Shown piece after piece: positions 1 through 64,000 of a stretch of 64,000 bases of DNA (position 1 is the first letter of the stretch; each line of letters begins with the position of its first letter). Both the position numbers and the translations under genes were made by a program. The notes below the pieces were generated by a model that was not told where the DNA came from, made no database searches, and worked only from the letters and a program-made list of their open reading frames with translations. This DNA comes from Echinicola arenosa (GTDB lineage Bacteria > Bacteroidota > Bacteroidia > Cytophagales > Cyclobacteriaceae), in the NCBI RefSeq assembly GCF_014841125.1, contig NZ_JACYTQ010000007.1, positions 203,257 to 267,256 of the forward strand, given 5' to 3'.

Positions 1-323
1 TTTTGATCCGGGGCGACAATAGCTCCGGGCATATTTCCCCCAGCGGCGTTGATGAGCACATCAATTTTTCCAAAATCTCTCTCCACCTGTTCCCTGGCTT
101 TCATAAGCGCTTCCTCATTGGTTACATCTGACACCAAAGGAGAAGCTTGTCCTCCATTTTCATTGATATGGGTAACCAGGTCTTTTACCTTATTTGGATT
201 TCTTCCCAAAACAATGACTTTGGCACCTTCTTCTGCTAGGTAAGTGGTGATTTGACTGCCAAGAACTCCTGTGGAGCCACTGATTAATATAATTTTGTCT
301 TTTACAGAAAATAGATCAGACAT
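1..323 (-). CDS. SDR-family oxidoreductase, N-terminal part (gene continues beyond window start); possibly UxuB-like D-mannonate/fructuronate oxidoreductase
   Basis: Reverse-strand translation from the ATG at 321-323 gives MSDLFSVKDKIILISGSTGVLGSQITTYLAEEGAKVIV... with the SDR Rossmann TGxxxGxG motif. It sits immediately upstream of uxaC in the same orientation. The UxuB assignment is inference from context. Confidence 0.6.
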   Translation of the reverse strand, partial: MSDLFSVKDKIILISGSTGVLGSQITTYLAEEGAKVIVLGRNPNKVKDLVTHINENGGQASPLVSDVTNEEALMKAREQVERDFGKIDVLINAAGGNMPGAIVAPDQ

Positions 324-368
324 AATGTATGATAGACTTATTAATGATTAGCGATTAGCGAAAATAAA

Positions 369-1796
369 TTACTGGAAGTTAAAGAATCCTTTAGCATTGT
401 TATAGCAAATATCCTGTACCAATTTCCCCAGCCATTTTTCATCAGGAGGTAATTCGCCATTGGCTACATCATTTCCTATGAGGTTACAAAGCGTTCTTCT
501 AAAGTACTCGTGGCGAGGAAAGGACAGGAAGCTTCTTGAATCAGTAAGCATCCCTACAAAACAGCTGAGCAACCCCATATTAGAAAGTGCATTCATCTGT
601 TTTTCCATCCCATCTTTTTGATCCATGAACCACCAGCCTGAACCAAATTGTACCTTTCCCCGAACTGATCCATCATTGAAGTTGCCTGCCATGGTGGCCA
701 TGACTTCATTGTCTCTAGGGTTAAGGTTGTATAGTATGGTTTTACAAAGCTGATCATTTTTGTCAAGCTCATTTAAAAACAGAGAAAGGGCCTTGGCTTG
801 ACTAAAGTCCCCAATAGAGTCAAATCCGGTGTCAGGACCTAAAGTAGCCAACATCCTTTCATTGGTGTTTCTCAAGGCTCCCAAGTGAAATTGCTGGGTC
901 CATCCTTTGGCATGATAAAGTTTACAAAGTTCAATCAAGGTTACAAACTTGAAATAGGCTGTTTCCTGCGTGTTCAGTTTACCACCTGAAATCACCTTAT
1001 TAAATAAATCTTCAATATCATAGGTGCCTAAAGGAAAAAAGTAAAGTTGTTCCAAGCCATGATCAGCTAGTCTGCCACCATTTTCATGGAAGAAGGAGAT
1101 ACGGTTTTCCAGCGCTGCCATTAATTTCTCATGGCTGTTAATCTGAATATTACTGGTAGCAGAAAGTTTTTCCAAATAAGCTTGATAAGCCTTAGGGTCT
1201 TCCACAGCAAAAGATTTGTCAGGCCTGAAAGTAGGGAAAAGGCCTATGGGTATTCCATTCATATGGGCTTTTTGATGGTGTTCAAGGCTGTCGATGGGAT
1301 CGTCTGTAGTACAAACAGTTTCTACCTTCATGCCTGTAAGCAGTGCCTGAGTACTGTGAGAATCTTGCTGAAGCTGTGCCGTGGCATCTTGATACACCTC
1401 ATGGGCATTATCCTGAGAGAGTAGGCTTTCAATTCCAAAGTACCTCAAAAGCTCTAAATGAGTCCAATGATAAAGAGGGTTTCGCATGGTATAAGGAACA
1501 GTATAAGCCCATTTGGCAAACTTTTCTTCATCACTTGCATTACCCGTTATATATTTTTCATTTACTCCCAAAGTACGCATGGCCCGCCACTTATAGTGAT
1601 CTCCAGCAAGCCATATTTGAGAGATGTTATCGAATTTTCTGTTTTCTGCAAGATCTTTGGATGATAAGTGGCAGTGGTAATCAATGATGGGCATTTCCTT
1701 TGCATAATCATGGTAAAGGACATTGGCCATCTTAGATTGAAGCAAAAAATCATCTTGGATGAAAGTGGATTTAATGTCAGTTGTGGGATTACTCAT
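369..1796 (-). CDS. uxaC: glucuronate isomerase (uronate isomerase)
   Basis: 475 aa, full length. N-terminal region (FIQDDFLLQSKMANVLYHDYAKEMPIIDYHCHLSSKDL...HYKWRAMR) is typical of UxaC. Confidence 0.9.
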   Translation of the reverse strand: MSNPTTDIKSTFIQDDFLLQSKMANVLYHDYAKEMPIIDYHCHLSSKDLAENRKFDNISQIWLAGDHYKWRAMRTLGVNEKYITGNASDEEKFAKWAYTVPYTMRNPLYHWTHLELLRYFGIESLLSQDNAHEVYQDATAQLQQDSHSTQALLTGMKVETVCTTDDPIDSLEHHQKAHMNGIPIGLFPTFRPDKSFAVEDPKAYQAYLEKLSATSNIQINSHEKLMAALENRISFFHENGGRLADHGLEQLYFFPLGTYDIEDLFNKVISGGKLNTQETAYFKFVTLIELCKLYHAKGWTQQFHLGALRNTNERMLATLGPDTGFDSIGDFSQAKALSLFLNELDKNDQLCKTILYNLNPRDNEVMATMAGNFNDGSVRGKVQFGSGWWFMDQKDGMEKQMNALSNMGLLSCFVGMLTDSRSFLSFPRHEYFRRTLCNLIGNDVANGELPPDEKWLGKLVQDICYNNAKGFFNFQ

Positions 1797-2151
1797 AAGT
1801 CATTTAATCTGATTTTCACATAAAAAGGCTGAGAGCCATTACTATGAAAATTATACTTAATTTTTGATTTTTTGCGAGGTTTAAGTACCAATACATACAT
1901 ACAAATGTGTGTGTTGTTTTTGCCTTTTGAAGTTGAGAGAATACTTAAACTGCAAAAAAAGAACGAATGTATCTATAGTTTACAATAAGTAATATTAGGG
2001 AATGTTTGTTGTTTTTTTAAGTAAAAAGAACACTTTAATAACGGAATCGTTTTCGTACCTTCAAGGACACAAGTATTATTCTGAATTATCCAGTATCAAT
2101 AGGTAAAATAGTTTTAAATTTGATGTCCATAATAGTTGCTGAGAATAGTTT

Positions 2152-3171
2152 ATGAGTGGAATTAACATCAAGAAATTAGCCGAAGCACTTGGTTTGGCCC
2201 CTTCTACAGTTTCGCGGGCACTCAATGACAGCCATGAGATCAGTGAGAAGACCAAAAAAAGGGTCTTACAGATGGCTGATAAGATGAATTATCAGCCTAA
2301 TCCATTTGCAAGGAGCCTCCGAGAGCACAGAAGCAAGACCATTGCCATGATTATTCCTGATCTGGTCAATAACTTTTTTTCACAAGTCATTGAAGGAGTT
2401 GAGGAGATTACCCAGCAGTTTGGTTATCACTTGCTGGTTTACCATACCCATGAGAACCTCGAAAAGGAGAAGGAAATCGTATCCCATTTGCTTAATGGGC
2501 GGGTAGATGGGATCATGATGTCGGTATCCCACCAAACCAAGGAAATTGACCATTTAAATCGAATACACCAAAAGGGGATTCCGATAATTTTCTTCGATAG
2601 GATTTGTGAATCCATTCCAACAACCAAGTTTGTTACCAATGGTTATCAAAGTGGTTTTGAAGCAACTTCTCATTTGGTGGAGCAGGGTTGCAAAAGGATT
2701 GCATTCTTGTTGTTGTCCAGAGAGATTTCCATTAGCCAACAGCGATTAAAGGGCTATGTGGATGCTCTTGATCATCATGGCTTGGAATTGGACGAAAAGC
2801 TGATCCTTAGATGTGATAACCAAGAAGGAGAATATCATGACATAATCAAAAATTTTTTAAATCAATCAAACAAACCAGATGCTGTTTTGGCAGCGGTAGA
2901 AAAATTAGCCATCAGCACTTATTATGTAGCCAAGGAACTTGAAATTTCTATTCCTGATGATTTGAAAGTGGTCAGTTTTTCCAATATGAAAATTGCTGAT
3001 TTGCTAAATCCAAGTTTGACCACAATTGCCCAGCCCACCCATGAATTTGGAAGACAAGCTGCCAGTTTGCTGATGAAAAAGCTGAACAAAAAGAATACGC
3101 CTGACTTTGCCGATGAAGTAATTGTTCTTCCCTCCACCTTACATATTAGGGCTTCTTCTACAAGAAAGTAG
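2152..3171 (+). CDS. LacI-family transcriptional regulator (likely hexuronate regulon)
   Basis: N-terminal HTH IKKLAEALGLAPSTVSRALN followed by a periplasmic-binding-protein-like sugar-binding core. Divergent from uxaC. Confidence 0.85.
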   Translation: MSGINIKKLAEALGLAPSTVSRALNDSHEISEKTKKRVLQMADKMNYQPNPFARSLREHRSKTIAMIIPDLVNNFFSQVIEGVEEITQQFGYHLLVYHTHENLEKEKEIVSHLLNGRVDGIMMSVSHQTKEIDHLNRIHQKGIPIIFFDRICESIPTTKFVTNGYQSGFEATSHLVEQGCKRIAFLLLSREISISQQRLKGYVDALDHHGLELDEKLILRCDNQEGEYHDIIKNFLNQSNKPDAVLAAVEKLAISTYYVAKELEISIPDDLKVVSFSNMKIADLLNPSLTTIAQPTHEFGRQAASLLMKKLNKKNTPDFADEVIVLPSTLHIRASSTRK

Positions 3172-3270
3172 ATAGATACAACTTATTTCTTAGTGACCGA
3201 TATTGGTCAAAGAAAAGATGAAACAAAAAATCCCGAGAGTATCGGGATTCTTAGGCTTAGTGATGATTTT

Positions 3271-4203
3271 TTACTTGAAGGCATCGGCTTTGTGATAGGC
3301 GTCAATCAGGGCTTGCTCACCTTCTTTACCTGGCATGGCATTTCCATGTTCCATGCCACATACTCCTTTGAATCCTTGGTTATCAATCCATTTGAATACA
3401 TTTTGATAGTTGATCTCACCTGTTCCAGGTTCTTTTCGGCCAGGGTTATCTCCAATTTGAATATAGTCGATTTCCTCCCAGCAAAGCTGCATGTTTTTGA
3501 TCAGGTCTCCTTCATTTCTTTGCATGTGATAAATGTCGTAAAGAATCTTGCAAGCAGGGCTGTCCACTGATTTGCAGATCAGGTACCCCTGATTGGAATG
3601 CCTCAAAAATAGGTCAGGGTTATCACTTAAAGGCTCCATGACCATGGTTAAATTGTGGGGTTCAAAAACATCGGATGCCAATTTATAGGCTTCGATTACG
3701 TTGGCTGTTTGTTGGTCCAAAGGTAATCTCCGCTCAAAATATCCTGGTACCACTGTCATCCATTTGGCATTGACTATTTTGGCTACTTCTACTGCTTTTT
3801 CACATTCCTTTATAAAAGCTTCTTTGAATTCCTGTTTGCCTGTAGTTAGTCCGGTTTTCCAATTGAAGCCTGGGTCAATCACAAAAACCCCCATGGTCAT
3901 GTTGTTCTTCTCCAGTGCTGCACCGATGCGTTTTTGATCTTCCAGAGAGCGATTCATTAGCCCATTGTCCTCAAAAGCAGTAAAACCTTGTTCGGCCATG
4001 AAATTGATTTGATCTATATAATCATCTCCGGCGTGGTTTTTAAACATGCCAAAGTGCGGAGCGTAGTTCATATTGAATTCCCTTCTTGCTTTGGCTTTTT
4101 CTGAAGTGCTTGCCAGTGATACTCCGCTGGTGAATGTAGCCAAAGCACTTCCTAGGGCAGCATTTTTTAAAAAATTCCTTCTAGGGTTGATGTGGTTTTT
4201 CAT
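3271..4203 (-). CDS. sugar phosphate isomerase/epimerase (xylose-isomerase-like TIM barrel), Tat-secreted
   Basis: Tat-type signal MKNHINPRRNFLKNAALGSALATF. The C-terminal half resembles hydroxypyruvate-isomerase / AP-endonuclease-2 TIM barrel proteins. Confidence 0.65.
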   Translation of the reverse strand: MKNHINPRRNFLKNAALGSALATFTSGVSLASTSEKAKARREFNMNYAPHFGMFKNHAGDDYIDQINFMAEQGFTAFEDNGLMNRSLEDQKRIGAALEKNNMTMGVFVIDPGFNWKTGLTTGKQEFKEAFIKECEKAVEVAKIVNAKWMTVVPGYFERRLPLDQQTANVIEAYKLASDVFEPHNLTMVMEPLSDNPDLFLRHSNQGYLICKSVDSPACKILYDIYHMQRNEGDLIKNMQLCWEEIDYIQIGDNPGRKEPGTGEINYQNVFKWIDNQGFKGVCGMEHGNAMPGKEGEQALIDAYHKADAFK

Positions 4204-4483
4204 TTTAATATTGTTGTTAATTGCAGTGATTATTAAGGTTATTTTGAGAAATACAATATTTTCAAAAGCTGTTCAATATAAATAGTTATCTATCCATTCG
4301 CAAGGGATTTGGTTTACGAGTTCTGCCCTTTAGGATAAATGGAGGATATAATCTAAAGGGTATGAATTTTAAAATGTGACAACATGTGTCTGTCTTTTGA
4401 TTCTGCCTAAAGTCAATAATGTCATATAGTTGAAAAAATGTTACATTTATTACATTATTAAAGCTTGAATTCTAGGTGACAAT

Positions 4484-5452
4484 ATGAATCGAATAGACCG
4501 TTTAACCGCAATATTGACCCATTTACAATCCAAAAGATTGGTCAAAGCACAGCAGATTGCTGATCGTTTTGATATTAGTTTGCGGACGGTTTATCGAGAT
4601 GTAAAAGCACTTGAAGAAGCTGGTGTACCCATCATCGGCGAAGCAGGTTCAGGGTACTCGTTGGTTGAGGGATACAGGTTACCCCCTGTTATGTTCACAG
4701 AAGATGAGGCAATGGCTTTTGTAGTTGCAGAAAAAATGGTTGAGAAACTAACGGATAAAGAAAGTGCAGCCCATTTTAAATCGGCCATGTATAAAATCCG
4801 GTCTGTACTTCGCAGTGGGGAGAAGGAAATATATGAACAGGCAGAAACCCATATTGAAATTAGAAAGAAAGCCAATACTCTTCAACAAGCCGATAGACCT
4901 AAGACCATCCCTATGATTCTTTCAGGTGTAGTTAACAAAGTGGTTTTGATTATGGAGTATAAAGCAATCGGCAAAGATGCTGCGTCAGAGAGAGAAATAG
5001 AGCCAGTGGGTATTTATTATTTTTATGATCAATGGTATATGATTGCTTATTGTCGCCTCAGAAAAGCCTACAGAACTTTCCGAATAGATAGAATAATTTC
5101 AATGAAGGAATTGGATGAGAAATTTGAAAACAAACATCCAAGTTTACAGGCCTATTTAAAGGAGTTGGAGAACAAAAAGGAATTGACCAAGATTGTGGTT
5201 GAAGTGGATAAATCGGTGGCACCGTATCTAAACCAATCTAAATATGAATACGGTTTGGTGTACGAAACAGATGTAGCGGATAAAGTGGAGATGACATTTA
5301 TGTTGCCTTATGAGGATGACTTTATTAGGTGGTACTTTATGTTTGCAGAATATGCTGACATTCAGTCTCCAGATCATTTGAAGGATAAGATCATTCAAAA
5401 AATGCACAAAAAGTGGGAACGGTTAAAGAAATGCACTAGCCTACTGACATAG
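4484..5452 (+). CDS. HTH-WYL-WCX transcriptional regulator (YafY/BrxR/CapW-like)
   Basis: N-terminal DeoR-like wHTH (MNRIDRLTAILTHLQSKRLVKAQQIADRFDISLRTVYRDVKALEEAGVPI). The central block VVLIMEYKAIGKDAASEREIEPVGIYYFYDQWYMIAYCRLRKAYRTFRIDRI is typical of a WYL domain. Confidence 0.7.
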   Translation: MNRIDRLTAILTHLQSKRLVKAQQIADRFDISLRTVYRDVKALEEAGVPIIGEAGSGYSLVEGYRLPPVMFTEDEAMAFVVAEKMVEKLTDKESAAHFKSAMYKIRSVLRSGEKEIYEQAETHIEIRKKANTLQQADRPKTIPMILSGVVNKVVLIMEYKAIGKDAASEREIEPVGIYYFYDQWYMIAYCRLRKAYRTFRIDRIISMKELDEKFENKHPSLQAYLKELENKKELTKIVVEVDKSVAPYLNQSKYEYGLVYETDVADKVEMTFMLPYEDDFIRWYFMFAEYADIQSPDHLKDKIIQKMHKKWERLKKCTSLLT

Positions 5453-5724
5453 GGTTGTCACTACTAAAGCTTTAATTTGTCCTAAAGAAAACCAACAAAA
5501 CATAAAGAGTTGCTTCCGCGTACTTTCTTTATCTATGTCTAGAAAGTAAAATATGAATTACACAATTCCCAAAATTCAAAACAGAGTGATTTGAATTTTA
5601 GGAAAGTAAACTTTATGATTCTAGAGTTCGGTTTTCAGATGATTATATTTGTGTCACTTCTTGAGACGGAAAAGTGGTCGAATGATATAGAGATGACCTT
5701 AAGATAAAATAAATCTATTTTGTT

Positions 5725-5937
5725 ATGATTTTGGTATTTAAAACATCTATTGATAATGAAACTGAAGTCAATCATGTAGCTCCAGTTTTAAACAGGATTT
5801 TGGGAAACGGGGCGTGGAATTTTGACTTGGAAGATTGTGATAGGATTTTAAGGGTTGTTACCGAAGTAGATCAAGTAGAAGAAATTGCAACAGCAATCTC
5901 CGCATCTGGTTTTTTTTGTGAAGAATTGGGTGACTAA
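5725..5937 (+). CDS. hypothetical small protein (70 aa), doubtful
   Basis: ORF only; no recognisable motif. Lies in an 800-nt otherwise non-coding gap. Confidence 0.15.
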   Translation: MILVFKTSIDNETEVNHVAPVLNRILGNGAWNFDLEDCDRILRVVTEVDQVEEIATAISASGFFCEELGD

Positions 5938-6253
5938 GTTTTATTCCCAGTAACCAATAGTTTTTCCTTGGATTTATATGTTCATTTTGATAGTAAAGAT
6001 TAATAGGAGGAATGTTGGATTTTGAATTCGAATAATCAAAATAAGTCAGACTCATTCCTTTCTGCATTGTTAGATTCTCTGCTAGTAATACACCATTCAA
6101 AATCAGTTTCTTGATAAATTTTTTTAATCATTTTTCAAAAATCATTTAAGGTTGATTGCATTTCTAAAGTGATAGTTATTATCAATTATAATTAATTTGG
6201 ATTAAATCTAAATAGATATACTTTTGTGAAATTATCTATAATTAATCTAAATA

Positions 6254-7120
6254 ATGAAAAGGTTTATAACGCTGTTTTTAATATCTGCTTTGATGCTTTC
6301 ATGTGGCTCAAAGTCTTCTAAAAGTACTCAGCAAGAAGAAATATATTCGTCCAAAAAAATCATCACAGCAGGGGGGACTATTACTGAAATAGTCTTTGCA
6401 TTGGGGCATGGAGATGAGATCATTGCAACGGACAGAACAAGTACTTACCCTGCCAGCATGCAATCATTGCCTTCTATTGGATATAGAAATCAGATTCAAG
6501 CGGAAGGGATACTTTCGCTTGGTCCGGATATGATTTTGGTGGAAGAAGGTTACCTTAATGATGACGTCCTTTTCCAACTTCAAAATAGCGGCAAGGAGGT
6601 TCATGTTTTTGAAAAACCACTTGATAAATCCAGCTCAATAAGTTTGATAGAGTCTGTTGGACAGCTTTTTAAAGAAGAAGAAAATTCCAAAAAATTAGTG
6701 GGTAATCTCGAACAAGATTTTAGTAGGTTGGAGACATTGAAGACTAAGGATAAGCGAAACCCTGAAGTGATTTTTATCATGTCTAGAGGCCCTGAAACAG
6801 TCTTTTTGGCTGGAAAGGAAACTTTTGCAGATGCCATCATCCAATTGGCAGGAGGCAAGAAATCCCCAGTGGACTTTGAAGGAATGAAACCACTTACTCC
6901 AGAAGCTTTGGCTGCTATCAATCCTGAATACATCTTACTGTTTGAATCGGGTTGGAAAGCATCAGGAGGAAAAGATGGTTTGAAGGCCATTCAAGGAATC
7001 ACTGAAACTGAAGCTTGGAAAAAAGATCAACTGATAGCAATGGATGGTCATTATCTCTCTGGATTTGGGCCCAGACTGGGTAAGGCAGCCATTGAGTTAT
7101 TCGAAAAGACCCACCCTTAA
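6254..7120 (+). CDS. hmuT: hemin ABC transporter substrate-binding lipoprotein (HmuT/ChuT-like)
   Basis: Lipoprotein signal (LMLSCGS). Class-III PBP-like length and composition. First gene of a hmuTUV-like block. Confidence 0.7.
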   Translation: MKRFITLFLISALMLSCGSKSSKSTQQEEIYSSKKIITAGGTITEIVFALGHGDEIIATDRTSTYPASMQSLPSIGYRNQIQAEGILSLGPDMILVEEGYLNDDVLFQLQNSGKEVHVFEKPLDKSSSISLIESVGQLFKEEENSKKLVGNLEQDFSRLETLKTKDKRNPEVIFIMSRGPETVFLAGKETFADAIIQLAGGKKSPVDFEGMKPLTPEALAAINPEYILLFESGWKASGGKDGLKAIQGITETEAWKKDQLIAMDGHYLSGFGPRLGKAAIELFEKTHP

Positions 7121-7130
7121 GTTTAAAGCC

Positions 7131-8204
7131 ATGTTACTGTCTTTAAATTATCATACTGTCCGATCCAAACGCCCATTAATTCTGGGGATATGCTTTGTGT
7201 TGCTTTTAGCTTCGGCACTATTAGCCTTGCTGACAGGAGCTTACCCCATATCGCTGTCAGAAGTAGTGAATATCATTCTGAGCAAGTTTGGCTTAAATTT
7301 AATCGAAGTTCCTGATGAAAAAATGGCTGTATTGTGGACCATAAGGTTACCAAGAGTATTGTTGGCGATTTTGGTTGGGGGTGCCTTGGCTGTTGCAGGG
7401 GCCTCTTTACAGGGGCTTTTTAGAAATCCATTGGTAGAGCCTGCCATCATAGGTGTCAGTTCGGGAAGTGCTTTGTTTGCGGTAATCATGATCGTTTTTT
7501 CAGGAACGATTGGTTGGCAATTGCAATCCATCATGGGAGTCTTTGCTTTGCCATTTGCTGCCTTTATAGGAGGCTTGCTGAATACTTTCCTGGCTTACAG
7601 ATTGGCCAGTAAAGGAGGCAAAACTGATATTTCCATTTTGATATTGGCTGGAGTGGCCATCAATGCACTCTCAGCAGCTTTGATAAGTTTGGTAATTTAT
7701 TATGGAGATGATAATGCCATTCGAAACTTTACATTTTGGAGTTTGGGAAGTTTGGGAGGCGCCAGTTGGACAAAGCTTTATATAGCTGGAACATTGGTCT
7801 TGCTTAGTTCTGTAATCATCATGTCATTTCCAAGGTCATTGAATGCCCTTGCAATCGGAGAATCAGAAGCTTTCCATATGGGTGTAAATGTACAAAAAGT
7901 AAAGTATGTGGTACTGTTCTTTAGTGCCTTGGCCGTAGGTGCAGGGGTGTCTGTGACAGGAGCCATTGGTTTTGTAGGACTGGTAGTGCCTCATTTGGTC
8001 CGAATGGTTTTGGGATCTGACCATCATACGCTTTTGCCAGTTTCATTTCTGACAGGAGGGATTTTGTTGTTGGTTTCTGATGTCCTTTCGAGGATAATAG
8101 TGGCCCCCGCAGAACTCTCCATAGGAATCATTACGGCCATTTTAGGTGCACCGTTCTTTATCTATATACTGATGAATTTTAAGCAAAAAAGAATAACCGT
8201 ATGA
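7131..8204 (+). CDS. hmuU: FecCD-family iron/heme ABC permease
   Basis: Multi-TM protein with the FecCD signature region. Start moved to the ATG at 7131 (MLLSLNYHTVRSKRPL...) to avoid overlap with hmuT. The stop overlaps the hmuV start (ATGA). Confidence 0.85.
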   Translation: MLLSLNYHTVRSKRPLILGICFVLLLASALLALLTGAYPISLSEVVNIILSKFGLNLIEVPDEKMAVLWTIRLPRVLLAILVGGALAVAGASLQGLFRNPLVEPAIIGVSSGSALFAVIMIVFSGTIGWQLQSIMGVFALPFAAFIGGLLNTFLAYRLASKGGKTDISILILAGVAINALSAALISLVIYYGDDNAIRNFTFWSLGSLGGASWTKLYIAGTLVLLSSVIIMSFPRSLNALAIGESEAFHMGVNVQKVKYVVLFFSALAVGAGVSVTGAIGFVGLVVPHLVRMVLGSDHHTLLPVSFLTGGILLLVSDVLSRIIVAPAELSIGIITAILGAPFFIYILMNFKQKRITV

Positions 8205-9013
8205 TCACAGCCAATGGAATTCATTTTTGTTTAAAAAATAGACCGATTTTGGAAGAAATTGATGTTTCAATTTCTTCGGGTGAGCTGGCTGTGGTACTGG
8301 GCCCTAATGGAGCAGGGAAATCCACTTTGCTTAAGTTACTGACTGGAGAACAAGTTTGTTCGAATGGCAAAATAACTATTAACGGTGAAGCGATCGAAAG
8401 CCTCAAAACCAACGAGCTGGCAAAATATCGGGCAGTGATGCCACAGCATTCGGTTGTTAATTTTCCTTTCTCTGTAGAGGAAATAGTGGGACTAGGCGCT
8501 TTATCCCATGATAAGCAGACGCGTTCTTCCCAACTTTTGGAAGAAGTGATGAAGCTCACGCAGGTTGAAGCTTTTAGGCATAGAATGATCAATGAACTCT
8601 CAGGCGGTGAAAGACAAAGGGTGCACTTGGCCCGTGTTCTTCTCCAAATTTGGGAAGACAAGCCCTTTCCTAGGTACTTGTTTTTGGATGAACCTACCTC
8701 GAGTATGGATATCGCCCAACAGCATTTGGTGCTAAGTATTGTGCAACAGCTAAAAAAGCGAAACATTGGTGTTTTTGCCATTTTACATGATCTCAATTTG
8801 GCTGCTCAATATGCCGATAAGATCCTGTTGATGAAGGAAGGCAATATTCGTTATTCCGGTAGTGTTCAGGAAACAATGCAGGAAGAAAAACTGACTGAAA
8901 TTTATGGGCATCCCATTTCAGTTTTGCCTCACCCTTCTATAGAAAATGCTTTATTGATCAGTTCTGAAGCACTGGTCAACAACAAACAATACATCTCATT
9001 TAAAACAGCTTGA
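8201..9013 (+). CDS. hmuV: heme ABC transporter ATP-binding protein
   Basis: Walker A GPNGAGKST, ABC signature LSGGERQR, Walker B LFLDEP. Confidence 0.85.
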   Translation: MITANGIHFCLKNRPILEEIDVSISSGELAVVLGPNGAGKSTLLKLLTGEQVCSNGKITINGEAIESLKTNELAKYRAVMPQHSVVNFPFSVEEIVGLGALSHDKQTRSSQLLEEVMKLTQVEAFRHRMINELSGGERQRVHLARVLLQIWEDKPFPRYLFLDEPTSSMDIAQQHLVLSIVQQLKKRNIGVFAILHDLNLAAQYADKILLMKEGNIRYSGSVQETMQEEKLTEIYGHPISVLPHPSIENALLISSEALVNNKQYISFKTA

Positions 9014-10062
9014 ATATGAATACAATTGTTAAAGACAACGAGTTAAAAGAAAAATATAAAAACTTCAAAGCAAAAAATCCAGGTATCAGAATCAGGGAAG
9101 CGGCCAAGCAATTGGGTGTTTCGGAAGCTGAGCTTTTAGCGACATCTATAGGAGAAGGTGTAGTGCTATTGAAAGGGAATTGGGCGGATTTCATCTTACA
9201 ATGCAGAGATTTAGGGAGGGTTTTGGCTTTGACACGTTCCGAGGGATGTGTTTTGGAACATAAAGGTACTTTTCAGAAAATCAGTATTCATGGTACCTCT
9301 CCAAATCAAATAGCCACGGTGATTGGCCCCATTGAGCAAAGGATATTTTTTAGCAATTGGAAGTTTGGTTTCTCCGCTGAAATTCAGGGAGCAAGAGGGC
9401 CAATGAAAAGCTTTCAGTTTTTTGACAAAGCTGGAGATGCCATTTTGAAGATTTATATGCAAAAAGAAAGCAACCTGGAGGTCTTTGAGCAACTGACGCA
9501 AGCGTATAAAGCTTTGGATCAATCCGCTGTTTTGGACATGGAGACCATTCCTGGCCCTGAATATGCCAAAGAGGTAAACGCGGCTGCATTTAGAGAGGAT
9601 TGGGAAAATATGAAGGATACCCATGACTTTTTTGGGATGCTCAAGAAATACAAAATACATCGTTTGGAGGCTTTAAAATTGATAGGCGAAAAATGGGCCT
9701 ACCCTGTTGAAAAACTAGTAGTTAGAAATATACTGGAAACGGCTTCTGCAAAGAAATTACCCATCATGATCTTTGCTGGAAATAGAGGAAACATCCAAAT
9801 CCATCAAGGGAAAGTGAGAACTACCAGACAGCTGGACAATTGGTTCAATGTCATGGACCCGGATTTTGTGATGCACCTCAATGAGGACACCATAGACAGT
9901 GCTTGGGTGGTGCATAAAAACACTACGGATGGATTGGTGTCTTCTGTGGAACTTTATGATCAAGCTGGTGAACTGATCGCACAATATTTCGGATTGAGGA
10001 AGCCTGGAATTCCTCAAAATGTAAGTTGGAAAAATTTGATAGACAACTTACCGCGCATTTAA
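9010..10062 (+). CDS. HemS/ChuS/HmuS-family hemin-degrading/heme-trafficking protein
   Basis: 350 aa. N-terminal ...AAKQLGVSEAELLATSIGEGVVLLKGNWADFILQCRDLGRVLALTRSEGCVLEHKG... matches the ChuX/HemS family pattern. Translationally coupled to hmuV. Confidence 0.65.
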   Translation: MNMNTIVKDNELKEKYKNFKAKNPGIRIREAAKQLGVSEAELLATSIGEGVVLLKGNWADFILQCRDLGRVLALTRSEGCVLEHKGTFQKISIHGTSPNQIATVIGPIEQRIFFSNWKFGFSAEIQGARGPMKSFQFFDKAGDAILKIYMQKESNLEVFEQLTQAYKALDQSAVLDMETIPGPEYAKEVNAAAFREDWENMKDTHDFFGMLKKYKIHRLEALKLIGEKWAYPVEKLVVRNILETASAKKLPIMIFAGNRGNIQIHQGKVRTTRQLDNWFNVMDPDFVMHLNEDTIDSAWVVHKNTTDGLVSSVELYDQAGELIAQYFGLRKPGIPQNVSWKNLIDNLPRI

Positions 10063-10168
10063 GACGAACTCAATTTTTTATAATTGTCTCTTTACTTTTT
10101 GAGTTGTTTTGAATCCTCGGGCTTCGGTCCGGGGTTCATTTAACTCTTGAAGTCAGTAGTATTTAAAT

Positions 10169-12472
10169 ATGATGAAAAAGATTATTTATACCCTATTACT
10201 CAACTTAATCTGTGAGTTGGTTTTTGCTTATGGGCAAGCCTTGCAGGTTCAAGTTCAGGATGCCAAAGGAAGCCCTATTCGGCATGGCATTGTCCGCATG
10301 GGTGAGCAGCAGTTGCTCACAGTCGATGAGGACGGTATGGTGCAAATCAACCTGGCCGCATATGAAGCATCCACGGTTTTGCAAATCTATGCCATGGGGT
10401 ATGAGAAAGTTGAAATCACAGTAGGGGAATTACAACAAAACCCCAAAGTAATCCTCAAAGAATCGCTTGGCCAGATGGATGAATACGTTCTTTCTGCTAC
10501 GCGGACCAACAGAAGTGTAGAGGATTTACCCATGCCTGTAAAGGTATTGACAACTGAGAAAATACAGGAAACCGGAGCATTCAGGTTATCAGATGTGTTG
10601 AGTGAACAGACAGGTTTACAGCTTGTGGCCGATCATGGAACAGGTTTACAAATGCAGGGCTTGGATTCAGATTACATCCTGATTTTGTTGGATGGAGAAC
10701 CTTTGATTGGTAGGACAGGAGGAACTTTTGATCTGGATAGGATCAGTGTCAGCAATATCGAGCGAATAGAAATTCTTAGAGGGCCTTCCAGTGCGATTTA
10801 TGGCAGTGAGGCAATGGCCGGTGTAGTGAATATCATTACTAAAAAACAAGAAGAAAAATTGACCGCTAAGGTAATGGGCAGGTATGGTTCTTTTAAATCC
10901 CTAGACTTGGGAGGGGAGGTAGGCTGGCAGGAAAATGGTTGGCAGCTTTATGGCTACTACAATCATTACAGTACAGATGGCTATGATTTGAGCCCAGAAA
11001 GTTTGGGCAATACCAAATCCCCTTATGATGCCCAAACTGCCCAATTGAAATTGGGAAAAGACTTGGGAGAGAAATGGAAAATCAATCTTAGCAGCAGGTT
11101 CTATGATGAAAAATACCAGGATATCATGGAAACGACCAGAGGAAATGAATCTGTGATTGCTGACATGGAAGGCAGCCGGAGGGATATCAATATCAACCCT
11201 TCAGTAGCCTTTAAGCCTTCGAAAGACTGGAACTTTACGCTGCGACATACCACAACCATTTTTGATACACATTCTTCTACTGTTTATCGCGAAGATGGGG
11301 CATTTCTGGATAAGGAAGATTTTTCCCAAAACTATCACCGTACTGAGCTTCAAACAGATCATACACTGGGCGACAAGCAATTGCTGACAGTGGGGGTGGG
11401 ACATCAGATAGAGACTGTAGAGGCAACTCGCTATGATGATGTCAACCGGTTTGATGCCAGCTACCTTTACCTGCAGCATCAGTGGGCCCCTTCCGATAAA
11501 TGGAATGTGGTGACAGGAGCCAGAGGAGATCATCACAGTCAATATGGTGGACGTGTGAGCCCTAAAATTTCTGCCATGTACAAATTCTCTGATCAATTTA
11601 GCTGGCAGGCTTCCATTGGGGCAGGTTTCAAGTCCCCGGATTTCAGGCAGCTATTGCTCAACTTCAATAATGCTGCTGTAGGCTATTATGTCTATGGGGC
11701 CAATTTGGTGGAAGATGGTGTTGCCCGATTGCAGGAGCAAGGTCAGGTACAGCAAATATTAATGGATCCAAGCTTATTTGGAGATTTGGATGCAGAGCAT
11801 AGCTGGGCGTTTAATACGGGCTTTAGATGGCGGGTCAGCGAAGATCTTCTTGTCAGGACGAACTTTTACAGAAACCAGATTTATAACCTGATTGAGACCG
11901 CTGCGGTGGCGAGGCTGACCAATAGCCAGCACGTTTACAGCTACCTTAACCTTAGCGAAGTGATTACACAAGGAGCAGAAGTAGATGTCAACTACCGAGT
12001 GGGCACTCAGTGGCGTTTTTCTTTGGGATACGCTTATTTGGATAGCAGGGATCAGGAAGTACTTGACGGAATCGAAAATGGTGAATACTTCAAGAGAAAT
12101 GAACAGAACCAAACGACAAGAGTAACAAAGGCAGACTATGGTGGATTGTTTAACCGCAGTCGTCACAGTGGAAATGTGAAGGTAAACTTTTGGGAAAAGC
12201 ATACAGGAGTCAATATGGCGCTAAGAGGAATCTATAGAGGCAAGTATGGCTTTGGAGATATTAATGGCAATCAAATTCTGGACGATGAATCAGAATATGC
12301 AGATGGTGTATTTCAAATTCACCTGACTTTAAACAAACAATTTGACAATGGGATTGAAGTGGAGACAGGCGTGAAAAACATCACAGACGCCTTGAATCAA
12401 TATGATGCCACCAATCCCGGAAGAACCTATTTTATAGGAATCAATACCTCACTAAATCAATTATTTAAATGA
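10169..12472 (+). CDS. TonB-dependent outer-membrane receptor (heme/hemoprotein, HmuR-like)
   Basis: Signal peptide, N-terminal carboxypeptidase-regulatory-like domain and plug (DEYVLSATRTNRSVEDLPMPVKVLT). Long beta-barrel ending in an aromatic-rich C-terminus. Confidence 0.8.
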   Translation: MMKKIIYTLLLNLICELVFAYGQALQVQVQDAKGSPIRHGIVRMGEQQLLTVDEDGMVQINLAAYEASTVLQIYAMGYEKVEITVGELQQNPKVILKESLGQMDEYVLSATRTNRSVEDLPMPVKVLTTEKIQETGAFRLSDVLSEQTGLQLVADHGTGLQMQGLDSDYILILLDGEPLIGRTGGTFDLDRISVSNIERIEILRGPSSAIYGSEAMAGVVNIITKKQEEKLTAKVMGRYGSFKSLDLGGEVGWQENGWQLYGYYNHYSTDGYDLSPESLGNTKSPYDAQTAQLKLGKDLGEKWKINLSSRFYDEKYQDIMETTRGNESVIADMEGSRRDININPSVAFKPSKDWNFTLRHTTTIFDTHSSTVYREDGAFLDKEDFSQNYHRTELQTDHTLGDKQLLTVGVGHQIETVEATRYDDVNRFDASYLYLQHQWAPSDKWNVVTGARGDHHSQYGGRVSPKISAMYKFSDQFSWQASIGAGFKSPDFRQLLLNFNNAAVGYYVYGANLVEDGVARLQEQGQVQQILMDPSLFGDLDAEHSWAFNTGFRWRVSEDLLVRTNFYRNQIYNLIETAAVARLTNSQHVYSYLNLSEVITQGAEVDVNYRVGTQWRFSLGYAYLDSRDQEVLDGIENGEYFKRNEQNQTTRVTKADYGGLFNRSRHSGNVKVNFWEKHTGVNMALRGIYRGKYGFGDINGNQILDDESEYADGVFQIHLTLNKQFDNGIEVETGVKNITDALNQYDATNPGRTYFIGINTSLNQLFK

Positions 12473-13080
12473 TCATCAATAACATGAAAAAAGTAAACTA
12501 TTTCATTTTGGCAATGTTGGCATTGCCTTTATTTACCGCATGCACTGATAACGACGAAACCGAACCAGAAGTGGAATTGGAAGCGGTTTTGGTGGAGGAT
12601 TTATATGCTCCAGGTGCCCAGTCAGGAGGAACTGAATTTGTTTATTACAGCTTAGAAAACAACGCAGTTGTAGATTCTGAAGATGGCGATTGGGATCTGG
12701 GATTTTTCGGAACCACCATTATTGTAAATAATGGCGTGAATGGTGACGGAAATGCAGAAGCTACCGTATTAAACGGAGTAATTTTCGATGAATTGGAATC
12801 GGTCCCCACCACAGCGGAATTTGCGATAGATACTGAGGAGGGAAATGCCATTCCAACAGGAAGTGGAAATGGATGGTACTTATATGATCAACCAACCCAT
12901 ATTGTTACACCTCTAGCAGGAGTAGTGATTTTGGTTAAAACCAATGCAGGTAATTATGCCAAGTTGGAAATGATCAGCTATTACGAAGGGAATCCTGCTC
13001 ATGAGGATATAGACCCTTTTGCTGGAGGTTATCAAACATTCAGATATACCCTCCAGTCCAATGGAACAATGAATTTCTAA
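12469..13080 (+). CDS. HmuY-family heme-binding lipoprotein (putative)
   Basis: Lipobox LFTAC, ~200 aa with the DWDLGFFG motif reminiscent of HmuY. Start overlaps the receptor stop. Confidence 0.5.
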   Translation: MIINNMKKVNYFILAMLALPLFTACTDNDETEPEVELEAVLVEDLYAPGAQSGGTEFVYYSLENNAVVDSEDGDWDLGFFGTTIIVNNGVNGDGNAEATVLNGVIFDELESVPTTAEFAIDTEEGNAIPTGSGNGWYLYDQPTHIVTPLAGVVILVKTNAGNYAKLEMISYYEGNPAHEDIDPFAGGYQTFRYTLQSNGTMNF

Positions 13081-13114
13081 GGTTAACTTGATTTGACATA
13101 TGTTTTCGCAGAAA

Positions 13115-13144
13115 AGATGGGGCTCTTGGCTCCATCTTTTTTTT
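13115..13144. terminator. bidirectional rho-independent terminator between convergent genes
   Basis: AAGATGGGGCTCTTGGCTCCATCTT hairpin followed by T8. Confidence 0.5.
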
Positions 13145-13147
13145 AAT

Positions 13148-13729
13148 CTATCTATCATTTAGTCCTTTTCCCTCAAAGATATCAGGCATGGCTTTTTCAA
13201 TCCTCGAGATACGGGTTTTGGCTTGTTTTGCTTGAGAAAAATGGAGCAGATAGCCTCTTTGCCTTCCTGGGGTCAAGGCTTCAAAAGCGGTTTTGAACGA
13301 AGGCGTTTCCTTGAATTTATCTTCCAATTCCTCAGGTACATCAAATTCCGTGGTTTTTTTCATTTCCACCACCAAACCCGCTTTTTCTATTTCAATAGCT
13401 TCATAAATATAAGCTTTGATGGTGGTCTGCTGCTTGACAATGTCATCGATGTGAGTGAATCGGATTTGACGTGCTGATTGGACATTTTTAGTTTGTTGGA
13501 TCAGGATGTTTTCCGGGTCTTTTAGCAAAGCTCCTTTATGGAAGAGGAACGCACAGTATTCTTTGAATTCATGGATCAAAACCACATTATTGCCTTTTAG
13601 CGTGTAACAAGGGTGCATCCACTTGAAATCTTCGGTGAGTCCACAATCCAAGGCAATTTTTCTCATCAACTTCATTTCATTCTGCCACTTTTGGGCCTTT
13701 TCCAAAAACAGGTCAACTTTGGTGTTCAT
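13148..13729 (-). CDS. YdeI/OmpD-associated family protein (DUF1801-like)
   Basis: 193 aa; the N-terminal KWQNEMKLMRKIALDCGLTEDFKW... and C-terminal ...FEALTPGRQRGYLLHFSQAKQAKTRISRIEKAMP... are typical of the family. Confidence 0.55.
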   Translation of the reverse strand: MNTKVDLFLEKAQKWQNEMKLMRKIALDCGLTEDFKWMHPCYTLKGNNVVLIHEFKEYCAFLFHKGALLKDPENILIQQTKNVQSARQIRFTHIDDIVKQQTTIKAYIYEAIEIEKAGLVVEMKKTTEFDVPEELEDKFKETPSFKTAFEALTPGRQRGYLLHFSQAKQAKTRISRIEKAMPDIFEGKGLNDR

Positions 13730-13730
13730 G

Positions 13731-14114
13731 CTATTCAGTTTTGGGTTTACAATGGTTTAGATCAGGGCTAAAATACCATGATACTATGGTAAGTACAAGT
13801 AGTAGGGAAGGGCCAAATAAAGTGGTTGGATGATCTCCAATGGCCAAGTGGCTGATAATGGCTCCGGTCATAGTGAAGAAGAAGCCAGCATAAGCCCACT
13901 CTTTCAATAATGGATATTTTGGGATGAGCACTGTAACAACACCTAGGATTTTCCAAATACCAATAATGGTCATTAGGTAAAGCGGATAGCCCAATGATGA
14001 AAAATTTGACACTTCTTCTTCCATTTTAATCAGTTGTACAATGCCAGTGGAGGTCATGCCTAAAGCTAGCCAAATGGTAGCTACCCAATAGATGATCCTA
14101 TTGCTCTTTGTCAT
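13731..14114 (-). CDS. DoxX-family membrane protein
   Basis: 127 aa with four predicted TM helices and DoxX-like composition. Confidence 0.55.
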   Translation of the reverse strand: MTKSNRIIYWVATIWLALGMTSTGIVQLIKMEEEVSNFSSLGYPLYLMTIIGIWKILGVVTVLIPKYPLLKEWAYAGFFFTMTGAIISHLAIGDHPTTLFGPSLLLVLTIVSWYFSPDLNHCKPKTE

Positions 14115-14120
14115 AGTTTT

Positions 14121-14585
14121 TTATTTGAGTGATTTTACAATTTCTTCCAAACGATTATGCGCCCAATTGATACCTTGTCTGAAGGGAAGTTTTAAGTTTT
14201 CATCTCTATAGGCTACTGATTGGTAAATCACTTGCTTTTGGAGCTTACTTTGGTTGGAAGTAAGCTTAAGGAATTCCAGTACTTCTAACTGTACACCGAA
14301 CGATGCACCTTCCATCTCAAAAGTTCTGATGATTTTCTCATTAGGAGTAAACTCGTGGATTACACCGTTGAAACAATGTTTGTTTCCTTTGGGGTCAGTG
14401 GTTTCAAATTGGAAGCTGCCATGTTTTTTACTTTCTAGTTTAAGTACCTTGGTTCCCATCCATTGTTCCACGATTTGGGGCTCAATGTAGGCTTTAAAGA
14501 GCAGGTCTACTGGCAAGTCAAATTCTCTGGTAATAAAAATCTCCTGTTTACCTTCTTCGGTATTTACCTTTGTTTTTAGTTCCAT
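14121..14585 (-). CDS. SRPBCC / AHSA1 (activator of Hsp90 ATPase homolog)-domain protein
   Basis: 154 aa with the typical beta-grip fold composition. Co-operonic with ArsR, a common pairing. Confidence 0.6.
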   Translation of the reverse strand: MELKTKVNTEEGKQEIFITREFDLPVDLLFKAYIEPQIVEQWMGTKVLKLESKKHGSFQFETTDPKGNKHCFNGVIHEFTPNEKIIRTFEMEGASFGVQLEVLEFLKLTSNQSKLQKQVIYQSVAYRDENLKLPFRQGINWAHNRLEEIVKSLK

Positions 14586-14591
14586 TTGGGG

Positions 14592-14915
14592 CTATTGATT
14601 AGGTTGGTGTTTTTTCATTATTTCCTCTAGTTTATTAAAGCGGTCATCCCACATTTTTCTGAAAGGTTCTATAAAGTCAGCTACCTCTTTCATTTTGTTG
14701 GGATTAAAATGATAGATGATTTCCCGGCCCTGTTGTTCTTGAGCCAATAATTCACAGGCAGTAAGTATCTGAAGATGCTTGGACACAGTGGGTCTTGCTG
14801 TATCAAAGTTGTTCGCAATGGCACCTGCTGTCATCGATTGAGAAGCTACCAGGAGCAGAATTGCCCGTCTGGTTGGATCTGCAATGGCTTGGAATACATC
14901 TCTTCTTAATTTCAT
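14592..14915 (-). CDS. ArsR/SmtB-family transcriptional regulator
   Basis: HTH ...[40 protein letters not shown]... Confidence 0.8.
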
Positions 14916-15177
14916 TATGTAGTCATTTAACTACAAATATATATGTAGTTATTTAGCTACGCAAAATTTACGGAAAATAATTTCTGCTAGGTTTTGAAAA
15001 AGAGTTGTTTTTGATACATTCCTAGCATATGTTCAGTAATGGGGACTATTTACTGCTTTGGCTCTTGGTGATTTGTCTTTTGAGGCTTAAATTTTGAATG
15101 AAGAAATATTACAAAAACGCCCTATTTGATAAGTATCAGATCAAATAGGGCGATTGCCGTTCCTTTAAATCAACTGA

Positions 15178-16362
15178 TTAACTATTTTCCTCAATGGCCT
15201 GAAGAATCACCATACAGGCTTTTTGGATTTCTTCTTCGGTAATGGTCAGGGGAGGGGCAATGCGCATGCTGTCCTCGCAGAATAAAAACCAATCGGTGAT
15301 GATTCCCAATTCAATTGCCCTATCGATAATCGGTTTTAACACCTCAAATGATTCGAACTCCACAGCCATCATCAGGCCTTTGTTGCGGATGCCTTTGATT
15401 TTATCATGTTTCAGTAACTTTTTAAACAGCTCTGCTTTTGCGGCTACTTGTTCGATCAGTTTTTCTTCTTTTAGTACTTGGATGGTTGCCAAAGATGCAG
15501 CTGAACTTACCGGGTGACCTCCAAAGGTAGTGATATGACCCAGTAGTGGATTATTTTTAAATACAGCCATCACCGGTTGGGCCGCAATAAAGGCTCCTAT
15601 GGGCATTCCACCTCCCATTCCTTTGGCACAGACCAATATATCAGGTTCAATACCGTAGTGTTCAAAAGCCCAGAATTTGCCCGTCCTGCCAAATCCAGCT
15701 TGAATCTCATCCAGAATCAGTAAAGTACCCGTTTCGTCGCATTTATGGCGGAGTGCCTGAAAAAACTCTTTGGACGCAACCCTAATTCCTCCTTCTCCTT
15801 GGACAGTTTCAATGATAAATGCTGCCGTTTCTTCAGTGATTTGCTCCAAAGCTTCCATTTCCCCGAAAGGTACATTGGTAATACCAGGTAATAATGGCCT
15901 GTAGCCTCTTTTGAAAATTTCATTTCCACCAACAGATAATGCTCCATGGGAAGATCCGTGATAAGCATTGACACAGCTTATGATTTCTCTTCTACCTGTG
16001 TATCTTTTGGCCAGTTTCAACGCACCTTCTACAGCCTCACTGCCACTATTAACAAGATAGACATTGTCCAATCTTTCAGGCAATGTGCTAACCAAAGCCT
16101 TGGCCAGTTGGGCTTGGGGAGACTGTACATATTCTCCATAAACCATCAGATGCATGTATTTATCCAATTGATCTTGAATAGCTTTGACGACTTTTGGGTG
16201 TCGGTGTCCCACATTACTGACTCCAATACCTGAAATCAAGTCCATGTATTTTTCTCCCTTAGGTCCATACATATAGACACCTTCTGCCTTTTCTATTTCT
16301 ATCAGTAAGGGAAAGTCAGTTGTTTGTGCCAGATGGGATAAAAAGAGTTGTCGATTGTTCAT
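15178..16362 (-). CDS. class-III (aspartate aminotransferase family) PLP aminotransferase, acetylornithine/ornithine aminotransferase-like
   Basis: 394 aa; GIGVSNVGHRHPKVV...VNSGSEAVEGALKLAKRYTGRR...; PLP lysine region DEIQAGFGRTGK. Confidence 0.85.
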   Translation of the reverse strand: MNNRQLFLSHLAQTTDFPLLIEIEKAEGVYMYGPKGEKYMDLISGIGVSNVGHRHPKVVKAIQDQLDKYMHLMVYGEYVQSPQAQLAKALVSTLPERLDNVYLVNSGSEAVEGALKLAKRYTGRREIISCVNAYHGSSHGALSVGGNEIFKRGYRPLLPGITNVPFGEMEALEQITEETAAFIIETVQGEGGIRVASKEFFQALRHKCDETGTLLILDEIQAGFGRTGKFWAFEHYGIEPDILVCAKGMGGGMPIGAFIAAQPVMAVFKNNPLLGHITTFGGHPVSSAASLATIQVLKEEKLIEQVAAKAELFKKLLKHDKIKGIRNKGLMMAVEFESFEVLKPIIDRAIELGIITDWFLFCEDSMRIAPPLTITEEEIQKACMVILQAIEENS

Positions 16363-16610
16363 GATAAATTGCCCTATAGATCTTTTTGATTTTGGATAGT
16401 CAAAATTAAGGGTTTTATCTGGAATAGGTCAAACACCTTTTTGTAATGCCCTTTTATTAAACAGGTTTGATTGATGTCCTTAATGGAGAAGTGTTTTCAA
16501 GCATTACAAGTAAAATCGTTTGACATTACAAAATTTACGATTTATGAGGTTTTATCTGCGTAATATGTTTTATTTGAAATAGTTTTTAATTCAAATTTCC
16601 AATCACGAGA

Positions 16611-17744
16611 ATGAGTCAATATGATGTGGCTGTCATTGGCAGCGGGCCTGCGGGAGCTTCGGCAGCTTATAGTTTAGCAAAAAAAGGAATATCTACTGTA
16701 TTGATTGAGAAGGAAACCTTGCCAAGGTACAAGACTTGTGGTGGTGGTTTTGTGTTTCGAGGTAGGAGAAACATGCCTTTTGATATTTCACCTGTGGTTG
16801 AAAGAGAATTTTATCAGATCAATCTTTATTTTGAAAATGAGGAGATGATGCTGACCACCAAGCGGGATGTGCCTGTAATTAGTATGGTGATGCGTGATGA
16901 TTTTGATCATTTTATCATCAAAAAGGCCAAGGAACTTGGTGTAGATGTGAAAGAAGGACATAAGCTTAATGGGATTACTTTTGGTGAAATGCCTACTTTA
17001 CACACCAGCCAAGGAGATATTCAGGCCAAGATGATCATAGCTGCAGATGGAGCACTTAGTCCAACAGCCAAGATGGCAGGATGGAAAGAGACCAGAAAGT
17101 TGATTCCGGCATTGGAGTATGAAGTGGAGGTAAGCCCTGAAGATTTTGAGCGTTTGTCGCAGGAAGTAAGGTTTGACGTGGATACCATTCCACATGGCTA
17201 TGCCTGGAGCTTCCCCAAAAAGAATCATTTGTCTTTAGGCGTCGCTTCAGCCAGAAAGGTGAGGATTGACCTCAAAGCCCATTATAGAAAGTATGTGGAG
17301 AAATTGGGCATCAAAGAAGTGATCAGTGAAAAAGCGCATGGATTCCAAATTCCAGTTGCTCCAAGGACGGATGGCTTTTACAGAAACAATGTGTTTTTGA
17401 TAGGAGATGCGGCGGGTTTTGCAGATCCAGTGACCGCAGAAGGAATTTCCAATGCCATTTTGAGTGGACAGCTAGTCGTGGAAGCTATTGCCGAAGCAGA
17501 GCTGAATCCTCAAAAGGCAGGAGAACTTTACCAAAGTAAATTAGAGGAAGACTTGCTCCCGGAAGTCATTACTGGCGTAAGTGTTTCGAAGTGGTTTTAT
17601 AGTCAGCGGATGATCAGGAACTTCTTGATGAAGAAGTACGGTGATTATTTTATCTCAGCCATGACGGATGTATTTATTGGTGACAGGAGTTATCCAAGGG
17701 ATTTGATGAAGAGTTTAAAGCGAAAAATCAAGGAATTGGTTTAA
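16611..17744 (+). CDS. geranylgeranyl reductase family FAD-dependent oxidoreductase
   Basis: N-terminal DVAVIGSGPAGASAAYSLAKKG FAD fold, ...TCGGG... motif, 377 aa. Confidence 0.8.
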   Translation: MSQYDVAVIGSGPAGASAAYSLAKKGISTVLIEKETLPRYKTCGGGFVFRGRRNMPFDISPVVEREFYQINLYFENEEMMLTTKRDVPVISMVMRDDFDHFIIKKAKELGVDVKEGHKLNGITFGEMPTLHTSQGDIQAKMIIAADGALSPTAKMAGWKETRKLIPALEYEVEVSPEDFERLSQEVRFDVDTIPHGYAWSFPKKNHLSLGVASARKVRIDLKAHYRKYVEKLGIKEVISEKAHGFQIPVAPRTDGFYRNNVFLIGDAAGFADPVTAEGISNAILSGQLVVEAIAEAELNPQKAGELYQSKLEEDLLPEVITGVSVSKWFYSQRMIRNFLMKKYGDYFISAMTDVFIGDRSYPRDLMKSLKRKIKELV

Positions 17745-17772
17745 AAGCTGTTTATAATTGATGAAATTTTAT

Positions 17773-17808
17773 AAATCCGAGACTTCTTTAAAGTTCTCGG
17801 ATTTTTGT
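17773..17808 (+). terminator. rho-independent terminator of the geranylgeranyl reductase gene
   Basis: AAATCCGAGA-(12 nt loop)-TCTCGGATTT followed by TTGTTT. Confidence 0.7.
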
Positions 17809-17813
17809 TTGCC

Positions 17814-19740
17814 GTGCATGCTAAACTCCAAGAGGGTTTAAGTCCCTTATGGGCGAGTTGACACGAACCATTAGTTGAGGGCAAGGGTGTTCGGGGCGAC
17901 CCGAAATCTGAAAGAAGCCTAAGACAAAACTTTGCCTTAATGAACAAGAACTGCATATAAGGCCTACTTGTGGGACGAGGTGGCAATAGACACCGAACTC
18001 CAAACGCCAAACGTAAGCAAGGTGGTAAATGCAGTAAGGTAAAGTGGATGAAGTTTAGCTTAACGCGGGAGGCCCCGTATCCGAGAGGAGATCGGGGAGT
18101 CAGCAGCGGCCATAGTAGTGAAGAAGGCCCTGTAATGGGGCTGGAGTGAAGGGCCAAATCTTTAAACAAGGAGCAGTTACCGGACAAATTGCAACAACCA
18201 CAATGAAAGCAGGAAAACACAACAGTGGTCAGATGAGTCTAGCAGGACTGGACGCATGGCCGTGTGGCCATGCGGTCAGAGGCGCAGACGTATTCTACAA
18301 GTCGGGCGGCAAGGTTAAGCGGGAGTGGTTGTCAAGATGTTCGGAAGAACGAGCCTTGACCAAGGACTTGATGGCAAAGGTAGTGTCGCCATCGAACCTT
18401 GTTGCCGCATTGCGGCAAGTAGTTTCCAACAAGGGCAGTTCGGGAGTTGACGGGATGACAACGAAGGAGTTGCAGGAATGGTTTGGGAGCCACTACCAAC
18501 AGCTCCAACACCAAATTATCACGGGCAACTACCAGGTACAGGCAGTACATGAAGTACAAATTCCCAAACCCAATGGCGGAGTACGGATCCTGGGGATTCC
18601 CACGGTAAAAGACAGGTTGGTACAACAGGCCATCAGTCAGGTGCTAAGCCAACACTACGATCCCACATTTTCGGAAAGAAGCTACGGCTTTAGGCCAGAC
18701 CGTGGGGCACATGATACCCTGCAGCAGGCCACCCAAGACGTATCGGAAGGCCGGGGCTGGATAGTGGATATAGACTTGGAGAAGTTTTTCGACAAAGTGA
18801 ACCACGACAGGCTTTTGTGGCTGTTAGGTACACGGGTCGGAGACAAACGCCTACTGAAGCTAATCGGCAAATTCTTACGGGCAGGACTGCTCAAAGAAGG
18901 ACTGGTTGGCCAACGGATAAAAGGCACGCCCCAAGGCAGTCCGTTATCACCCTTGCTGTCGAACATCGTACTGGATGAACTGGACAAGGAACTGGAAGTC
19001 CGTGGCCACCGCTTTGCACGCTACGCAGACGACTTAATTGTAATGGTCAAAAGCGAAGCCTCAGCCAATCGGGTATTATCGAGCCTGACAGTGTTCATAG
19101 AACAGCGCATGTTGCTGAAAGTGAACAGAGCAAAGAGCAAGATAAGCAGGCCACATGAACTGAACTTTCTAGGTCACAGGCTCCTAAGTGATGGACGGCT
19201 TGGACTTAGCAAAGTGAGTGAAAATCGCTTAAAAGCAAAGCTAAAGCAACTGAGCCAACGCAATCGGGGCATCAGCCTCGAACAGTTGGTCAGGGAACTC
19301 AACCCCGTTCTGCGGGGATGGCTCAACTACTTTAAAAAGGCCCAAATGCTCACAAAGCTAAAGGTATTAGAGGGCTGGCTCAACCGTAGGATCCGTTGTT
19401 TTCGGCTAAAGCAATGCAAACGGGCGTTATCATTGGCCAAGTTCCTACACGGTCTTGGTGTACCTTGGAACAGGAGCTGGACAACGGCAGGAAGCTCCAA
19501 GGGGTGGTACAGGCTGTCTATAACCCATGCCGCCCACGAAGGAATGAACCTAAAATGGTTCCGCTCCATAGGCTTGTACAGCCTAAAAGAGAACTACGTT
19601 AAATATTTAAAGAAACCGCCCAGTACGACAAACGTACGCTGGGTGGTGTGAGAGGACAGCAAAGTTAGGGTAGCTCCCTATCTTTGCTTCCTACTCGATT
19701 GTTTCAATGGAATCAAAATAAATCGATTTAGGAATTATAG
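17814..19740 (+). mobile_element. group II intron (compact, ORF in domain IV; bacterial class-C-like, inserted just 3' of a terminator). Boundaries approximate.
   Basis: GTGCATG lies ~10 nt after the terminator hairpin. About 330 nt of structured-looking RNA precedes an RT/maturase ORF. The 3' boundary is not resolved; domain V/VI were not confidently identified by eye. Confidence 0.6.
18146..19651 (+). CDS. group II intron reverse transcriptase/maturase (intron-encoded protein, no endonuclease domain)
   Basis: RT blocks including YADDLIVMV (RT5 YADD). The domain-X region (LRGWLNYF) and C-terminal end FRSIGLYSL are typical of En-less bacterial intron-encoded proteins. The true start is possibly downstream of the listed ATG. 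Confidence 0.9.
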   Translation: MKGQIFKQGAVTGQIATTTMKAGKHNSGQMSLAGLDAWPCGHAVRGADVFYKSGGKVKREWLSRCSEERALTKDLMAKVVSPSNLVAALRQVVSNKGSSGVDGMTTKELQEWFGSHYQQLQHQIITGNYQVQAVHEVQIPKPNGGVRILGIPTVKDRLVQQAISQVLSQHYDPTFSERSYGFRPDRGAHDTLQQATQDVSEGRGWIVDIDLEKFFDKVNHDRLLWLLGTRVGDKRLLKLIGKFLRAGLLKEGLVGQRIKGTPQGSPLSPLLSNIVLDELDKELEVRGHRFARYADDLIVMVKSEASANRVLSSLTVFIEQRMLLKVNRAKSKISRPHELNFLGHRLLSDGRLGLSKVSENRLKAKLKQLSQRNRGISLEQLVRELNPVLRGWLNYFKKAQMLTKLKVLEGWLNRRIRCFRLKQCKRALSLAKFLHGLGVPWNRSWTTAGSSKGWYRLSITHAAHEGMNLKWFRSIGLYSLKENYVKYLKKPPSTTNVRWVV

Positions 19741-19841
19741 ACCATTGGTCAAATGATGGAATAAGAATAATAATTTCACTTTTCATTTTAGCTCAAATCA
19801 ATTAACTTCCAACCTTGTATTTATTAGAAACCCAATTTACA

Positions 19842-20597
19842 ATGAAATTAAACCTATTAATCCCGATTGTTGCGGGAAGTCTATTGAGCATTCCAGCTCT
19901 GGCTCAGCACAAGCAAATTCAATTACCTCCAGAAGCAACAGAAGTATGGGAACCAGAACCTAGGAAAGTTACTCCTGGGGAAGAAAATCATCTACCGCCT
20001 TCTGATGCTATTGTTCTTTTTGATGGCAGTGATTTGAGTGCATGGAAAAGTTATAAAACCGGAGGTGATGCTGAATGGAGTGTGCATGATGGTATCTTTA
20101 CAGTGGCGGCTGGCAAAGGTGATATTGCCACTAAAGAGTCTTTTGGGGATGTGCAGGTACATATCGAATGGAAAGCACCAGATGTGGTGAAAGGAGACGG
20201 GCAAGGAAGAGGAAATAGTGGGCTATTCTTTATGGATCGCTATGAAGTACAGATTTTAGATTCCTATGATAATCGCACTTATTCTAATGGTCAAGCAGCT
20301 TCTTTATACAAAGAAGGTATACCTTTAGTAAATGCTACGCGACCTCACACAGAATGGAATACTTATGATGTGTTCTTTACAGCACCTAGGTTCAATGAGG
20401 ATGGCATGTTGATCAGACCTGCTTATGTAACGGTCATCCATAATGGTATTTTGGTACAAAATCATTATGAAGTAAAAGGCTCAACTGCGTATATCGGGGT
20501 TCACCAATATGAACCCCATGAAGCGGAGTTGCCAATCAAGTTACAGGACCATGGCAATCCGGTGAATTTTAGAAATATCTGGGTCAGGAAACTTTGA
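19842..20597 (+). CDS. DUF1080 (3-keto-disaccharide hydrolase-like, concanavalin-like fold) secreted protein
   Basis: Signal peptide MKLNLLIPIVAGSLLSIPALA; C-terminal ...DHGNPVNFRNIWVRKL is typical of the family. Confidence 0.65.
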   Translation: MKLNLLIPIVAGSLLSIPALAQHKQIQLPPEATEVWEPEPRKVTPGEENHLPPSDAIVLFDGSDLSAWKSYKTGGDAEWSVHDGIFTVAAGKGDIATKESFGDVQVHIEWKAPDVVKGDGQGRGNSGLFFMDRYEVQILDSYDNRTYSNGQAASLYKEGIPLVNATRPHTEWNTYDVFFTAPRFNEDGMLIRPAYVTVIHNGILVQNHYEVKGSTAYIGVHQYEPHEAELPIKLQDHGNPVNFRNIWVRKL

Positions 20598-20636
20598 TCT
20601 CGGACAATATTTAACCACTAACCCAAAAAAACAAAG

Positions 20637-21965
20637 ATGTCTTCAAGAAGAAAATTTTTGCAAAACTCCCTGCTGGCAACGGCAGCACTTTCTATTCCAA
20701 CTGTTTTATCCGCTAAAGACTTTGGGCAGTTTACACGGAAAATTGGAGCCAATGACCAAGTGAATGTCGGCCTTATCGGTGCCAATGGGATGGGCTGGTC
20801 CAATATGAATTCGTTTTTAAAAATGCCACAGGTCAATTGTGTGGCCATCGCGGATATTGACCAAAGCGTATTGGACAGGAGGGCTGCTGATGTTGAAAAG
20901 CAAAGGGGTAAGAAGCCAAAACTTTATAAGGATTATAGAAAAATGCTGGAAGATAAGGATATCGATGTGGTCATCATCGGTACGCCTGATCATTGGCATT
21001 GTTTGACTTTAATAGATAGCCTTGCTGCCGGAAAGCATGCTTATGTAGAGAAGCCATTGGCCAATTCAATCCAAGAATGTAACCTGATGGTCAAGGCGGC
21101 TGAGCGTTATGGCAAGTTAGTGCAGGTCGGCCAGTGGCAGCGAAGTGGCAGTCAATATGACGAAGCCATTGAATTTGTGAAATCTGGACAACTTGGAAAT
21201 ATCCGCTTGGTAAAATGTTGGGCTTATCAAGGTTGGATGAACCCTGTTCCGGTAAAACCCAATAGTACACCTCCAGCAGGAGTGGATTATAAAATGTGGC
21301 TGGGCCCGGCACCAGATCGAGCCTTTAACGAAAACCGTTTCCATTTTAATTTCCGTTGGTTTTGGGATTATGCCGGTGGGTTGATGACTGATTGGGGGGT
21401 ACATGAAATTGATATTGCCTTGTATGCTATGGGAGTTAGCGCACCGAAGTCCGTTATGGCATCTGGAGGAAAGCTAGCTTATCCAGATGACGCTTCAGAG
21501 ACACCTGATACCCTTCAGACAGTATATGAATACGATGGATTCAACATGCTGTGGGAGCATGCGACGGGTATTGATGGAGGAAATTATGGTTACACTGAAG
21601 GCATTGCTTTCATAGGAAATAATGCCACATTGGTGGTGAACAGAGGGGGATGGGAGATTATTGCCGAGCAAAAAAATGGAAAGCCTTTGATTGAAGGAAT
21701 GGCCAGAGTAAAGCCAGAGGGAAATGCCTTAGATCGGCATACAACCAATTTTGTAGAGGCAATCAAAGCTAATGATGCTTCGAAGCTTAATTGTGCAGTC
21801 CAAACAGGTAGTGTTGCTGCTATCAATGCACATATGGGGAACATTGCTTATAAGACTGGTAAGAAGATATACTGGGATGCTGAAAAGGGATTGTTTACTG
21901 ACCCTGAGGCAAACCAACTTGTAAATGCCAATTACCATAATGGCTGGGAATTACCTAAGGTATAA
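20637..21965 (+). CDS. Gfo/Idh/MocA-family oxidoreductase, Tat-secreted
   Basis: Tat signal MSSRRKFLQNSLLATAALS; Rossmann VGLIGANGMG; 442 aa. The pairing with a DUF1080 protein is common in Bacteroidota. Confidence 0.8.
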   Translation: MSSRRKFLQNSLLATAALSIPTVLSAKDFGQFTRKIGANDQVNVGLIGANGMGWSNMNSFLKMPQVNCVAIADIDQSVLDRRAADVEKQRGKKPKLYKDYRKMLEDKDIDVVIIGTPDHWHCLTLIDSLAAGKHAYVEKPLANSIQECNLMVKAAERYGKLVQVGQWQRSGSQYDEAIEFVKSGQLGNIRLVKCWAYQGWMNPVPVKPNSTPPAGVDYKMWLGPAPDRAFNENRFHFNFRWFWDYAGGLMTDWGVHEIDIALYAMGVSAPKSVMASGGKLAYPDDASETPDTLQTVYEYDGFNMLWEHATGIDGGNYGYTEGIAFIGNNATLVVNRGGWEIIAEQKNGKPLIEGMARVKPEGNALDRHTTNFVEAIKANDASKLNCAVQTGSVAAINAHMGNIAYKTGKKIYWDAEKGLFTDPEANQLVNANYHNGWELPKV

Positions 21966-22046
21966 GCGATAGCTATACCCCAAAAAGGCCACTTTGATTA
22001 AATTTAAAGTGGCCTTTTCATGTCAATGAAAAAACATGATTAAAAC

Positions 22047-22748
22047 TTACCATCCCAAGAAAATCATTCCAGCTCCACAGATGGCAATGGAAGCACCGGC
22101 AATAGGTGTCATGTATTTTTCTAACCAGGATGTTTTTACAAATTGATAACCTGAATATATTAATATGACTATGAGGACCATGGTCAAAACCGTAAAGATT
22201 AAGAATACAGAAATCAAAACCATGAAATTAAAAGAGGACTGTTGGACAGCGGGGTAGGTCAACAATGGAAATAACGATTCGCAAGGACCTAGCAGAAAGA
22301 TAATGAATAAGATCCAAGGGGTGACCTTTTGGCGATTTGTCGGATATATCATATTACTATGGTCATGCTCGTATACATAAACAGATCCATCGTCGTACAC
22401 ATCGAAATGCTTGTGTCTTTTTTCTCGATAAACACCATACATTCCATAAAGAAAATAGAGTAGCCCAAAGCCAAACAGTACCCAGCTGGCAAGACCGCCT
22501 CTCAGTTCATTCAGAACGTCAATTTTACCCAATGAAAATCCCAATCCAGCACCAATTAAAGCCAAGAGAACCGAAGCGAGCACGTGGGCAATGCCACAAA
22601 TGACTGTCCAAAACAGGATTTTTGGAAGTTTCCATCCTTTTGATTTACCTATGGCTATAAAAGGGATGTAATGATCCGGTCCTGAAACGGTATGCAGGAT
22701 GCTTATAGAGATAGCAGTTCCTAACAAAATGCTCAGTTCTGTTCCCAT
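22047..22748 (-). CDS. HupE/UreJ-like membrane protein (putative Ni2+ permease supporting urease)
   Basis: 233 aa polytopic membrane protein with an HTVSGPDH motif near the N-terminus and an internal His-rich loop (HKHFDVYDDGSVYVYEHDHSN). Last gene of the urease operon. Confidence 0.45.
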   Translation of the reverse strand: MGTELSILLGTAISISILHTVSGPDHYIPFIAIGKSKGWKLPKILFWTVICGIAHVLASVLLALIGAGLGFSLGKIDVLNELRGGLASWVLFGFGLLYFLYGMYGVYREKRHKHFDVYDDGSVYVYEHDHSNMIYPTNRQKVTPWILFIIFLLGPCESLFPLLTYPAVQQSSFNFMVLISVFLIFTVLTMVLIVILIYSGYQFVKTSWLEKYMTPIAGASIAICGAGMIFLGW

Positions 22749-23554
22749 AATTCTTTTATTGATTTGTTAATGATTTCGTCTTCACCAATTCGGATTTTAC
22801 TGAGGATTTGATAAAGCAATTCACCACTATTTCCCAATAACCTGATGACCAATGCGGATTGATTGAGAACAGAGATCCCAAATTCAATTTCTTTAACTCC
22901 TTCCAAAATTTGAGCAAAACTGGCCTTTTTAAGGTTTACATCTGCATTTGGTGTTATATAGAGTAGACAACCTTGATGGGTGAAGCCTTCATATAGCCCC
23001 ATATCTTGAACGTTTATTTTTTCAGGCATTAGGTAAAGGTTGTCTTTGAATATTAACCTTCCATCAACATACACTTGTGTGATGGCGTGATATTTGGTGA
23101 AAGTAAATTCTTCATTTTGATCCATGAATTTTCGGCCACAGGTAAGAATTTCTCCCCAGACCAAGGTACTGCTAGGTTTCAGATAAATGGTGTTTTCAGT
23201 TTTGTAATTGGCTCCCTTGTGGGGTACAGTGGGGTGGGGGACATAGCTAAAATAGGCTTCTTTTCCCACTTTTACATTCATTTTTTGAGTAGTACCCTTT
23301 TTAGAAACATAAATTCTTTGATAGGACTGTGTTTGAAGGTTAAGGGCGGAATGGTCGATTACCTCGATATTGATATCGTAATGATCATCATTGAGCATGC
23401 CTGGGGAAGAACTCATGACCATCACCTCAAGCAGTAAATCTTTCTTATTCTCCCTTACTTCCACCAGGTTAAAAGGAGGCGTAAAGTAAACGTCTTTAAG
23501 TATTGTATGCTGACGAAGTCCAGTTTTGAGATGATATTTTTCCATTAGCGCCAT
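22733..23554 (-). CDS. ureD: urease accessory protein UreD (UreH)
   Basis: Position after ureG in the ureABCEFGD order; 270-290 aa. Start set at the internal Met (MALMEKY...) to avoid a 60-nt overlap with ureG. Confidence 0.65.
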
Positions 23555-24189
23555 AGTTCTGGTTCCACAGCATTTTCCTCGATCAAAGCATAACGCTGGA
23601 TCCATTGAATAATACTGTCCAAACCTGTGTCATTCATGAGGTTGGTAAAAACGAAAGGCTGTCCATTTCTCATTTTGCGGGAGTCATTTTCCATTACTTC
23701 CAAATTGGCATGAACCATAGCCGCCAAATCAATTTTATTGATGACCAAGAGGTCTGATCGGGTAATGCCCGGCCCTCCTTTTCTCGGGATTTTTTCCCCT
23801 TCAGCCACTGAGATGACAAAGATGGTGACATCAGCCAAATCTGGGCTGAAAGTAGCAGATAGGTTGTCTCCTCCGCTTTCAATAAATATTATTTCTACAT
23901 CAGGATGTCTGCTAACCATTTCATCTACTGCTTCCAAGTTCATGCTAGCGTCTTCTCGTATAGCTGTATGAGGACAGCCTCCAGTTTCTACACCAATGAT
24001 TCGGTCTTCTGGTAACAGGGAGTTTGTGGTCAAATAAAGGGCGTCTTCTTTGGTGTAAATATCATTGGTGATGACACCTATGCTGTAACCTTTGGCCATT
24101 CTTCTGGACAGCCTTTCGATTAAAGCAGTCTTTCCAGACCCAACTGGGCCTGCTATACCAATTTTAATGTATTTTCTTTCTTCTTTCAT
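23545..24189 (-). CDS. ureG: urease accessory GTPase UreG
   Basis: P-loop [20 protein letters not shown] metal motif (GGCPHTAI). Start chosen at [15 protein letters not shown]; the longer ORF uses a non-ATG start. Confidence 0.9.
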
Positions 24190-24199
24190 AGCTAAATGA

Positions 24200-24925
24200 T
24201 TAAGACATGTAAAGCCTTGAATATAGGTTTTCATGCTGCATACTTCTGATATCAAAAGCAGGGTTACAAAGACCCAGCATTTCAAGATCAAGGTTCAGAA
24301 TATCCTTGGTAACTTCCTGGATCATGGTGTGGGTACCGAAAAGAATTCTTTGTCCATCCATTTGTCCTAAAGGAACCAGCTTAACCGCATTGGTCATCAT
24401 GGCTACTGTGGCATTGTAAAGGAATGAAGCTATGGCATCTTGCATTGGAATTTCTAACAGAGCAGTGATCAGCCCATATACCACAGGAAAATACCCATAT
24501 GCGGACTTTTCTTTGACTTGGTGCTGGAACTCCTCAAGAAGGGAGGAGTCAATAAATTCAATATAGATTTTTAATAGCCTTGTCCCCATCTTTACACTTG
24601 CCTCTCTGATTTCCATAGGGGATTTCAGTGCATGACTTTCAATATCCAAAGCGACCAGTTTCTCAATGTCTTTGGCAGAAGTATATGCATGGGCTAGACT
24701 TACCAAGAAGCCATCATTGTATTTGTAGTTGTTTTCTAGCATGGCTTTGATGAACTTTATGGTGCTTTGGACATCTTTGACCAGACCTTGCTGCACGTAA
24801 GTCTCCAGTCCATTGGAGTGAGAAAAGCCACCAACAGGCAGCGTTGGATCCGCGATATGCAGAATATGAAGCAATTGACCACCCGAATGGGTATAAGTTA
24901 AATTTTTATTTTTCTTGATGCCCAT
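24200..24925 (-). CDS. ureF: urease accessory protein UreF
   Basis: 241 aa helical protein between ureE and ureG. Confidence 0.7.
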
Positions 24926-24929
24926 TAGG

Positions 24930-25433
24930 TTATTCTTTAGTGGTCAATTCCAGAATCTTGGAGAAAAGGGATCCTCCTTGCTTGCCATGGGAATGATCCA
25001 CATTGGCTTTTAGCATGTTCAATAGTTTGCAATGGGTTTTAGTAACTTGATATCCTGTGGCAATCAGCAATCTCTCAAGTGGTTTTTCGTACGGAACCAA
25101 TACTTTATCATCCTGAATAAAGAGTGGTAAATGCTTATTGCCTATTTCATAGCAAATGGTACCCATTTCATACATTGACCTCGGGGTGATCTCAATGGCA
25201 TCACAAGGTGAAATACTAACTACGATCAATTTGGTCTCATCCTCAAAAAGAATGTCACCTTCCAAAAGTCGGCTGCCTTCTCTGAGGAATTTTATAGCCA
25301 CCTCAGTGCCTGTGTCAGTTGTTTTGCGCAAAATACGTTTTGGGGCTTCAAACCATTCCAATTTTAATTCTTCGACCTTTTTGTTGTCAATGGGATATGA
25401 GGAAAGATTGCCTAAGACTTGTTTGCAGATCAT
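24930..25433 (-). CDS. ureE: urease accessory protein UreE (Ni metallochaperone)
   Basis: 167 aa with a His-containing C-terminus (NVDHSHGKQ), between ureC and ureF. Confidence 0.7.
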   Translation of the reverse strand: MICKQVLGNLSSYPIDNKKVEELKLEWFEAPKRILRKTTDTGTEVAIKFLREGSRLLEGDILFEDETKLIVVSISPCDAIEITPRSMYEMGTICYEIGNKHLPLFIQDDKVLVPYEKPLERLLIATGYQVTKTHCKLLNMLKANVDHSHGKQGGSLFSKILELTTKE

Positions 25434-25457
25434 ATTTAGGGATTGGGTGATATGATA

Positions 25458-27185
25458 TCAAAATAGGAAATAACGTTGTGCCAGAGGGAGTACTTCTAAA
25501 GGTTCACAAGTAATTACCTTACCCTCAACGGAAACTTCATAGTTTTCTGGATTGACTTCTATAACCGGGGTCTTGTCGTTATGGATCAGGTCTTTTTTTC
25601 CAATGTTTCTACAACCCTCTACGGGCACAACCTCTTTTTTTAACCCATATTTTTCTTTGATGTTGTTTTCCAATCCTGCTTTAGAGATGAAAGTGACAGA
25701 GGTTTTTTCAAGGGCGCTGCCATGGGCTCCAAACATATTCCGCATGATTACAGGTTGAGGGGTAGGGATGGAGGCGTTGGGGTCTCCCATTTTGCTGGCG
25801 GTGATCATTCCACCCTTAATTACCATTTCTGGTTTTGCCCCAAAGAAAGCAGGCTTCCACAGTACCAGGTCAGCTATCTTTCCCGATTCTATGGAACCGA
25901 CATGTTTAGCGATTCCATGAGAAATAGCGGGGTTGATGGTGTATTTGGCAATGTATCTTTTGACCCTGAAGTTGTCCGCTTGAAGCTCTCGGTCTTCAGG
26001 AAGGAAACCTTGTTGAATTTTGTTTTTATGTGCAGTTTGCCAGGTTCTGGTAATGACTTCACCCACTCTGCCCATGGCCTGAGAATCAGAACTCATCATA
26101 CTGAATACGCCCATATCATGGAGGATGTCCTCCGCTGCGATGGTCTCCTTTCGAATTCTTGAGTCTGCAAAGGCAACATCTTCCGGGATAGATTTGCTCA
26201 AATGATGACAGACCATCAACATGTCTAAATGCTCATCAATGGTGTTTTTGGTGTACGGACGGGTAGGGTTGGTCGAGCTGGGTAATACATTGGGAAATGA
26301 AGATATTTTAATGATGTCCGGAGCATGCCCCCCACCGGCCCCTTCAGTATGGAAGGTATGGATGGTTCTTCCTTTAATGGCATTTACAGTATCCTCAAGA
26401 AAACCAGCTTCATTAAGGGTGTCTGTATGGATAGCAATTTGCACATCGAATTCATCTGCTACTTTCAGTGAAGCATCTATCACAGCAGGCGTCGCGCCCC
26501 AATCTTCATGGATTTTAAGTCCGAGAGCTCCGGCTTCTACCTGCTCTTTGAGTGGGGCTAGGGTACTGCAATTTCCTTTTCCAAAAAATCCCAAATTCAT
26601 AGGGTAATGGTCGGCTGCTTCCAGCATTTTTTGGATATTCCATGCTCCAGGTGTGACGGTGGTGGCATTGGTGCCATCGGCAGGGCCAGTACCTCCGCCG
26701 ATCATGGTAGTGATGCCGCTAAACAGTGCATGTTCTATTTGTTGGGGACAAATAAAATGGATATGAGCATCTATTCCTCCTGGAGTCAGGATATGTCCTG
26801 CTCCGGAGTGAACCTCGGTTGAAGCTCCTATGATCAAGTCAGAATGCACTCCGGACATGGTGTCTGGGTTACCAGCTTTTCCTACACCGACTATTTTACC
26901 ATCCTTGATCCCTACATCTCCTTTTACTATTCCCCAATGGTCAATGATGATGACATTAAGAATGACAAAATCCAATACGCCTTCATTTCGAATATTGGTA
27001 GAGGCTTGAGACATTCCGTCACGTACGGTTTTTCCTCCTCCAAACATACTTTCTTCACCATAATGTTCGCTGTTGAAGTCTTTTTCGATTTCAATAAATA
27101 ATTCTGTATCCCCTAGTCTTATTTTGTCACCTGCCGTTGGGCCATAGATATTGGCATATTTAATCCTCTTGACTTTAAAGCTCAT
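25458..27185 (-). CDS. ureC: urease alpha subunit
   Basis: 575 aa; [32 protein letters not shown]...; active-site region MVCHHL... Confidence 0.95.
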
Positions 27186-27556
27186 ACATTTTCAGTTTTA
27201 AAATTTTTTGATTTGATTTTTTGCATGGCTTTGTCAAGGCTATTGGAAGATTGGGTGTCTCCTTGGGTAAGGTTATTGGCACCATAGGCCTTTTGAGCAC
27301 CGCTAAGTGGGATTAAGCTTACTTCAGTGCTTTCACCTGGCTCAAACCGTCTTGCTGTTCCTGCCAGGATATCCATGCGTTTTCCAAATGCTTTTGAACG
27401 ATCAAATGAAATGGCTTTGTTGACTTCAAAGAAATGAAAGTGCGAGCCAACCTGGATGGGGCGATCACCAGTGTTGGTGACTTCTATTGAAATGCTTGTA
27501 TGCTGGGCATTACAGACTATAGGTTCATCTTTTAAGATATATTCTCCTGGTATCAT
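27182..27556 (-). CDS. ureB: urease beta subunit
   Basis: 124 aa [17 protein letters not shown]... Confidence 0.9.
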
Positions 27557-27578
27557 GGTGTTGTGATTTGTGTGGTTT

Positions 27579-27881
27579 TTAGCGGATAGGATTGTGTACG
27601 GTCACCAGTTTAGTTCCATCTGGGAAGGTAGCTTCAATTTGTACATCATGGATCATTTCTGCTACCCCTTCCATTACATCTTCCTTCGTGAGAAAGGTGG
27701 CTCCAATCTGCATGAGTTCTGCAACAGACTTTCCATCTCGAGCCATTTCGTGCAATCGTGCACTTATGAGCGCAATGGACTCAGGATAGTTTAATTTTAC
27801 ACCTCTGGCTTTTCTTTTTTCAGCCAATTCACCGGCAAGGAAGAGCATGAGTTTTTCAGTTTCTCTGGGGGTGAGCTTCAT
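27579..27881 (-). CDS. ureA: urease gamma subunit
   Basis: 100 aa [34 protein letters not shown]... Confidence 0.9.
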
Positions 27882-28103
27882 AAAATATTAAAAGTTTAAT
27901 GGATATAGTATTAGTAGTACTAGGTTAATACTATTAAGATAATCCTAATTTGGGAACTAAGGAAATGTGTAACTGTGGAAAAATGGTAGAAAACAAAATG
28001 GATAATTCGTTAATCTTACACAAAAAAGTAAAAAGGGGGCGAATAAGCTGTTCTTTTTTGAAAAAGGATGATCAGAAAGGGGATAGTAGGTTAGGAGTTG
28101 TTG

Positions 28104-28856
28104 CTACAACTTCTTTTTTAACTTCATAAACTCCTGTTCCAAAAAAGCTAACTTTTCTTCGATTTCTACATTACTTTCAAGGGCTTTTTTGGCAAAGGTG
28201 AATTTGATGAGCCACAGTTCTTTAATCTCAGATAAGTTGAGGTATAAATCATCTATATTTCTATTGGCTGCCCTTAAAGTAACTGTGTTGCCAGAAAGAA
28301 AAAATTTCCTTAAGACCAATTGACTACTAGTGACAATCAGAACCAATTCGCCATTTTCTATTTTATGATAATCTTCATGATCAACGAACTCACCTAGGAC
28401 CATGTCTTTTGGTAGCAAACCTTTATCATGGTTGGTCATCTCAAGATTGGAAATAATATACCCTCGATATCTTTTGGTATCAGTAATGGGAACTTGGATG
28501 ACAGGCAAATCTTCGATGAAGTGCGGTTTGTCATGGAATTTGATATAATCTACTTCATTGTTGGAGGTGATGCAAGGGATTTTTGGGAAGCTGTCCTTTT
28601 GATTGATTCCGTGCAAGGTGAGGTCCCCTTTGAATTTCAGTAGTTTGTTGACGGTAAGCTCAGTAGTCAATAGATCATCAATAGATATGCTAAAGTAATT
28701 AGCAATTTTGATGATTGTTTCTAATTTTGGTTCGCTTCTACCTTCTTCATATGCACCCAAAGTGCCTCTTTTTAATTCGAAAAGCTCAGCGAAAGCTTGT
28801 TGGCTAAGCTTTTTAACATTTCTGATTTTCCTAATATTTTTACCAAAATTTGACAT
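28104..28856 (-). CDS. XRE-family HTH regulator with C-terminal LexA/S24-like (or cI-like) domain; putative repressor of the divergent psp-flotillin operon
   Basis: N-terminal HTH IRKIRNVKKLSQQAFAELFELKRGTLGAYEEGRSEPKLETIIKIANYFSISIDDL. ~250 aa with a beta-rich C-terminal half, divergent from the 29118-33044 operon. The catalytic Ser/Lys dyad was not confidently identified. Confidence 0.55.
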   Translation of the reverse strand: MSNFGKNIRKIRNVKKLSQQAFAELFELKRGTLGAYEEGRSEPKLETIIKIANYFSISIDDLLTTELTVNKLLKFKGDLTLHGINQKDSFPKIPCITSNNEVDYIKFHDKPHFIEDLPVIQVPITDTKRYRGYIISNLEMTNHDKGLLPKDMVLGEFVDHEDYHKIENGELVLIVTSSQLVLRKFFLSGNTVTLRAANRNIDDLYLNLSEIKELWLIKFTFAKKALESNVEIEEKLAFLEQEFMKLKKKL

Positions 28857-28885
28857 TTATTGCTAAAATAATTTGCATATAAAAA

Positions 28886-28900
28886 TCTATTGCGTATATT
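28886..28900. promoter_or_regulatory. candidate operator half-site (TATACGCAATA-like, inverted relative to the 29075-29093 site)
   Basis: CTATTGCGTATAT is the reverse-complement-like partner of TATACGCGAATA, 180 bp away in the divergent promoter region. Confidence 0.2.
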
Positions 28901-29074
28901 TATCTAACAATATTAGCGAATTGTATCGGTAAATACTAATGTGTTTAACAGTAAAATGAATTTTGAGCCAGTTTTTTGTATTTGTGCTAACAAAATTAGA
29001 TAGCGTAATGGGGTTAGATTTAATTTGTTAGTTATAGAGTACTTGAAAAGGACTTAAAATAGCCAGATTTTCGT

Positions 29075-29093
29075 ATTATTATACGCGAATAAT
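29075..29093. promoter_or_regulatory. candidate operator: inverted repeat ATTAT-ACGCGA-ATAAT immediately upstream of the psp-flotillin operon
   Basis: TATTATACGCGAATAAT, ~25 nt upstream of the ATG at 29118. Confidence 0.25.
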
Positions 29094-29117
29094 TTTATCA
29101 ACTTAAATCATTTTGAA

Positions 29118-29513
29118 ATGAAAGATCACTTTCAGATAACAAAAGACTTTTTACTTGAACTTAATTTTGATGTTGTCTTCGAAAATAAGGATGAAGGAAT
29201 ATTGATGGTTCATAAGGAGAATTTTGGTATAAAGAATTTAATCCTCGGTGTAGCCCCACCAATTTTAATAATGGAGCAGTTTCTTTTTAAGATCAATAAT
29301 CAATCTGATAAGATATATAAGAACCTACTCCAAAAGAACAGGGATATCATTCATGGTGCTTTTGTTTTAGATGAGTCAGGTAAAAAGGTGATTTTCAGGG
29401 ATACATTGCAGATTGAAAATATGGACCTAAATGAACTTGAAGGGTCACTGAATAGCCTGAGTTTATTAATGAGTGAGTATTCAGAACAAATAATTGAGTT
29501 TTCTAAATATTAA
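29118..29513 (+). CDS. small cytoplasmic protein, possibly YbjN/T3SS-chaperone-like fold; first gene of the psp-flotillin operon
   Basis: 131 aa, acidic, mixed alpha/beta composition, 12 nt upstream of pspA. The family assignment is a guess from size and composition. Confidence 0.45.
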   Translation: MKDHFQITKDFLLELNFDVVFENKDEGILMVHKENFGIKNLILGVAPPILIMEQFLFKINNQSDKIYKNLLQKNRDIIHGAFVLDESGKKVIFRDTLQIENMDLNELEGSLNSLSLLMSEYSEQIIEFSKY

Positions 29514-29524
29514 ATATTAATGAC

Positions 29525-30241
29525 ATGAACATTTTTAAACGATTATTCAAAATAGGAGAGGCTGAAGCCAATGCAGCCATTGATAAAATGGAAGACCCTA
29601 TCAAGTTGACGGAGCAAGGAATCCGTGATCTTAGAGAGGACCTCAACAAAAATATGGAAGCCCTTGCCCAAGTAAAAGCTTTGGCCATTAGAGCAAAGAA
29701 TGACCAAGAGGGCTATATAGAAAAGAAAGAGGATTATCATAATAAGGCGGTGCTGATCCTGAAAAAGGTTCAACAGGGAAGTATGGATGCGACAGAGGGA
29801 GACAGACTTGCTAAAGAAGCGTTGTTGAAGAAAGAGGAGATGCAGCAGCATGTTGCCAGGACTGAAGGGGAGGCGAACAAATTCAATGACAATGTGGCTC
29901 AACTTGAAAAAAACATTCAAACTATCAAATCCAGTATTGGCAATTGGGAGAATGAGCTCAGTACTTTGAAGGCAAGGGTAAAGGTCAGTAAGGCCACCAA
30001 AAGTCTGAATAAGCAAATGGCCGAAATTGATAGCAGCAGCACTGTTTCCATGCTTGAAAGAATGAAGGAAAAGGTTGCCCAAGAAGAAGCGCTGGCTGAA
30101 GCTTATGGTGAAATTGCTGGAGCTTCTAAAACGATCGATGATGAATTGGAAAAAGCCGCAAGTTCTTCAGAAGTCAAAGCAGAGGATGACTTGAGCAAAC
30201 TTAAAAATCAATTGGGGTTTAACGAAGATAAAAATACCTGA
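29525..30241 (+). CDS. pspA: PspA/IM30/Vipp1-family protein (bacterial ESCRT-III superfamily)
   Basis: MNIFKRLFKIGEAEANAAIDKMEDPIKLTEQGIRDLREDLNKNMEALAQVKA... aligns by eye with the E. coli PspA N-terminus ([40 protein letters not shown]...). 238 aa, all-helical. Confidence 0.85.
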   Translation: MNIFKRLFKIGEAEANAAIDKMEDPIKLTEQGIRDLREDLNKNMEALAQVKALAIRAKNDQEGYIEKKEDYHNKAVLILKKVQQGSMDATEGDRLAKEALLKKEEMQQHVARTEGEANKFNDNVAQLEKNIQTIKSSIGNWENELSTLKARVKVSKATKSLNKQMAEIDSSSTVSMLERMKEKVAQEEALAEAYGEIAGASKTIDDELEKAASSSEVKAEDDLSKLKNQLGFNEDKNT

Positions 30242-30243
30242 TC

Positions 30244-30942
30244 TTGGATAGTTTAATTAACATCATCTTTTCTCAGGTCAACATAACCTTGACCATTTTC
30301 CTTATTTTACTGGTAGTGTATTGGTTATTGACCATGATCAGTGGAATTGACTTTGAACTGGACGTAGAGATCGATGTGGATGTTGATACTGGAGTGGATG
30401 TAGATGGAGGAGGCACTGAGTTTCAGGATATATCCAATGCAGAAATCCATAAAGACGAGGTGGTAGGCAAACGGATACAACCACTAAAATGGTGGCAGAT
30501 CTTTTTGATTTACTTCAATTTTGTGGGTTTGCCTTTTATGTTTACCCTTACCTGTTTTGTGTTTATCTGGTGGTTCAGTACCGTCCTGCTTACTGCAGTC
30601 ACAGTATCTTATGAGAATGTATTTGGTTTTGGGATTCTGATCGTGACCTTTTTTGCTTCATTGATCCTTACCAAAATCTTTACGACTCCATTCAAAGGAT
30701 TCTTTAAACACTTGAACAAGGATGGGGACAAGGCCAATGACTTTATAGGAAGACAAGGAATATTGCTTTCTTCCATATCAGGAAATAAAATGGGAAATGC
30801 AGAAGTTCATATCAATGGAGATTCGATGTCCATTTATGTCAAATCATTGAATGGAGATGCATTGAATTATCAAGACAGAATACTAATTATCAAGCAATCT
30901 GCTGACAAAAACTATTTTTTAGTTCAATCATATAACGACTAA
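30244..30942 (+). CDS. NfeD-like membrane protein (YqiJ/YuaF/YdjH-like) with acidic repeat linker and C-terminal OB-fold
   Basis: N-terminal TM helix, an acidic DFELDVEIDVDVDTGVDVDGGG tract, two or three more TM helices, and a C-terminal beta-rich domain (GRQGILLSSISGNKMGNAEVHINGDSMSIYVKSL) resembling the NfeD OB domain. Sits 3 nt after pspA and 15 nt before the flotillin gene. Confidence 0.55.
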   Translation: MDSLINIIFSQVNITLTIFLILLVVYWLLTMISGIDFELDVEIDVDVDTGVDVDGGGTEFQDISNAEIHKDEVVGKRIQPLKWWQIFLIYFNFVGLPFMFTLTCFVFIWWFSTVLLTAVTVSYENVFGFGILIVTFFASLILTKIFTTPFKGFFKHLNKDGDKANDFIGRQGILLSSISGNKMGNAEVHINGDSMSIYVKSLNGDALNYQDRILIIKQSADKNYFLVQSYND

Positions 30943-30956
30943 ACTATTTTATCAAA

Positions 30957-33044
30957 ATGAATCATTTAATACCAATTATCGGGATTGGATTAGGGGGAGT
31001 ATTGTTCCTAATCGTAGTATATTTCATCATTATAGCGATGTTTTATCGGAAGGTTCCACAAGGCCGGGCAATTATTAGAACTGGTTTTGGCGGGACTAAG
31101 GTGGCCACTGACAAGGGGCTCTATGTGATACCTGTTTTCCATAAGGTGGAGATCATGGATATTTCAGTCAAAAAGATCCAAATTGAGCGTTTGGCCCATG
31201 AGGGATTGATCTGTAAGGACAATATGCGGGCAGATATCAAGGTAGCTTTCTTTGTTCGGGTAAACAATGATGTGGCCTTTATCAAAAGAGTGGCCCAAAC
31301 AATTGGGGTAGACAGGGCTTCCAGGATTGAAACTTTGGAAGACCTATTCGAAGCGAAGTTTTCTGAAGCACTCAAGACTGTTGGTAAGAAGTTCCAGTTT
31401 ATAGAGCTTTATGAGGCGAGAAGGGAGTTTAGGGATGAAATTGTGGACATCATAGGTACAGATTTGAATGGTTATACCTTGGAGGATTGTGCCATTGACT
31501 TTTTGGAACAAACGCCTATTAGCCATTTAAAACCAGACAACATTCTGGATGCAGAGGGGATCAAGAAAATCACTGAGCTTACAGCTGTTCAAAATATGAA
31601 AGCCAACCTGATTAAACGGGATGAGCAAAAAACCATAAGAAAGCAGGATGTGGAAGCTAGAGAGGCGATTTTGGAATTGGATAAGCAACTTGCTGAAAAA
31701 GAGGAACAACAAAGACGAGAGATTGCGAATATCAAAGCCCGTGAATCTGCTGAGATCAGTAAAGTCGCAGAAGAAGAAAGATTAAAGTCTGAATCGGCAC
31801 GAATTGCTACGGAAGAAAAAGTGAGGGTGGCTGAAGAGAATATGGCCCGTCAGGTGATTGTAGCGGCCAAAAACAAGGAGCGTACAGATGCTGTGGAGAC
31901 AGAAAGAGTGGAAAAAGACAGAATGCTTGAAGCCACAGAGAGAGAGCGTATTGTAACTCTTGCACAAATTGAGAAAGAGAAAGTAGTAGAAGTAGAGAAA
32001 AAGAATATCCAAGATGTGATCAGGGATCGCGTGATGCTAGAAAAAGGAGTGGTTGAAGAGCAGGAGAACATGAAAGATATTCAGGAATTCAAGACTGCCG
32101 AGCGTGAGAAGCAAGTGAGAATTACTATTGCTGAGGCCAATGCGCAAGAAGAATTGATCAAAACGATCAAAGCAGCAGAGGCTCAAAAAGAAGCAGCAAA
32201 ATCCAAAGCGGAAGAAATCAATATTGAGGCGCAAGCTAAGAAAGAAGCCAGTGAAAAAGAAGCAGAAGCTAGGAAGACCATTGCCGATGCCAAAGCGAAG
32301 GAAGAAGCAATTATTGGTATGTCAGAAGCCCAAGTAATGCATGCGAAGGCTGATGCCAGTGAAAGACAAGGTGTCGTAGAAGCGTTGATCATAGAGAAGA
32401 AAGCCAGGGCTGAAGCGGCTGGAATAGAAGCCAAAGCAAATGCAAACCTTAAAGAAGGGGAGTCTGAAGCAGAGGTGATCAAGAAGAAAGCCTTAGCTGA
32501 TGCTGCTGGAATCGAAGAAAAAGCGGCAGCGATGAAGAAGCTGGATGGGGTAGGTAAGGAGCATGAGGAATTCAAGCTTCGTCTGGATAAGGAATTGCAG
32601 GTAGACCTTGCCAATATCAATATTCAAAGAGATATCGCCGATGCCCAAGCGCAGGTGATCAGTGATGCCCTTAAAGCAGCCAAAATTGATATTGTGGGTG
32701 GAGAAACCATGTTCTTTGACCAGATAATTGGACAGATTACCAGAGGAAAAGGTTTTGATAGGCTTGTCCAGAACAGTAGTAATATCCAAGAAATCAAAGA
32801 GTCTATCTTAGGGGATGATTATGCCAAAGGAAACCTTTTGGAAAAAGTAAGGAATTTCTCCAAGAAGTATGGTATTTCTTCCGAAGACTTGAAAAACTTC
32901 ACTATTGCCAATCTATTGATCGAACTCCAGGAGCGGTCAAAGGATAAGGATGAGCAAAGTATGCTTGGCAACCTATTCAATATAGCCAAGAGCTTAGGGC
33001 TTTCTGATCAGAAAATTTCTGGTTTGAATAATAAAATGGTGTAA
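30957..33044 (+). CDS. flotillin/SPFH (band-7) family protein, YqiK/FloT/YdjI-like, with a long E/A/K-rich coiled coil
   Basis: N-terminal TM plus SPFH domain (YRKVPQGRAIIRTGFGGTKVATDKGLYVIPVFHKVEIMDISVKKIQI...), then ~350 aa of EA-repeat coiled coil. 695 aa. Confidence 0.85.
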   Translation: MNHLIPIIGIGLGGVLFLIVVYFIIIAMFYRKVPQGRAIIRTGFGGTKVATDKGLYVIPVFHKVEIMDISVKKIQIERLAHEGLICKDNMRADIKVAFFVRVNNDVAFIKRVAQTIGVDRASRIETLEDLFEAKFSEALKTVGKKFQFIELYEARREFRDEIVDIIGTDLNGYTLEDCAIDFLEQTPISHLKPDNILDAEGIKKITELTAVQNMKANLIKRDEQKTIRKQDVEAREAILELDKQLAEKEEQQRREIANIKARESAEISKVAEEERLKSESARIATEEKVRVAEENMARQVIVAAKNKERTDAVETERVEKDRMLEATERERIVTLAQIEKEKVVEVEKKNIQDVIRDRVMLEKGVVEEQENMKDIQEFKTAEREKQVRITIAEANAQEELIKTIKAAEAQKEAAKSKAEEINIEAQAKKEASEKEAEARKTIADAKAKEEAIIGMSEAQVMHAKADASERQGVVEALIIEKKARAEAAGIEAKANANLKEGESEAEVIKKKALADAAGIEEKAAAMKKLDGVGKEHEEFKLRLDKELQVDLANINIQRDIADAQAQVISDALKAAKIDIVGGETMFFDQIIGQITRGKGFDRLVQNSSNIQEIKESILGDDYAKGNLLEKVRNFSKKYGISSEDLKNFTIANLLIELQERSKDKDEQSMLGNLFNIAKSLGLSDQKISGLNNKMV

Positions 33045-33049
33045 TGCTT

Positions 33050-33085
33050 AAGGCTGCCACCTTTCGGCAGCCTTATTTTTTTTTT
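33050..33085 (+). terminator. rho-independent terminator after the flotillin gene
   Basis: AAGGCTGCC-ACCTTTC-GGCAGCCTT followed by T11. Confidence 0.7.
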
Positions 33086-33144
33086 GCAGGGGGAGTGCTA
33101 TACACAAGTCACATTCCCAAATAATAATCAAGATTGATTAAGAA

Positions 33145-36100
33145 ATGAAGCAAGACGATCAAAGCACGGTAAATAAAGATGCATTGGATGGTGGAACCTA
33201 TGAAATTATCCGTAAAAGGCTGGAAGGTCATAAGGATGATTTACAGATGAGATTACATCAGTTAAATGAATCTCGAAAAGGGGTATTTGGCTCCCTGGAG
33301 ACCAAGTTAATAGCTAATAATAGGGTCAGTACAGAAAATAACTGTGTGGCCAGAGATATTATTTCTTTGGGCAATACTTGTATTTTTGGTTATAATGTCC
33401 ACTTTGGCTTACGAACTGATATTAAGCTATCTGATGTATTTAGTATTTACCAGTTTGATGAGAATAGGTTTGAGCAAGTATCGCTCGGTTTGATTGAAGA
33501 GGATGCCTTTGTAAATGACTTTTCCAACCTCTACAAGTACTATCGGAATACTATTTTTTCCAAGTTTACCATAATAGGCAATTACCTTTATATGGTTTTT
33601 CAGCTTAGTGAGAGCGTCACAGATATCAAAACTTTTAAGTGGTTGATTGCTGATAAGAAATTAAAGTATATCGATAACCGGAGTGATCATGAGTATAAGT
33701 TTCCCAAGCAGCATCAATTCAGTTGGCAAGAAGCCACAAGGGATATGCAGCGGTATGGGAAGCACTCTCATGTTTCCATTATGGATAAGGTTTTTGTGGA
33801 GACCATTGGAGGGGATTTGACCATCAAAATCGAGGACAATACCGATGATGGTATGGGAATTTATTCCGAGCCAGTTGACTACAGAGATCAAACTTTGGAT
33901 GATGGACAAATCAGGTTTGCGGATTTGGGCAATTTGATTGTTTTGGAGATCAAACCATTTCAGGAAAGGGCACGCTATTTTGTGTACAACCATAAAATGC
34001 AGGAAGTCCAAAAAATTGACTCTATAAAAGACGCAGCCGTATTATTGCCAGATGATCAGGGAATCATATTTCCCAATGGATATTATTTGCAAACGGGGGA
34101 ATATCATGTTTTTAATAATGATGTCGACCAACTTAAGTTTGTTGGGGCTGTGGCTTCTCCAAATGGGGAGGATTATCTATATAAGTTTTATGCTTCCGAA
34201 AAGGGAACTTATGTTCTTATGGATTACAATGTCATAGAACAGGAAATAAAAACACCTATTGTTTGTGGTGGTTTTACCATCCTTCCCAATGGGGAATTGT
34301 GTTACTTCAAAGCAGAGGACGAGCAGACAAAGCACCATATGATGCAGATATGGCAAACTTCCTACCTGGAAGGAGATATTTTGCCGTCGGAACATCAAGA
34401 TACTCTTTTGTATAAAATCGGTAACAAGGACATCGTTAAAGCCATGGCCGAATCTCATGAGCTGATCATTCTCCTCAATAAAGAAGATAACTATGATGGC
34501 CTTTATACAGATGTGGCCAAGCTTTCAAAGGATATTTTAGATGCTTACTATTGGCTTCATGAAGTTGAAGCGGGACAATTGAGTAAGCCTTTAAAGGCTA
34601 TTAATGAAGCGGCCAATGCAGCTATCGATGAATTCCAAAAGGTAGTCCAACTCAAAAAGAATGCTGCAGGCAGTACCAAAGAAATCCAAGATAAATCCCA
34701 GACACTTTTTAATAAAATTAAGGGTACTTCATTTAGGAGCATTGATGAATTTGTGGATTTGCTTGGTCAACTGAGATCCATAAGGGGAGAGGTGATAAGT
34801 CTTTATGAGATAAGGTATATAGATGAGTCATTGCTTAGATCCTTGGAGGAAGAAATAGCCCATCATACCAATAAAATTTCAAGAAGGTGTGTGGCGTTTT
34901 TATTGGATGAAAAAGCGCTTCTGCCTTATCATGGCAAAGTCACTGAGAAGCAACAACATCTTGAGCAGGTCACCAAGGTTGTTGAGGCGAAACAGCTGGA
35001 AGAAGAGGTCAATCAGGTGGCGAAAGACTTGGAAATGTTGATTGATATTGTCTCTAACTTGGAGATTGAAGATACTTCACATTCTACTAAAATCATTGAT
35101 AATATTTCACTGATTTTTGCCACTATTAACCAGTTAAAGGCTGCGATTAAGAATAAGGGAAAGCTTCTGGGCAGCAAAGAGGCAAAGGCTGATTTTGCCG
35201 CTCAGTTAAAGCTGATTGACCAGAGCATTATCAATTACTTGGATATTGCTGCTACTCCTGAAAAGTGTGATGAATTCTTGACAAAAGTAGGCGTTCAGCT
35301 GGAAGAGATCGAAGGGAAATTTGCTGATTACGAGGATTTTGTTTCGGATATTATTGAAAAGAGGGAAGAGGTATACAATGCTTTTGAAAGCAAAAAGGGA
35401 GCGATTACCGAAAAGAGACATAAAAAGGCCATAGCTCTTAAATCAGCCTCAGAGCGGATCCTTAAGAGCATTGGAAAAAAAGCAGAAAGCTTAAAGTCTG
35501 CGGATGAAATCAACGGGTATTTTGCCGCAGATATAATGGTGTCCAAATTAAGGGACATTATTGAGCAACTTAGAGAGCTAGATGACAGCGGAAATGCGGA
35601 GGAAATAGAAACATCTCTGAAGACCAGTAAAGAGGATGCGCTTAGAAAGTTAAAAGATAAACTTGATCTCTATGAAGATGGGGAAAATATTATCAAGTTA
35701 GGCAAGCATAAGTTTGGAGTGAACCGTCAAGAGCTGGATTTAACGATAGTTACCAAAGATAAAAATCTTTGCTATCATCTCAGTGGGACTGATTTCTACC
35801 ACGAACTTCATCATGAAGTTTTGGATAAGAGCCAAAAGTACTGGAGCCAGGAGTTCGTATCAGAAAATGAAGAAGTTTATAGGAGTTCCTATTTAGCTTA
35901 TAAGGTATATATGGATAAAGATCCTTTGGAACTAGCCCGATTGGATGTAGCCGAATTATTGAAAGTAATTCAAGAGGAGAGCAGTAGCAACTATTCGGAA
36001 GGTTATGTAAAAGGGGTTCATGATGAAGATGCCGCTGCAATTCTGAAGATGCTTGTACAAAAGCATGAAGAGTTGAAGATATTGACTTATCCATCCACCG

Positions 36101-38013
36101 TCCGGGCCTATGCCCAATTTTTCTGGTTTAGCTTGGAAAAGAATGAGCAAGAGGCTTTAAATCATTCCATTAAAGCTTCTGGTTTAGTCCTGAAGTTTTT
36201 TCCTTCATCGAAGGAATATGACTTTTTGATCGAAGAGTTAGAAGAGTCCATTGCAAAATATGGTGAAGCTTCAGGTCTATTTACAAGCTTTAAAGCCAAT
36301 GCCATTGCGCATTATTTGTTTGATGAACTCCAAAGCGATGATCATTTTGCTCTTAGTAGCAGCGCTGCGAAAATTGTAGAGGGATTCAAGCAGATGCTGG
36401 TTAAGGAAAAAGCCCAGGATCAATTTCACCATAATTTGGAAAAACTGGTTAGCCTTTCGTCAAAAGTGAAGCTTTACAGGCAGTGGTTAAAGGCTTTCGT
36501 AAAGGTAAGTCAAGGTACGGATGACTTAGAGTATATTGATGAAGCCGTTTGTGTTTTGCTCTTGCAGGAAGGCAAAAGAAACCTGATTTCGGCTAGCCCG
36601 TTTGCAAAAATCCAAGGCCTAAAAGGGGAGCATAACACTATCAATCATGGAGAGATGAATTTCAATTACCATGATTTCAGTGCACTTTTGGATCATTTTG
36701 TCAATCAGGAAGTGGTGGCATTTAATGCTTATCGAAAGGCCAAGCATCAAGTAACAGAGGAGCTTAAAGATCAGCTGAAATTGGAGGAGTTTAAGCCTAG
36801 AGTATTGACCTCATTTGTTAGAAATAAACTTATCGATCAAGTTTACTTTCCATTGTTTGGAGAAAATTTGGCCAAACAATTAGGTAGTGTGGGGGATAAT
36901 AAAAGAACGGATAGAATGGGGATGTTGCTCTTAATCTCGCCTCCCGGTTATGGCAAGACTACTCTAATGGAATATATATCCAATCGGTTGGGATTGGTTT
37001 TTATGAAAATCAATGGTCCGGCAATCGGGCATGAAGTTACCTCAGTAGACCCTGCTTCAGCCACCAATTCTGCCGCGAGGGAAGAGTTGAAAAAACTCAA
37101 TCTGGCTTTTGAGATGGGCAATAATGTGATGCTTTATTTGGATGATATCCAGCACTGTAATCCTGAGTTTTTACAAAAATTCATCTCCTTGTCCGATGGT
37201 ACTCGGAAGATTGAAGGGGTTTTTAACGGAAAGCCCAAGACCTATGATCTTAGAGGGAAGAAGTTCTGCGTGATCATGGCTGGAAATCCTTACACGGAAA
37301 GCGGTGAGAAATTCAAGATTCCTGACATGCTGGCAAATAGGGCTGATATCTACAACTTGGGGGATATCATTGGGGATACAGCCAGTTTGTTTAAGCTAAG
37401 TTTGATTGAGAATGCACTTACATCCAATGCTGTTTTGCATCAGCTAAGCAGCAAAAACTTTGAAGATGTCTATACTTTAATCAATAGAGTGGAGAACAAT
37501 GCGGAAAATGGAGAGCTTAAAGGTAATCATACGACACAAGAAGTTCAGGATTATGAAGCTGTACTTAGAAAGGTGTTGAATATCAGGAACACAGTTTTGA
37601 AAGTAAATGAGACTTATATCAAGTCTGCAGGTATGGAAGATGAGTACCGTACAGAACCATCATTTAAGTTGCAGGGCTCTTACCGGGATATGAATAAGCT
37701 GGTGGCCAAAGTGGTGCCGATTATGAATGAAGCAGAGCTAGATGGATTGTTGCTTTCACACTATGAAAATGAGTCTCAGACCTTGACAGCGGCAGCAGAA
37801 GCCAATCTACTAAAATACAAAGAACTGAGAGGAATGCTTAGCTCAGAGGAAGAAGAAAGGTGGAAATCCATCAAAACTACCTTTGCAAAAAACAACAAGT
37901 TAAAAGGCTTTGGGAATAAAAATGAGATGGCCCAAGTGCTTTCTCAAATGATGGCTTTTAGCGAAAATCTAGAAGGAATAAAGGCAGTTCTTCAAAAAGG
38001 CTTTGAAAAGTAA
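33145..38013 (+). CDS. giant (1622 aa) uncharacterised protein with C-terminal MoxR/AAA_5-type ATPase module. An N-terminal globular region and a ~750-aa helical/coiled-coil middle have no recognisable family.
   Basis: Walker A ISPPGYGKTT (nt 36940-36963); Walker B VMLYLDDIQH (37129-37152). Sensor/Arg region CVIMAGNPYTESGEKFKIPDMLANRADIY matches the AAA_5/MoxR pattern NP..E.G...lp.al.nRF. Uninterrupted ORF with a strong terminator after it. Confidence 0.8.
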   Translation: MKQDDQSTVNKDALDGGTYEIIRKRLEGHKDDLQMRLHQLNESRKGVFGSLETKLIANNRVSTENNCVARDIISLGNTCIFGYNVHFGLRTDIKLSDVFSIYQFDENRFEQVSLGLIEEDAFVNDFSNLYKYYRNTIFSKFTIIGNYLYMVFQLSESVTDIKTFKWLIADKKLKYIDNRSDHEYKFPKQHQFSWQEATRDMQRYGKHSHVSIMDKVFVETIGGDLTIKIEDNTDDGMGIYSEPVDYRDQTLDDGQIRFADLGNLIVLEIKPFQERARYFVYNHKMQEVQKIDSIKDAAVLLPDDQGIIFPNGYYLQTGEYHVFNNDVDQLKFVGAVASPNGEDYLYKFYASEKGTYVLMDYNVIEQEIKTPIVCGGFTILPNGELCYFKAEDEQTKHHMMQIWQTSYLEGDILPSEHQDTLLYKIGNKDIVKAMAESHELIILLNKEDNYDGLYTDVAKLSKDILDAYYWLHEVEAGQLSKPLKAINEAANAAIDEFQKVVQLKKNAAGSTKEIQDKSQTLFNKIKGTSFRSIDEFVDLLGQLRSIRGEVISLYEIRYIDESLLRSLEEEIAHHTNKISRRCVAFLLDEKALLPYHGKVTEKQQHLEQVTKVVEAKQLEEEVNQVAKDLEMLIDIVSNLEIEDTSHSTKIIDNISLIFATINQLKAAIKNKGKLLGSKEAKADFAAQLKLIDQSIINYLDIAATPEKCDEFLTKVGVQLEEIEGKFADYEDFVSDIIEKREEVYNAFESKKGAITEKRHKKAIALKSASERILKSIGKKAESLKSADEINGYFAADIMVSKLRDIIEQLRELDDSGNAEEIETSLKTSKEDALRKLKDKLDLYEDGENIIKLGKHKFGVNRQELDLTIVTKDKNLCYHLSGTDFYHELHHEVLDKSQKYWSQEFVSENEEVYRSSYLAYKVYMDKDPLELARLDVAELLKVIQEESSSNYSEGYVKGVHDEDAAAILKMLVQKHEELKILTYPSTVRAYAQFFWFSLEKNEQEALNHSIKASGLVLKFFPSSKEYDFLIEELEESIAKYGEASGLFTSFKANAIAHYLFDELQSDDHFALSSSAAKIVEGFKQMLVKEKAQDQFHHNLEKLVSLSSKVKLYRQWLKAFVKVSQGTDDLEYIDEAVCVLLLQEGKRNLISASPFAKIQGLKGEHNTINHGEMNFNYHDFSALLDHFVNQEVVAFNAYRKAKHQVTEELKDQLKLEEFKPRVLTSFVRNKLIDQVYFPLFGENLAKQLGSVGDNKRTDRMGMLLLISPPGYGKTTLMEYISNRLGLVFMKINGPAIGHEVTSVDPASATNSAAREELKKLNLAFEMGNNVMLYLDDIQHCNPEFLQKFISLSDGTRKIEGVFNGKPKTYDLRGKKFCVIMAGNPYTESGEKFKIPDMLANRADIYNLGDIIGDTASLFKLSLIENALTSNAVLHQLSSKNFEDVYTLINRVENNAENGELKGNHTTQEVQDYEAVLRKVLNIRNTVLKVNETYIKSAGMEDEYRTEPSFKLQGSYRDMNKLVAKVVPIMNEAELDGLLLSHYENESQTLTAAAEANLLKYKELRGMLSSEEEERWKSIKTTFAKNNKLKGFGNKNEMAQVLSQMMAFSENLEGIKAVLQKGFEK

Positions 38014-38019
38014 TAAAGT

Positions 38020-38058
38020 AACAGACCTGGGTCAATGCGTAACTTCTGTGTCGCATTG
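38020..38058 (+). terminator. rho-independent terminator after the giant ATPase gene
   Basis: GGTCAATGCG-(12 nt)-CGCATTGACC followed by TTTATT. Confidence 0.7.
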
Positions 38059-38251
38059 ACCTTTATTCTATCCTTCTACTGTTACCACTAGTCTTTAGGA
38101 TACTGCTGAGATACCTACCATTTTAAGCGGAAGAGCATCGACTTTAAAACCTGAATACGGAAGCTGCTAGACGTTAACTATTTATCCCTTATGGGCATTT
38201 TCTTTTTCAACTTACCCTTTCCTTGAGATTAAGAAAATGTAATTGGTTCAT

Positions 38252-39610
38252 TTACTCCTGCGAAATCAATTCTAAGGCCTGCTCATAATCGAGGTCTTTT
38301 TCATCTATTAAATCCTGAATGGAAGCTTTAATAGGGTAGTCTGGTAAAAGTCCCCTGTTGGAAGTGGTTTGCTTTTGCGAAACTGGAAAAAGCAGGTGAA
38401 AGCGAGGTATTCCGATATTGATGGAGGAGTGAGGTAAGCTGATGTATTCTTTGGATCCTGCGGCAAAACCTTCGTACCTCGTCCCCGTTTCTGTACCAAT
38501 GACAATGGCATCTCCATATTCTTTTAGATACCTGGCCAAGGTTGATCCGGCAGAGAATGTTCTGCCATTGACCAAGACATAAATAATTCCTGTAAAAGCA
38601 TGGCTGGACTTTTTCGGGATTTTATAAACGCGCTCTTTACCACTCCAAGAAATGCTTTTCTTCAAAAAAGGATCATTGGTAGTTCCCTTCATAATATAGG
38701 GCACCATATCATCTGCAAATTCGTTCCGTCCTCCAGTATTATCCCTCAGGTCTATTATCAGTGAGTTGATATGATGATTTTCTAAAGAGGTAAAAATCTC
38801 TTGGTAGAAATCCCTTGAGTGAATACCATATTTTTTGATCAGTTGGATATCAAATGATTTTAGCTTGAGTAAGGCATGGCCTTTCTTGAAATGCAGCTCA
38901 TAAAAATCTTTAATACTTTCTTCTTGAGGTTTGGAAGGCAAATTCAACGCTTTATAACTGCTGACCTGCTCTTCTCTGGTCAATGCTTTGATTTTTGTCT
39001 CAAGGATCGGCTCTTTGGGACTGCTTTGGTACTTGATCTGAAAGTGATCCTTCTGATCAATGTAAAAATAGTATATCCAGGGAAAGCTAAGATTGATAAT
39101 TTGGTCAGCATAGGTGATGATTTCTCCATCAGAAGGGGTGGCAAGGCGTAGTCGGTTAAGAATATCTTCAGCGTTCAATCCATTGATCGAAATGATTTTG
39201 TCTCCTTGGTTCATAATAGGTTTTAGGGAGTAATCACGCCAAACATAGAGGTCATTATCTATAACCTTTATAGCTATAGGCAAATACTTGAATTTATTTT
39301 GGGGAATCCCATTATGTACAGTGTCAGACCAATTCCCCAAAGCAAAGTGACCTTCATCGCTTAATGCACAAATCTGGCTGATATAAGTGAAATAAGCATT
39401 CAAGGATATTTCATCTTGATAAATCGCATCAATGATTCTTGTACTTGCTACATGGAAATCAGGTTTGTAAATCTTGAGAGCTGGGTTATATTTTTCAATG
39501 TTGTCTCTCAAAAAAGTGAGGTCCGCAATGGCATCGTTTTTAGAAAGATGCTGAGAAAATGCAAGATGAAAACTTAGTAAGAAGCATATTATTCCCAAAA
39601 GAAATTTCAT
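38252..39610 (-). CDS. S41-family peptidase (C-terminal processing/tail-specific protease-like), secreted
   Basis: Signal peptide MKFLLGIICFLLSFHLAFS at the internal Met (start moved to 39610). Catalytic region GIIYVLVNGRTFSAGSTLARYLK (Ser nucleophile) with Lys downstream. Confidence 0.75.
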   Translation of the reverse strand: MKFLLGIICFLLSFHLAFSQHLSKNDAIADLTFLRDNIEKYNPALKIYKPDFHVASTRIIDAIYQDEISLNAYFTYISQICALSDEGHFALGNWSDTVHNGIPQNKFKYLPIAIKVIDNDLYVWRDYSLKPIMNQGDKIISINGLNAEDILNRLRLATPSDGEIITYADQIINLSFPWIYYFYIDQKDHFQIKYQSSPKEPILETKIKALTREEQVSSYKALNLPSKPQEESIKDFYELHFKKGHALLKLKSFDIQLIKKYGIHSRDFYQEIFTSLENHHINSLIIDLRDNTGGRNEFADDMVPYIMKGTTNDPFLKKSISWSGKERVYKIPKKSSHAFTGIIYVLVNGRTFSAGSTLARYLKEYGDAIVIGTETGTRYEGFAAGSKEYISLPHSSINIGIPRFHLLFPVSQKQTTSNRGLLPDYPIKASIQDLIDEKDLDYEQALELISQE

Positions 39611-39740
39611 TCGCAGGATATTTTGGTAGAGCGTAGTGTTACTTAAACATAGCTTTTGATCTTTTAATATCCAATACCTTATCTCGAAGGGACAAAGAAA
39701 AATCCCGGAATTTTCCGGGATTGGGTTTTTAAGGATATGT

Positions 39741-41291
39741 TTATATTCCTGTTTTGAAATGGCTGTGGTTGGGTTGGCAAAACATGTATCCATGATCAAT
39801 ATAACGACCAGGAGGGTTAGTGGTTAATGGGTTTCGAAGTACATTGATCAATCGGGTATAATCAGCAGGAGGGGTACCGTTTTGAATATCTTGATTTCTG
39901 AGTAAAACTTCATTGTGGAGAATAGTTCCAATGCTACTGGCGAACGTTCCGCAGGCCCCATTTGAAATAGTACTATTTGCATCTGAAGCAGCAAAGCTTG
40001 TGGTGCATTCATAAGGTGCATGGAAGGCTATGTTTTTTGTGGTTACCGTTGCTCTGGCTGCTCTGCCCAAGTTTTCAAGACCGTCTATAATTCTCGGCGT
40101 ACAGCCAGAGTAGCAGGTGATTTCAGTAGTAAACCAAGCACATGTTTTTCTTTTAAGTGCATTGTAATTTCCTGTATGAAATCCATTGCGAAGAACTCCT
40201 GGACCAGCTTGGGCTCCAAACACTCCTGGACAAGGGCTACCATGGCCCCTTACGATTTCCATCACCAGTTCCTTACCAGCTCCAATGGCAAGCCTGTGAG
40301 TGTTGATGGCATTGTTTACAGCAGTATGTTCGTTTCTGTTATGAGTCCTTGCAGCAGTTATGGATGCTTGACTTGGAGAATAAATGGTAAAGCCTCTTAC
40401 AACCGTAGGCGTGGGGATTTCTTTCATATAGGGTGTAATGTGCGTGAGGTTACAGCCCAAGGTAGGCAGTTCATCTGCCATAGGATCTGCATCAAATTCA
40501 AACCAAACTTTTTTGGAATAATCTATGACCAGTGCTTCACAGCCTCCCCCTCTTTGTGGACATTCCAGGGGTGATGGTGGTGTAGGAGGAGTGATTACTA
40601 TACTGCTGTCTTCGACGGCTTCAGTTTCTTTATCTAAATAACCTATGGGCAGATAGAGATGATAATTGTTTTTTAAGCCGACTTTCAGTCTTAAATCAAA
40701 ATATTCCATATCTAAGTCAGGTGGGAGATGGATGTCAAATACCGCTTCGCTTTGGCCAACCTCAATGGGGTATTCTTTATAAGTTGAATAAATAGAGATG
40801 TCCAATTCCTCATAGTTTGGGATAAAAAACTGAAAATGCCCATTTTGTAAATCAAGATAATTGGCTGCTATCCAGAAGTTGGAAAAGGAACAGGAAAAGT
40901 AAGGTTGACTATATAAAGTAAACTCATCACCTTGACTTTTTTCCAGGAAGCTTGCTAGCAGGGAGCGGTCTTCATCATTGATTTCTCCATTGGCATTGAT
41001 GTCCGCAGCGATAGCACAGGGGATTTGATCAATACTTCCAGAATTGAGCATATTATTGATAGTGTTGATGTCGTCGGTATCTACCTTCATATCTTCATTG
41101 ATGTCTCCCATGATAAATAAGGGCGTGAAGTTGGCCGGTAAATTTTTCAAGGCCGTTCCTGGTTCCGAAACAGGAACATGGTTGACGAGCGTTTCTTCAG
41201 AAATAGTGATATTACTTTGCTCTCTTTGGTTTCCTCCTTCGCACGAAAACAGCAGAAGTACTGTTACGAGGTTTGCTATGTAGGATTTCAT
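39741..41291 (-). CDS. lipoprotein with dockerin-like Ca-binding repeats and Cys-rich C-terminal domain, function unknown
   Basis: Lipobox LLFSCEGG. Two D-x-N/D-x-D-G repeats (DINEDMKVDTDDINTINNML / ADINANGEINDEDRSLLASFL) resemble dockerin type I / EF-hand-like pairs. C-terminal ~250 aa is rich in C, G, T and N. Confidence 0.45.
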   Translation of the reverse strand: MKSYIANLVTVLLLFSCEGGNQREQSNITISEETLVNHVPVSEPGTALKNLPANFTPLFIMGDINEDMKVDTDDINTINNMLNSGSIDQIPCAIAADINANGEINDEDRSLLASFLEKSQGDEFTLYSQPYFSCSFSNFWIAANYLDLQNGHFQFFIPNYEELDISIYSTYKEYPIEVGQSEAVFDIHLPPDLDMEYFDLRLKVGLKNNYHLYLPIGYLDKETEAVEDSSIVITPPTPPSPLECPQRGGGCEALVIDYSKKVWFEFDADPMADELPTLGCNLTHITPYMKEIPTPTVVRGFTIYSPSQASITAARTHNRNEHTAVNNAINTHRLAIGAGKELVMEIVRGHGSPCPGVFGAQAGPGVLRNGFHTGNYNALKRKTCAWFTTEITCYSGCTPRIIDGLENLGRAARATVTTKNIAFHAPYECTTSFAASDANSTISNGACGTFASSIGTILHNEVLLRNQDIQNGTPPADYTRLINVLRNPLTTNPPGRYIDHGYMFCQPNHSHFKTGI

Positions 41292-41537
41292 GACTTTGGG
41301 TTTATAGTTATTTAGGGGCTTGGAATATAGGCTGCTTTGTTTTCTATTCAGTTTGGTTGAATAGAACCTTGGTGCATCAAAAAGAAAATATCAGATCATC
41401 TAATAGTTATTCCTTTAGGTAATAAAATAAGTGTATTAAGTATTAAATTACAAAAATATAGCTAAAAATGCTAGAGTTGAAATGCTTAAAGATAAATAGA
41501 GCGATCCAAACCCGGATTTGAACCGCTCTATGTTTTG

Positions 41538-44000
41538 TTAAAATTCCTTTTCTCCGAATTCGCTCTTGATGAAGCGTGATTTATTTTTTAACTCATTGAA
41601 GGTAAAGCTAATATTGATCATGATCATATCCACTTCGTAGACATAATTGGTAGTGGTGTAGAATTCATTTTCCCTCCATGTAGTGATTCGCTGCTCATTG
41701 GTATCCAAAAGGCCAAGGTCCATATTTAACCACTGCAAGGTAGTACTCAGCCTGCCATCCAAAAATGTCTTTTTTAAGGTAAGGTTAGGGGAAAAGAACC
41801 TTGAATCCTCACCTTGGGCAGTATTTCTATCAGAAAGATAATTTAAGGTCCACTGTAATTTTAAGGAAGAGGAAAGGTCAAAACTTGTGTTGGCATTGAT
41901 GGAGTAAACCCAGCTTGAAGTGTCAATAGGCCTATCATCAAATGTTCCTTTGATGATATACTGATAGATGTTGCCGCTGGCAAAAATGTTCCACCATTTG
42001 GTCGGGTTGAGCTCTATTCCTGCTTCAAGTCCCAGTGATTTTCCAGTGCCTACATTGGAGTAAATCCTGTTGAGGATAGTGTCATTATAAACTGTATTGA
42101 CTCTATTTACCAGGTTTTGGATATGGCTGTAGTAAGTGGTAGCAAAGAATGAGTTTTTCCCAAAGTCTTTGACCAACCCCAATTCAGTTAAGTCTACAAA
42201 TTCAGGCAAGAGGGTTGGGTCACCTTGCTCCAATGTTTCGGAGTGTTCTCTTTCAGGAAAGGGGTTCATTTTAAAAGTGGTTGTCCTTTGAACTCTTTTA
42301 CTGTAGGCTGCTTTTAATGTTAGGTCCTCATTGAAGGCATACTGTAAAGTGGCTGAAGGGTAAAGTTTGACAAAGTCATAGTAATACGTAGTGTCCACTG
42401 TTCCAGCTTTGTCTTTAAGATCCAATTCCCTATCCATATATTCTAGCCTAAGTCCTGCGGAGTAGCTCCATTTGTCTTTTTCACCAGAGAGCTGCCCATA
42501 GCCAGAATGGATTTGTCTGGTGAGGTCCACGTTGCTTGAAAATTCCGGCACCAATTCATATTCACCTGTTTCATTATTCTTTCTTTCATAGACAAAATCA
42601 CCGGTATGGTTAAGGTTTCTAAACTGATAGCCTGTTTCGAAAGTACCTATGCTCCAAGGTGCTGCCTTATAATCTGTTTGAAACCTCACTCCGTGAAGGG
42701 GGTTGTCATTAGTATTGTATTCGTCCTGGTATACAATGTCAGTATCTGGATAGCCTAGGTTTAGGTTGGTTGTTGGACCACCCAACATGGTATATTCATA
42801 TAAAAAGGAAGAGCTTAAGTTGGCCTTATTTTTAAATGTGTGGCTATAGTCAAAACTTCCTAAGACAAAATCTCCTCTGCGGATTCGAAGGTTCTCATTA
42901 TAGTATTGCATAGAGTAAATGGTTTCCCCATTTACTTCTGCGTGATTGTCATAATAAATAATGTCAGCAGTTCTATCTTTGCTTCTTTTACCGCCATAGA
43001 AACCAAGGCTAAAAGTATTAGACTCATTGGGAGTGTATCCCACCGTAAATCTTCCTGAATAACTTTTCTCATCAAAACTTCTTTCCCCATCTGAAGGGAA
43101 ATAAGTAGTGGTATCTCCATCGATGGTGTAGACATTTCCTTCTCTTCTTCCTGCAAGATCATTTCTTAGATAGCTGGCCCCAAAAGAAATGTCCCAATCG
43201 TTTTTCCGGTGATTGATGGTGAAGTCAGCACCATATCTGACTGCATTTTGCTTATTGTCATAATCCTGAACGCTGGGCAGGCCAATTTTGGTATTGGCTT
43301 GAACAAAGGTGCCGTCAGTTGCTCCTATGGATGTGATGATGTTGATAATCCCTGCTTTTCCCTCTGGATCATATTTTGCCGATGGGGCAGTCACCAATTC
43401 CACATTTTGAATGCTGTTGGCGGGAATCTGGCCTAAGATTAAAGCTGGGTCAGTCTGAACAGGCTTGCCATTGATCATTACCACAAAGCCTGTGGTGCCC
43501 CTTACAGAAATATTTCCACTGGCATCGATAGTCAAAGAAGGGAGGTTTCGCAGAACGTCATTGGCTGTGCCGCCCTGACTGGATTGGAAGCTATTGGCCT
43601 CATAGACCTGTCGGTCTATTTTGTGCATGGTGGTAAAAGCCTTGCCTGTGATTTCTACTTCCTCTAATAGTTGTTGGTTGGGAGAGAGTAAGATAGTTTT
43701 CAAATCCAAGATCTCAGATTTTGCAATCGTTATATTTTCAACAACTGTTTTGTCATAACCCATAAACTGGGCAATCAAGTAATAGTCGCCTTTTTGCTGA
43801 TCTAAGATTTCAAATTGTCCTTCTGCATTGGTTACCGTTCCAGCAACGAGACTACTGTCTTTGGTGGCGTATAAGGCGATGTTGGCATATTCAAGAGGAA
43901 GAGCTTCTTGGGCGTCTTTTAAAGTGCCTTTGATGCCTGTCTGGGCCATGCAAAGCCCGCTTAATAAAAATAGTAATGAGGATAGTATTGTTTTACTCAT
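41538..44000 (-). CDS. TonB-dependent-receptor-like outer-membrane beta-barrel protein with N-terminal carboxypeptidase-regulatory-like domain
   Basis: Signal peptide; the CarbopepD_reg-like N-terminus (GIKGTLKDAQEALPLEYANIALYATKDSSLVAGTVTNAEGQFEI) is a Bacteroidota TBDR hallmark. 820 aa, C-terminal aromatic residue. Confidence 0.7.
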   Translation of the reverse strand: MSKTILSSLLFLLSGLCMAQTGIKGTLKDAQEALPLEYANIALYATKDSSLVAGTVTNAEGQFEILDQQKGDYYLIAQFMGYDKTVVENITIAKSEILDLKTILLSPNQQLLEEVEITGKAFTTMHKIDRQVYEANSFQSSQGGTANDVLRNLPSLTIDASGNISVRGTTGFVVMINGKPVQTDPALILGQIPANSIQNVELVTAPSAKYDPEGKAGIINIITSIGATDGTFVQANTKIGLPSVQDYDNKQNAVRYGADFTINHRKNDWDISFGASYLRNDLAGRREGNVYTIDGDTTTYFPSDGERSFDEKSYSGRFTVGYTPNESNTFSLGFYGGKRSKDRTADIIYYDNHAEVNGETIYSMQYYNENLRIRRGDFVLGSFDYSHTFKNKANLSSSFLYEYTMLGGPTTNLNLGYPDTDIVYQDEYNTNDNPLHGVRFQTDYKAAPWSIGTFETGYQFRNLNHTGDFVYERKNNETGEYELVPEFSSNVDLTRQIHSGYGQLSGEKDKWSYSAGLRLEYMDRELDLKDKAGTVDTTYYYDFVKLYPSATLQYAFNEDLTLKAAYSKRVQRTTTFKMNPFPEREHSETLEQGDPTLLPEFVDLTELGLVKDFGKNSFFATTYYSHIQNLVNRVNTVYNDTILNRIYSNVGTGKSLGLEAGIELNPTKWWNIFASGNIYQYIIKGTFDDRPIDTSSWVYSINANTSFDLSSSLKLQWTLNYLSDRNTAQGEDSRFFSPNLTLKKTFLDGRLSTTLQWLNMDLGLLDTNEQRITTWRENEFYTTTNYVYEVDMIMINISFTFNELKNKSRFIKSEFGEKEF

Positions 44001-44072
44001 GGAAATAATTATTTCCTACAAAGCAACAGGGATAGCTACTGAATTTACGGTAAAAACTATCCCATTATGGTA

Positions 44073-44879
44073 TTATCGGGCAATTGCCTTAGATCTGTAT
44101 TCCAGAGGAGTCAGCGTGGTTAATGATTTGAAGAATTTTACAAAATTTGATGAATCTGTAAAGTTAAGCTTATAGGCTATTTCAGTAACATTGCTACTCG
44201 TATGTGTCAGAAGGTTTTTAGCCTCTATCAGTAATCTTTCTTTGATTACTTCCCTCGCTGTGGCATTTACAGACATTTTGCAAACCTTATTCAAACGCTT
44301 AAGGGACATGTTCATCATTTTGGCATATTCTTCTGCGTGATTGGCTTCCATAAAATGCTCATTCAGCAGTTGCTTGAAATGTGCAAAGTCACTGGTAACA
44401 CTTGGATTATTGGGCTTGCTTTTCTGGGAGAGGGAATGGCTCTTGATAACTACTAAGTTGAGAAAAGCTGTCAATAAGTCATCATCCCCTTTGTTTTTAA
44501 AGGCATGGTAGAAGTCTTCGAGAATTTTGAAAAAAGCACCTTCGTCTTGAATTTTAAAATGTTTTGGAAATTGGAAAAGGCAGTTTAACGCCTTGGGATA
44601 ATGGCTGAGTACTTCTTCTTTGAACAAAACCACAAAACCATCAGGAACTTTAGAAAAGTCCCAGCAGTGAACCTGTCCAGGTCCCAAGTAGAAACCTGTA
44701 GGCGGCACCACATCAAACGTTTCATCTCCTATGGTGTGTTGACCGGAACCTTTGGAAAGAAAAATAAGCTCATGATAACCTGCATGCTTGTGAGGCTTTG
44801 TAGGTTTGATCACTGGCTTCATTCTGGATATTTTCAAAACCAGTTCATCATCGAGCTTTTTCTTAAAATTGAAATCCAT
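44073..44879 (-). CDS. AraC-family transcriptional regulator
   Basis: Cupin-like N-terminus; C-terminal AraC HTH pair (...MSLKRLNKVCKMSVNATAREVIKERLLIEAKNLLTHTSSNVTEIAYKLNFTDSSNFVKFFK...). Confidence 0.8.
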   Translation of the reverse strand: MDFNFKKKLDDELVLKISRMKPVIKPTKPHKHAGYHELIFLSKGSGQHTIGDETFDVVPPTGFYLGPGQVHCWDFSKVPDGFVVLFKEEVLSHYPKALNCLFQFPKHFKIQDEGAFFKILEDFYHAFKNKGDDDLLTAFLNLVVIKSHSLSQKSKPNNPSVTSDFAHFKQLLNEHFMEANHAEEYAKMMNMSLKRLNKVCKMSVNATAREVIKERLLIEAKNLLTHTSSNVTEIAYKLNFTDSSNFVKFFKSLTTLTPLEYRSKAIAR

Positions 44880-45029
44880 GGGATAGGAAATGAGGCTTAG
44901 GTTAGAATCGATTTATACTTCGAAATTACAATCAAATTTTCAAATTGATAGTTTTCTTTTATAAATGGTAATTCGGGCTTTTGACTCCTTTATTTTCTGA
45001 ATTCAATACCTTGTCAAACTCTCATAAAA

Positions 45030-45950
45030 CTATTCAGTTTGTGTAAATTTTTTGTAATAATGTGAAATTTCAGCACTTTTTAATCCTTGATGGATAATGA
45101 TCTGGTTTCTAAATTGTAATGGCTCACCTTTAGGTATTCTTATAGGATTTCTACCAGGAAAAGCCATGTTTTGCATGCTTTTGGCACTTCTTAGAATCCA
45201 ACCTTGGTAATGAGTAAGCATTTGGGGCTCACCCATGATGACAATGCCAGATGTAGAGTGATTGTCAAAACTTCCAATTAGGTTCATCCAGGGACCTGCT
45301 TGAACAGGTAAGGTTTGCGGTTCTATTTTTATACCTTCAGAGGAAAATTGAATATCCTCAGGGAGCTTGACTCTTGGGGAAAAGCCACCATAACCTTTTT
45401 GATCTTCTGAACCTCCTAATTCCAGGTTGTCCACCAAAGCATTAAGTTTTATCTCAAAGGTGAGAGCATAAGCACCCTTTTCCAATCGTTCATAAGTGAT
45501 TTTCACATTTTCTCTTAACACTTCACTTTGTCCCAAACTATCCGAAACCCAAGCGACTTCAGCCTCTAATTCACCAACACCATCATTGATATTCATGTTG
45601 GTATTGGTGACTTTCCAAGAAATGCCTTCACAGAACCAAGGATCGGCAATGCGTTTTCCGTTAACATAGAGTTGATGCCAGGTCCAAAAAATTCCCCTAT
45701 GGTGGAAATGGTCCTCAGGAAAGTCCTCCGTTAACACTTCTCCGTTTAGTCCATAAAGGGGATGGACATAATTGGCTCTTGGGTATTTACCATTTAGTGT
45801 TTTTGTGGCTGTTTGGTAAAAATATCTTGGCTGGTTGTTTTCTTTCAAAAGTATCCCTTCAGAAGTCTTTTCAAAAGCCAACTCCTGGGCAACTGAATTA
45901 ATATGAACCAAAAAGCTGGAAAGGAAGATAAAGAGAAGTTTGGTTTTCAT
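45030..45950 (-). CDS. PmoA-like (DUF6807) secreted protein
   Basis: Signal peptide; HFHHRGIFWTWHQL motif typical of the so-called methane-oxygenase PmoA family commonly found near Gfo/Idh/MocA genes in Bacteroidota. Confidence 0.45.
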   Translation of the reverse strand: MKTKLLFIFLSSFLVHINSVAQELAFEKTSEGILLKENNQPRYFYQTATKTLNGKYPRANYVHPLYGLNGEVLTEDFPEDHFHHRGIFWTWHQLYVNGKRIADPWFCEGISWKVTNTNMNINDGVGELEAEVAWVSDSLGQSEVLRENVKITYERLEKGAYALTFEIKLNALVDNLELGGSEDQKGYGGFSPRVKLPEDIQFSSEGIKIEPQTLPVQAGPWMNLIGSFDNHSTSGIVIMGEPQMLTHYQGWILRSAKSMQNMAFPGRNPIRIPKGEPLQFRNQIIIHQGLKSAEISHYYKKFTQTE

Positions 45951-46046
45951 GGTTGGGTTTAGTGTAAATTTGATGCAATATCTAAAAATAAAAGCAGCAA
46001 ACCGGATTCCCCAATTTGCTGCTTAAATAAATTTAGGAATTAAGGA

Positions 46047-47015
46047 TTACTTTCTTCCAATAGCTTTTTTAGCTGCTTTGACAATATTGTCAGCATTCAA
46101 GCCATATTTCTCGAGCAGATCGGTAGGAGTACCGGATTCACCGAAAGAATCATCTACTCCCACGAATTCCTGTGGAGCGGGATTGTTCCTTACCAAAGTC
46201 TGAGCAACACTATCACCAAGACCACCATTGTACTGGTGTTCTTCGGCGGTTACACAGCAACCAGTCTTGGCTACTGATTGCAAGATTGCTTCAGTATCCA
46301 ATGGCTTGATCGTGTGGATATTGATCACCTCTGCACTGATGCCTTCTTCTCTCAGTTTGGCTTCGGCCACAACTGCTTCCCATACCAAATGACCTGTAGC
46401 AAAGATGGTTACATCAGTACCTTCGATCATTTTCCATGCCTTGCCAATCTCAAATTTTTGATCAGAAGGAGTGAAGATAGGCCATTTAGGACGACCAAAT
46501 CTCAAGTAAACAGGGCCATGGTGTTCCGCAATTGCCATGGTGGCTGCTTTGGTTTGATTGTAATCACAAGGGTTGATTACTGTCATGTTAGGCAACATTT
46601 TCATCATACCCAAGTCTTCCAAAATCTGGTGGGTAGCGCCATCTTCTCCCAAAGTCAAACCTGCGTGTGAAGCACATATTTTAACATTCTTTTCAGAATA
46701 GGCGATGGATTGGCGGATTTGGTCATAAACCCGACCAGTGGAGAAGTTGGCGAAAGTACCTGTAAAAGGAATTTTTCCATTGATGCTCATACCAGCAGCG
46801 AGGCCCATCATATTGGCCTCAGCAATGCCTACTTGGAAGAACCTCTCTGGAAATTCTTTTTGGAAAGCACCCATTTTAAGGGAACCGATCAAGTCAGCAC
46901 ATAGCCCGACAACATTTGGGTTTTTACGTCCAGCTTCCAAAAGCCCATCACCGAAACCGGAACGGGTGTCGCTTTTTTCTGTATAGGTGAATTTAGTATC
47001 TAAAGTCTTTTCCAT
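46047..47015 (-). CDS. transketolase, C-terminal (pyrimidine-binding) subunit
   Basis: 322 aa, ...GATHQILEDLGMMKMLPNMTVINPCD...; split-type transketolase. Confidence 0.9.
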   Translation of the reverse strand: MEKTLDTKFTYTEKSDTRSGFGDGLLEAGRKNPNVVGLCADLIGSLKMGAFQKEFPERFFQVGIAEANMMGLAAGMSINGKIPFTGTFANFSTGRVYDQIRQSIAYSEKNVKICASHAGLTLGEDGATHQILEDLGMMKMLPNMTVINPCDYNQTKAATMAIAEHHGPVYLRFGRPKWPIFTPSDQKFEIGKAWKMIEGTDVTIFATGHLVWEAVVAEAKLREEGISAEVINIHTIKPLDTEAILQSVAKTGCCVTAEEHQYNGGLGDSVAQTLVRNNPAPQEFVGVDDSFGESGTPTDLLEKYGLNADNIVKAAKKAIGRK

Positions 47016-47082
47016 TTTTTGATCTGTTAAGCCACAGTCTAATAATAACCATTTGGCTGTGGTTGGTTAACGGTTTTGTTGA

Positions 47083-47934
47083 TTAGTAGTCACCAAGGGT
47101 TTCTTCCAATTGGCCCAAAGCATTTTCCAATTGCTCATCACTTGGAGCAATACCATGCCATTTGTGTGTACCAACCATAAAGTCTACACCATAGCCCATT
47201 TCAGTATGAAGCAGGTTCAATACCGGCTTACCTTTACCCAAGAGTGTTCTGGCGTATTCCAAACCAGCCAGTACAGATTCCATATCATTGCCTTTAAGGG
47301 TATCAATCACTTCCCAACCAAAGGCTTCCCACTTGGCTTTTAAGTCATTTAAGTTCATAACAACGTTGGTAGGGCCGTCGATCTGCTGTCCATTAAAGTC
47401 AATGGTAGCGATCAAATTATCTACTTTGTGGTGAGGGGCATACATGGCCGCCTCCCAGATTTGACCTTCTTGCTGTTCTCCATCTCCCATAAGGGCGTAA
47501 ACAACGCCTTCATCTCCATCTATTTTTTTGGCTTGTGCCGCTCCGATAGCAACAGATAGTCCTTGTCCCAACGATCCAGAGGCGATTCTAATGCCTGGAA
47601 GACCTTCCTCAGTGGCAGGGTGGCCTTGAAGTCTGCTGTTTATTTTTCTGAATGTTTTAAGCTCAGCTGTATCAAAATATCCGCTTCTGGCAAGCACACT
47701 GTACCAAACCGGAGAGATGTGTCCGTTGGATAGGAAGAATAAGTCTTCGCCTTTTCCTTCGATTTTGAAGTCATTGTTATGGTTCAATTGGTTGAAGTAA
47801 AGTGCCACGAAAAATTCGGTACATCCTAATGAGGCACCTGGGTGTCCGGACTGTACTTCGTGAACCATACGCAAAATGTCACGTCTCACTTGTGAGGCGG
47901 TCTTTTTTAGTTGTTCGGTTGATAGCTTTTCCAT
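47083..47934 (-). CDS. transketolase, N-terminal (TPP-binding) subunit
   Basis: 283 aa, ...SGHPGASLGCTEFFVALYF...GDGEQQEGQIWEAAMYAPHHKVDNL... Confidence 0.9.
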   Translation of the reverse strand: MEKLSTEQLKKTASQVRRDILRMVHEVQSGHPGASLGCTEFFVALYFNQLNHNNDFKIEGKGEDLFFLSNGHISPVWYSVLARSGYFDTAELKTFRKINSRLQGHPATEEGLPGIRIASGSLGQGLSVAIGAAQAKKIDGDEGVVYALMGDGEQQEGQIWEAAMYAPHHKVDNLIATIDFNGQQIDGPTNVVMNLNDLKAKWEAFGWEVIDTLKGNDMESVLAGLEYARTLLGKGKPVLNLLHTEMGYGVDFMVGTHKWHGIAPSDEQLENALGQLEETLGDY

Positions 47935-47944
47935 TTTAAAGGAA

Positions 47945-48394
47945 TTATTTAAGTATTTGATTTGAATGTTCTTTGGTTTTTACTTTTTCGATGATTTCGG
48001 CAATTTTGCCTTTTTCATCGATAACAAAAGTAGTTCTAACAGTCCCCATATAAGTCCTGCCATAGTTTTTCTTTTCTCTCCAAGTATTGTAAAGCTCATG
48101 AACAGTCTTGTCTTCATCTGCAATGAGTGGGAAAAGAAGTTCAAATTTTTCGATGAACTTCTTATGGGATTTTTCAGAATCAGTACTGATCCCCAAAACA
48201 ATATACCCAGCTTTAAGAAGCGAATCATAATTGTCTCTCAAATCGCATGCTTGAGCAGTACAGCCTGGCGTATTGTCTTTGGGATAAAAATATAAAACTA
48301 CCTTTTTGCCGAGATAATCGGACAATTTGATAGTGTTGCCATCTTGGTCTTTTGCTTCGAAATCAGGTGCCTTATTTCCTACTTCTAATGACAT
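47945..48394 (-). CDS. bcp: thioredoxin-dependent peroxiredoxin Bcp
   Basis: 149 aa, peroxidatic Cys context YPKDNTPGCTAQAC. Confidence 0.85.
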   Translation of the reverse strand: MSLEVGNKAPDFEAKDQDGNTIKLSDYLGKKVVLYFYPKDNTPGCTAQACDLRDNYDSLLKAGYIVLGISTDSEKSHKKFIEKFELLFPLIADEDKTVHELYNTWREKKNYGRTYMGTVRTTFVIDEKGKIAEIIEKVKTKEHSNQILK

Positions 48395-48459
48395 GTTATT
48401 TTAGTTTATGAGTTAAGTGTTTTTTTGACATTTAAATTTGATAATTATTTTCTAAAAAT

Positions 48460-50331
48460 CTAGAGCTTCCTGCTAAAAACAACAGAATTTCCTGCATTAT
48501 CGGTTACTTTCAATTCAAACTGCCCTTTGAAAGGGGCTTTGTCAATCTTTTCTGTCCAAATGACACCGCTTTTATGTTCAAATCGCAAAATAACCCATTT
48601 TCCATCAATTCTGGCCTCAAAACTATGAATCCCTGAAAGATTGTCCCTAATGGAAAATCTAAGTTGGGATGAATTAATCCTAATGGGGCGAATAGTAGGC
48701 GCTATATCATCCTCAGCGAGTACAAAAGTACCAAAATTTTTGGTTTTGAAGATAATATGGTCATTGGTCCATTCTCCCCCTACAAAACGCTTATAACCGT
48801 TGGCATAAAGTTGATAAACATCTACATACTCTTTGGGTCTATTATAGGAGGAAACATCCATACTAACGGTTATTTCCTCTCTTAGGTAGCCATCCCGGTC
48901 ATCGTTGATTTTAATGGAGGGACGTCCGTTGTAGCTTCCACTTTCTGTGTAAAGAAATAGTGTTTCTAACAAACTATTCTCTTCCGTTTGGACAATGGTG
49001 TGGCCATCATTGTAATAATATTCTTTGTTGAAAGGGATTTTTGCTTGAACCTTAGGGTAAATGATTTCAGTGCACACGTCTATTGAATCCGGAATACCAT
49101 ACTCCATATCCCATATATAGGTCCTATACCTTGGGTCTTCATAGGAAAGCATTACGTCCATCATCAGTCCGCTCACATAGAAGGTAGCCATTTTGTTGGT
49201 CTCCTGCTTATCCGCTCTGACAATCATCCAATTATGCTCAAAATCTACTTTGCTTCTTGAAGCAGAATAAGTACTTATTGCATGGTTTTCTTTTTCGCCT
49301 TTAAATTTTAAAGATAGATTGCGTCTATTGCCAAACACATCTTCTAAAACCACGTCAACATCCTTAATACTATCAGGACTGACTTCAATGGCCCCACTGA
49401 AAAGGCTGTCAGGGCTATAATAATCGAATTGATTATAGGGTGTGGTATAAAGTTTCGTGTAACTGTTTTGGTGGGTATGGCTCAATAAAAACCTACCAAG
49501 ATTGAAATCTATTTTATCAACATTGAGGTCAAAAGTCTTGATTCCACTTTCATAGATTTCAAAATGTGGAAAACCGTTTTGGTTATATGCACCGTCTAAT
49601 TTATCATATGCCCTTACTTCGATTCCTACTTTTCCAGTAATTTCGATCGGTTTGTCAATAACAAACTCATTTCCTCTAAAGTTTAAGCGAAGCACAGTTC
49701 TTTGGAATTGTCCGTTTACCCTGCTTTCTAAAGTAAGGGGTGTAATGGCAATGGTCCTGAATGTAGGAGGGGTAGTATCCTTGATTTCACTAAAGCCAAA
49801 CTTTAGCGGATCCAATGCCCTGTCCAAGCTGTCTCGGATTTCAAAATGAAGGTGGGGGCCTCCTGAGCTTCCCGTATTTCCAGAGTAGGCGATGATTTCC
49901 CCTTTTTTTACAGGTAGTGCCGAGGCTTCAGGGTAAACTTCTAAGGAATTTTCCTCAGCGTCAGCCATCTTTTGCCACATGTATTTTGCGATTTTGGCGT
50001 TAAAATCTCTAAGGTGACCATAAAGTGTGTATTGCCCATTCGTATGTTTTAAATAAATCACATTCCCATAACCATAAGTAGATATCTTCATCCGGTAAAC
50101 ATATCCATCTGCGGCAGCGTAGACCGGCAAACCCTGTCTACCATCGGTTTTGATGTCGATTCCACTGTGAAAGTGGTTAGGGCGAATTTCACTCATATTT
50201 CCGGAAAGGTAATTTCGCTCTCCTGGCTTAATGGGGAATTGATAATAATTTTTATCTACCTGCGAAAAACCAACGGATGACAAAGCCCAGAAAAGAAAAA
50301 GGAACAGGAATTTATTTAATCTCAAAATCAA
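48460..50331 (-). CDS. M23-family metallopeptidase with large C-terminal extension
   Basis: Signal peptide; HFHSGIDIK ... GNTGSSGGPHLHFEIR (HxxxD / HxH M23 motifs). 623 aa. Confidence 0.75.
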   Translation of the reverse strand: MILRLNKFLFLFLFWALSSVGFSQVDKNYYQFPIKPGERNYLSGNMSEIRPNHFHSGIDIKTDGRQGLPVYAAADGYVYRMKISTYGYGNVIYLKHTNGQYTLYGHLRDFNAKIAKYMWQKMADAEENSLEVYPEASALPVKKGEIIAYSGNTGSSGGPHLHFEIRDSLDRALDPLKFGFSEIKDTTPPTFRTIAITPLTLESRVNGQFQRTVLRLNFRGNEFVIDKPIEITGKVGIEVRAYDKLDGAYNQNGFPHFEIYESGIKTFDLNVDKIDFNLGRFLLSHTHQNSYTKLYTTPYNQFDYYSPDSLFSGAIEVSPDSIKDVDVVLEDVFGNRRNLSLKFKGEKENHAISTYSASRSKVDFEHNWMIVRADKQETNKMATFYVSGLMMDVMLSYEDPRYRTYIWDMEYGIPDSIDVCTEIIYPKVQAKIPFNKEYYYNDGHTIVQTEENSLLETLFLYTESGSYNGRPSIKINDDRDGYLREEITVSMDVSSYNRPKEYVDVYQLYANGYKRFVGGEWTNDHIIFKTKNFGTFVLAEDDIAPTIRPIRINSSQLRFSIRDNLSGIHSFEARIDGKWVILRFEHKSGVIWTEKIDKAPFKGQFELKVTDNAGNSVVFSRKL

Positions 50332-50923
50332 GTAATTTTTCTTCTTCTATGTATGCTTCCAAACGATCTCCTACATTTACTTTACCAACTCCAGCTGGTG
50401 TGCCGGTAAATATGAGATCTCCTTTTTTTAACGTAAAAAACTTTGAGATATATTCTAGAATCACACCAAAATCAAAAAGCATCATAGCGGTATTACCCTT
50501 TTGTATTTGTACACCGTTAATATTCAGATGGAAATTGATGTCGGATAGATCCTTAAAACTTTCCTTGGAAAGAAAGCTTCCAACAGGCGCAGAACCATTG
50601 AAACCCTTGGCAATTTCCCATGGTAATCCTTTTTCTTTACAGGTTTTCTGAATGTCCCTTGCTGTAAAATCAATCCCGATACCAATTTCATCAAAGTAGC
50701 GGTGAGCAAATTCCCTTTTGATAAATTTCCCTTCCCTGTTTATTTTTAGGACAAGTTCTACTTCATGATGGATGTCATTGGAGAAATCTGGTAAATAGAA
50801 AGGAAGGTTGTTTTTCAGCAGCGCAGTATCAGGCTTCAAAAAAACAACAGGGTTTTCGGGTCTTTCATTTTGGAGCTCTTCAATATGCTCTACGTAATTT
50901 CGGCCAATGGCGATGATTTTCAT
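50312..50923 (-). CDS. fumarylacetoacetate hydrolase (FAH) family protein
   Basis: Start moved to the internal Met MKIIAIGRNYVEHIEEL (typical FAH N-terminus); ~200 aa. Confidence 0.75.
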   Translation of the reverse strand: MKIIAIGRNYVEHIEELQNERPENPVVFLKPDTALLKNNLPFYLPDFSNDIHHEVELVLKINREGKFIKREFAHRYFDEIGIGIDFTARDIQKTCKEKGLPWEIAKGFNGSAPVGSFLSKESFKDLSDINFHLNINGVQIQKGNTAMMLFDFGVILEYISKFFTLKKGDLIFTGTPAGVGKVNVGDRLEAYIEEEKLLDFEIK

Positions 50924-51034
50924 GAAAAATCGGATTATAGGTTTTTCTAAGTTTTCACAAAGAAACTTAATAAGCATGGATTAAGAAAATGTTTCTTCGG
51001 CTTAATTTACAGGCGTTAGCCCTAAAAATAGGTG

Positions 51035-51913
51035 TTATTTTAATTCAGGGAGTGGAATATATGAATTATCCCCTTTGACCATGGGCCAGTCTTTTGCTTT
51101 CCACCTTTTTTTAGCGGTAGCTATGGTTGACTTTTCACTGGAGACAAAATTCCATTCTATAAACCTTTCTTCTTCAAAAGCAGGGCCACCAAATAGGATG
51201 ATATGACTTTCAGCTTTGATCTCCAAAGCACATTGGTTATCAATTTTAGAGACCAGTAGGTTACCTTTTTCTACAAGGTTTTCACAGGCTTTGACTTCTC
51301 CTTCTACTACGCAAATGCCAATTTCTCCTTCAAGCTGTCCAGCAATTTCAAGGCTATATTCACCATTGGTTTTTATATCGACCATGAACAAGTCTGAGTG
51401 TACTGGAACAGGAGATATCTTCCCATAACCTGTGCCTGCAACAAGTGTAAACTGGGCAGATTGATCTTTCCAGGTGGGCAGGTCCTTTGCATCAATATGA
51501 TGAAACTGAGGGGCCATGTTCTCTTTTTCTTTGGGCAGGGCTACCCAAATCTGGTACCCATGAATAGGATAGGTCTTCCCATCTCTTTGTTCAGGAGGAG
51601 TTCTTTCTGTATGGGTGACGCCTTTTCCAGCGGTCATCCAATTAACAGATCCGGGTGAGATACGCTGCTTGGTACCAAGGCTATCCTCATGGATCATTTC
51701 ACCTTCCAAGAGAAAAGTTAGAGTGGATAAGCCGATATGCGGATGTTGGCCTATATCCATATATTTGGTTGGGCCAACTGTTGACGGCCCCATATGATCA
51801 ATAAAGACAAATGGGCCTACCATTCTCTTGTTGCGGAAGGGAAGTAACCTCCCCAACATAAAGTCGCCTATGTCACGACTTCTTTCAGGAATGATAAGGT
51901 CTGTATTTGACAT
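51035..51913 (-). CDS. pirin-family (quercetin 2,3-dioxygenase-like) bicupin protein
   Basis: 292 aa, ...GPFVFIDHMGP...HPHIGLSTLTFLLEGEMIHEDSLG... Confidence 0.8.
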   Translation of the reverse strand: MSNTDLIIPERSRDIGDFMLGRLLPFRNKRMVGPFVFIDHMGPSTVGPTKYMDIGQHPHIGLSTLTFLLEGEMIHEDSLGTKQRISPGSVNWMTAGKGVTHTERTPPEQRDGKTYPIHGYQIWVALPKEKENMAPQFHHIDAKDLPTWKDQSAQFTLVAGTGYGKISPVPVHSDLFMVDIKTNGEYSLEIAGQLEGEIGICVVEGEVKACENLVEKGNLLVSKIDNQCALEIKAESHIILFGGPAFEEERFIEWNFVSSEKSTIATAKKRWKAKDWPMVKGDNSYIPLPELK

Positions 51914-51920
51914 TTATTAT

Positions 51921-52439
51921 TTATTTAGAGATTTGAAGCCAGGAAATATTCCAATTCAATCCTAAAGTAACAGGAAATGTAAAGCCATTAAATATAGCAG
52001 TGAAATTCTTTTTACGCTTAGGTTCAAAATCTTTATGAGAAGCATTTTCCCTTCTTTCCTTGGCTTTTTTGAGGTTGTTGGTTGAAAAGAGTTTTATAGT
52101 AAAAGTTCTCTGGTAAACCTCTATTTCTGTTACATCAAGTTCAGTTTCTCGGAACTCCTGATTACCATAGACAACAGTGATTTGAGAACTTCTGAAATCT
52201 GGAATTTCGGTGAGGAAATCCATCAAATAGGTATGGAATTCATCAGTTGATATGCTGTTCATTCCTAACTTCTCATCAGAAAGATGAATTTGTATTTTAG
52301 TATGGCCAGCGTTTGAATCTTCTTGAGTGATTTGTGTTATGGAAAATCCTTTGGGGATAAATAAACCTGGTAAGTGTTCCACCAATATAGGCATCTTAGG
52401 TGTCAGCTCCAGAAGCTGAATAAAATCTATCGTTCGCAT
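51921..52439 (-). CDS. DUF6428-like protein (paralog of 54415-54966), possibly arsenic-related
   Basis: Shared blocks with the ars-operon DUF6428 gene (F.ITQ/EI..., HIQIHL/HIQLW, IKLF.STT/NN.KKAK). Confidence 0.4.
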   Translation of the reverse strand: MRTIDFIQLLELTPKMPILVEHLPGLFIPKGFSITQITQEDSNAGHTKIQIHLSDEKLGMNSISTDEFHTYLMDFLTEIPDFRSSQITVVYGNQEFRETELDVTEIEVYQRTFTIKLFSTNNLKKAKERRENASHKDFEPKRKKNFTAIFNGFTFPVTLGLNWNISWLQISK

Positions 52440-52748
52440 ATCTTATTACTTCAATTCTTAATCTAGGATACGTATTTTTTAATTAATTAGCCACAAAGAT
52501 CATCAAAATAATGATTTTTTTTTAATCGAAAAATTGGAATAATAATACGGTTTATAAGCAAAATTATAAGGAATTGAAATGATTTGATGTTTTGTATTTT
52601 ATAAAATGTTTTTTATGTCTAAAAAAAACGAATAACGTGTAAAAAATACATATAAGAGTCTTTCATGATTGTCACAAGAAAATATAAAAAAATATTCCAA
52701 GCGGTAAATATTTGATCTTGAAGTGTTTTGGAGTAGGCTCCATTTGGA

Positions 52749-53789
52749 TCAGATATAGAATTTTTTTCTTAACCAAAGGCTAACTTTTACCAATAAAATC
52801 AAAGCTGGTACTTCGATAAGTGGTCCTATGACACCAACAAATGCTTGACCGCTATGAATGCCAAAAACACCGATAGCAACAGCAATGGCCAACTCGAAGT
52901 TGTTGCCGGCAGCTGTAAATGAAACGGCAGCATTTTGATCGTATGGTGCTCCTGAAAGTTTGCACGTAACAAATCCCACCAAAAACATTATGATGAAATA
53001 GAGTATTAAAGGAATAGCTATCAAAAGTATGTCACCGGGGATTTGGACTATCAATTCCCCTTTCAGGCTGAACATGATAATAATGGTGGATAATAAGGCT
53101 ACCAAGGTTATTGGGGAGATACTTGGGATGAATTTTTCATTATACCATGACTCTCCCTTTAGTTTTACTAGAATGACCCTGCTGAAAAAACCTAAAAGAA
53201 AAGGAATCCCCAAGTAGATGCCAACACTTTCAGCAATAGTAGCAATAGAAATATCTACATTCACACCATCAAACCCAAAGTATGGAGGCAAAACGGTGAT
53301 AAATAACCAAGCATAAAAGCCATATACAAAAACTTGGAAAATACTGTTCAAGGCCACCAAAGCGGCACCGTACTCTTTGCTCCCTTCACCCAAGTCATTC
53401 CAAACTAAAACCATGGCGATGCACCTGGCTAGCCCAATTAAAATCAAACCAACCATGTATTCAGGATGGTCATTTAAAAAGAGCATTGCTAAAACAAACA
53501 TCAATATTGGCCCTATGACCCAATTCAATAGCAGTGAAATGGAAAGTATTTTGGTGTTTTGGAAAACCTTTGGTAATAAAGCATAGTTGGCCTTGGCCAA
53601 GGGTGGGTACATCATTAGGATCAATCCAATGGCTATGGGCAAATTGGTAGTTCCATAACTGTAAGTATTAATACTTTCCGCAAGCTGTGGAAAAAAATAA
53701 CCTAACAATATGCCCACGCACATCGCAGTAAAAATCCATAAGGTGAGGTACTGATCTAGGAAGTTTAGTTTTTTAGTGGTAGAAGCCAT
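52749..53789 (-). CDS. arsB: ACR3-family arsenite efflux transporter
   Basis: Start at the internal Met [20 protein letters not shown]...; ten predicted TM helices, ACR3-typical. Confidence 0.85.
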
Positions 53790-53793
53790 TGGT

Positions 53794-54405
53794 TCAAATG
53801 TTGGAAAAGACATAAAACATTTCAGTTGCTATTTGAAGAGAACGCTCGTCGTAGCGAGCTTCTTCTTCGAGGCTGTCATCAAAAAGCTTGGGATCCATAT
53901 ATCGAATGGGGATTCTTAATTCTGCGCCGGGGATATAGGGACAGTTTTCATCTGCGTGAGCACAGGTCATTACAGCTGCAAAATTAGTTTTAGGATTTTT
54001 AGGGTGGTCAAAGCGCTTTGAAAATACCGATATCAGTGTTGGTTCAAACCCGTATTTTAACTTGTACAATGGGTTTTCTATGCCTTCTTTTTCTATTTCA
54101 AAACCGAAACGAATCAATGATGCAATAGTCCTTTCATTGCAAGCGGTTACTTCAGTTCCACTGGAAAAGCATGCCGCTTTCACATCATAGTAATCTGCAG
54201 CGACTTGTGCCCATACTTGTCCAAATTGGCTCCGTCTAGAATTGTGGGTACATATAAAGTTGATTTGGGCAGTCTTGTCATGATGTTCTGCAACATAATT
54301 GATCAAGGGTTGAAGCTCCTTTTTGCGTGTAGGAGAAATGGTATCAAAATTTAAAGCGTCAATTTTAGACTGCAACTTTGGAAAGAGGTTCTTCTTGGTT
54401 TTCAT
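53794..54405 (-). CDS. arsC: arsenate reductase, LMW-PTP (thioredoxin-coupled) type
   Basis: 203 aa, P-loop-like CTHNSRRSQ (CX5R LMW-PTP motif). Confidence 0.75.
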
Positions 54406-54414
54406 ATCTCCGGT

Positions 54415-54966
54415 TTAACAACAGTCAGATGAGGGTTCGCAGCAGTTTTCAGATTGTTTCTTCAAAGATTTGAGAGACAGTTTTACCTTTGGTTTAGGCA
54501 GTGCCTCTGGCCCACAGCAGGCTGCTGCTTTTTCCTCTTCTGTGGAAGCCCTGTCTTTGGCCTTGCAGGTTGTTGTTGATTCAAAAAGCTTAATATGCAA
54601 TTGATCTTTTTCAACTAAGATTCCGCTGATATTTAGTATCGCTGTATGAAAACTTTTGTTGCCATATTCAAATTTTATGTCTGTATCAGTTAATGTAGGT
54701 CTTACTTGATGGACGAGATCAAATATTTTGAGTGCCTTTTGTGCATTTAAATTGTGATCAGGCTCCAAGGTACCATTTTCCCAAAGTTGGATGTGAGTTT
54801 CACTCCACTGGTTTCTTTGGCCGCCACAGTCCACTGTGTCGAAATTTACATTTTTGATTTCCGTGATATGAAAATCATTTCTAACATATTTTCCTTCTGC
54901 ATATTCAAATACTAATCCATGGTTTGGATAGCTTCTGAGGGTATTGATAAATTCTTGAGTTTTCAT
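54415..54966 (-). CDS. DUF6428-family protein in ars operon, Cys-rich C-terminus
   Basis: 183 aa; C-terminal AAACCGPE...CCEPSSDCC vicinal cysteines, plausibly As(III)-binding. Sits between arsR and arsC. Confidence 0.45.
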   Translation of the reverse strand: MKTQEFINTLRSYPNHGLVFEYAEGKYVRNDFHITEIKNVNFDTVDCGGQRNQWSETHIQLWENGTLEPDHNLNAQKALKIFDLVHQVRPTLTDTDIKFEYGNKSFHTAILNISGILVEKDQLHIKLFESTTTCKAKDRASTEEEKAAACCGPEALPKPKVKLSLKSLKKQSENCCEPSSDCC

Positions 54967-55009
54967 AATTATATTATTGCAATATTACGATTAATAGTGT
55001 CAAATTTTT

Positions 55010-55393
55010 TTAACAGCAATTTTTTTTAAATTTCTCTGAGTCAAATTGATCGAATAGCTTGTTGAACAAGGATTGTATTCTTGCCCATTGGCTAGGGTTG
55101 ATACAATAACTGATCGATACGCCTTCAATGGTTCCTTGGATAATTCCCAGGGTTTTTAATTCCCTGAGGTGCTGGCTAATGGTGGCTTGGGCCAAACCTA
55201 ATTCCTTGACCAAATCTCCGTTTACGCAAGCATTGGCTTTGAGTAAGTGTTGGATGATGGCGATCCTTGCAGGGTGTGCGAGGGCCTTAGCTACATTGGC
55301 TAATTCGTTTTGCTCAGCACTGAATAAATCTGTTTTGGTAATCCCCATAATTGAATTATTATATTGCAATATTACGATTAATATTTTTTTCAA
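55010..55393 (-). CDS. arsR: ArsR-family metalloregulator
   Basis: ...LANVAKALAHPARIAIIQHLLKANACVNGDLVKELGLAQATISQHLRELK...; As(III)-binding Cys in the CVNG region. Confidence 0.8.
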   Translation of the reverse strand: MKKILIVILQYNNSIMGITKTDLFSAEQNELANVAKALAHPARIAIIQHLLKANACVNGDLVKELGLAQATISQHLRELKTLGIIQGTIEGVSISYCINPSQWARIQSLFNKLFDQFDSEKFKKNCC

Positions 55394-55609
55394 TCAAAAT
55401 AAATTGCAAAAAGTAGTTAGTGGAATTTAAGAAAGCTGTAAATATTTAAATAATACAATTTATTTCAGACACTTAATAGGTCATTTCCGTAAAACATAAT
55501 ATGTTTGTTAATAAATTGTTAATCAGGTGTTAGCTGATTAATTTATGTTATAGAAAAGGAAACTAACTGTATGTTTCTGATCAAATATAACTAAGAAGAG
55601 AGGAGTACT

Positions 55610-56278
55610 ATGAAATGGGCTTATAGCATTAAAAACAGGATGACCATTGCTATTTTGTTGATGGTGGTCTTTGTTTCTGTATTTGTTAAGAATATCTTGG
55701 ATGAAGAACATGTTTCTGATCTAAGCAGTTCATGTGCTACGATTTATGAAGATAGACTGCTGCCGGAGAGTTATATTTATCACCTTTCGGAGTATTTGTA
55801 TAAAAAGCAAATGATGATTGACGCTTGTCAGACACAGCTTGATTATGCAAATATTTCAGATAAAAACATACATTATAATTCAAAGATCGATTCTATTTTA
55901 AGCGACTTTGAGGCTACTTACTTGACAAAAGATGAGGAAATATACCTTACTGATCTAAAGAAAAATGTCAATGAACTTTATCATGTAGAGGCTAGATTAG
56001 GTCAGTATGCTGTTTTACCGGAAGATTTTCAACAAGCAAAACAAAAATCAGATCAGTTGATCTCTTTAGCTTCCAATAATCTTAATCAGTTATCTGAGGT
56101 TCAATTGACAGTTGGGAAGCAATTGAATGATGACTCTAAAAGAATCATGGCAGGTAGTGCAATTTTGACCAAATTTGAAACAGTGATTTTAATTGTACTG
56201 GGAATCTTGATTAACGCTTTGGTGTTTGGTGTGATTTCAAGTCGGTCAAAAATAAAGCAGACAGCGCACCTGAATTAA
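55610..56278 (+). CDS. MCP four-helix-bundle-like domain membrane protein (standalone sensor-like)
   Basis: N- and C-terminal TM helices flank a ~170-aa helical ectodomain; the family call is from architecture only. Confidence 0.4.
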   Translation: MKWAYSIKNRMTIAILLMVVFVSVFVKNILDEEHVSDLSSSCATIYEDRLLPESYIYHLSEYLYKKQMMIDACQTQLDYANISDKNIHYNSKIDSILSDFEATYLTKDEEIYLTDLKKNVNELYHVEARLGQYAVLPEDFQQAKQKSDQLISLASNNLNQLSEVQLTVGKQLNDDSKRIMAGSAILTKFETVILIVLGILINALVFGVISSRSKIKQTAHLN

Positions 56279-56342
56279 CAAAAAGATAAAGAACTTATTG
56301 GAGGCAGTTTTCGTTGAAAATTGCCTCTTTTATTTTGTAAAT

Positions 56343-58091
56343 ATGTCAACTCCTAGTAAAGAAAGAAAAGTGACCATGGGTCACGTTTTTAAAACAATTA
56401 TCTGGCCCAGAAGAAAGCATCTCTTTTTAGGCTTGTTTTTGATCATCATCAGTAGGTTGGCGGGACTTGTCCTGCCTGGTGCAAGTAAGTACCTGATGGA
56501 TGAAGTGATTCCCAATTCCAATATGCAGCTTCTTAAATGGTTGGTTATTGCAGTGGGTGCTGCTGTGGTCATCCAGGCTGTAACTTCATTTGCTTTAACC
56601 CAAATATTGAGCGTGGAAGCCCAGCATTTGATCGCCAAACTTAGGGCGAAGGTGCAGCGTCACATTATTCATTTGCCCATTCGCTTTTTCGATAATGCCA
56701 AAACAGGAGAACTAGTGTCAAGGATTATGACCGATGTGGAAGGGGTGCGGAATTTGGTGGGAACAGGTTTGGCACAGATGATCGGAGGGATACTGACATC
56801 GATCATTTGCTTAGGGCTGTTGATTTACATTAGCCCATTGATGACGTTATATGTTTTGGTTCCAGTGGTCGTTTTTGGATTGATCTCTTTAAAGGCTTTT
56901 AGTAAAATCCGTCCCATTTTCAGGGAAAGAGGAAAAATCAATGCTCAGGTGACTGGAAGACTGACAGAAACTTTAGGTGGTATCCGAGTGATCAAAGGTT
57001 TTAATGCGGAATCCCAAGAAGTAAAAACTTTTGAAGAAGGAGTTCTCAGGTTGTTTTTGAATATCAAGTCCAGCTTGACCACCACCAGTATGGTGACCAG
57101 TTCAGCCACCCTTTTGTTGGGGCTTGCTTCGGCTGGAATTATGGGGATTGGTGGTTATATGATCATGGAGGGAAACATGACCTTTGGGGATTTTCTGGCG
57201 TTTACCTTGTATTTAGGCTTTATGATTGCTCCAATTGTCCAGATGAGTAATATCGGTAGCCAGTTGACAGAAGCTTTTGCCGGCTTGGACAGAACGGAGG
57301 AAATTATGAATATACCATTGGAGGAGGATGAGAAAACCAGAAATATACAGCTCCCAAGGATCAATGGTGATGTTGAGTTTGATCGGGTGAGTTTTGCCTA
57401 TGAAGAGGGTAAACCAGTTGTCAAAGAGGTAAACTTTGAAGCCAAGGCAGGAACCATGACGGCTTTGGTGGGAACATCTGGCTCAGGAAAGACCACCATC
57501 GCTGGCTTGGTAGCTTCCTTTCTCAACCCGGCCAGTGGGACCATCAAGGTGGATGGTCAGGACTTACAGCAAGTAAGTCTTTCCAGTTTCAGGAGCCAAT
57601 TGGGAGTAGTGCTGCAGGATGATTTTCTCTTTGAAGGGACTATCCGCGAAAATATACTTTTCCCAAGGCCTGATGCAAGCCAAGAACAGTTGACACAAGC
57701 GGTATTTGCAGCCCATGTTCATGAGTTTACAGATCGGTTTGAAGATGGATTGGATACTTTGATAGGAGAGCGCGGAGTCAAACTTTCCGGAGGTCAAAAG
57801 CAACGGATTGCCATAGCCAGAGCCATTTTGGCAGATCCAAGGATTTTGATCTTGGATGAGGCCACTTCCAATTTGGATACGGAAAGTGAAACATTGATTC
57901 AGGCCAGTTTGAAAGAACTGATGAAAGGTCGAACCACTTTTGTGATTGCCCACCGGTTAAGTACCATCAGACAGGCCAATCAGATTTTGGTGGTGGAGAA
58001 GGGGCAAATTGTAGAGCGTGGAAGGCATGAAGAACTGATGGAAAGTCAAGGGAGATATTATGATTTGTATACTTATCAGGCGAGGATTTAG
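56343..58091 (+). CDS. ABC transporter permease/ATP-binding protein (MsbA-like exporter)
   Basis: 6-TM domain plus NBD (GTSGSGKTT, LSGGQKQRIAIARA, ILILDEATSNLD). Start set at the ATG at 56343. Confidence 0.85.
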   Translation: MSTPSKERKVTMGHVFKTIIWPRRKHLFLGLFLIIISRLAGLVLPGASKYLMDEVIPNSNMQLLKWLVIAVGAAVVIQAVTSFALTQILSVEAQHLIAKLRAKVQRHIIHLPIRFFDNAKTGELVSRIMTDVEGVRNLVGTGLAQMIGGILTSIICLGLLIYISPLMTLYVLVPVVVFGLISLKAFSKIRPIFRERGKINAQVTGRLTETLGGIRVIKGFNAESQEVKTFEEGVLRLFLNIKSSLTTTSMVTSSATLLLGLASAGIMGIGGYMIMEGNMTFGDFLAFTLYLGFMIAPIVQMSNIGSQLTEAFAGLDRTEEIMNIPLEEDEKTRNIQLPRINGDVEFDRVSFAYEEGKPVVKEVNFEAKAGTMTALVGTSGSGKTTIAGLVASFLNPASGTIKVDGQDLQQVSLSSFRSQLGVVLQDDFLFEGTIRENILFPRPDASQEQLTQAVFAAHVHEFTDRFEDGLDTLIGERGVKLSGGQKQRIAIARAILADPRILILDEATSNLDTESETLIQASLKELMKGRTTFVIAHRLSTIRQANQILVVEKGQIVERGRHEELMESQGRYYDLYTYQARI

Positions 58092-58120
58092 AATGAAGTA
58101 CGAAGTATAATGTAGGAGGA

Positions 58121-58148
58121 AGGAAGAGGGAAGTAGGAAGAGGGAAGT
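58121..58148. repeat. perfect 14-nt tandem duplication (AGGAAGAGGGAAGT x2)
   Basis: Direct reading of the intergenic sequence. Confidence 0.6.
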
Positions 58149-58280
58149 GCGAAGTTGGGAATATTGAGTAAGAAGATGAAAAATTGTAAGGGCAGGCTTC
58201 TGATGATTTATTCGGAATGATTCTGTCAGGTCGAGCTTGTCTTTGTCGCAAGACAGGTGGAGTCGAGCCCATAAATTGAG

Positions 58281-58340
58281 AAAGCTGTTCCTGATGCCTG
58301 TCCTGAATTAAAGTCAAAGGATACGGTCAGGGACAGCTTT
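58281..58340. repeat. long imperfect hairpin (AAAGCTGTTCCTGA ... TCAGGGACAGCTTT) between convergent genes; possible bidirectional terminator/REP-like element
   Basis: 14-bp stem with one mismatch and a ~30-nt loop. A second hairpin GTCTTTGTCGCAAGACAG lies at ~58240-58260. Confidence 0.4.
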
Positions 58341-58363
58341 TAAATAGGATTTAAAAACTTAAT

Positions 58364-60019
58364 TTAACAACCATCATTTTTTTGAGGTTTGAAATAGGGG
58401 ATATAACTGAAGCTGATCCCTTTATTTTTGCTTTCTCCTTTTATGGCTTCTGTTGGAGTTTTTACTTTGTACATTTCCTTTTTCCATTCTGGAATCTGAT
58501 CGAATACTTTTTGTAAGTCATTCAGTGTTCCTCCCAGTTGACCTTCATATTTCTTTGGGTGCTTTTGGTGTTCAAAATAAATTTCAATGGCTTTCTCATA
58601 TGCAGAAATATGATCATAACCAGTTCTATTCATGAAATAGGTCCAATAGAAGTCGTTATTCGTTTGCAAATAAACTTCAGTTTCATAATTGAATTTCCCG
58701 TTGTTTTCAGAGGTATAGTTTCTATGATAGGACCAAAATGCAATGTCTTCTTGGTTATAGGATTTTAGCTCTCTATTTGGTATTTCTTTTCTATCCAAAT
58801 AAATTTTATAATCAGTATTTTTTTGCCACTCTTTCATTTGATAGTTTGAGGGACGTTTTTTGTTCAATATAGGAGGTGCAGGAACCATTGAAAGTTTTGA
58901 AGCTTTTTCCCTGCTTTTTTTTGACATAAGTGCCCAGAGTTGTCTCATTCTCTCTACTTCAGTTTCATCGTACCTTACTCCTCGCTTTTCTAACCGGGCT
59001 TCATTCATTATTCTCTTGTAATCTTTATATAGCATTTCATATTCTTTCAAATATTCATCATCTTGTAGGCCTGATGTATTTAAGTTATTTTTTTGAACCT
59101 GTGAGCTTTCCTGAGGCCTCATTGCTAGCAATGATACAATTCCAATAGCAATGGGAAGGGTCAGCAGCACTTTGATTGCTGTCTTTTGCCAGTTTTTGGT
59201 TTTGTTCATCATGGTTATTCGGTTTTTGGTCAATGAATATTTTGAATAGCTTACCAAGTGGTTTTGCTGATGTTGCTGGGCATAGGATAGTAGCAGGTAT
59301 TGATAGCTTTTTTTGTCTTGGTACTTAATGATTACCTCCTCATCTGCAATAAACTCATGGTTAGATTGGATGGCTTTTTTATAGCGTTGCAATATCGGAT
59401 TGAACCAGAAAATGACCTTCAGTACTTCAATGAATAAAATGTCCAAGCTGTGCCATTGATGGGCATGGACAGCTTCATGATGAAGTAATTGGTGATGAAC
59501 GACCCCTTTTTGGAACTGAGACTTGTCCAGAAAAATAAACCTTAAGAAGGTGAAGGGAAGATCTTTTCCTGAACTTAGTACAATCTTAAATGAGCCTTTA
59601 TCGATTATCTCACACATTTTAATCTTCGAGTACAGTTTGCGCAGATGGATCAACAATCGAATAATAAGAACAAGTGATACCAAGAAGGAAATTGCCATTA
59701 AAATGGTCTCCAAAGGTGGGATTTGAAGGGGGGCCACCTTGCTTTTTGTTTCCAAAATGACGGGGGTCGAGTTGGTCTCCATCTGCTCCGAAGGAAGAAT
59801 TTCTTCAACTGCAAAATGGGTGAAAGTAGGAGTGACCTTAACTACTTTCGTATAAGGTTTTAGAGGAGATGGTATGAAAGGAACACACAATGAAAAGATG
59901 AGACTTCCCAAAAGAAAATACCGATTGAATTGGTAGGCTTTTTCTTTGGATAGGAGAAAGTGGTAAGCCAAGTATAAAATTAACAGGCTTATAGTGGATT
60001 TGATCAAATAGACAATCAT
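58364..60019 (-). CDS. BlaR1-like M56-family peptidase / signal transducer
   Basis: N-terminal TM helices and HEAVHAHQWH (HExxH) motif; 551 aa. Overlaps and is co-transcribed with blaI. Confidence 0.7.
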   Translation of the reverse strand: MIVYLIKSTISLLILYLAYHFLLSKEKAYQFNRYFLLGSLIFSLCVPFIPSPLKPYTKVVKVTPTFTHFAVEEILPSEQMETNSTPVILETKSKVAPLQIPPLETILMAISFLVSLVLIIRLLIHLRKLYSKIKMCEIIDKGSFKIVLSSGKDLPFTFLRFIFLDKSQFQKGVVHHQLLHHEAVHAHQWHSLDILFIEVLKVIFWFNPILQRYKKAIQSNHEFIADEEVIIKYQDKKSYQYLLLSYAQQHQQNHLVSYSKYSLTKNRITMMNKTKNWQKTAIKVLLTLPIAIGIVSLLAMRPQESSQVQKNNLNTSGLQDDEYLKEYEMLYKDYKRIMNEARLEKRGVRYDETEVERMRQLWALMSKKSREKASKLSMVPAPPILNKKRPSNYQMKEWQKNTDYKIYLDRKEIPNRELKSYNQEDIAFWSYHRNYTSENNGKFNYETEVYLQTNNDFYWTYFMNRTGYDHISAYEKAIEIYFEHQKHPKKYEGQLGGTLNDLQKVFDQIPEWKKEMYKVKTPTEAIKGESKNKGISFSYIPYFKPQKNDGC

Positions 60020-60387
60020 TGCTTTTTATTTTCGATTTGACGATCTATCAACTGTTTGAGGTCCTCCAATTCCTCCTGGCTCAAGTCAGTTTCTGAGGTG
60101 AAGAAAGAGGCAAACTGGGAGGGACTATTATCAAAGAAATTTTTAATCATTCCTTTTACCTGTTTTCCAAAATAGCTGCTCTTCTGGACCAAGGGGTAGT
60201 ATTCCCTGGAATTACCAAAAGTCCTGAAGGCCACGAATTTTTTGTCTGTCATCCTCTTGAGTAGCGTGGCCACGGTGGTCGCTGCGGGTTTGGGTTCTGG
60301 ATAGGCTTCCAGCAGGTCCTTCATAAAAGCCTTTTCCATTTTCCATAGGTAATTCATCAATTGTTCTTCGCTTGGAGCAAGTTTCAT
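60016..60387 (-). CDS. BlaI/MecI/CopY-family transcriptional repressor
   Basis: Start at the internal Met MKLAPSEEQLMNYLWKMEKAFMKDLL... (winged helix of the penicillinase-repressor family). Confidence 0.8.
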   Translation of the reverse strand: MKLAPSEEQLMNYLWKMEKAFMKDLLEAYPEPKPAATTVATLLKRMTDKKFVAFRTFGNSREYYPLVQKSSYFGKQVKGMIKNFFDNSPSQFASFFTSETDLSQEELEDLKQLIDRQIENKKQ

Positions 60388-60713
60388 TTCTACAGTATTA
60401 GATGTTGTTCTATAAATGTAGAATAAAAATTTAATTAAAAAAATAGTTCGAATAAATTTTATCACAAATAGCTATTTAATAGACTTTTGAGATAAGGCTA
60501 TCTGAAAGGGAATTGCCCAAGCAGATTTGATATTAAGAAATTCGGATATTTTAGTTTTAGAACTCTATAAAAAATTGTTTAGCAACGCTCTACAAAAGTC
60601 AATAAGGAAAATTAGCTAAAAAGTATCGGTCTAAAGCAAATTGGGAGGAGGCCTTAAATACCTTTTTTCAATACTTAAGGCCCATTACTTTTTTCATTTA
60701 ACTTAATAAACTA

Positions 60714-61046
60714 CTATAATTCAAATACCTGTTTCATTATTTGCCATTTTTCCCCTTCAGGAACCCCTGGAAGACCTTGCTGGTAAGTCCACATCAGGTC
60801 CTCCCATTCTTTTACTTTAGGATTGGCAGCATCCATTTTAGCTTTTTTCTCGAATGTAAAATCATCATCTGCCTCCATCACCATAAATAGTCGGTTTTCC
60901 CATCGGTAAATGTCCATACGGCTGATTCCTGCATCCTTAATACTTTTTTTGATTTCTGGCCACACCTCTTGATGGTAATCTTCATACTCTTTGATCAATT
61001 GGAGATCGTTTTTTAGATCCAAGGCCATGGTATATATCTTGCTCAT
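60714..61046 (-). CDS. rhaM: L-rhamnose mutarotase (RhaM/YiiL family)
   Basis: 110 aa; ...YEDYHQEVWPEIKKSIKDAGISRMDIYRWENRLFMVME... is typical. Confidence 0.8.
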   Translation of the reverse strand: MSKIYTMALDLKNDLQLIKEYEDYHQEVWPEIKKSIKDAGISRMDIYRWENRLFMVMEADDDFTFEKKAKMDAANPKVKEWEDLMWTYQQGLPGVPEGEKWQIMKQVFEL

Positions 61047-61055
61047 TTTGATAAA

Positions 61056-61883
61056 TTAAGAAATGCCATAAAATTTAGCGGCGGTCAAGCCCATTACATC
61101 GGCTCTTTCGTTTGTACTTAAAGATAAAATGTAATCCTTTACAATGGATACATTTTTTGGGTAATCAGCTGCCAAAAGTGCCACTGGCCAATCCGAACCA
61201 AACATCAATCTTTTGGTACCAAAAGCTTCAAAGACCACATCCATATAGGGCGTCAATTCTGCTTTGTTCCAGTTTTTCCAATCTGCTTCGGTCACCATCC
61301 CAGACACCTTGCAGCTAACATTTTCAAAGCCTGCAATGTGCTTCATGTTTTTAGCCCACTCGTTGATTTTGCCATCTTTGATATACGGTTTGGCCAGGTG
61401 GTCTATCACAAAAGGCTGGTTCGGGAAGCTTTTTACCAGATTAATGGCTTCTTCTAGATGGTGTGGGAAGATCAGAATATCATAAGTATATCCGAATTTT
61501 TCCAAGTGTGCCATACCTTTTATAAAGGCAGCATCCGCCATTAATTCCGGTGGCCGACCTTGAAGGATCATTCTGAAACCGCACATTGTCGGATTATCGC
61601 TATATTGCTCCAAATCAGCTAGGACAGTTGCTGAACACAAGTCTACCCAACCCACTACTTTTTTTATCCAAGGGTTTGCTTTGCTCAGTCCCAATAAAAA
61701 TTCATTTTCCTCTAAAGATTCATCAGCCTGAACCGCTATGGTACCATCAAATCCTTCTTGGTCCAATAAGGGCCTCAGGTCCTCAGGAAGAAAATCCTTA
61801 CGGATCACAGACATGCTTTCATCAATCCAGGCATGTTTTTCAGGATGGTATTTCCAAAAATGTTGGTGGGCATCAATTTTCAT
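61056..61883 (-). CDS. amidohydrolase-2 family protein (L-fucono/rhamnono-lactonase-like)
   Basis: MKIDAHQHFW... metal-binding start typical of amidohydrolase_2 lactonases. Confidence 0.7.
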   Translation of the reverse strand: MKIDAHQHFWKYHPEKHAWIDESMSVIRKDFLPEDLRPLLDQEGFDGTIAVQADESLEENEFLLGLSKANPWIKKVVGWVDLCSATVLADLEQYSDNPTMCGFRMILQGRPPELMADAAFIKGMAHLEKFGYTYDILIFPHHLEEAINLVKSFPNQPFVIDHLAKPYIKDGKINEWAKNMKHIAGFENVSCKVSGMVTEADWKNWNKAELTPYMDVVFEAFGTKRLMFGSDWPVALLAADYPKNVSIVKDYILSLSTNERADVMGLTAAKFYGIS

Positions 61884-61962
61884 TAATTAGTAATTTTGGG
61901 TAAGACAAATAAAACCCGCCAATCCTAAGACCGGCAGGTTGAAATATAGTTAAAGGATTAAA

Positions 61963-62820
61963 TTATCCCTTATAATTTACTGCAGTTTGGCTAGAAGTTC
62001 CCAGTCCGTTAATGCCAAGTTCCACTACATCACCTTCCTTGAGGTAGGTAGGAGGATTCAATCCCAAACCAACACCTGCAGGAGTACCTGTGGAAATAAT
62101 ATCACCTGGCAATAAGGTCATATAGTTACTTAAGTGGCTGATCAAGGTAGGAATATCAAATACCAAATCAGAAGTGTTACTGTTCTGCAGCATTTTCCCA
62201 TTCACTTTCAACCATAGGTTCAAGTTATGAGGATCTTGGATCTCATCTTTGGTGACTAAGTAGGGTCCTAGAGGAGAGAAGTTGTCATTACTTTTTCCTT
62301 TTACCCACTGTCCACCATGGCTTAATTGGAAGTCACGCTCAGAAACGTCATTTAGCAAGCAATAACCTGCTATATAATCCATGGCATCTTCCTTGGCCAC
62401 ATAACTGGCTTTTTTACCGATCATTACAGCCAGTTCCACTTCCCAATCCGTCTTTTCAGAGTTCCTCGGGATAATGATATTGTCATTTGGTCCACAAAGG
62501 GAAGAAGTTGCTTTCATAAAGATGACTGGTTGCTTAGGTACTTCCATGCCGCTTTCTTTGGCATGAAGTGAATAGTTAAGACCAATGCAAATGATTTTGG
62601 AAGGACGCTTGATAGGAGGGCCCAAACGGGTTTCATTGCTCACTACTGGGCAATCGGCTTCATTGCTTTCCAACCAAGCTGCCAATTTGTTCAAACCGTC
62701 ATTTTCCAAGAACTCTTCTGTCCAGTCTTGTCCGAATCCACTACAATCGATGCGGGTACCGTCTGCTTTTTCAATCCCTGGCTTTTCTTGGCCAGCATTT
62801 CCAAATCTTAATAATTTCAT
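61963..62820 (-). CDS. FAH-family hydrolase (2,4-diketo-3-deoxy-L-fuconate/rhamnonate hydrolase-like)
   Basis: 285 aa FAH fold (...CIGLNYSLHAKE...EVELAVMIGKKA...). Confidence 0.75.
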   Translation of the reverse strand: MKLLRFGNAGQEKPGIEKADGTRIDCSGFGQDWTEEFLENDGLNKLAAWLESNEADCPVVSNETRLGPPIKRPSKIICIGLNYSLHAKESGMEVPKQPVIFMKATSSLCGPNDNIIIPRNSEKTDWEVELAVMIGKKASYVAKEDAMDYIAGYCLLNDVSERDFQLSHGGQWVKGKSNDNFSPLGPYLVTKDEIQDPHNLNLWLKVNGKMLQNSNTSDLVFDIPTLISHLSNYMTLLPGDIISTGTPAGVGLGLNPPTYLKEGDVVELGINGLGTSSQTAVNYKG

Positions 62821-63047
62821 TTTTTGGTTATTCTTTTGAGGTAAATATAAAGGACTTACCTGTTATAAATTATTATTGAAAATAGAGGTTGTCTAATAAG
62901 TCTGAAACACATCATCACGAGCTAAGCGAAGTGATCTCTCTCTATTCACATTGTTCGTATGTGGAGATAGCCTGCCCTCCGGGAGGCGGGCTTCTCTTCG
63001 CTATCGCTAAAATCGCAATGACGTGGATTTTGAGATAGCCTCTATTA

Positions 63048-63827
63048 TTACATTTTTAGATTGACAAATCCACCGTCAATAGGGTAGTTGCCACCTGTTA
63101 GGAAGGAAGATTCATCCTTGCAGAGGTAAAGAGCCATAGCAGCAATTTCCTCTGGCGTACCCATTCTTCCGATAGGCTGGGTAGCGGCCAATTTATCAAA
63201 CATTTCCTTTTCCTGTCCTGGATAGTTTTTTGCCAAAAAGCCATCCACAAAAGGAGTGTGGACACGACCTGGAGCAATGCTGTTGACGCGAATATTGTAG
63301 GATACATAATCCCTGGCCATGGAAAGGGTCATCGCAAAGACAGCCCCTTTGGTCATGGAATAGGCAAACCGATCAGGAATCCCAATGGTCGAAGCAACAG
63401 AGGCCATGTTGATAATGGATCCACCGTTTTCTTTCATCTTGGGTAGTGCAGCGACGCTACAATTATAAATGCCTTTGACATTTACCTGATACAATCTGTC
63501 AAAATCTGCTTCACTGGTGTTTTCTAAATTTCCCACATGAGAAACTCCAGCGTTGTTGATCAATACATCGATATTTCCAGGGATAGATGCAATGGTACTT
63601 TTCATGGCATCGGTTTTAGAAACATCACCTTGTAAAAAAGTAACCTGATAACCTTTTTCGGTTAGGTCCTGAGCCACTTTTTTCCCTGATTGTTGATCAA
63701 AATCAATGAAATAAACGTTTCCTCCTTCTTGGGCAAAGCGGGATGTCATGGCCAGACCAATACCACTGGCACCCCCAGTAATTAAAATGGTTTTATTTTT
63801 CATAATATTTCTAACTTCAAAATCCAA
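63048..63827 (-). CDS. SDR-family oxidoreductase (2-keto-3-deoxy-L-fuconate/L-rhamnonate dehydrogenase-like)
   Basis: TGGASGIGLA Rossmann motif, catalytic S...YSMTK. Confidence 0.8.
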   Translation of the reverse strand: MDFEVRNIMKNKTILITGGASGIGLAMTSRFAQEGGNVYFIDFDQQSGKKVAQDLTEKGYQVTFLQGDVSKTDAMKSTIASIPGNIDVLINNAGVSHVGNLENTSEADFDRLYQVNVKGIYNCSVAALPKMKENGGSIINMASVASTIGIPDRFAYSMTKGAVFAMTLSMARDYVSYNIRVNSIAPGRVHTPFVDGFLAKNYPGQEKEMFDKLAATQPIGRMGTPEEIAAMALYLCKDESSFLTGGNYPIDGGFVNLKM

Positions 63828-63881
63828 TTGGAAAGCTAATTTATATTTTATTTAAAGCTATCCTGTTGAATACCGAACATT

Positions 63882-64000
63882 TAGGCTTTCGCTGGTTCTT
63901 CATTCCATACAGGGCCGCTTGTAAAATCATATTCTTCCAATGAATCAGCTTTCATTTCAATGCTGTACCCTGGCAATAATGGAGTTTGATAGCGACCGTT
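63882..64000 (-). CDS. C-terminal end of an upstream gene in the same catabolic cluster (partial), identity unknown
   Basis: Reverse-strand reading gives ...PLLPGYSIEMKADSLEEYDFTSGPVWNEEPAKA* with a TAA stop at 63882-63884. Confidence 0.3.

Follow-up and report, generated by a model that had tools for sequence, protein, structure and literature searches.

A 1622-residue DUF3686-family AAA+ ATPase at the end of a conserved flotillin gene module in Echinicola arenosa, with a possible role in remodelling membrane scaffolds

In the window analysed here, a stretch of 64,000 nucleotides from Echinicola arenosa, the gene at positions 33145-38013 of the forward strand encodes a protein of 1622 residues that, judged by its sequence, belongs to the DUF3686-DUF7902-AAA+ family, which is widespread and has already been catalogued. 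The gene is the last of a conserved module of YqiJ/NfeD-like, flotillin-like and ATPase genes, which is extended here by a CesT/Tir-PspA pair and a divergent HTH repressor. From this gene context, the protein is probably, though by no means surely, an ATP-driven remodeller of flotillin and PspA membrane assemblies. That functional role is assigned wholly through guilt by association.

The reading frame runs uninterrupted from ATG to stop and is real and intact, as the initial annotation had described it, and its product is 100% identical to the NCBI entry "DNA repair ATPase [Echinicola sp. CAU 1574]" (Echinicola arenosa). The same annotation had called the protein an orphan, with an unusual architecture and AAA_5 as its sole family-level signal. 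The protein is no orphan, the signal is not the only one, and the architecture is not new. Pfam DUF3686 (PF12458) covers residues 32-469 with its entire profile (positions 1-448 of 448, E = 1.4e-178), DUF7902 (PF25472) matches residues 590-672 inside the helical middle region (E = 5.4e-26), and at least 5488 homologues, those listed being full length, are spread over at least 10 phyla. The best 120 homologues are 1615-1654 residues long with 99-100% query coverage, and coverage is still 97-100% in distant homologues. Collinear homology over the full length, at approximately 1600-2000 residues, is a family trait that the window protein shares, and DUF3686, which forms 714 clusters at 50% identity, is always N-terminal in full-length members. 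The match over the full length is thus to a family, but to an uncharacterised one: a literature search for "DUF3686" returned 0 papers, and we found no experiment on any member. The ATPase had no meaningful match in NCBIfam or PADLOC. In the PDB, both the protein by itself and a 65-sequence family profile found P-loop matches alone (approximately 35-70 residues of p97, Rix7, NVL and RuvB, E of 1e-3 or above), and no solved relative was found by sequence for any domain. Hydropathy agrees with the initial annotation in giving no transmembrane (TM) segment.

The gross anatomy first proposed was right: the head is rich in beta strands, a long helical stretch follows it, and the AAA_5-like ATPase towards the C-terminus is succeeded by a helical tail. 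The DUF3686 domain (33238-34551) comprises a conserved N-terminal helix (residues 18-48) and a predicted, divergent beta-propeller-like core (residues 54-404). The beta-rich N-terminus is borne out by the AF2 model, where strands make up 51% of residues 51-410 (pLDDT 85-93); the likeness of the modelled head to a propeller is weak. What had been described as a coiled-coil spacer of approximately 750 residues is long and helical in its first part, and is better modelled as two elements. The first is a spectrin-like helical-bundle rod (residues 420-842; 34402-35670) that contains DUF7902 (34912-35160), and the second is a conserved globular alpha/beta region (residues 843-1210; 35671-36774) with pLDDT mostly above 90. 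This globular region carries the motifs G-x-H-[KR]-F-x-V-N, SE..VYR.EYLA and Y.EGY..GVHD.DA (GVHDEDA at 36013-36033), and D838, G853, E907, G957, H959 and D962, in or near it, are invariant in 65 diverse sequences. A Pfam scan of residues 838-1215 alone gave nothing at E up to 10, and the PDB gave no sequence match for the region. An HD-phosphohydrolase reading of "GVHDxDA" was considered and dropped, as no HD domain was matched and the upstream sequence has no metal-binding His where one would be expected. With its invariant H, D and E residues, the region could be an enzymatic or effector domain outside the remodeller model.

The AAA+ large subdomain (residues 1228-1404; 36826-37356) was delimited from Pfam, AF2 secondary structure, Foldseek and conservation. 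It contains Walker A, SPPGYGKTT (GYGKTT at 36946-36963), Walker B, LYLDDIQH, a pre-sensor-1 beta-hairpin at residues 1355-1368 in the AF2 secondary structure, and NPYTESGEKFKIPDMLANRADIY at 37285-37353, with N1381 as sensor 1 and R1399 as the putative arginine finger. The motif positions given at the outset for GYGKTT and NPYTESGEKFKIPDMLANRADIY stand, but LYLDDIQ lies at 37132-37152 and had been placed 3 nt off, at 37129-37149. The AF2 secondary structure also confirms the C-terminal helical tail, as a lid and C-terminal helical region (residues 1405-1622; 37357-38010) in which a putative sensor-2 arginine, R1514, falls in LQGSYR (37672-37689) and is preceded by extra helices. The approximately 113 residues between R1399 and R1514 are read as a probable insertion before sensor 2. 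The family motifs SPPGYGKTT, DDIQH, MAGNPYTE..G..F..PDML.NRAD and LQGSYR are all present in the window ATPase, and across 65 sequences with 27-48% identity to it they are invariant or at least 90% conserved. Within that diverse set, G1268, G1270, D1334, H1337, G1380, P1382 and R1399 are invariant, as are P1505 and R1514, and K1271, D1333 and N1381 are at least 90% conserved; in a 114-sequence set, all of the listed residues from G1268 to R1399, these three included, are invariant. The last 40 or so residues of the ATPase are variable. The catalytic motifs of the module are intact.

[quoted passage not shown] AAA_5 is indeed the best AAA match in Pfam (33.2 bits against a cut-off of 22), with AAA a close second at 32.3 bits. 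By Foldseek, the module matches RuvB, ClpA, CbbQ and NorQ (E of approximately 2e-5 to 2e-4), and the highest target-normalised TM-scores (0.49-0.56) belong to NorQ and CbbQ. From sensor 1 to the arginine, the sequence is MoxR-like (NP.E..G...P.A..NR). AAA+ clade 7, that of MoxR, is marked by a pre-sensor-1 beta-hairpin, a helix-2 insert and a pre-sensor-2 insert; the AF2 model of the module has the hairpin and extra helices before R1514, and a loop in place of a hairpin between beta2 and alpha2. However, the half of the module from the P-loop to the beta2-GPxL element aligns better with RuvB and classical AAA proteins, and the AAA_3 profile found no match to the module even at E up to 10. MoxR proteins are stand-alone enzymes of approximately 300-500 residues with an hhhhDE Walker B. 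The window ATPase instead reads DD, has an N-terminal extension of approximately 1200 residues and, at 1622 residues, is some five times the size of a MoxR protein of approximately 300. A VWA gene was present in 0 of 82 neighbourhoods. We consider the MoxR alternative highly improbable, and with DD at Walker B and no VWA partner the module is not a true MoxR. It is AAA_5/MoxR-like, probably within the pre-sensor-1-hairpin group, and is neither Vps4-like nor true MoxR.

The database names suggest something different again, namely an SMC- or Rad50-like coiled-coil ATPase that acts on DNA: the NCBI product name is "DNA repair ATPase", and the Pfam description of DUF3686 is "ATPase involved in DNA repair". 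There is also a weak likeness to RuvB, confined to the P-loop (E of approximately 1e-4 to 5e-3). Against this, the AAA+ domain is single, contiguous and C-terminal, unlike an ABC/SMC head, which a coiled coil interrupts, and no SMC or ABC matches were found. Pfam detected neither a DNA-binding nor a nuclease domain. Repair genes never occur among the conserved neighbours, which encode membrane proteins, and we found no paper that supports the name or joins "DNA repair ATPase" with flotillin. A role in DNA repair can be given almost no credence. The name stands over thousands of entries and, as we found no supporting evidence for it, is misleading.

The near-constant neighbour of the ATPase gene is a membrane flotillin gene, joined here by a PspA gene, which makes remodelling of a membrane scaffold the most likely role and DNA repair an improbable one. 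In the window, the operon begins with a CesT/Tir-like chaperone-fold protein of 131 residues (29118-29513), which matches the whole of Pfam CesT_Tir_1 (PF22550, E = 3e-55). It is followed by PspA/IM30, a 238-residue member of the bacterial ESCRT-III superfamily (29525-30241; PspA_IM30, E = 2.7e-42), by a YqiJ/YuaF-type (NfeD-like) membrane protein of 232 residues (30244-30942), and by a flotillin-like SPFH protein of 695 residues (30957-33044), all on the forward strand. The flotillin-like and YqiJ-like proteins of the window gave no match when searched directly against Pfam and the PDB, and their identities were consequently drawn from orthologues and family profiles. The YqiJ-like protein has three TM segments by hydropathy (3-39, 86-123 and 123-150) and a beta-rich C-terminal domain; Pfam YqiJ_N is matched by 10 of 31 family members (best E = 4.5e-7), and the sole PDB match of the family profile is Bacillus subtilis YuaF (2k14_A, E = 0.02). 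The flotillin-like protein is 83% identical to its C. forsetii orthologue, which matches Band_7 at 5.4e-15, and along its whole length shares 45% identity with a Streptomyces "flotillin family protein"; Band_7 is matched by 7 of 32 family members. It starts with an N-terminal TM anchor (residues 1-34), which is followed by the SPFH domain, a long coiled coil rich in E, A and K, and a C-terminal region. Since its single TM segment is followed by YRK, the bulk of the protein is placed in the cytoplasm.

Divergent from the operon, on the reverse strand at 28104-28856, lies a regulator with a Cro/C1-type HTH (HTH_3, E = 4e-12) and an S24-peptidase-like C-terminal domain (Peptidase_S24, E = 4e-4), the "cHTH+Protease" of Ravi et al. 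By eye, it reads SNLEM where LexA has GDSM, so that the catalytic Ser of the S24-like domain seems to be absent. At the other end, genes downstream of the ATPase gene are on the opposite strand, and a terminator-like hairpin (GGTCAATGCG...CGCATTGACC) followed by TTTATT lies directly 3' of the ATPase stop codon, at 38029-38067 of the forward strand, and is the end of the unit. Another hairpin resembling an intrinsic terminator, with a 10-bp stem (6 G-C pairs) and T10, lies in the gap that separates the stop codon of the flotillin gene from the start codon of the ATPase gene (33049-33085, forward strand). Because of it, co-transcription of the flotillin and ATPase genes is not certain. Hairpins of different sequence occupy the same position in Zunongwangia and Christiangramia, and one precedes the ATPase gene in approximately 18 of the 52 loci whose intergenic gap measures 40 nt or more. 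A sigma-70 promoter scan found 33 sites against 28 expected, which is uninformative, as the Bacteroidota promoter type differs.

Linkage was counted in 65 loci from at least 5 phyla, each with at least 3.5 kb of upstream sequence. A flotillin-like gene lies upstream on the same strand in 62 of them (approximately 95%), the other 3 having no adjacent flotillin gene, and a YqiJ-like gene does so in 61. PspA is upstream on the same strand in 33 of the 65, all from Bacteroidota. All-against-all clustering of the neighbours at 82 loci recovered flotillin, YqiJ, PspA, CesT and HTH genes only. CesT/Tir-like genes are conserved upstream in 32 of these 82 loci, and the divergent HTH regulator is kept at the same position in 32, all with CesT-PspA. 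The universal partners of the ATPase are thus the flotillin and YqiJ genes, and PspA and CesT are a Bacteroidota add-on. The earlier proposal of PspA and flotillin as partners to test was sound, and so was the remark that the ATPase has no VWA, nuclease or other effector partner: no VWA, nuclease, protease, toxin or repair gene is conserved in the 82 neighbourhoods.

Flanking genes vary between genomes, which marks the block as the unit. A self-contained block of this kind might also be an anti-phage or abortive-infection module that senses infection or envelope damage and acts on the membrane under a CI/LexA-like repressor. The divergent Cro/C1-HTH and S24-like regulator would suit such a module, and the large-ATPase architecture resembles some known defence systems. 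At times, the location is a megaplasmid: the YqiJ-like, flotillin-like and ATPase trio also occurs on Streptomyces, Deinococcus and Pseudomonas megaplasmids. However, PADLOC-DB 2.0 matches none of the ATPase, flotillin, YqiJ and CesT proteins and gives only chance-level coiled-coil matches for PspA, the conserved neighbourhood offers no effector of the kinds just listed, and the regulator seems to lack its catalytic Ser. No phage-borne copy was found by tblastn against phages, and the plasmid matches are megaplasmids, chromids or mis-labelled chromosomes, which gives no sign of mobility. The family is present in the genomes of at least 587 species and keeps a stable gene order, which looks more like a housekeeping or stress-response function. 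An anti-phage role is very unlikely.

The analysis establishes the family of the ATPase, the layout of its domains, the integrity of its catalytic motifs and its gene linkage. The "large mechanochemical scaffold" suggested by the initial annotation is too vague a label for its role. For the ATPase as a remodeller of flotillin and PspA assemblies, the following course of events can be proposed, in which we infer its oligomeric state, its substrate and its direction of action. The flotillin-like protein, held by its one TM anchor, and its NfeD-type partner would form an SPFH dome at the inner membrane, on the cytoplasmic side. Under envelope stress, PspA (bacterial ESCRT-III) would be recruited to the site of the dome. 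The C-terminal AAA+ module would mediate oligomerisation of the ATPase, whose conserved Walker A and B motifs, sensor 1, trans-acting arginine and sensor 2 fit with a ring ATPase. The propeller-like heads, carried on spectrin-like helical rods, would extend and dock onto the scaffold, and ATP hydrolysis would allow flotillin polymers, PspA polymers or both to be assembled, reshaped or stripped. The terminator-like hairpin before its gene probably holds the enzyme sub-stoichiometric to the structural proteins. The ATPase would thus be a functional analogue, not a homologue, of Vps4 acting on ESCRT-III.

The same gene pair could serve a client-processing unfoldase or chaperone, for which the flotillin dome is a platform (as HflK/C is for FtsH) and from which damaged or mis-inserted membrane or sub-membrane proteins of the enclosed microdomain are extracted, unfolded or handed over. 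The flotillin and YqiJ counts in the 65 loci fit this reading equally well. Clp and Lon unfoldases are among the Foldseek matches of the AAA+ module, the operon includes a CesT/Tir chaperone-fold gene, and an SPFH cage with an AAA+ enzyme has published precedents in HflK/C-FtsH and in prohibitin with the m-AAA protease. Against it, the conserved neighbourhood offers no protease domain or partner, and the ATPase has no membrane anchor. Threading AAA+ enzymes have an aromatic pore-loop residue between beta2 and alpha2. At this position, the window ATPase has the loop NGPAIGHEVTSVDP, with no hairpin in the AF2 model and no aromatic residue, so that threading of the Vps4 or Clp type is not apparent. 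We think an unfoldase role rather unlikely.

The module might alternatively not be a motor at all. In a nucleotide-gated tether or coat, the propeller and rod would cover the flotillin/PspA patch as a static scaffold of the protocoatomer kind, and the AAA+ module would be its assembly switch. In some AAA+ families, DD instead of DE at Walker B means slow, switch-like hydrolysis, and the window ATPase has DD. Its rod is spectrin-like, and Foldseek returned long, low-confidence alignments to beta-propeller and alpha-solenoid proteins (IFT-A with a probability of 0.69-0.87, and the Vps18 propeller). The TM-scores of these coat-like matches, however, reach only 0.07-0.08, and every catalytic residue, the trans arginine and sensor 2 included, is invariant or at least 90% conserved, which argues for real hydrolysis. 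A tether or coat is quite unlikely.

A bolder form of the remodeller reading can be put forward tentatively, as possible though doubtful. Bacteria are stated to have no Vps4-like ATPase for their ESCRT-III relatives (PMC7619361), and the family may be the missing counterpart: a giant AAA+ ring, not homologous to Vps4, that would seize flotillin domes in the cytoplasm, and any PspA/ESCRT-III polymers present, by propeller-tipped, spectrin-like arms and would open, recycle or reshape them with ATP, while region 843-1210 would add an unrecognised activity. If so, it would provide the first energy-driven assembly cycle for flotillin cages. With its intact AAA+ motifs, approximately 95% flotillin linkage, spread over many phyla and PspA in Bacteroidota, the DUF3686 family is the best genomic candidate for a cage-dismantling activity. 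We know of no described energy-driven way to dismantle the SPFH/flotillin cages seen by cryo-EM.

Among known systems, HflK/C-FtsH and prohibitin with the m-AAA protease likewise pair an SPFH scaffold with an AAA+ enzyme at the membrane, and the NfeD-type partner of the SPFH protein recalls QmcA-YbbJ and YuaF-FloT. Unlike FtsH and the m-AAA protease, the window ATPase is cytoplasmic, has neither TM anchor nor protease domain and is of another AAA+ lineage, and the flotillin dome here would face the cytoplasm. SPFH proteins have been described as building membrane-abutting domes or cages, and links between these proteins and ESCRT-III relatives have been reported, in that SPFH is linked to Vps4/ESCRT-III loci in some archaea (PMC10936438) and the B. 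subtilis SPFH protein YdjI is needed for PspA localisation (PMC8581546). As in Vps4/CdvC-ESCRT-III, the AAA+ gene here adjoins a gene of the ESCRT-III superfamily (PspA), and an analogous role in polymer disassembly or remodelling is proposed. In contrast to Vps4, the window ATPase has no MIT domain in Pfam and no aromatic pore loop, is approximately four times larger, shares the AAA+ fold only, and is linked primarily to flotillin, not to PspA. The classical AAA clade, to which Vps4 belongs in this comparison, has no pre-sensor-1 hairpin, unlike the model of the window ATPase.

The closest comparison is with the operon type catalogued by Ravi et al. (2024, mSystems; Ravi, Anantharaman, ... 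Aravind, Gennaro; PMC11237479, section 19 and Table S3), beyond which we found nothing in the literature on bacterial flotillin, AAA and gene neighbourhood. Their operon runs CesT_Tir, PspA, YqiJ-YuaF, Band-7/flotillin and "Betapropeller+Coiled-coil+AAA-ATPase", with a divergent cHTH+protease gene, and a chaperone or remodelling role has been proposed for it (PMC11237479). In their example neighbourhood (ANH61663.1, Dokdonia donghaensis DSW-1; Table S3), gene order, including the divergent regulator, and the Pfam domain set are identical to those in the window, and Dokdonia orthologues of the ATPase are 70-71% identical over 99% of its length. There is no substantive difference; the window gene is the orthologue in Echinicola, and the locus adds no new biology beyond that catalogue. 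What it provides is a clean module of five genes, with a dedicated regulator, in a culturable marine member of the Bacteroidota. The label given by Ravi and colleagues can also be refined: the head is modelled as weakly propeller-like, the coiled coil as a rod and a globular region, the ATPase is probably an AAA+ module of the pre-sensor-1-hairpin group, and the universal partners are flotillin and YqiJ, not PspA.

The gene at 33145-38013 (+) consists of 1622 codons in one unbroken frame from ATG to stop. Its product is 100% identical to a database entry (the NCBI/UniRef "DNA repair ATPase" of Echinicola sp. CAU 1574/E. arenosa), which rules out both a frameshifted relic and an ORF that arose by chance. 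The motifs cited in the initial annotation exist: GYGKTT lies exactly at nt 36946-36963 and NPYTESGEKFKIPDMLANRADIY at nt 37285-37353, and LYLDDIQ is present at nt 37132-37152, three bases away from the position first reported. A Kyte-Doolittle scan agreed that the protein has no TM segment. The observation was real, but its framing as an unusual "orphan" was wrong. The protein is orthologous to members of a family that was catalogued in 2024 together with its operon and that has entries in Pfam. DUF3686 (PF12458) matches residues 32-469 over its whole 448-position profile (E=1.4e-178), DUF7902 (PF25472) matches residues 590-672 (E=5e-26), and AAA_5 and AAA both match residues 1261-1386. Searching 5.8 billion proteins gave at least 5488 homologues. 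The top 120 are 1615-1654 aa long and 66-85% identical over 99-100% of the query. A family-profile search added another 120 (40-44% identity, 1633-2044 aa) from Acidobacteriota, Myxococcota, Gammaproteobacteria, and others. The N-terminal domain alone falls into 714 clusters at 50% identity (243 at E<=1e-30) and is N-terminal in all full-length members; a relative occurs in at least 587 species-representative genomes. "DUF3686" was not found in any paper in our literature search. Pfam describes PF12458 as "ATPase involved in DNA repair"; the "DNA repair" name is unsupported for the ATPase, and we consider a true DNA-repair enzyme extremely improbable.

Four genes with gaps of 2-14 nt lie upstream of the ATPase on the same strand. 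These encode a CesT_Tir_1 protein (29118-29513, +; E=3e-55), PspA (29525-30241, +; E=2.7e-42), a three-TM-segment protein of 232 aa (30244-30942, +), and a protein of 695 aa in which one N-terminal TM segment precedes a long helical region rich in E/A/K (30957-33044, +). A divergent regulator at 28104-28856 (-) combines a Cro/C1 HTH with an S24-peptidase-like domain (E=4e-4). It reads S-N-L-E-M at the position of the LexA/CI catalytic G-D-S-M and, because of this replacement, may be a non-cleaving repressor controlled by a ligand or partner. Exactly this gene arrangement was described by Ravi et al. 2024 (PMC11237479), whose Table S3 gives the same order, including the divergent "cHTH+Protease", for Dokdonia donghaensis (ANH61663.1). 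The ATPase shares 70-71% identity with its Dokdonia orthologues, and the same six-gene block occurs between unrelated flanks in Zunongwangia profunda and Christiangramia forsetii. The opposite strand downstream carries an S41 C-terminal-processing-peptidase-like gene (38252-39799, -), a dockerin-type-repeat gene that overlaps it by 59 nt (39741-41291, -), and a CarboxypepD_reg/TonB-dependent outer-membrane receptor gene (41538-44000, -). These three look unrelated, and other genomes do not keep them beside the operon.

Searched alone, the 695-aa and 232-aa proteins had no Pfam or PDB match, and the former had no Band_7 match even with the E cut-off raised to 10. Its C. forsetii orthologue, which is 83% identical, matches Band_7 (56 bits, E=5.4e-15). 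Our guess is that the long E/A/K-rich region set off the HMMER composition/bias filter, so that the match was missed. The same repeat composition gives rise to artefactual antisense "ORFs" inside this gene, many of them across the loci. Across its full length, the protein also shares 45% identity with a Streptomyces "flotillin family protein", Band_7 is the sole match in 7/32 family members, and the only PDB match of the family profile is the SPFH protein QmcA (E=1e-3). For the 232-aa family, 10/31 members match Pfam YqiJ_N (best E=4.5e-7) and the only PDB match is B. subtilis YuaF (2k14, E=0.02). Given these orthologue, family-member, and PDB matches, both neighbour assignments of Ravi et al. 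hold; the flotillin-like and YqiJ-like proteins are divergent subfamilies.

To define the core linkage, 80 loci from Bacteroidota, Planctomycetota, Verrucomicrobiota, Desulfobacterota, and Clostridia were translated into six-frame ORFs and searched by jackhmmer, with the window's neighbour proteins as seeds. Upstream genes on the same strand were counted in the 65 loci whose upstream sequence extends for at least 3.5 kb. The flotillin-like gene was found in 62/65 loci (it is missing from three) and the YqiJ-like gene in 61/65, whereas PspA was found in only 33/65, every one of them in Bacteroidota. Consequently, the ATPase is primarily associated with flotillin, and PspA, CesT, and the HTH regulator are a lineage-specific extension. 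The regulator strictly co-occurs with the CesT-PspA extension (32 loci). The trio of small TM protein, flotillin, and ATPase is also carried on megaplasmids of Streptomyces, Deinococcus, and Pseudomonas fluorescens. In the last of these (SBW25 plasmid pQBR103, NC_009444.1, 86.5-97.6 kb; locus L085), DUF2491, DUF350, DUF1190, and a glutathionylspermidine-synthase-family gene directly precede the YqiJ-like, SPFH, and ATPase genes, joining polyamine-type and flotillin/AAA+-type PspA-associated operons, two classes treated separately by Ravi et al. (PMC11237479). Eight related loci (L005, L006, L007, L018, L023, L035, L057, and L073) have 0.7-2.5 kb extra between the flotillin-like and ATPase genes; clustering among these loci revealed no conserved family in the inserts. 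All-against-all clustering of the neighbours across the loci yielded no further conserved partner (VWA, nuclease, or protease), in line with the earlier remark that a VWA partner and a nuclease were lacking. That the operon is a defence module is highly unlikely in our estimation.

For AF2 modelling, the ATPase was split into two overlapping halves, and each was built from an alignment of 114 sequences (residues 1-1010, pLDDT 83.2; residues 830-1622, pLDDT 88.4, pTM 0.76). Residues 18-48 form a strongly conserved helix. What had been read as a coiled-coil "spacer" overlooks a confidently modelled alpha/beta region at 843-1210 with a small beta-sheet at 849-887. In or near it, D838, G853, E907, G957, H959, and D962 are invariant among 65 sequences, and the motif Y.EGY..GVHD.DA is conserved (GVHD.DA at residues 957-963, nt 36013-36033). 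Neither Pfam nor the PDB gave a sequence match to the region, which has no detectable relatives; with its invariant polar residues (D838, E907, H959, and D962), it may be an unrecognised active site or docking site. The AAA+ core (residues 1228-1404) contains Walker A SPPGYGKTT, Walker B DDIQH (DD instead of DE), a modelled beta-hairpin (1355-1368) ahead of sensor 1 (N1381), and a putative arginine finger (R1399). The helical lid (1405-1622) has extra helices ahead of a putative sensor-2 arginine (R1514, LQGSYR) and a variable tail. As modelled, the enzyme has a long rod on which a large docking head is mounted. Across 65 sequences sharing 27-48% identity with the ATPase, every catalytic residue is either invariant or conserved in at least 90%.

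Judging from its sequence, the ATPase is cytoplasmic and catalytically intact, and it is almost always encoded beside a flotillin/NfeD-type pair. SPFH proteins form membrane-abutting domes or cages. In B. subtilis, the SPFH protein YdjI is required for PspA to reach the membrane (PMC8581546). Bacteria have been stated to lack a Vps4-like ATPase, with the role of PspA's Band-7 partners undetermined (PMC7619361), and in archaea, SPFH genes lie beside some Vps4/ESCRT-III loci (PMC10936438). The most economical reading, which we moderately favor, is that the ATPase would use ATP to assemble, disassemble, or remodel the flotillin scaffold, an action that in Bacteroidota would extend to PspA. A nucleotide-gated structural coat, which the rod might also suit, is a rather doubtful alternative for an enzyme with conserved catalytic residues. 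The family is the obvious candidate for the energy source that remodels bacterial flotillin and PspA assemblies. The existence of the ATPase would not surprise a specialist; its kind is already known and has been described computationally.

Transcription of the operon may be adjusted between its last two genes. The flotillin stop and the ATPase start are separated by a strong terminator-like hairpin (10 bp, 6 G-C) with T10 after it (33049-33085), and hairpins of different sequence occupy the same position in the Zunongwangia (L001, ~9880-9935) and Christiangramia (L003, ~9915-9945) loci. The position, not the sequence, is conserved in several Flavobacteriia. Among the 52 loci whose gap measures at least 40 nt, ~18 have such a hairpin. 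The arrangement suggests attenuation or stoichiometry control, and we infer that partial termination keeps the ATPase level below that of the structural proteins; the ATPase could also have a separate promoter. A second hairpin lies 3' of the ATPase stop (38029-38067).

Pfam ranked AAA_5 (33.2 bits) just ahead of AAA (32.3 bits), and AAA_3 was absent among the matches of the module. Foldseek against the PDB retrieved RuvB, ClpA, Lon, CbbQ, NorQ, MCM, and dynein (E ~2e-5 to 2e-4); the top target-normalised TM-scores were for the MoxR proteins NorQ (0.56) and CbbQ2 (0.49), with RuvB at 0.37-0.39. Based on these rankings and the modelled hairpin, and using clade definitions reportedly set out by Erzberger and Berger and by Iyer et al., we place the module among the pre-sensor-1-hairpin lineages with MoxR-like features, outside the classical (Vps4, p97, katanin) clade. 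Its first half, from the P-loop to beta2-"NGPxxGH", aligns in sequence with RuvB and classical AAA proteins. The module's loop has no aromatic residue where threading enzymes have one, and a client unfoldase that uses the dome as a platform is, to us, unlikely. The "MoxR-type" label captured the MoxR-like features but not membership. A true MoxR with its VWA partner at a distance has a very slim chance of being correct; unlike MoxR proteins, the ATPase is without a VWA partner, has DD in its Walker B motif, and is much larger, and its AAA+ module is a distinct lineage.
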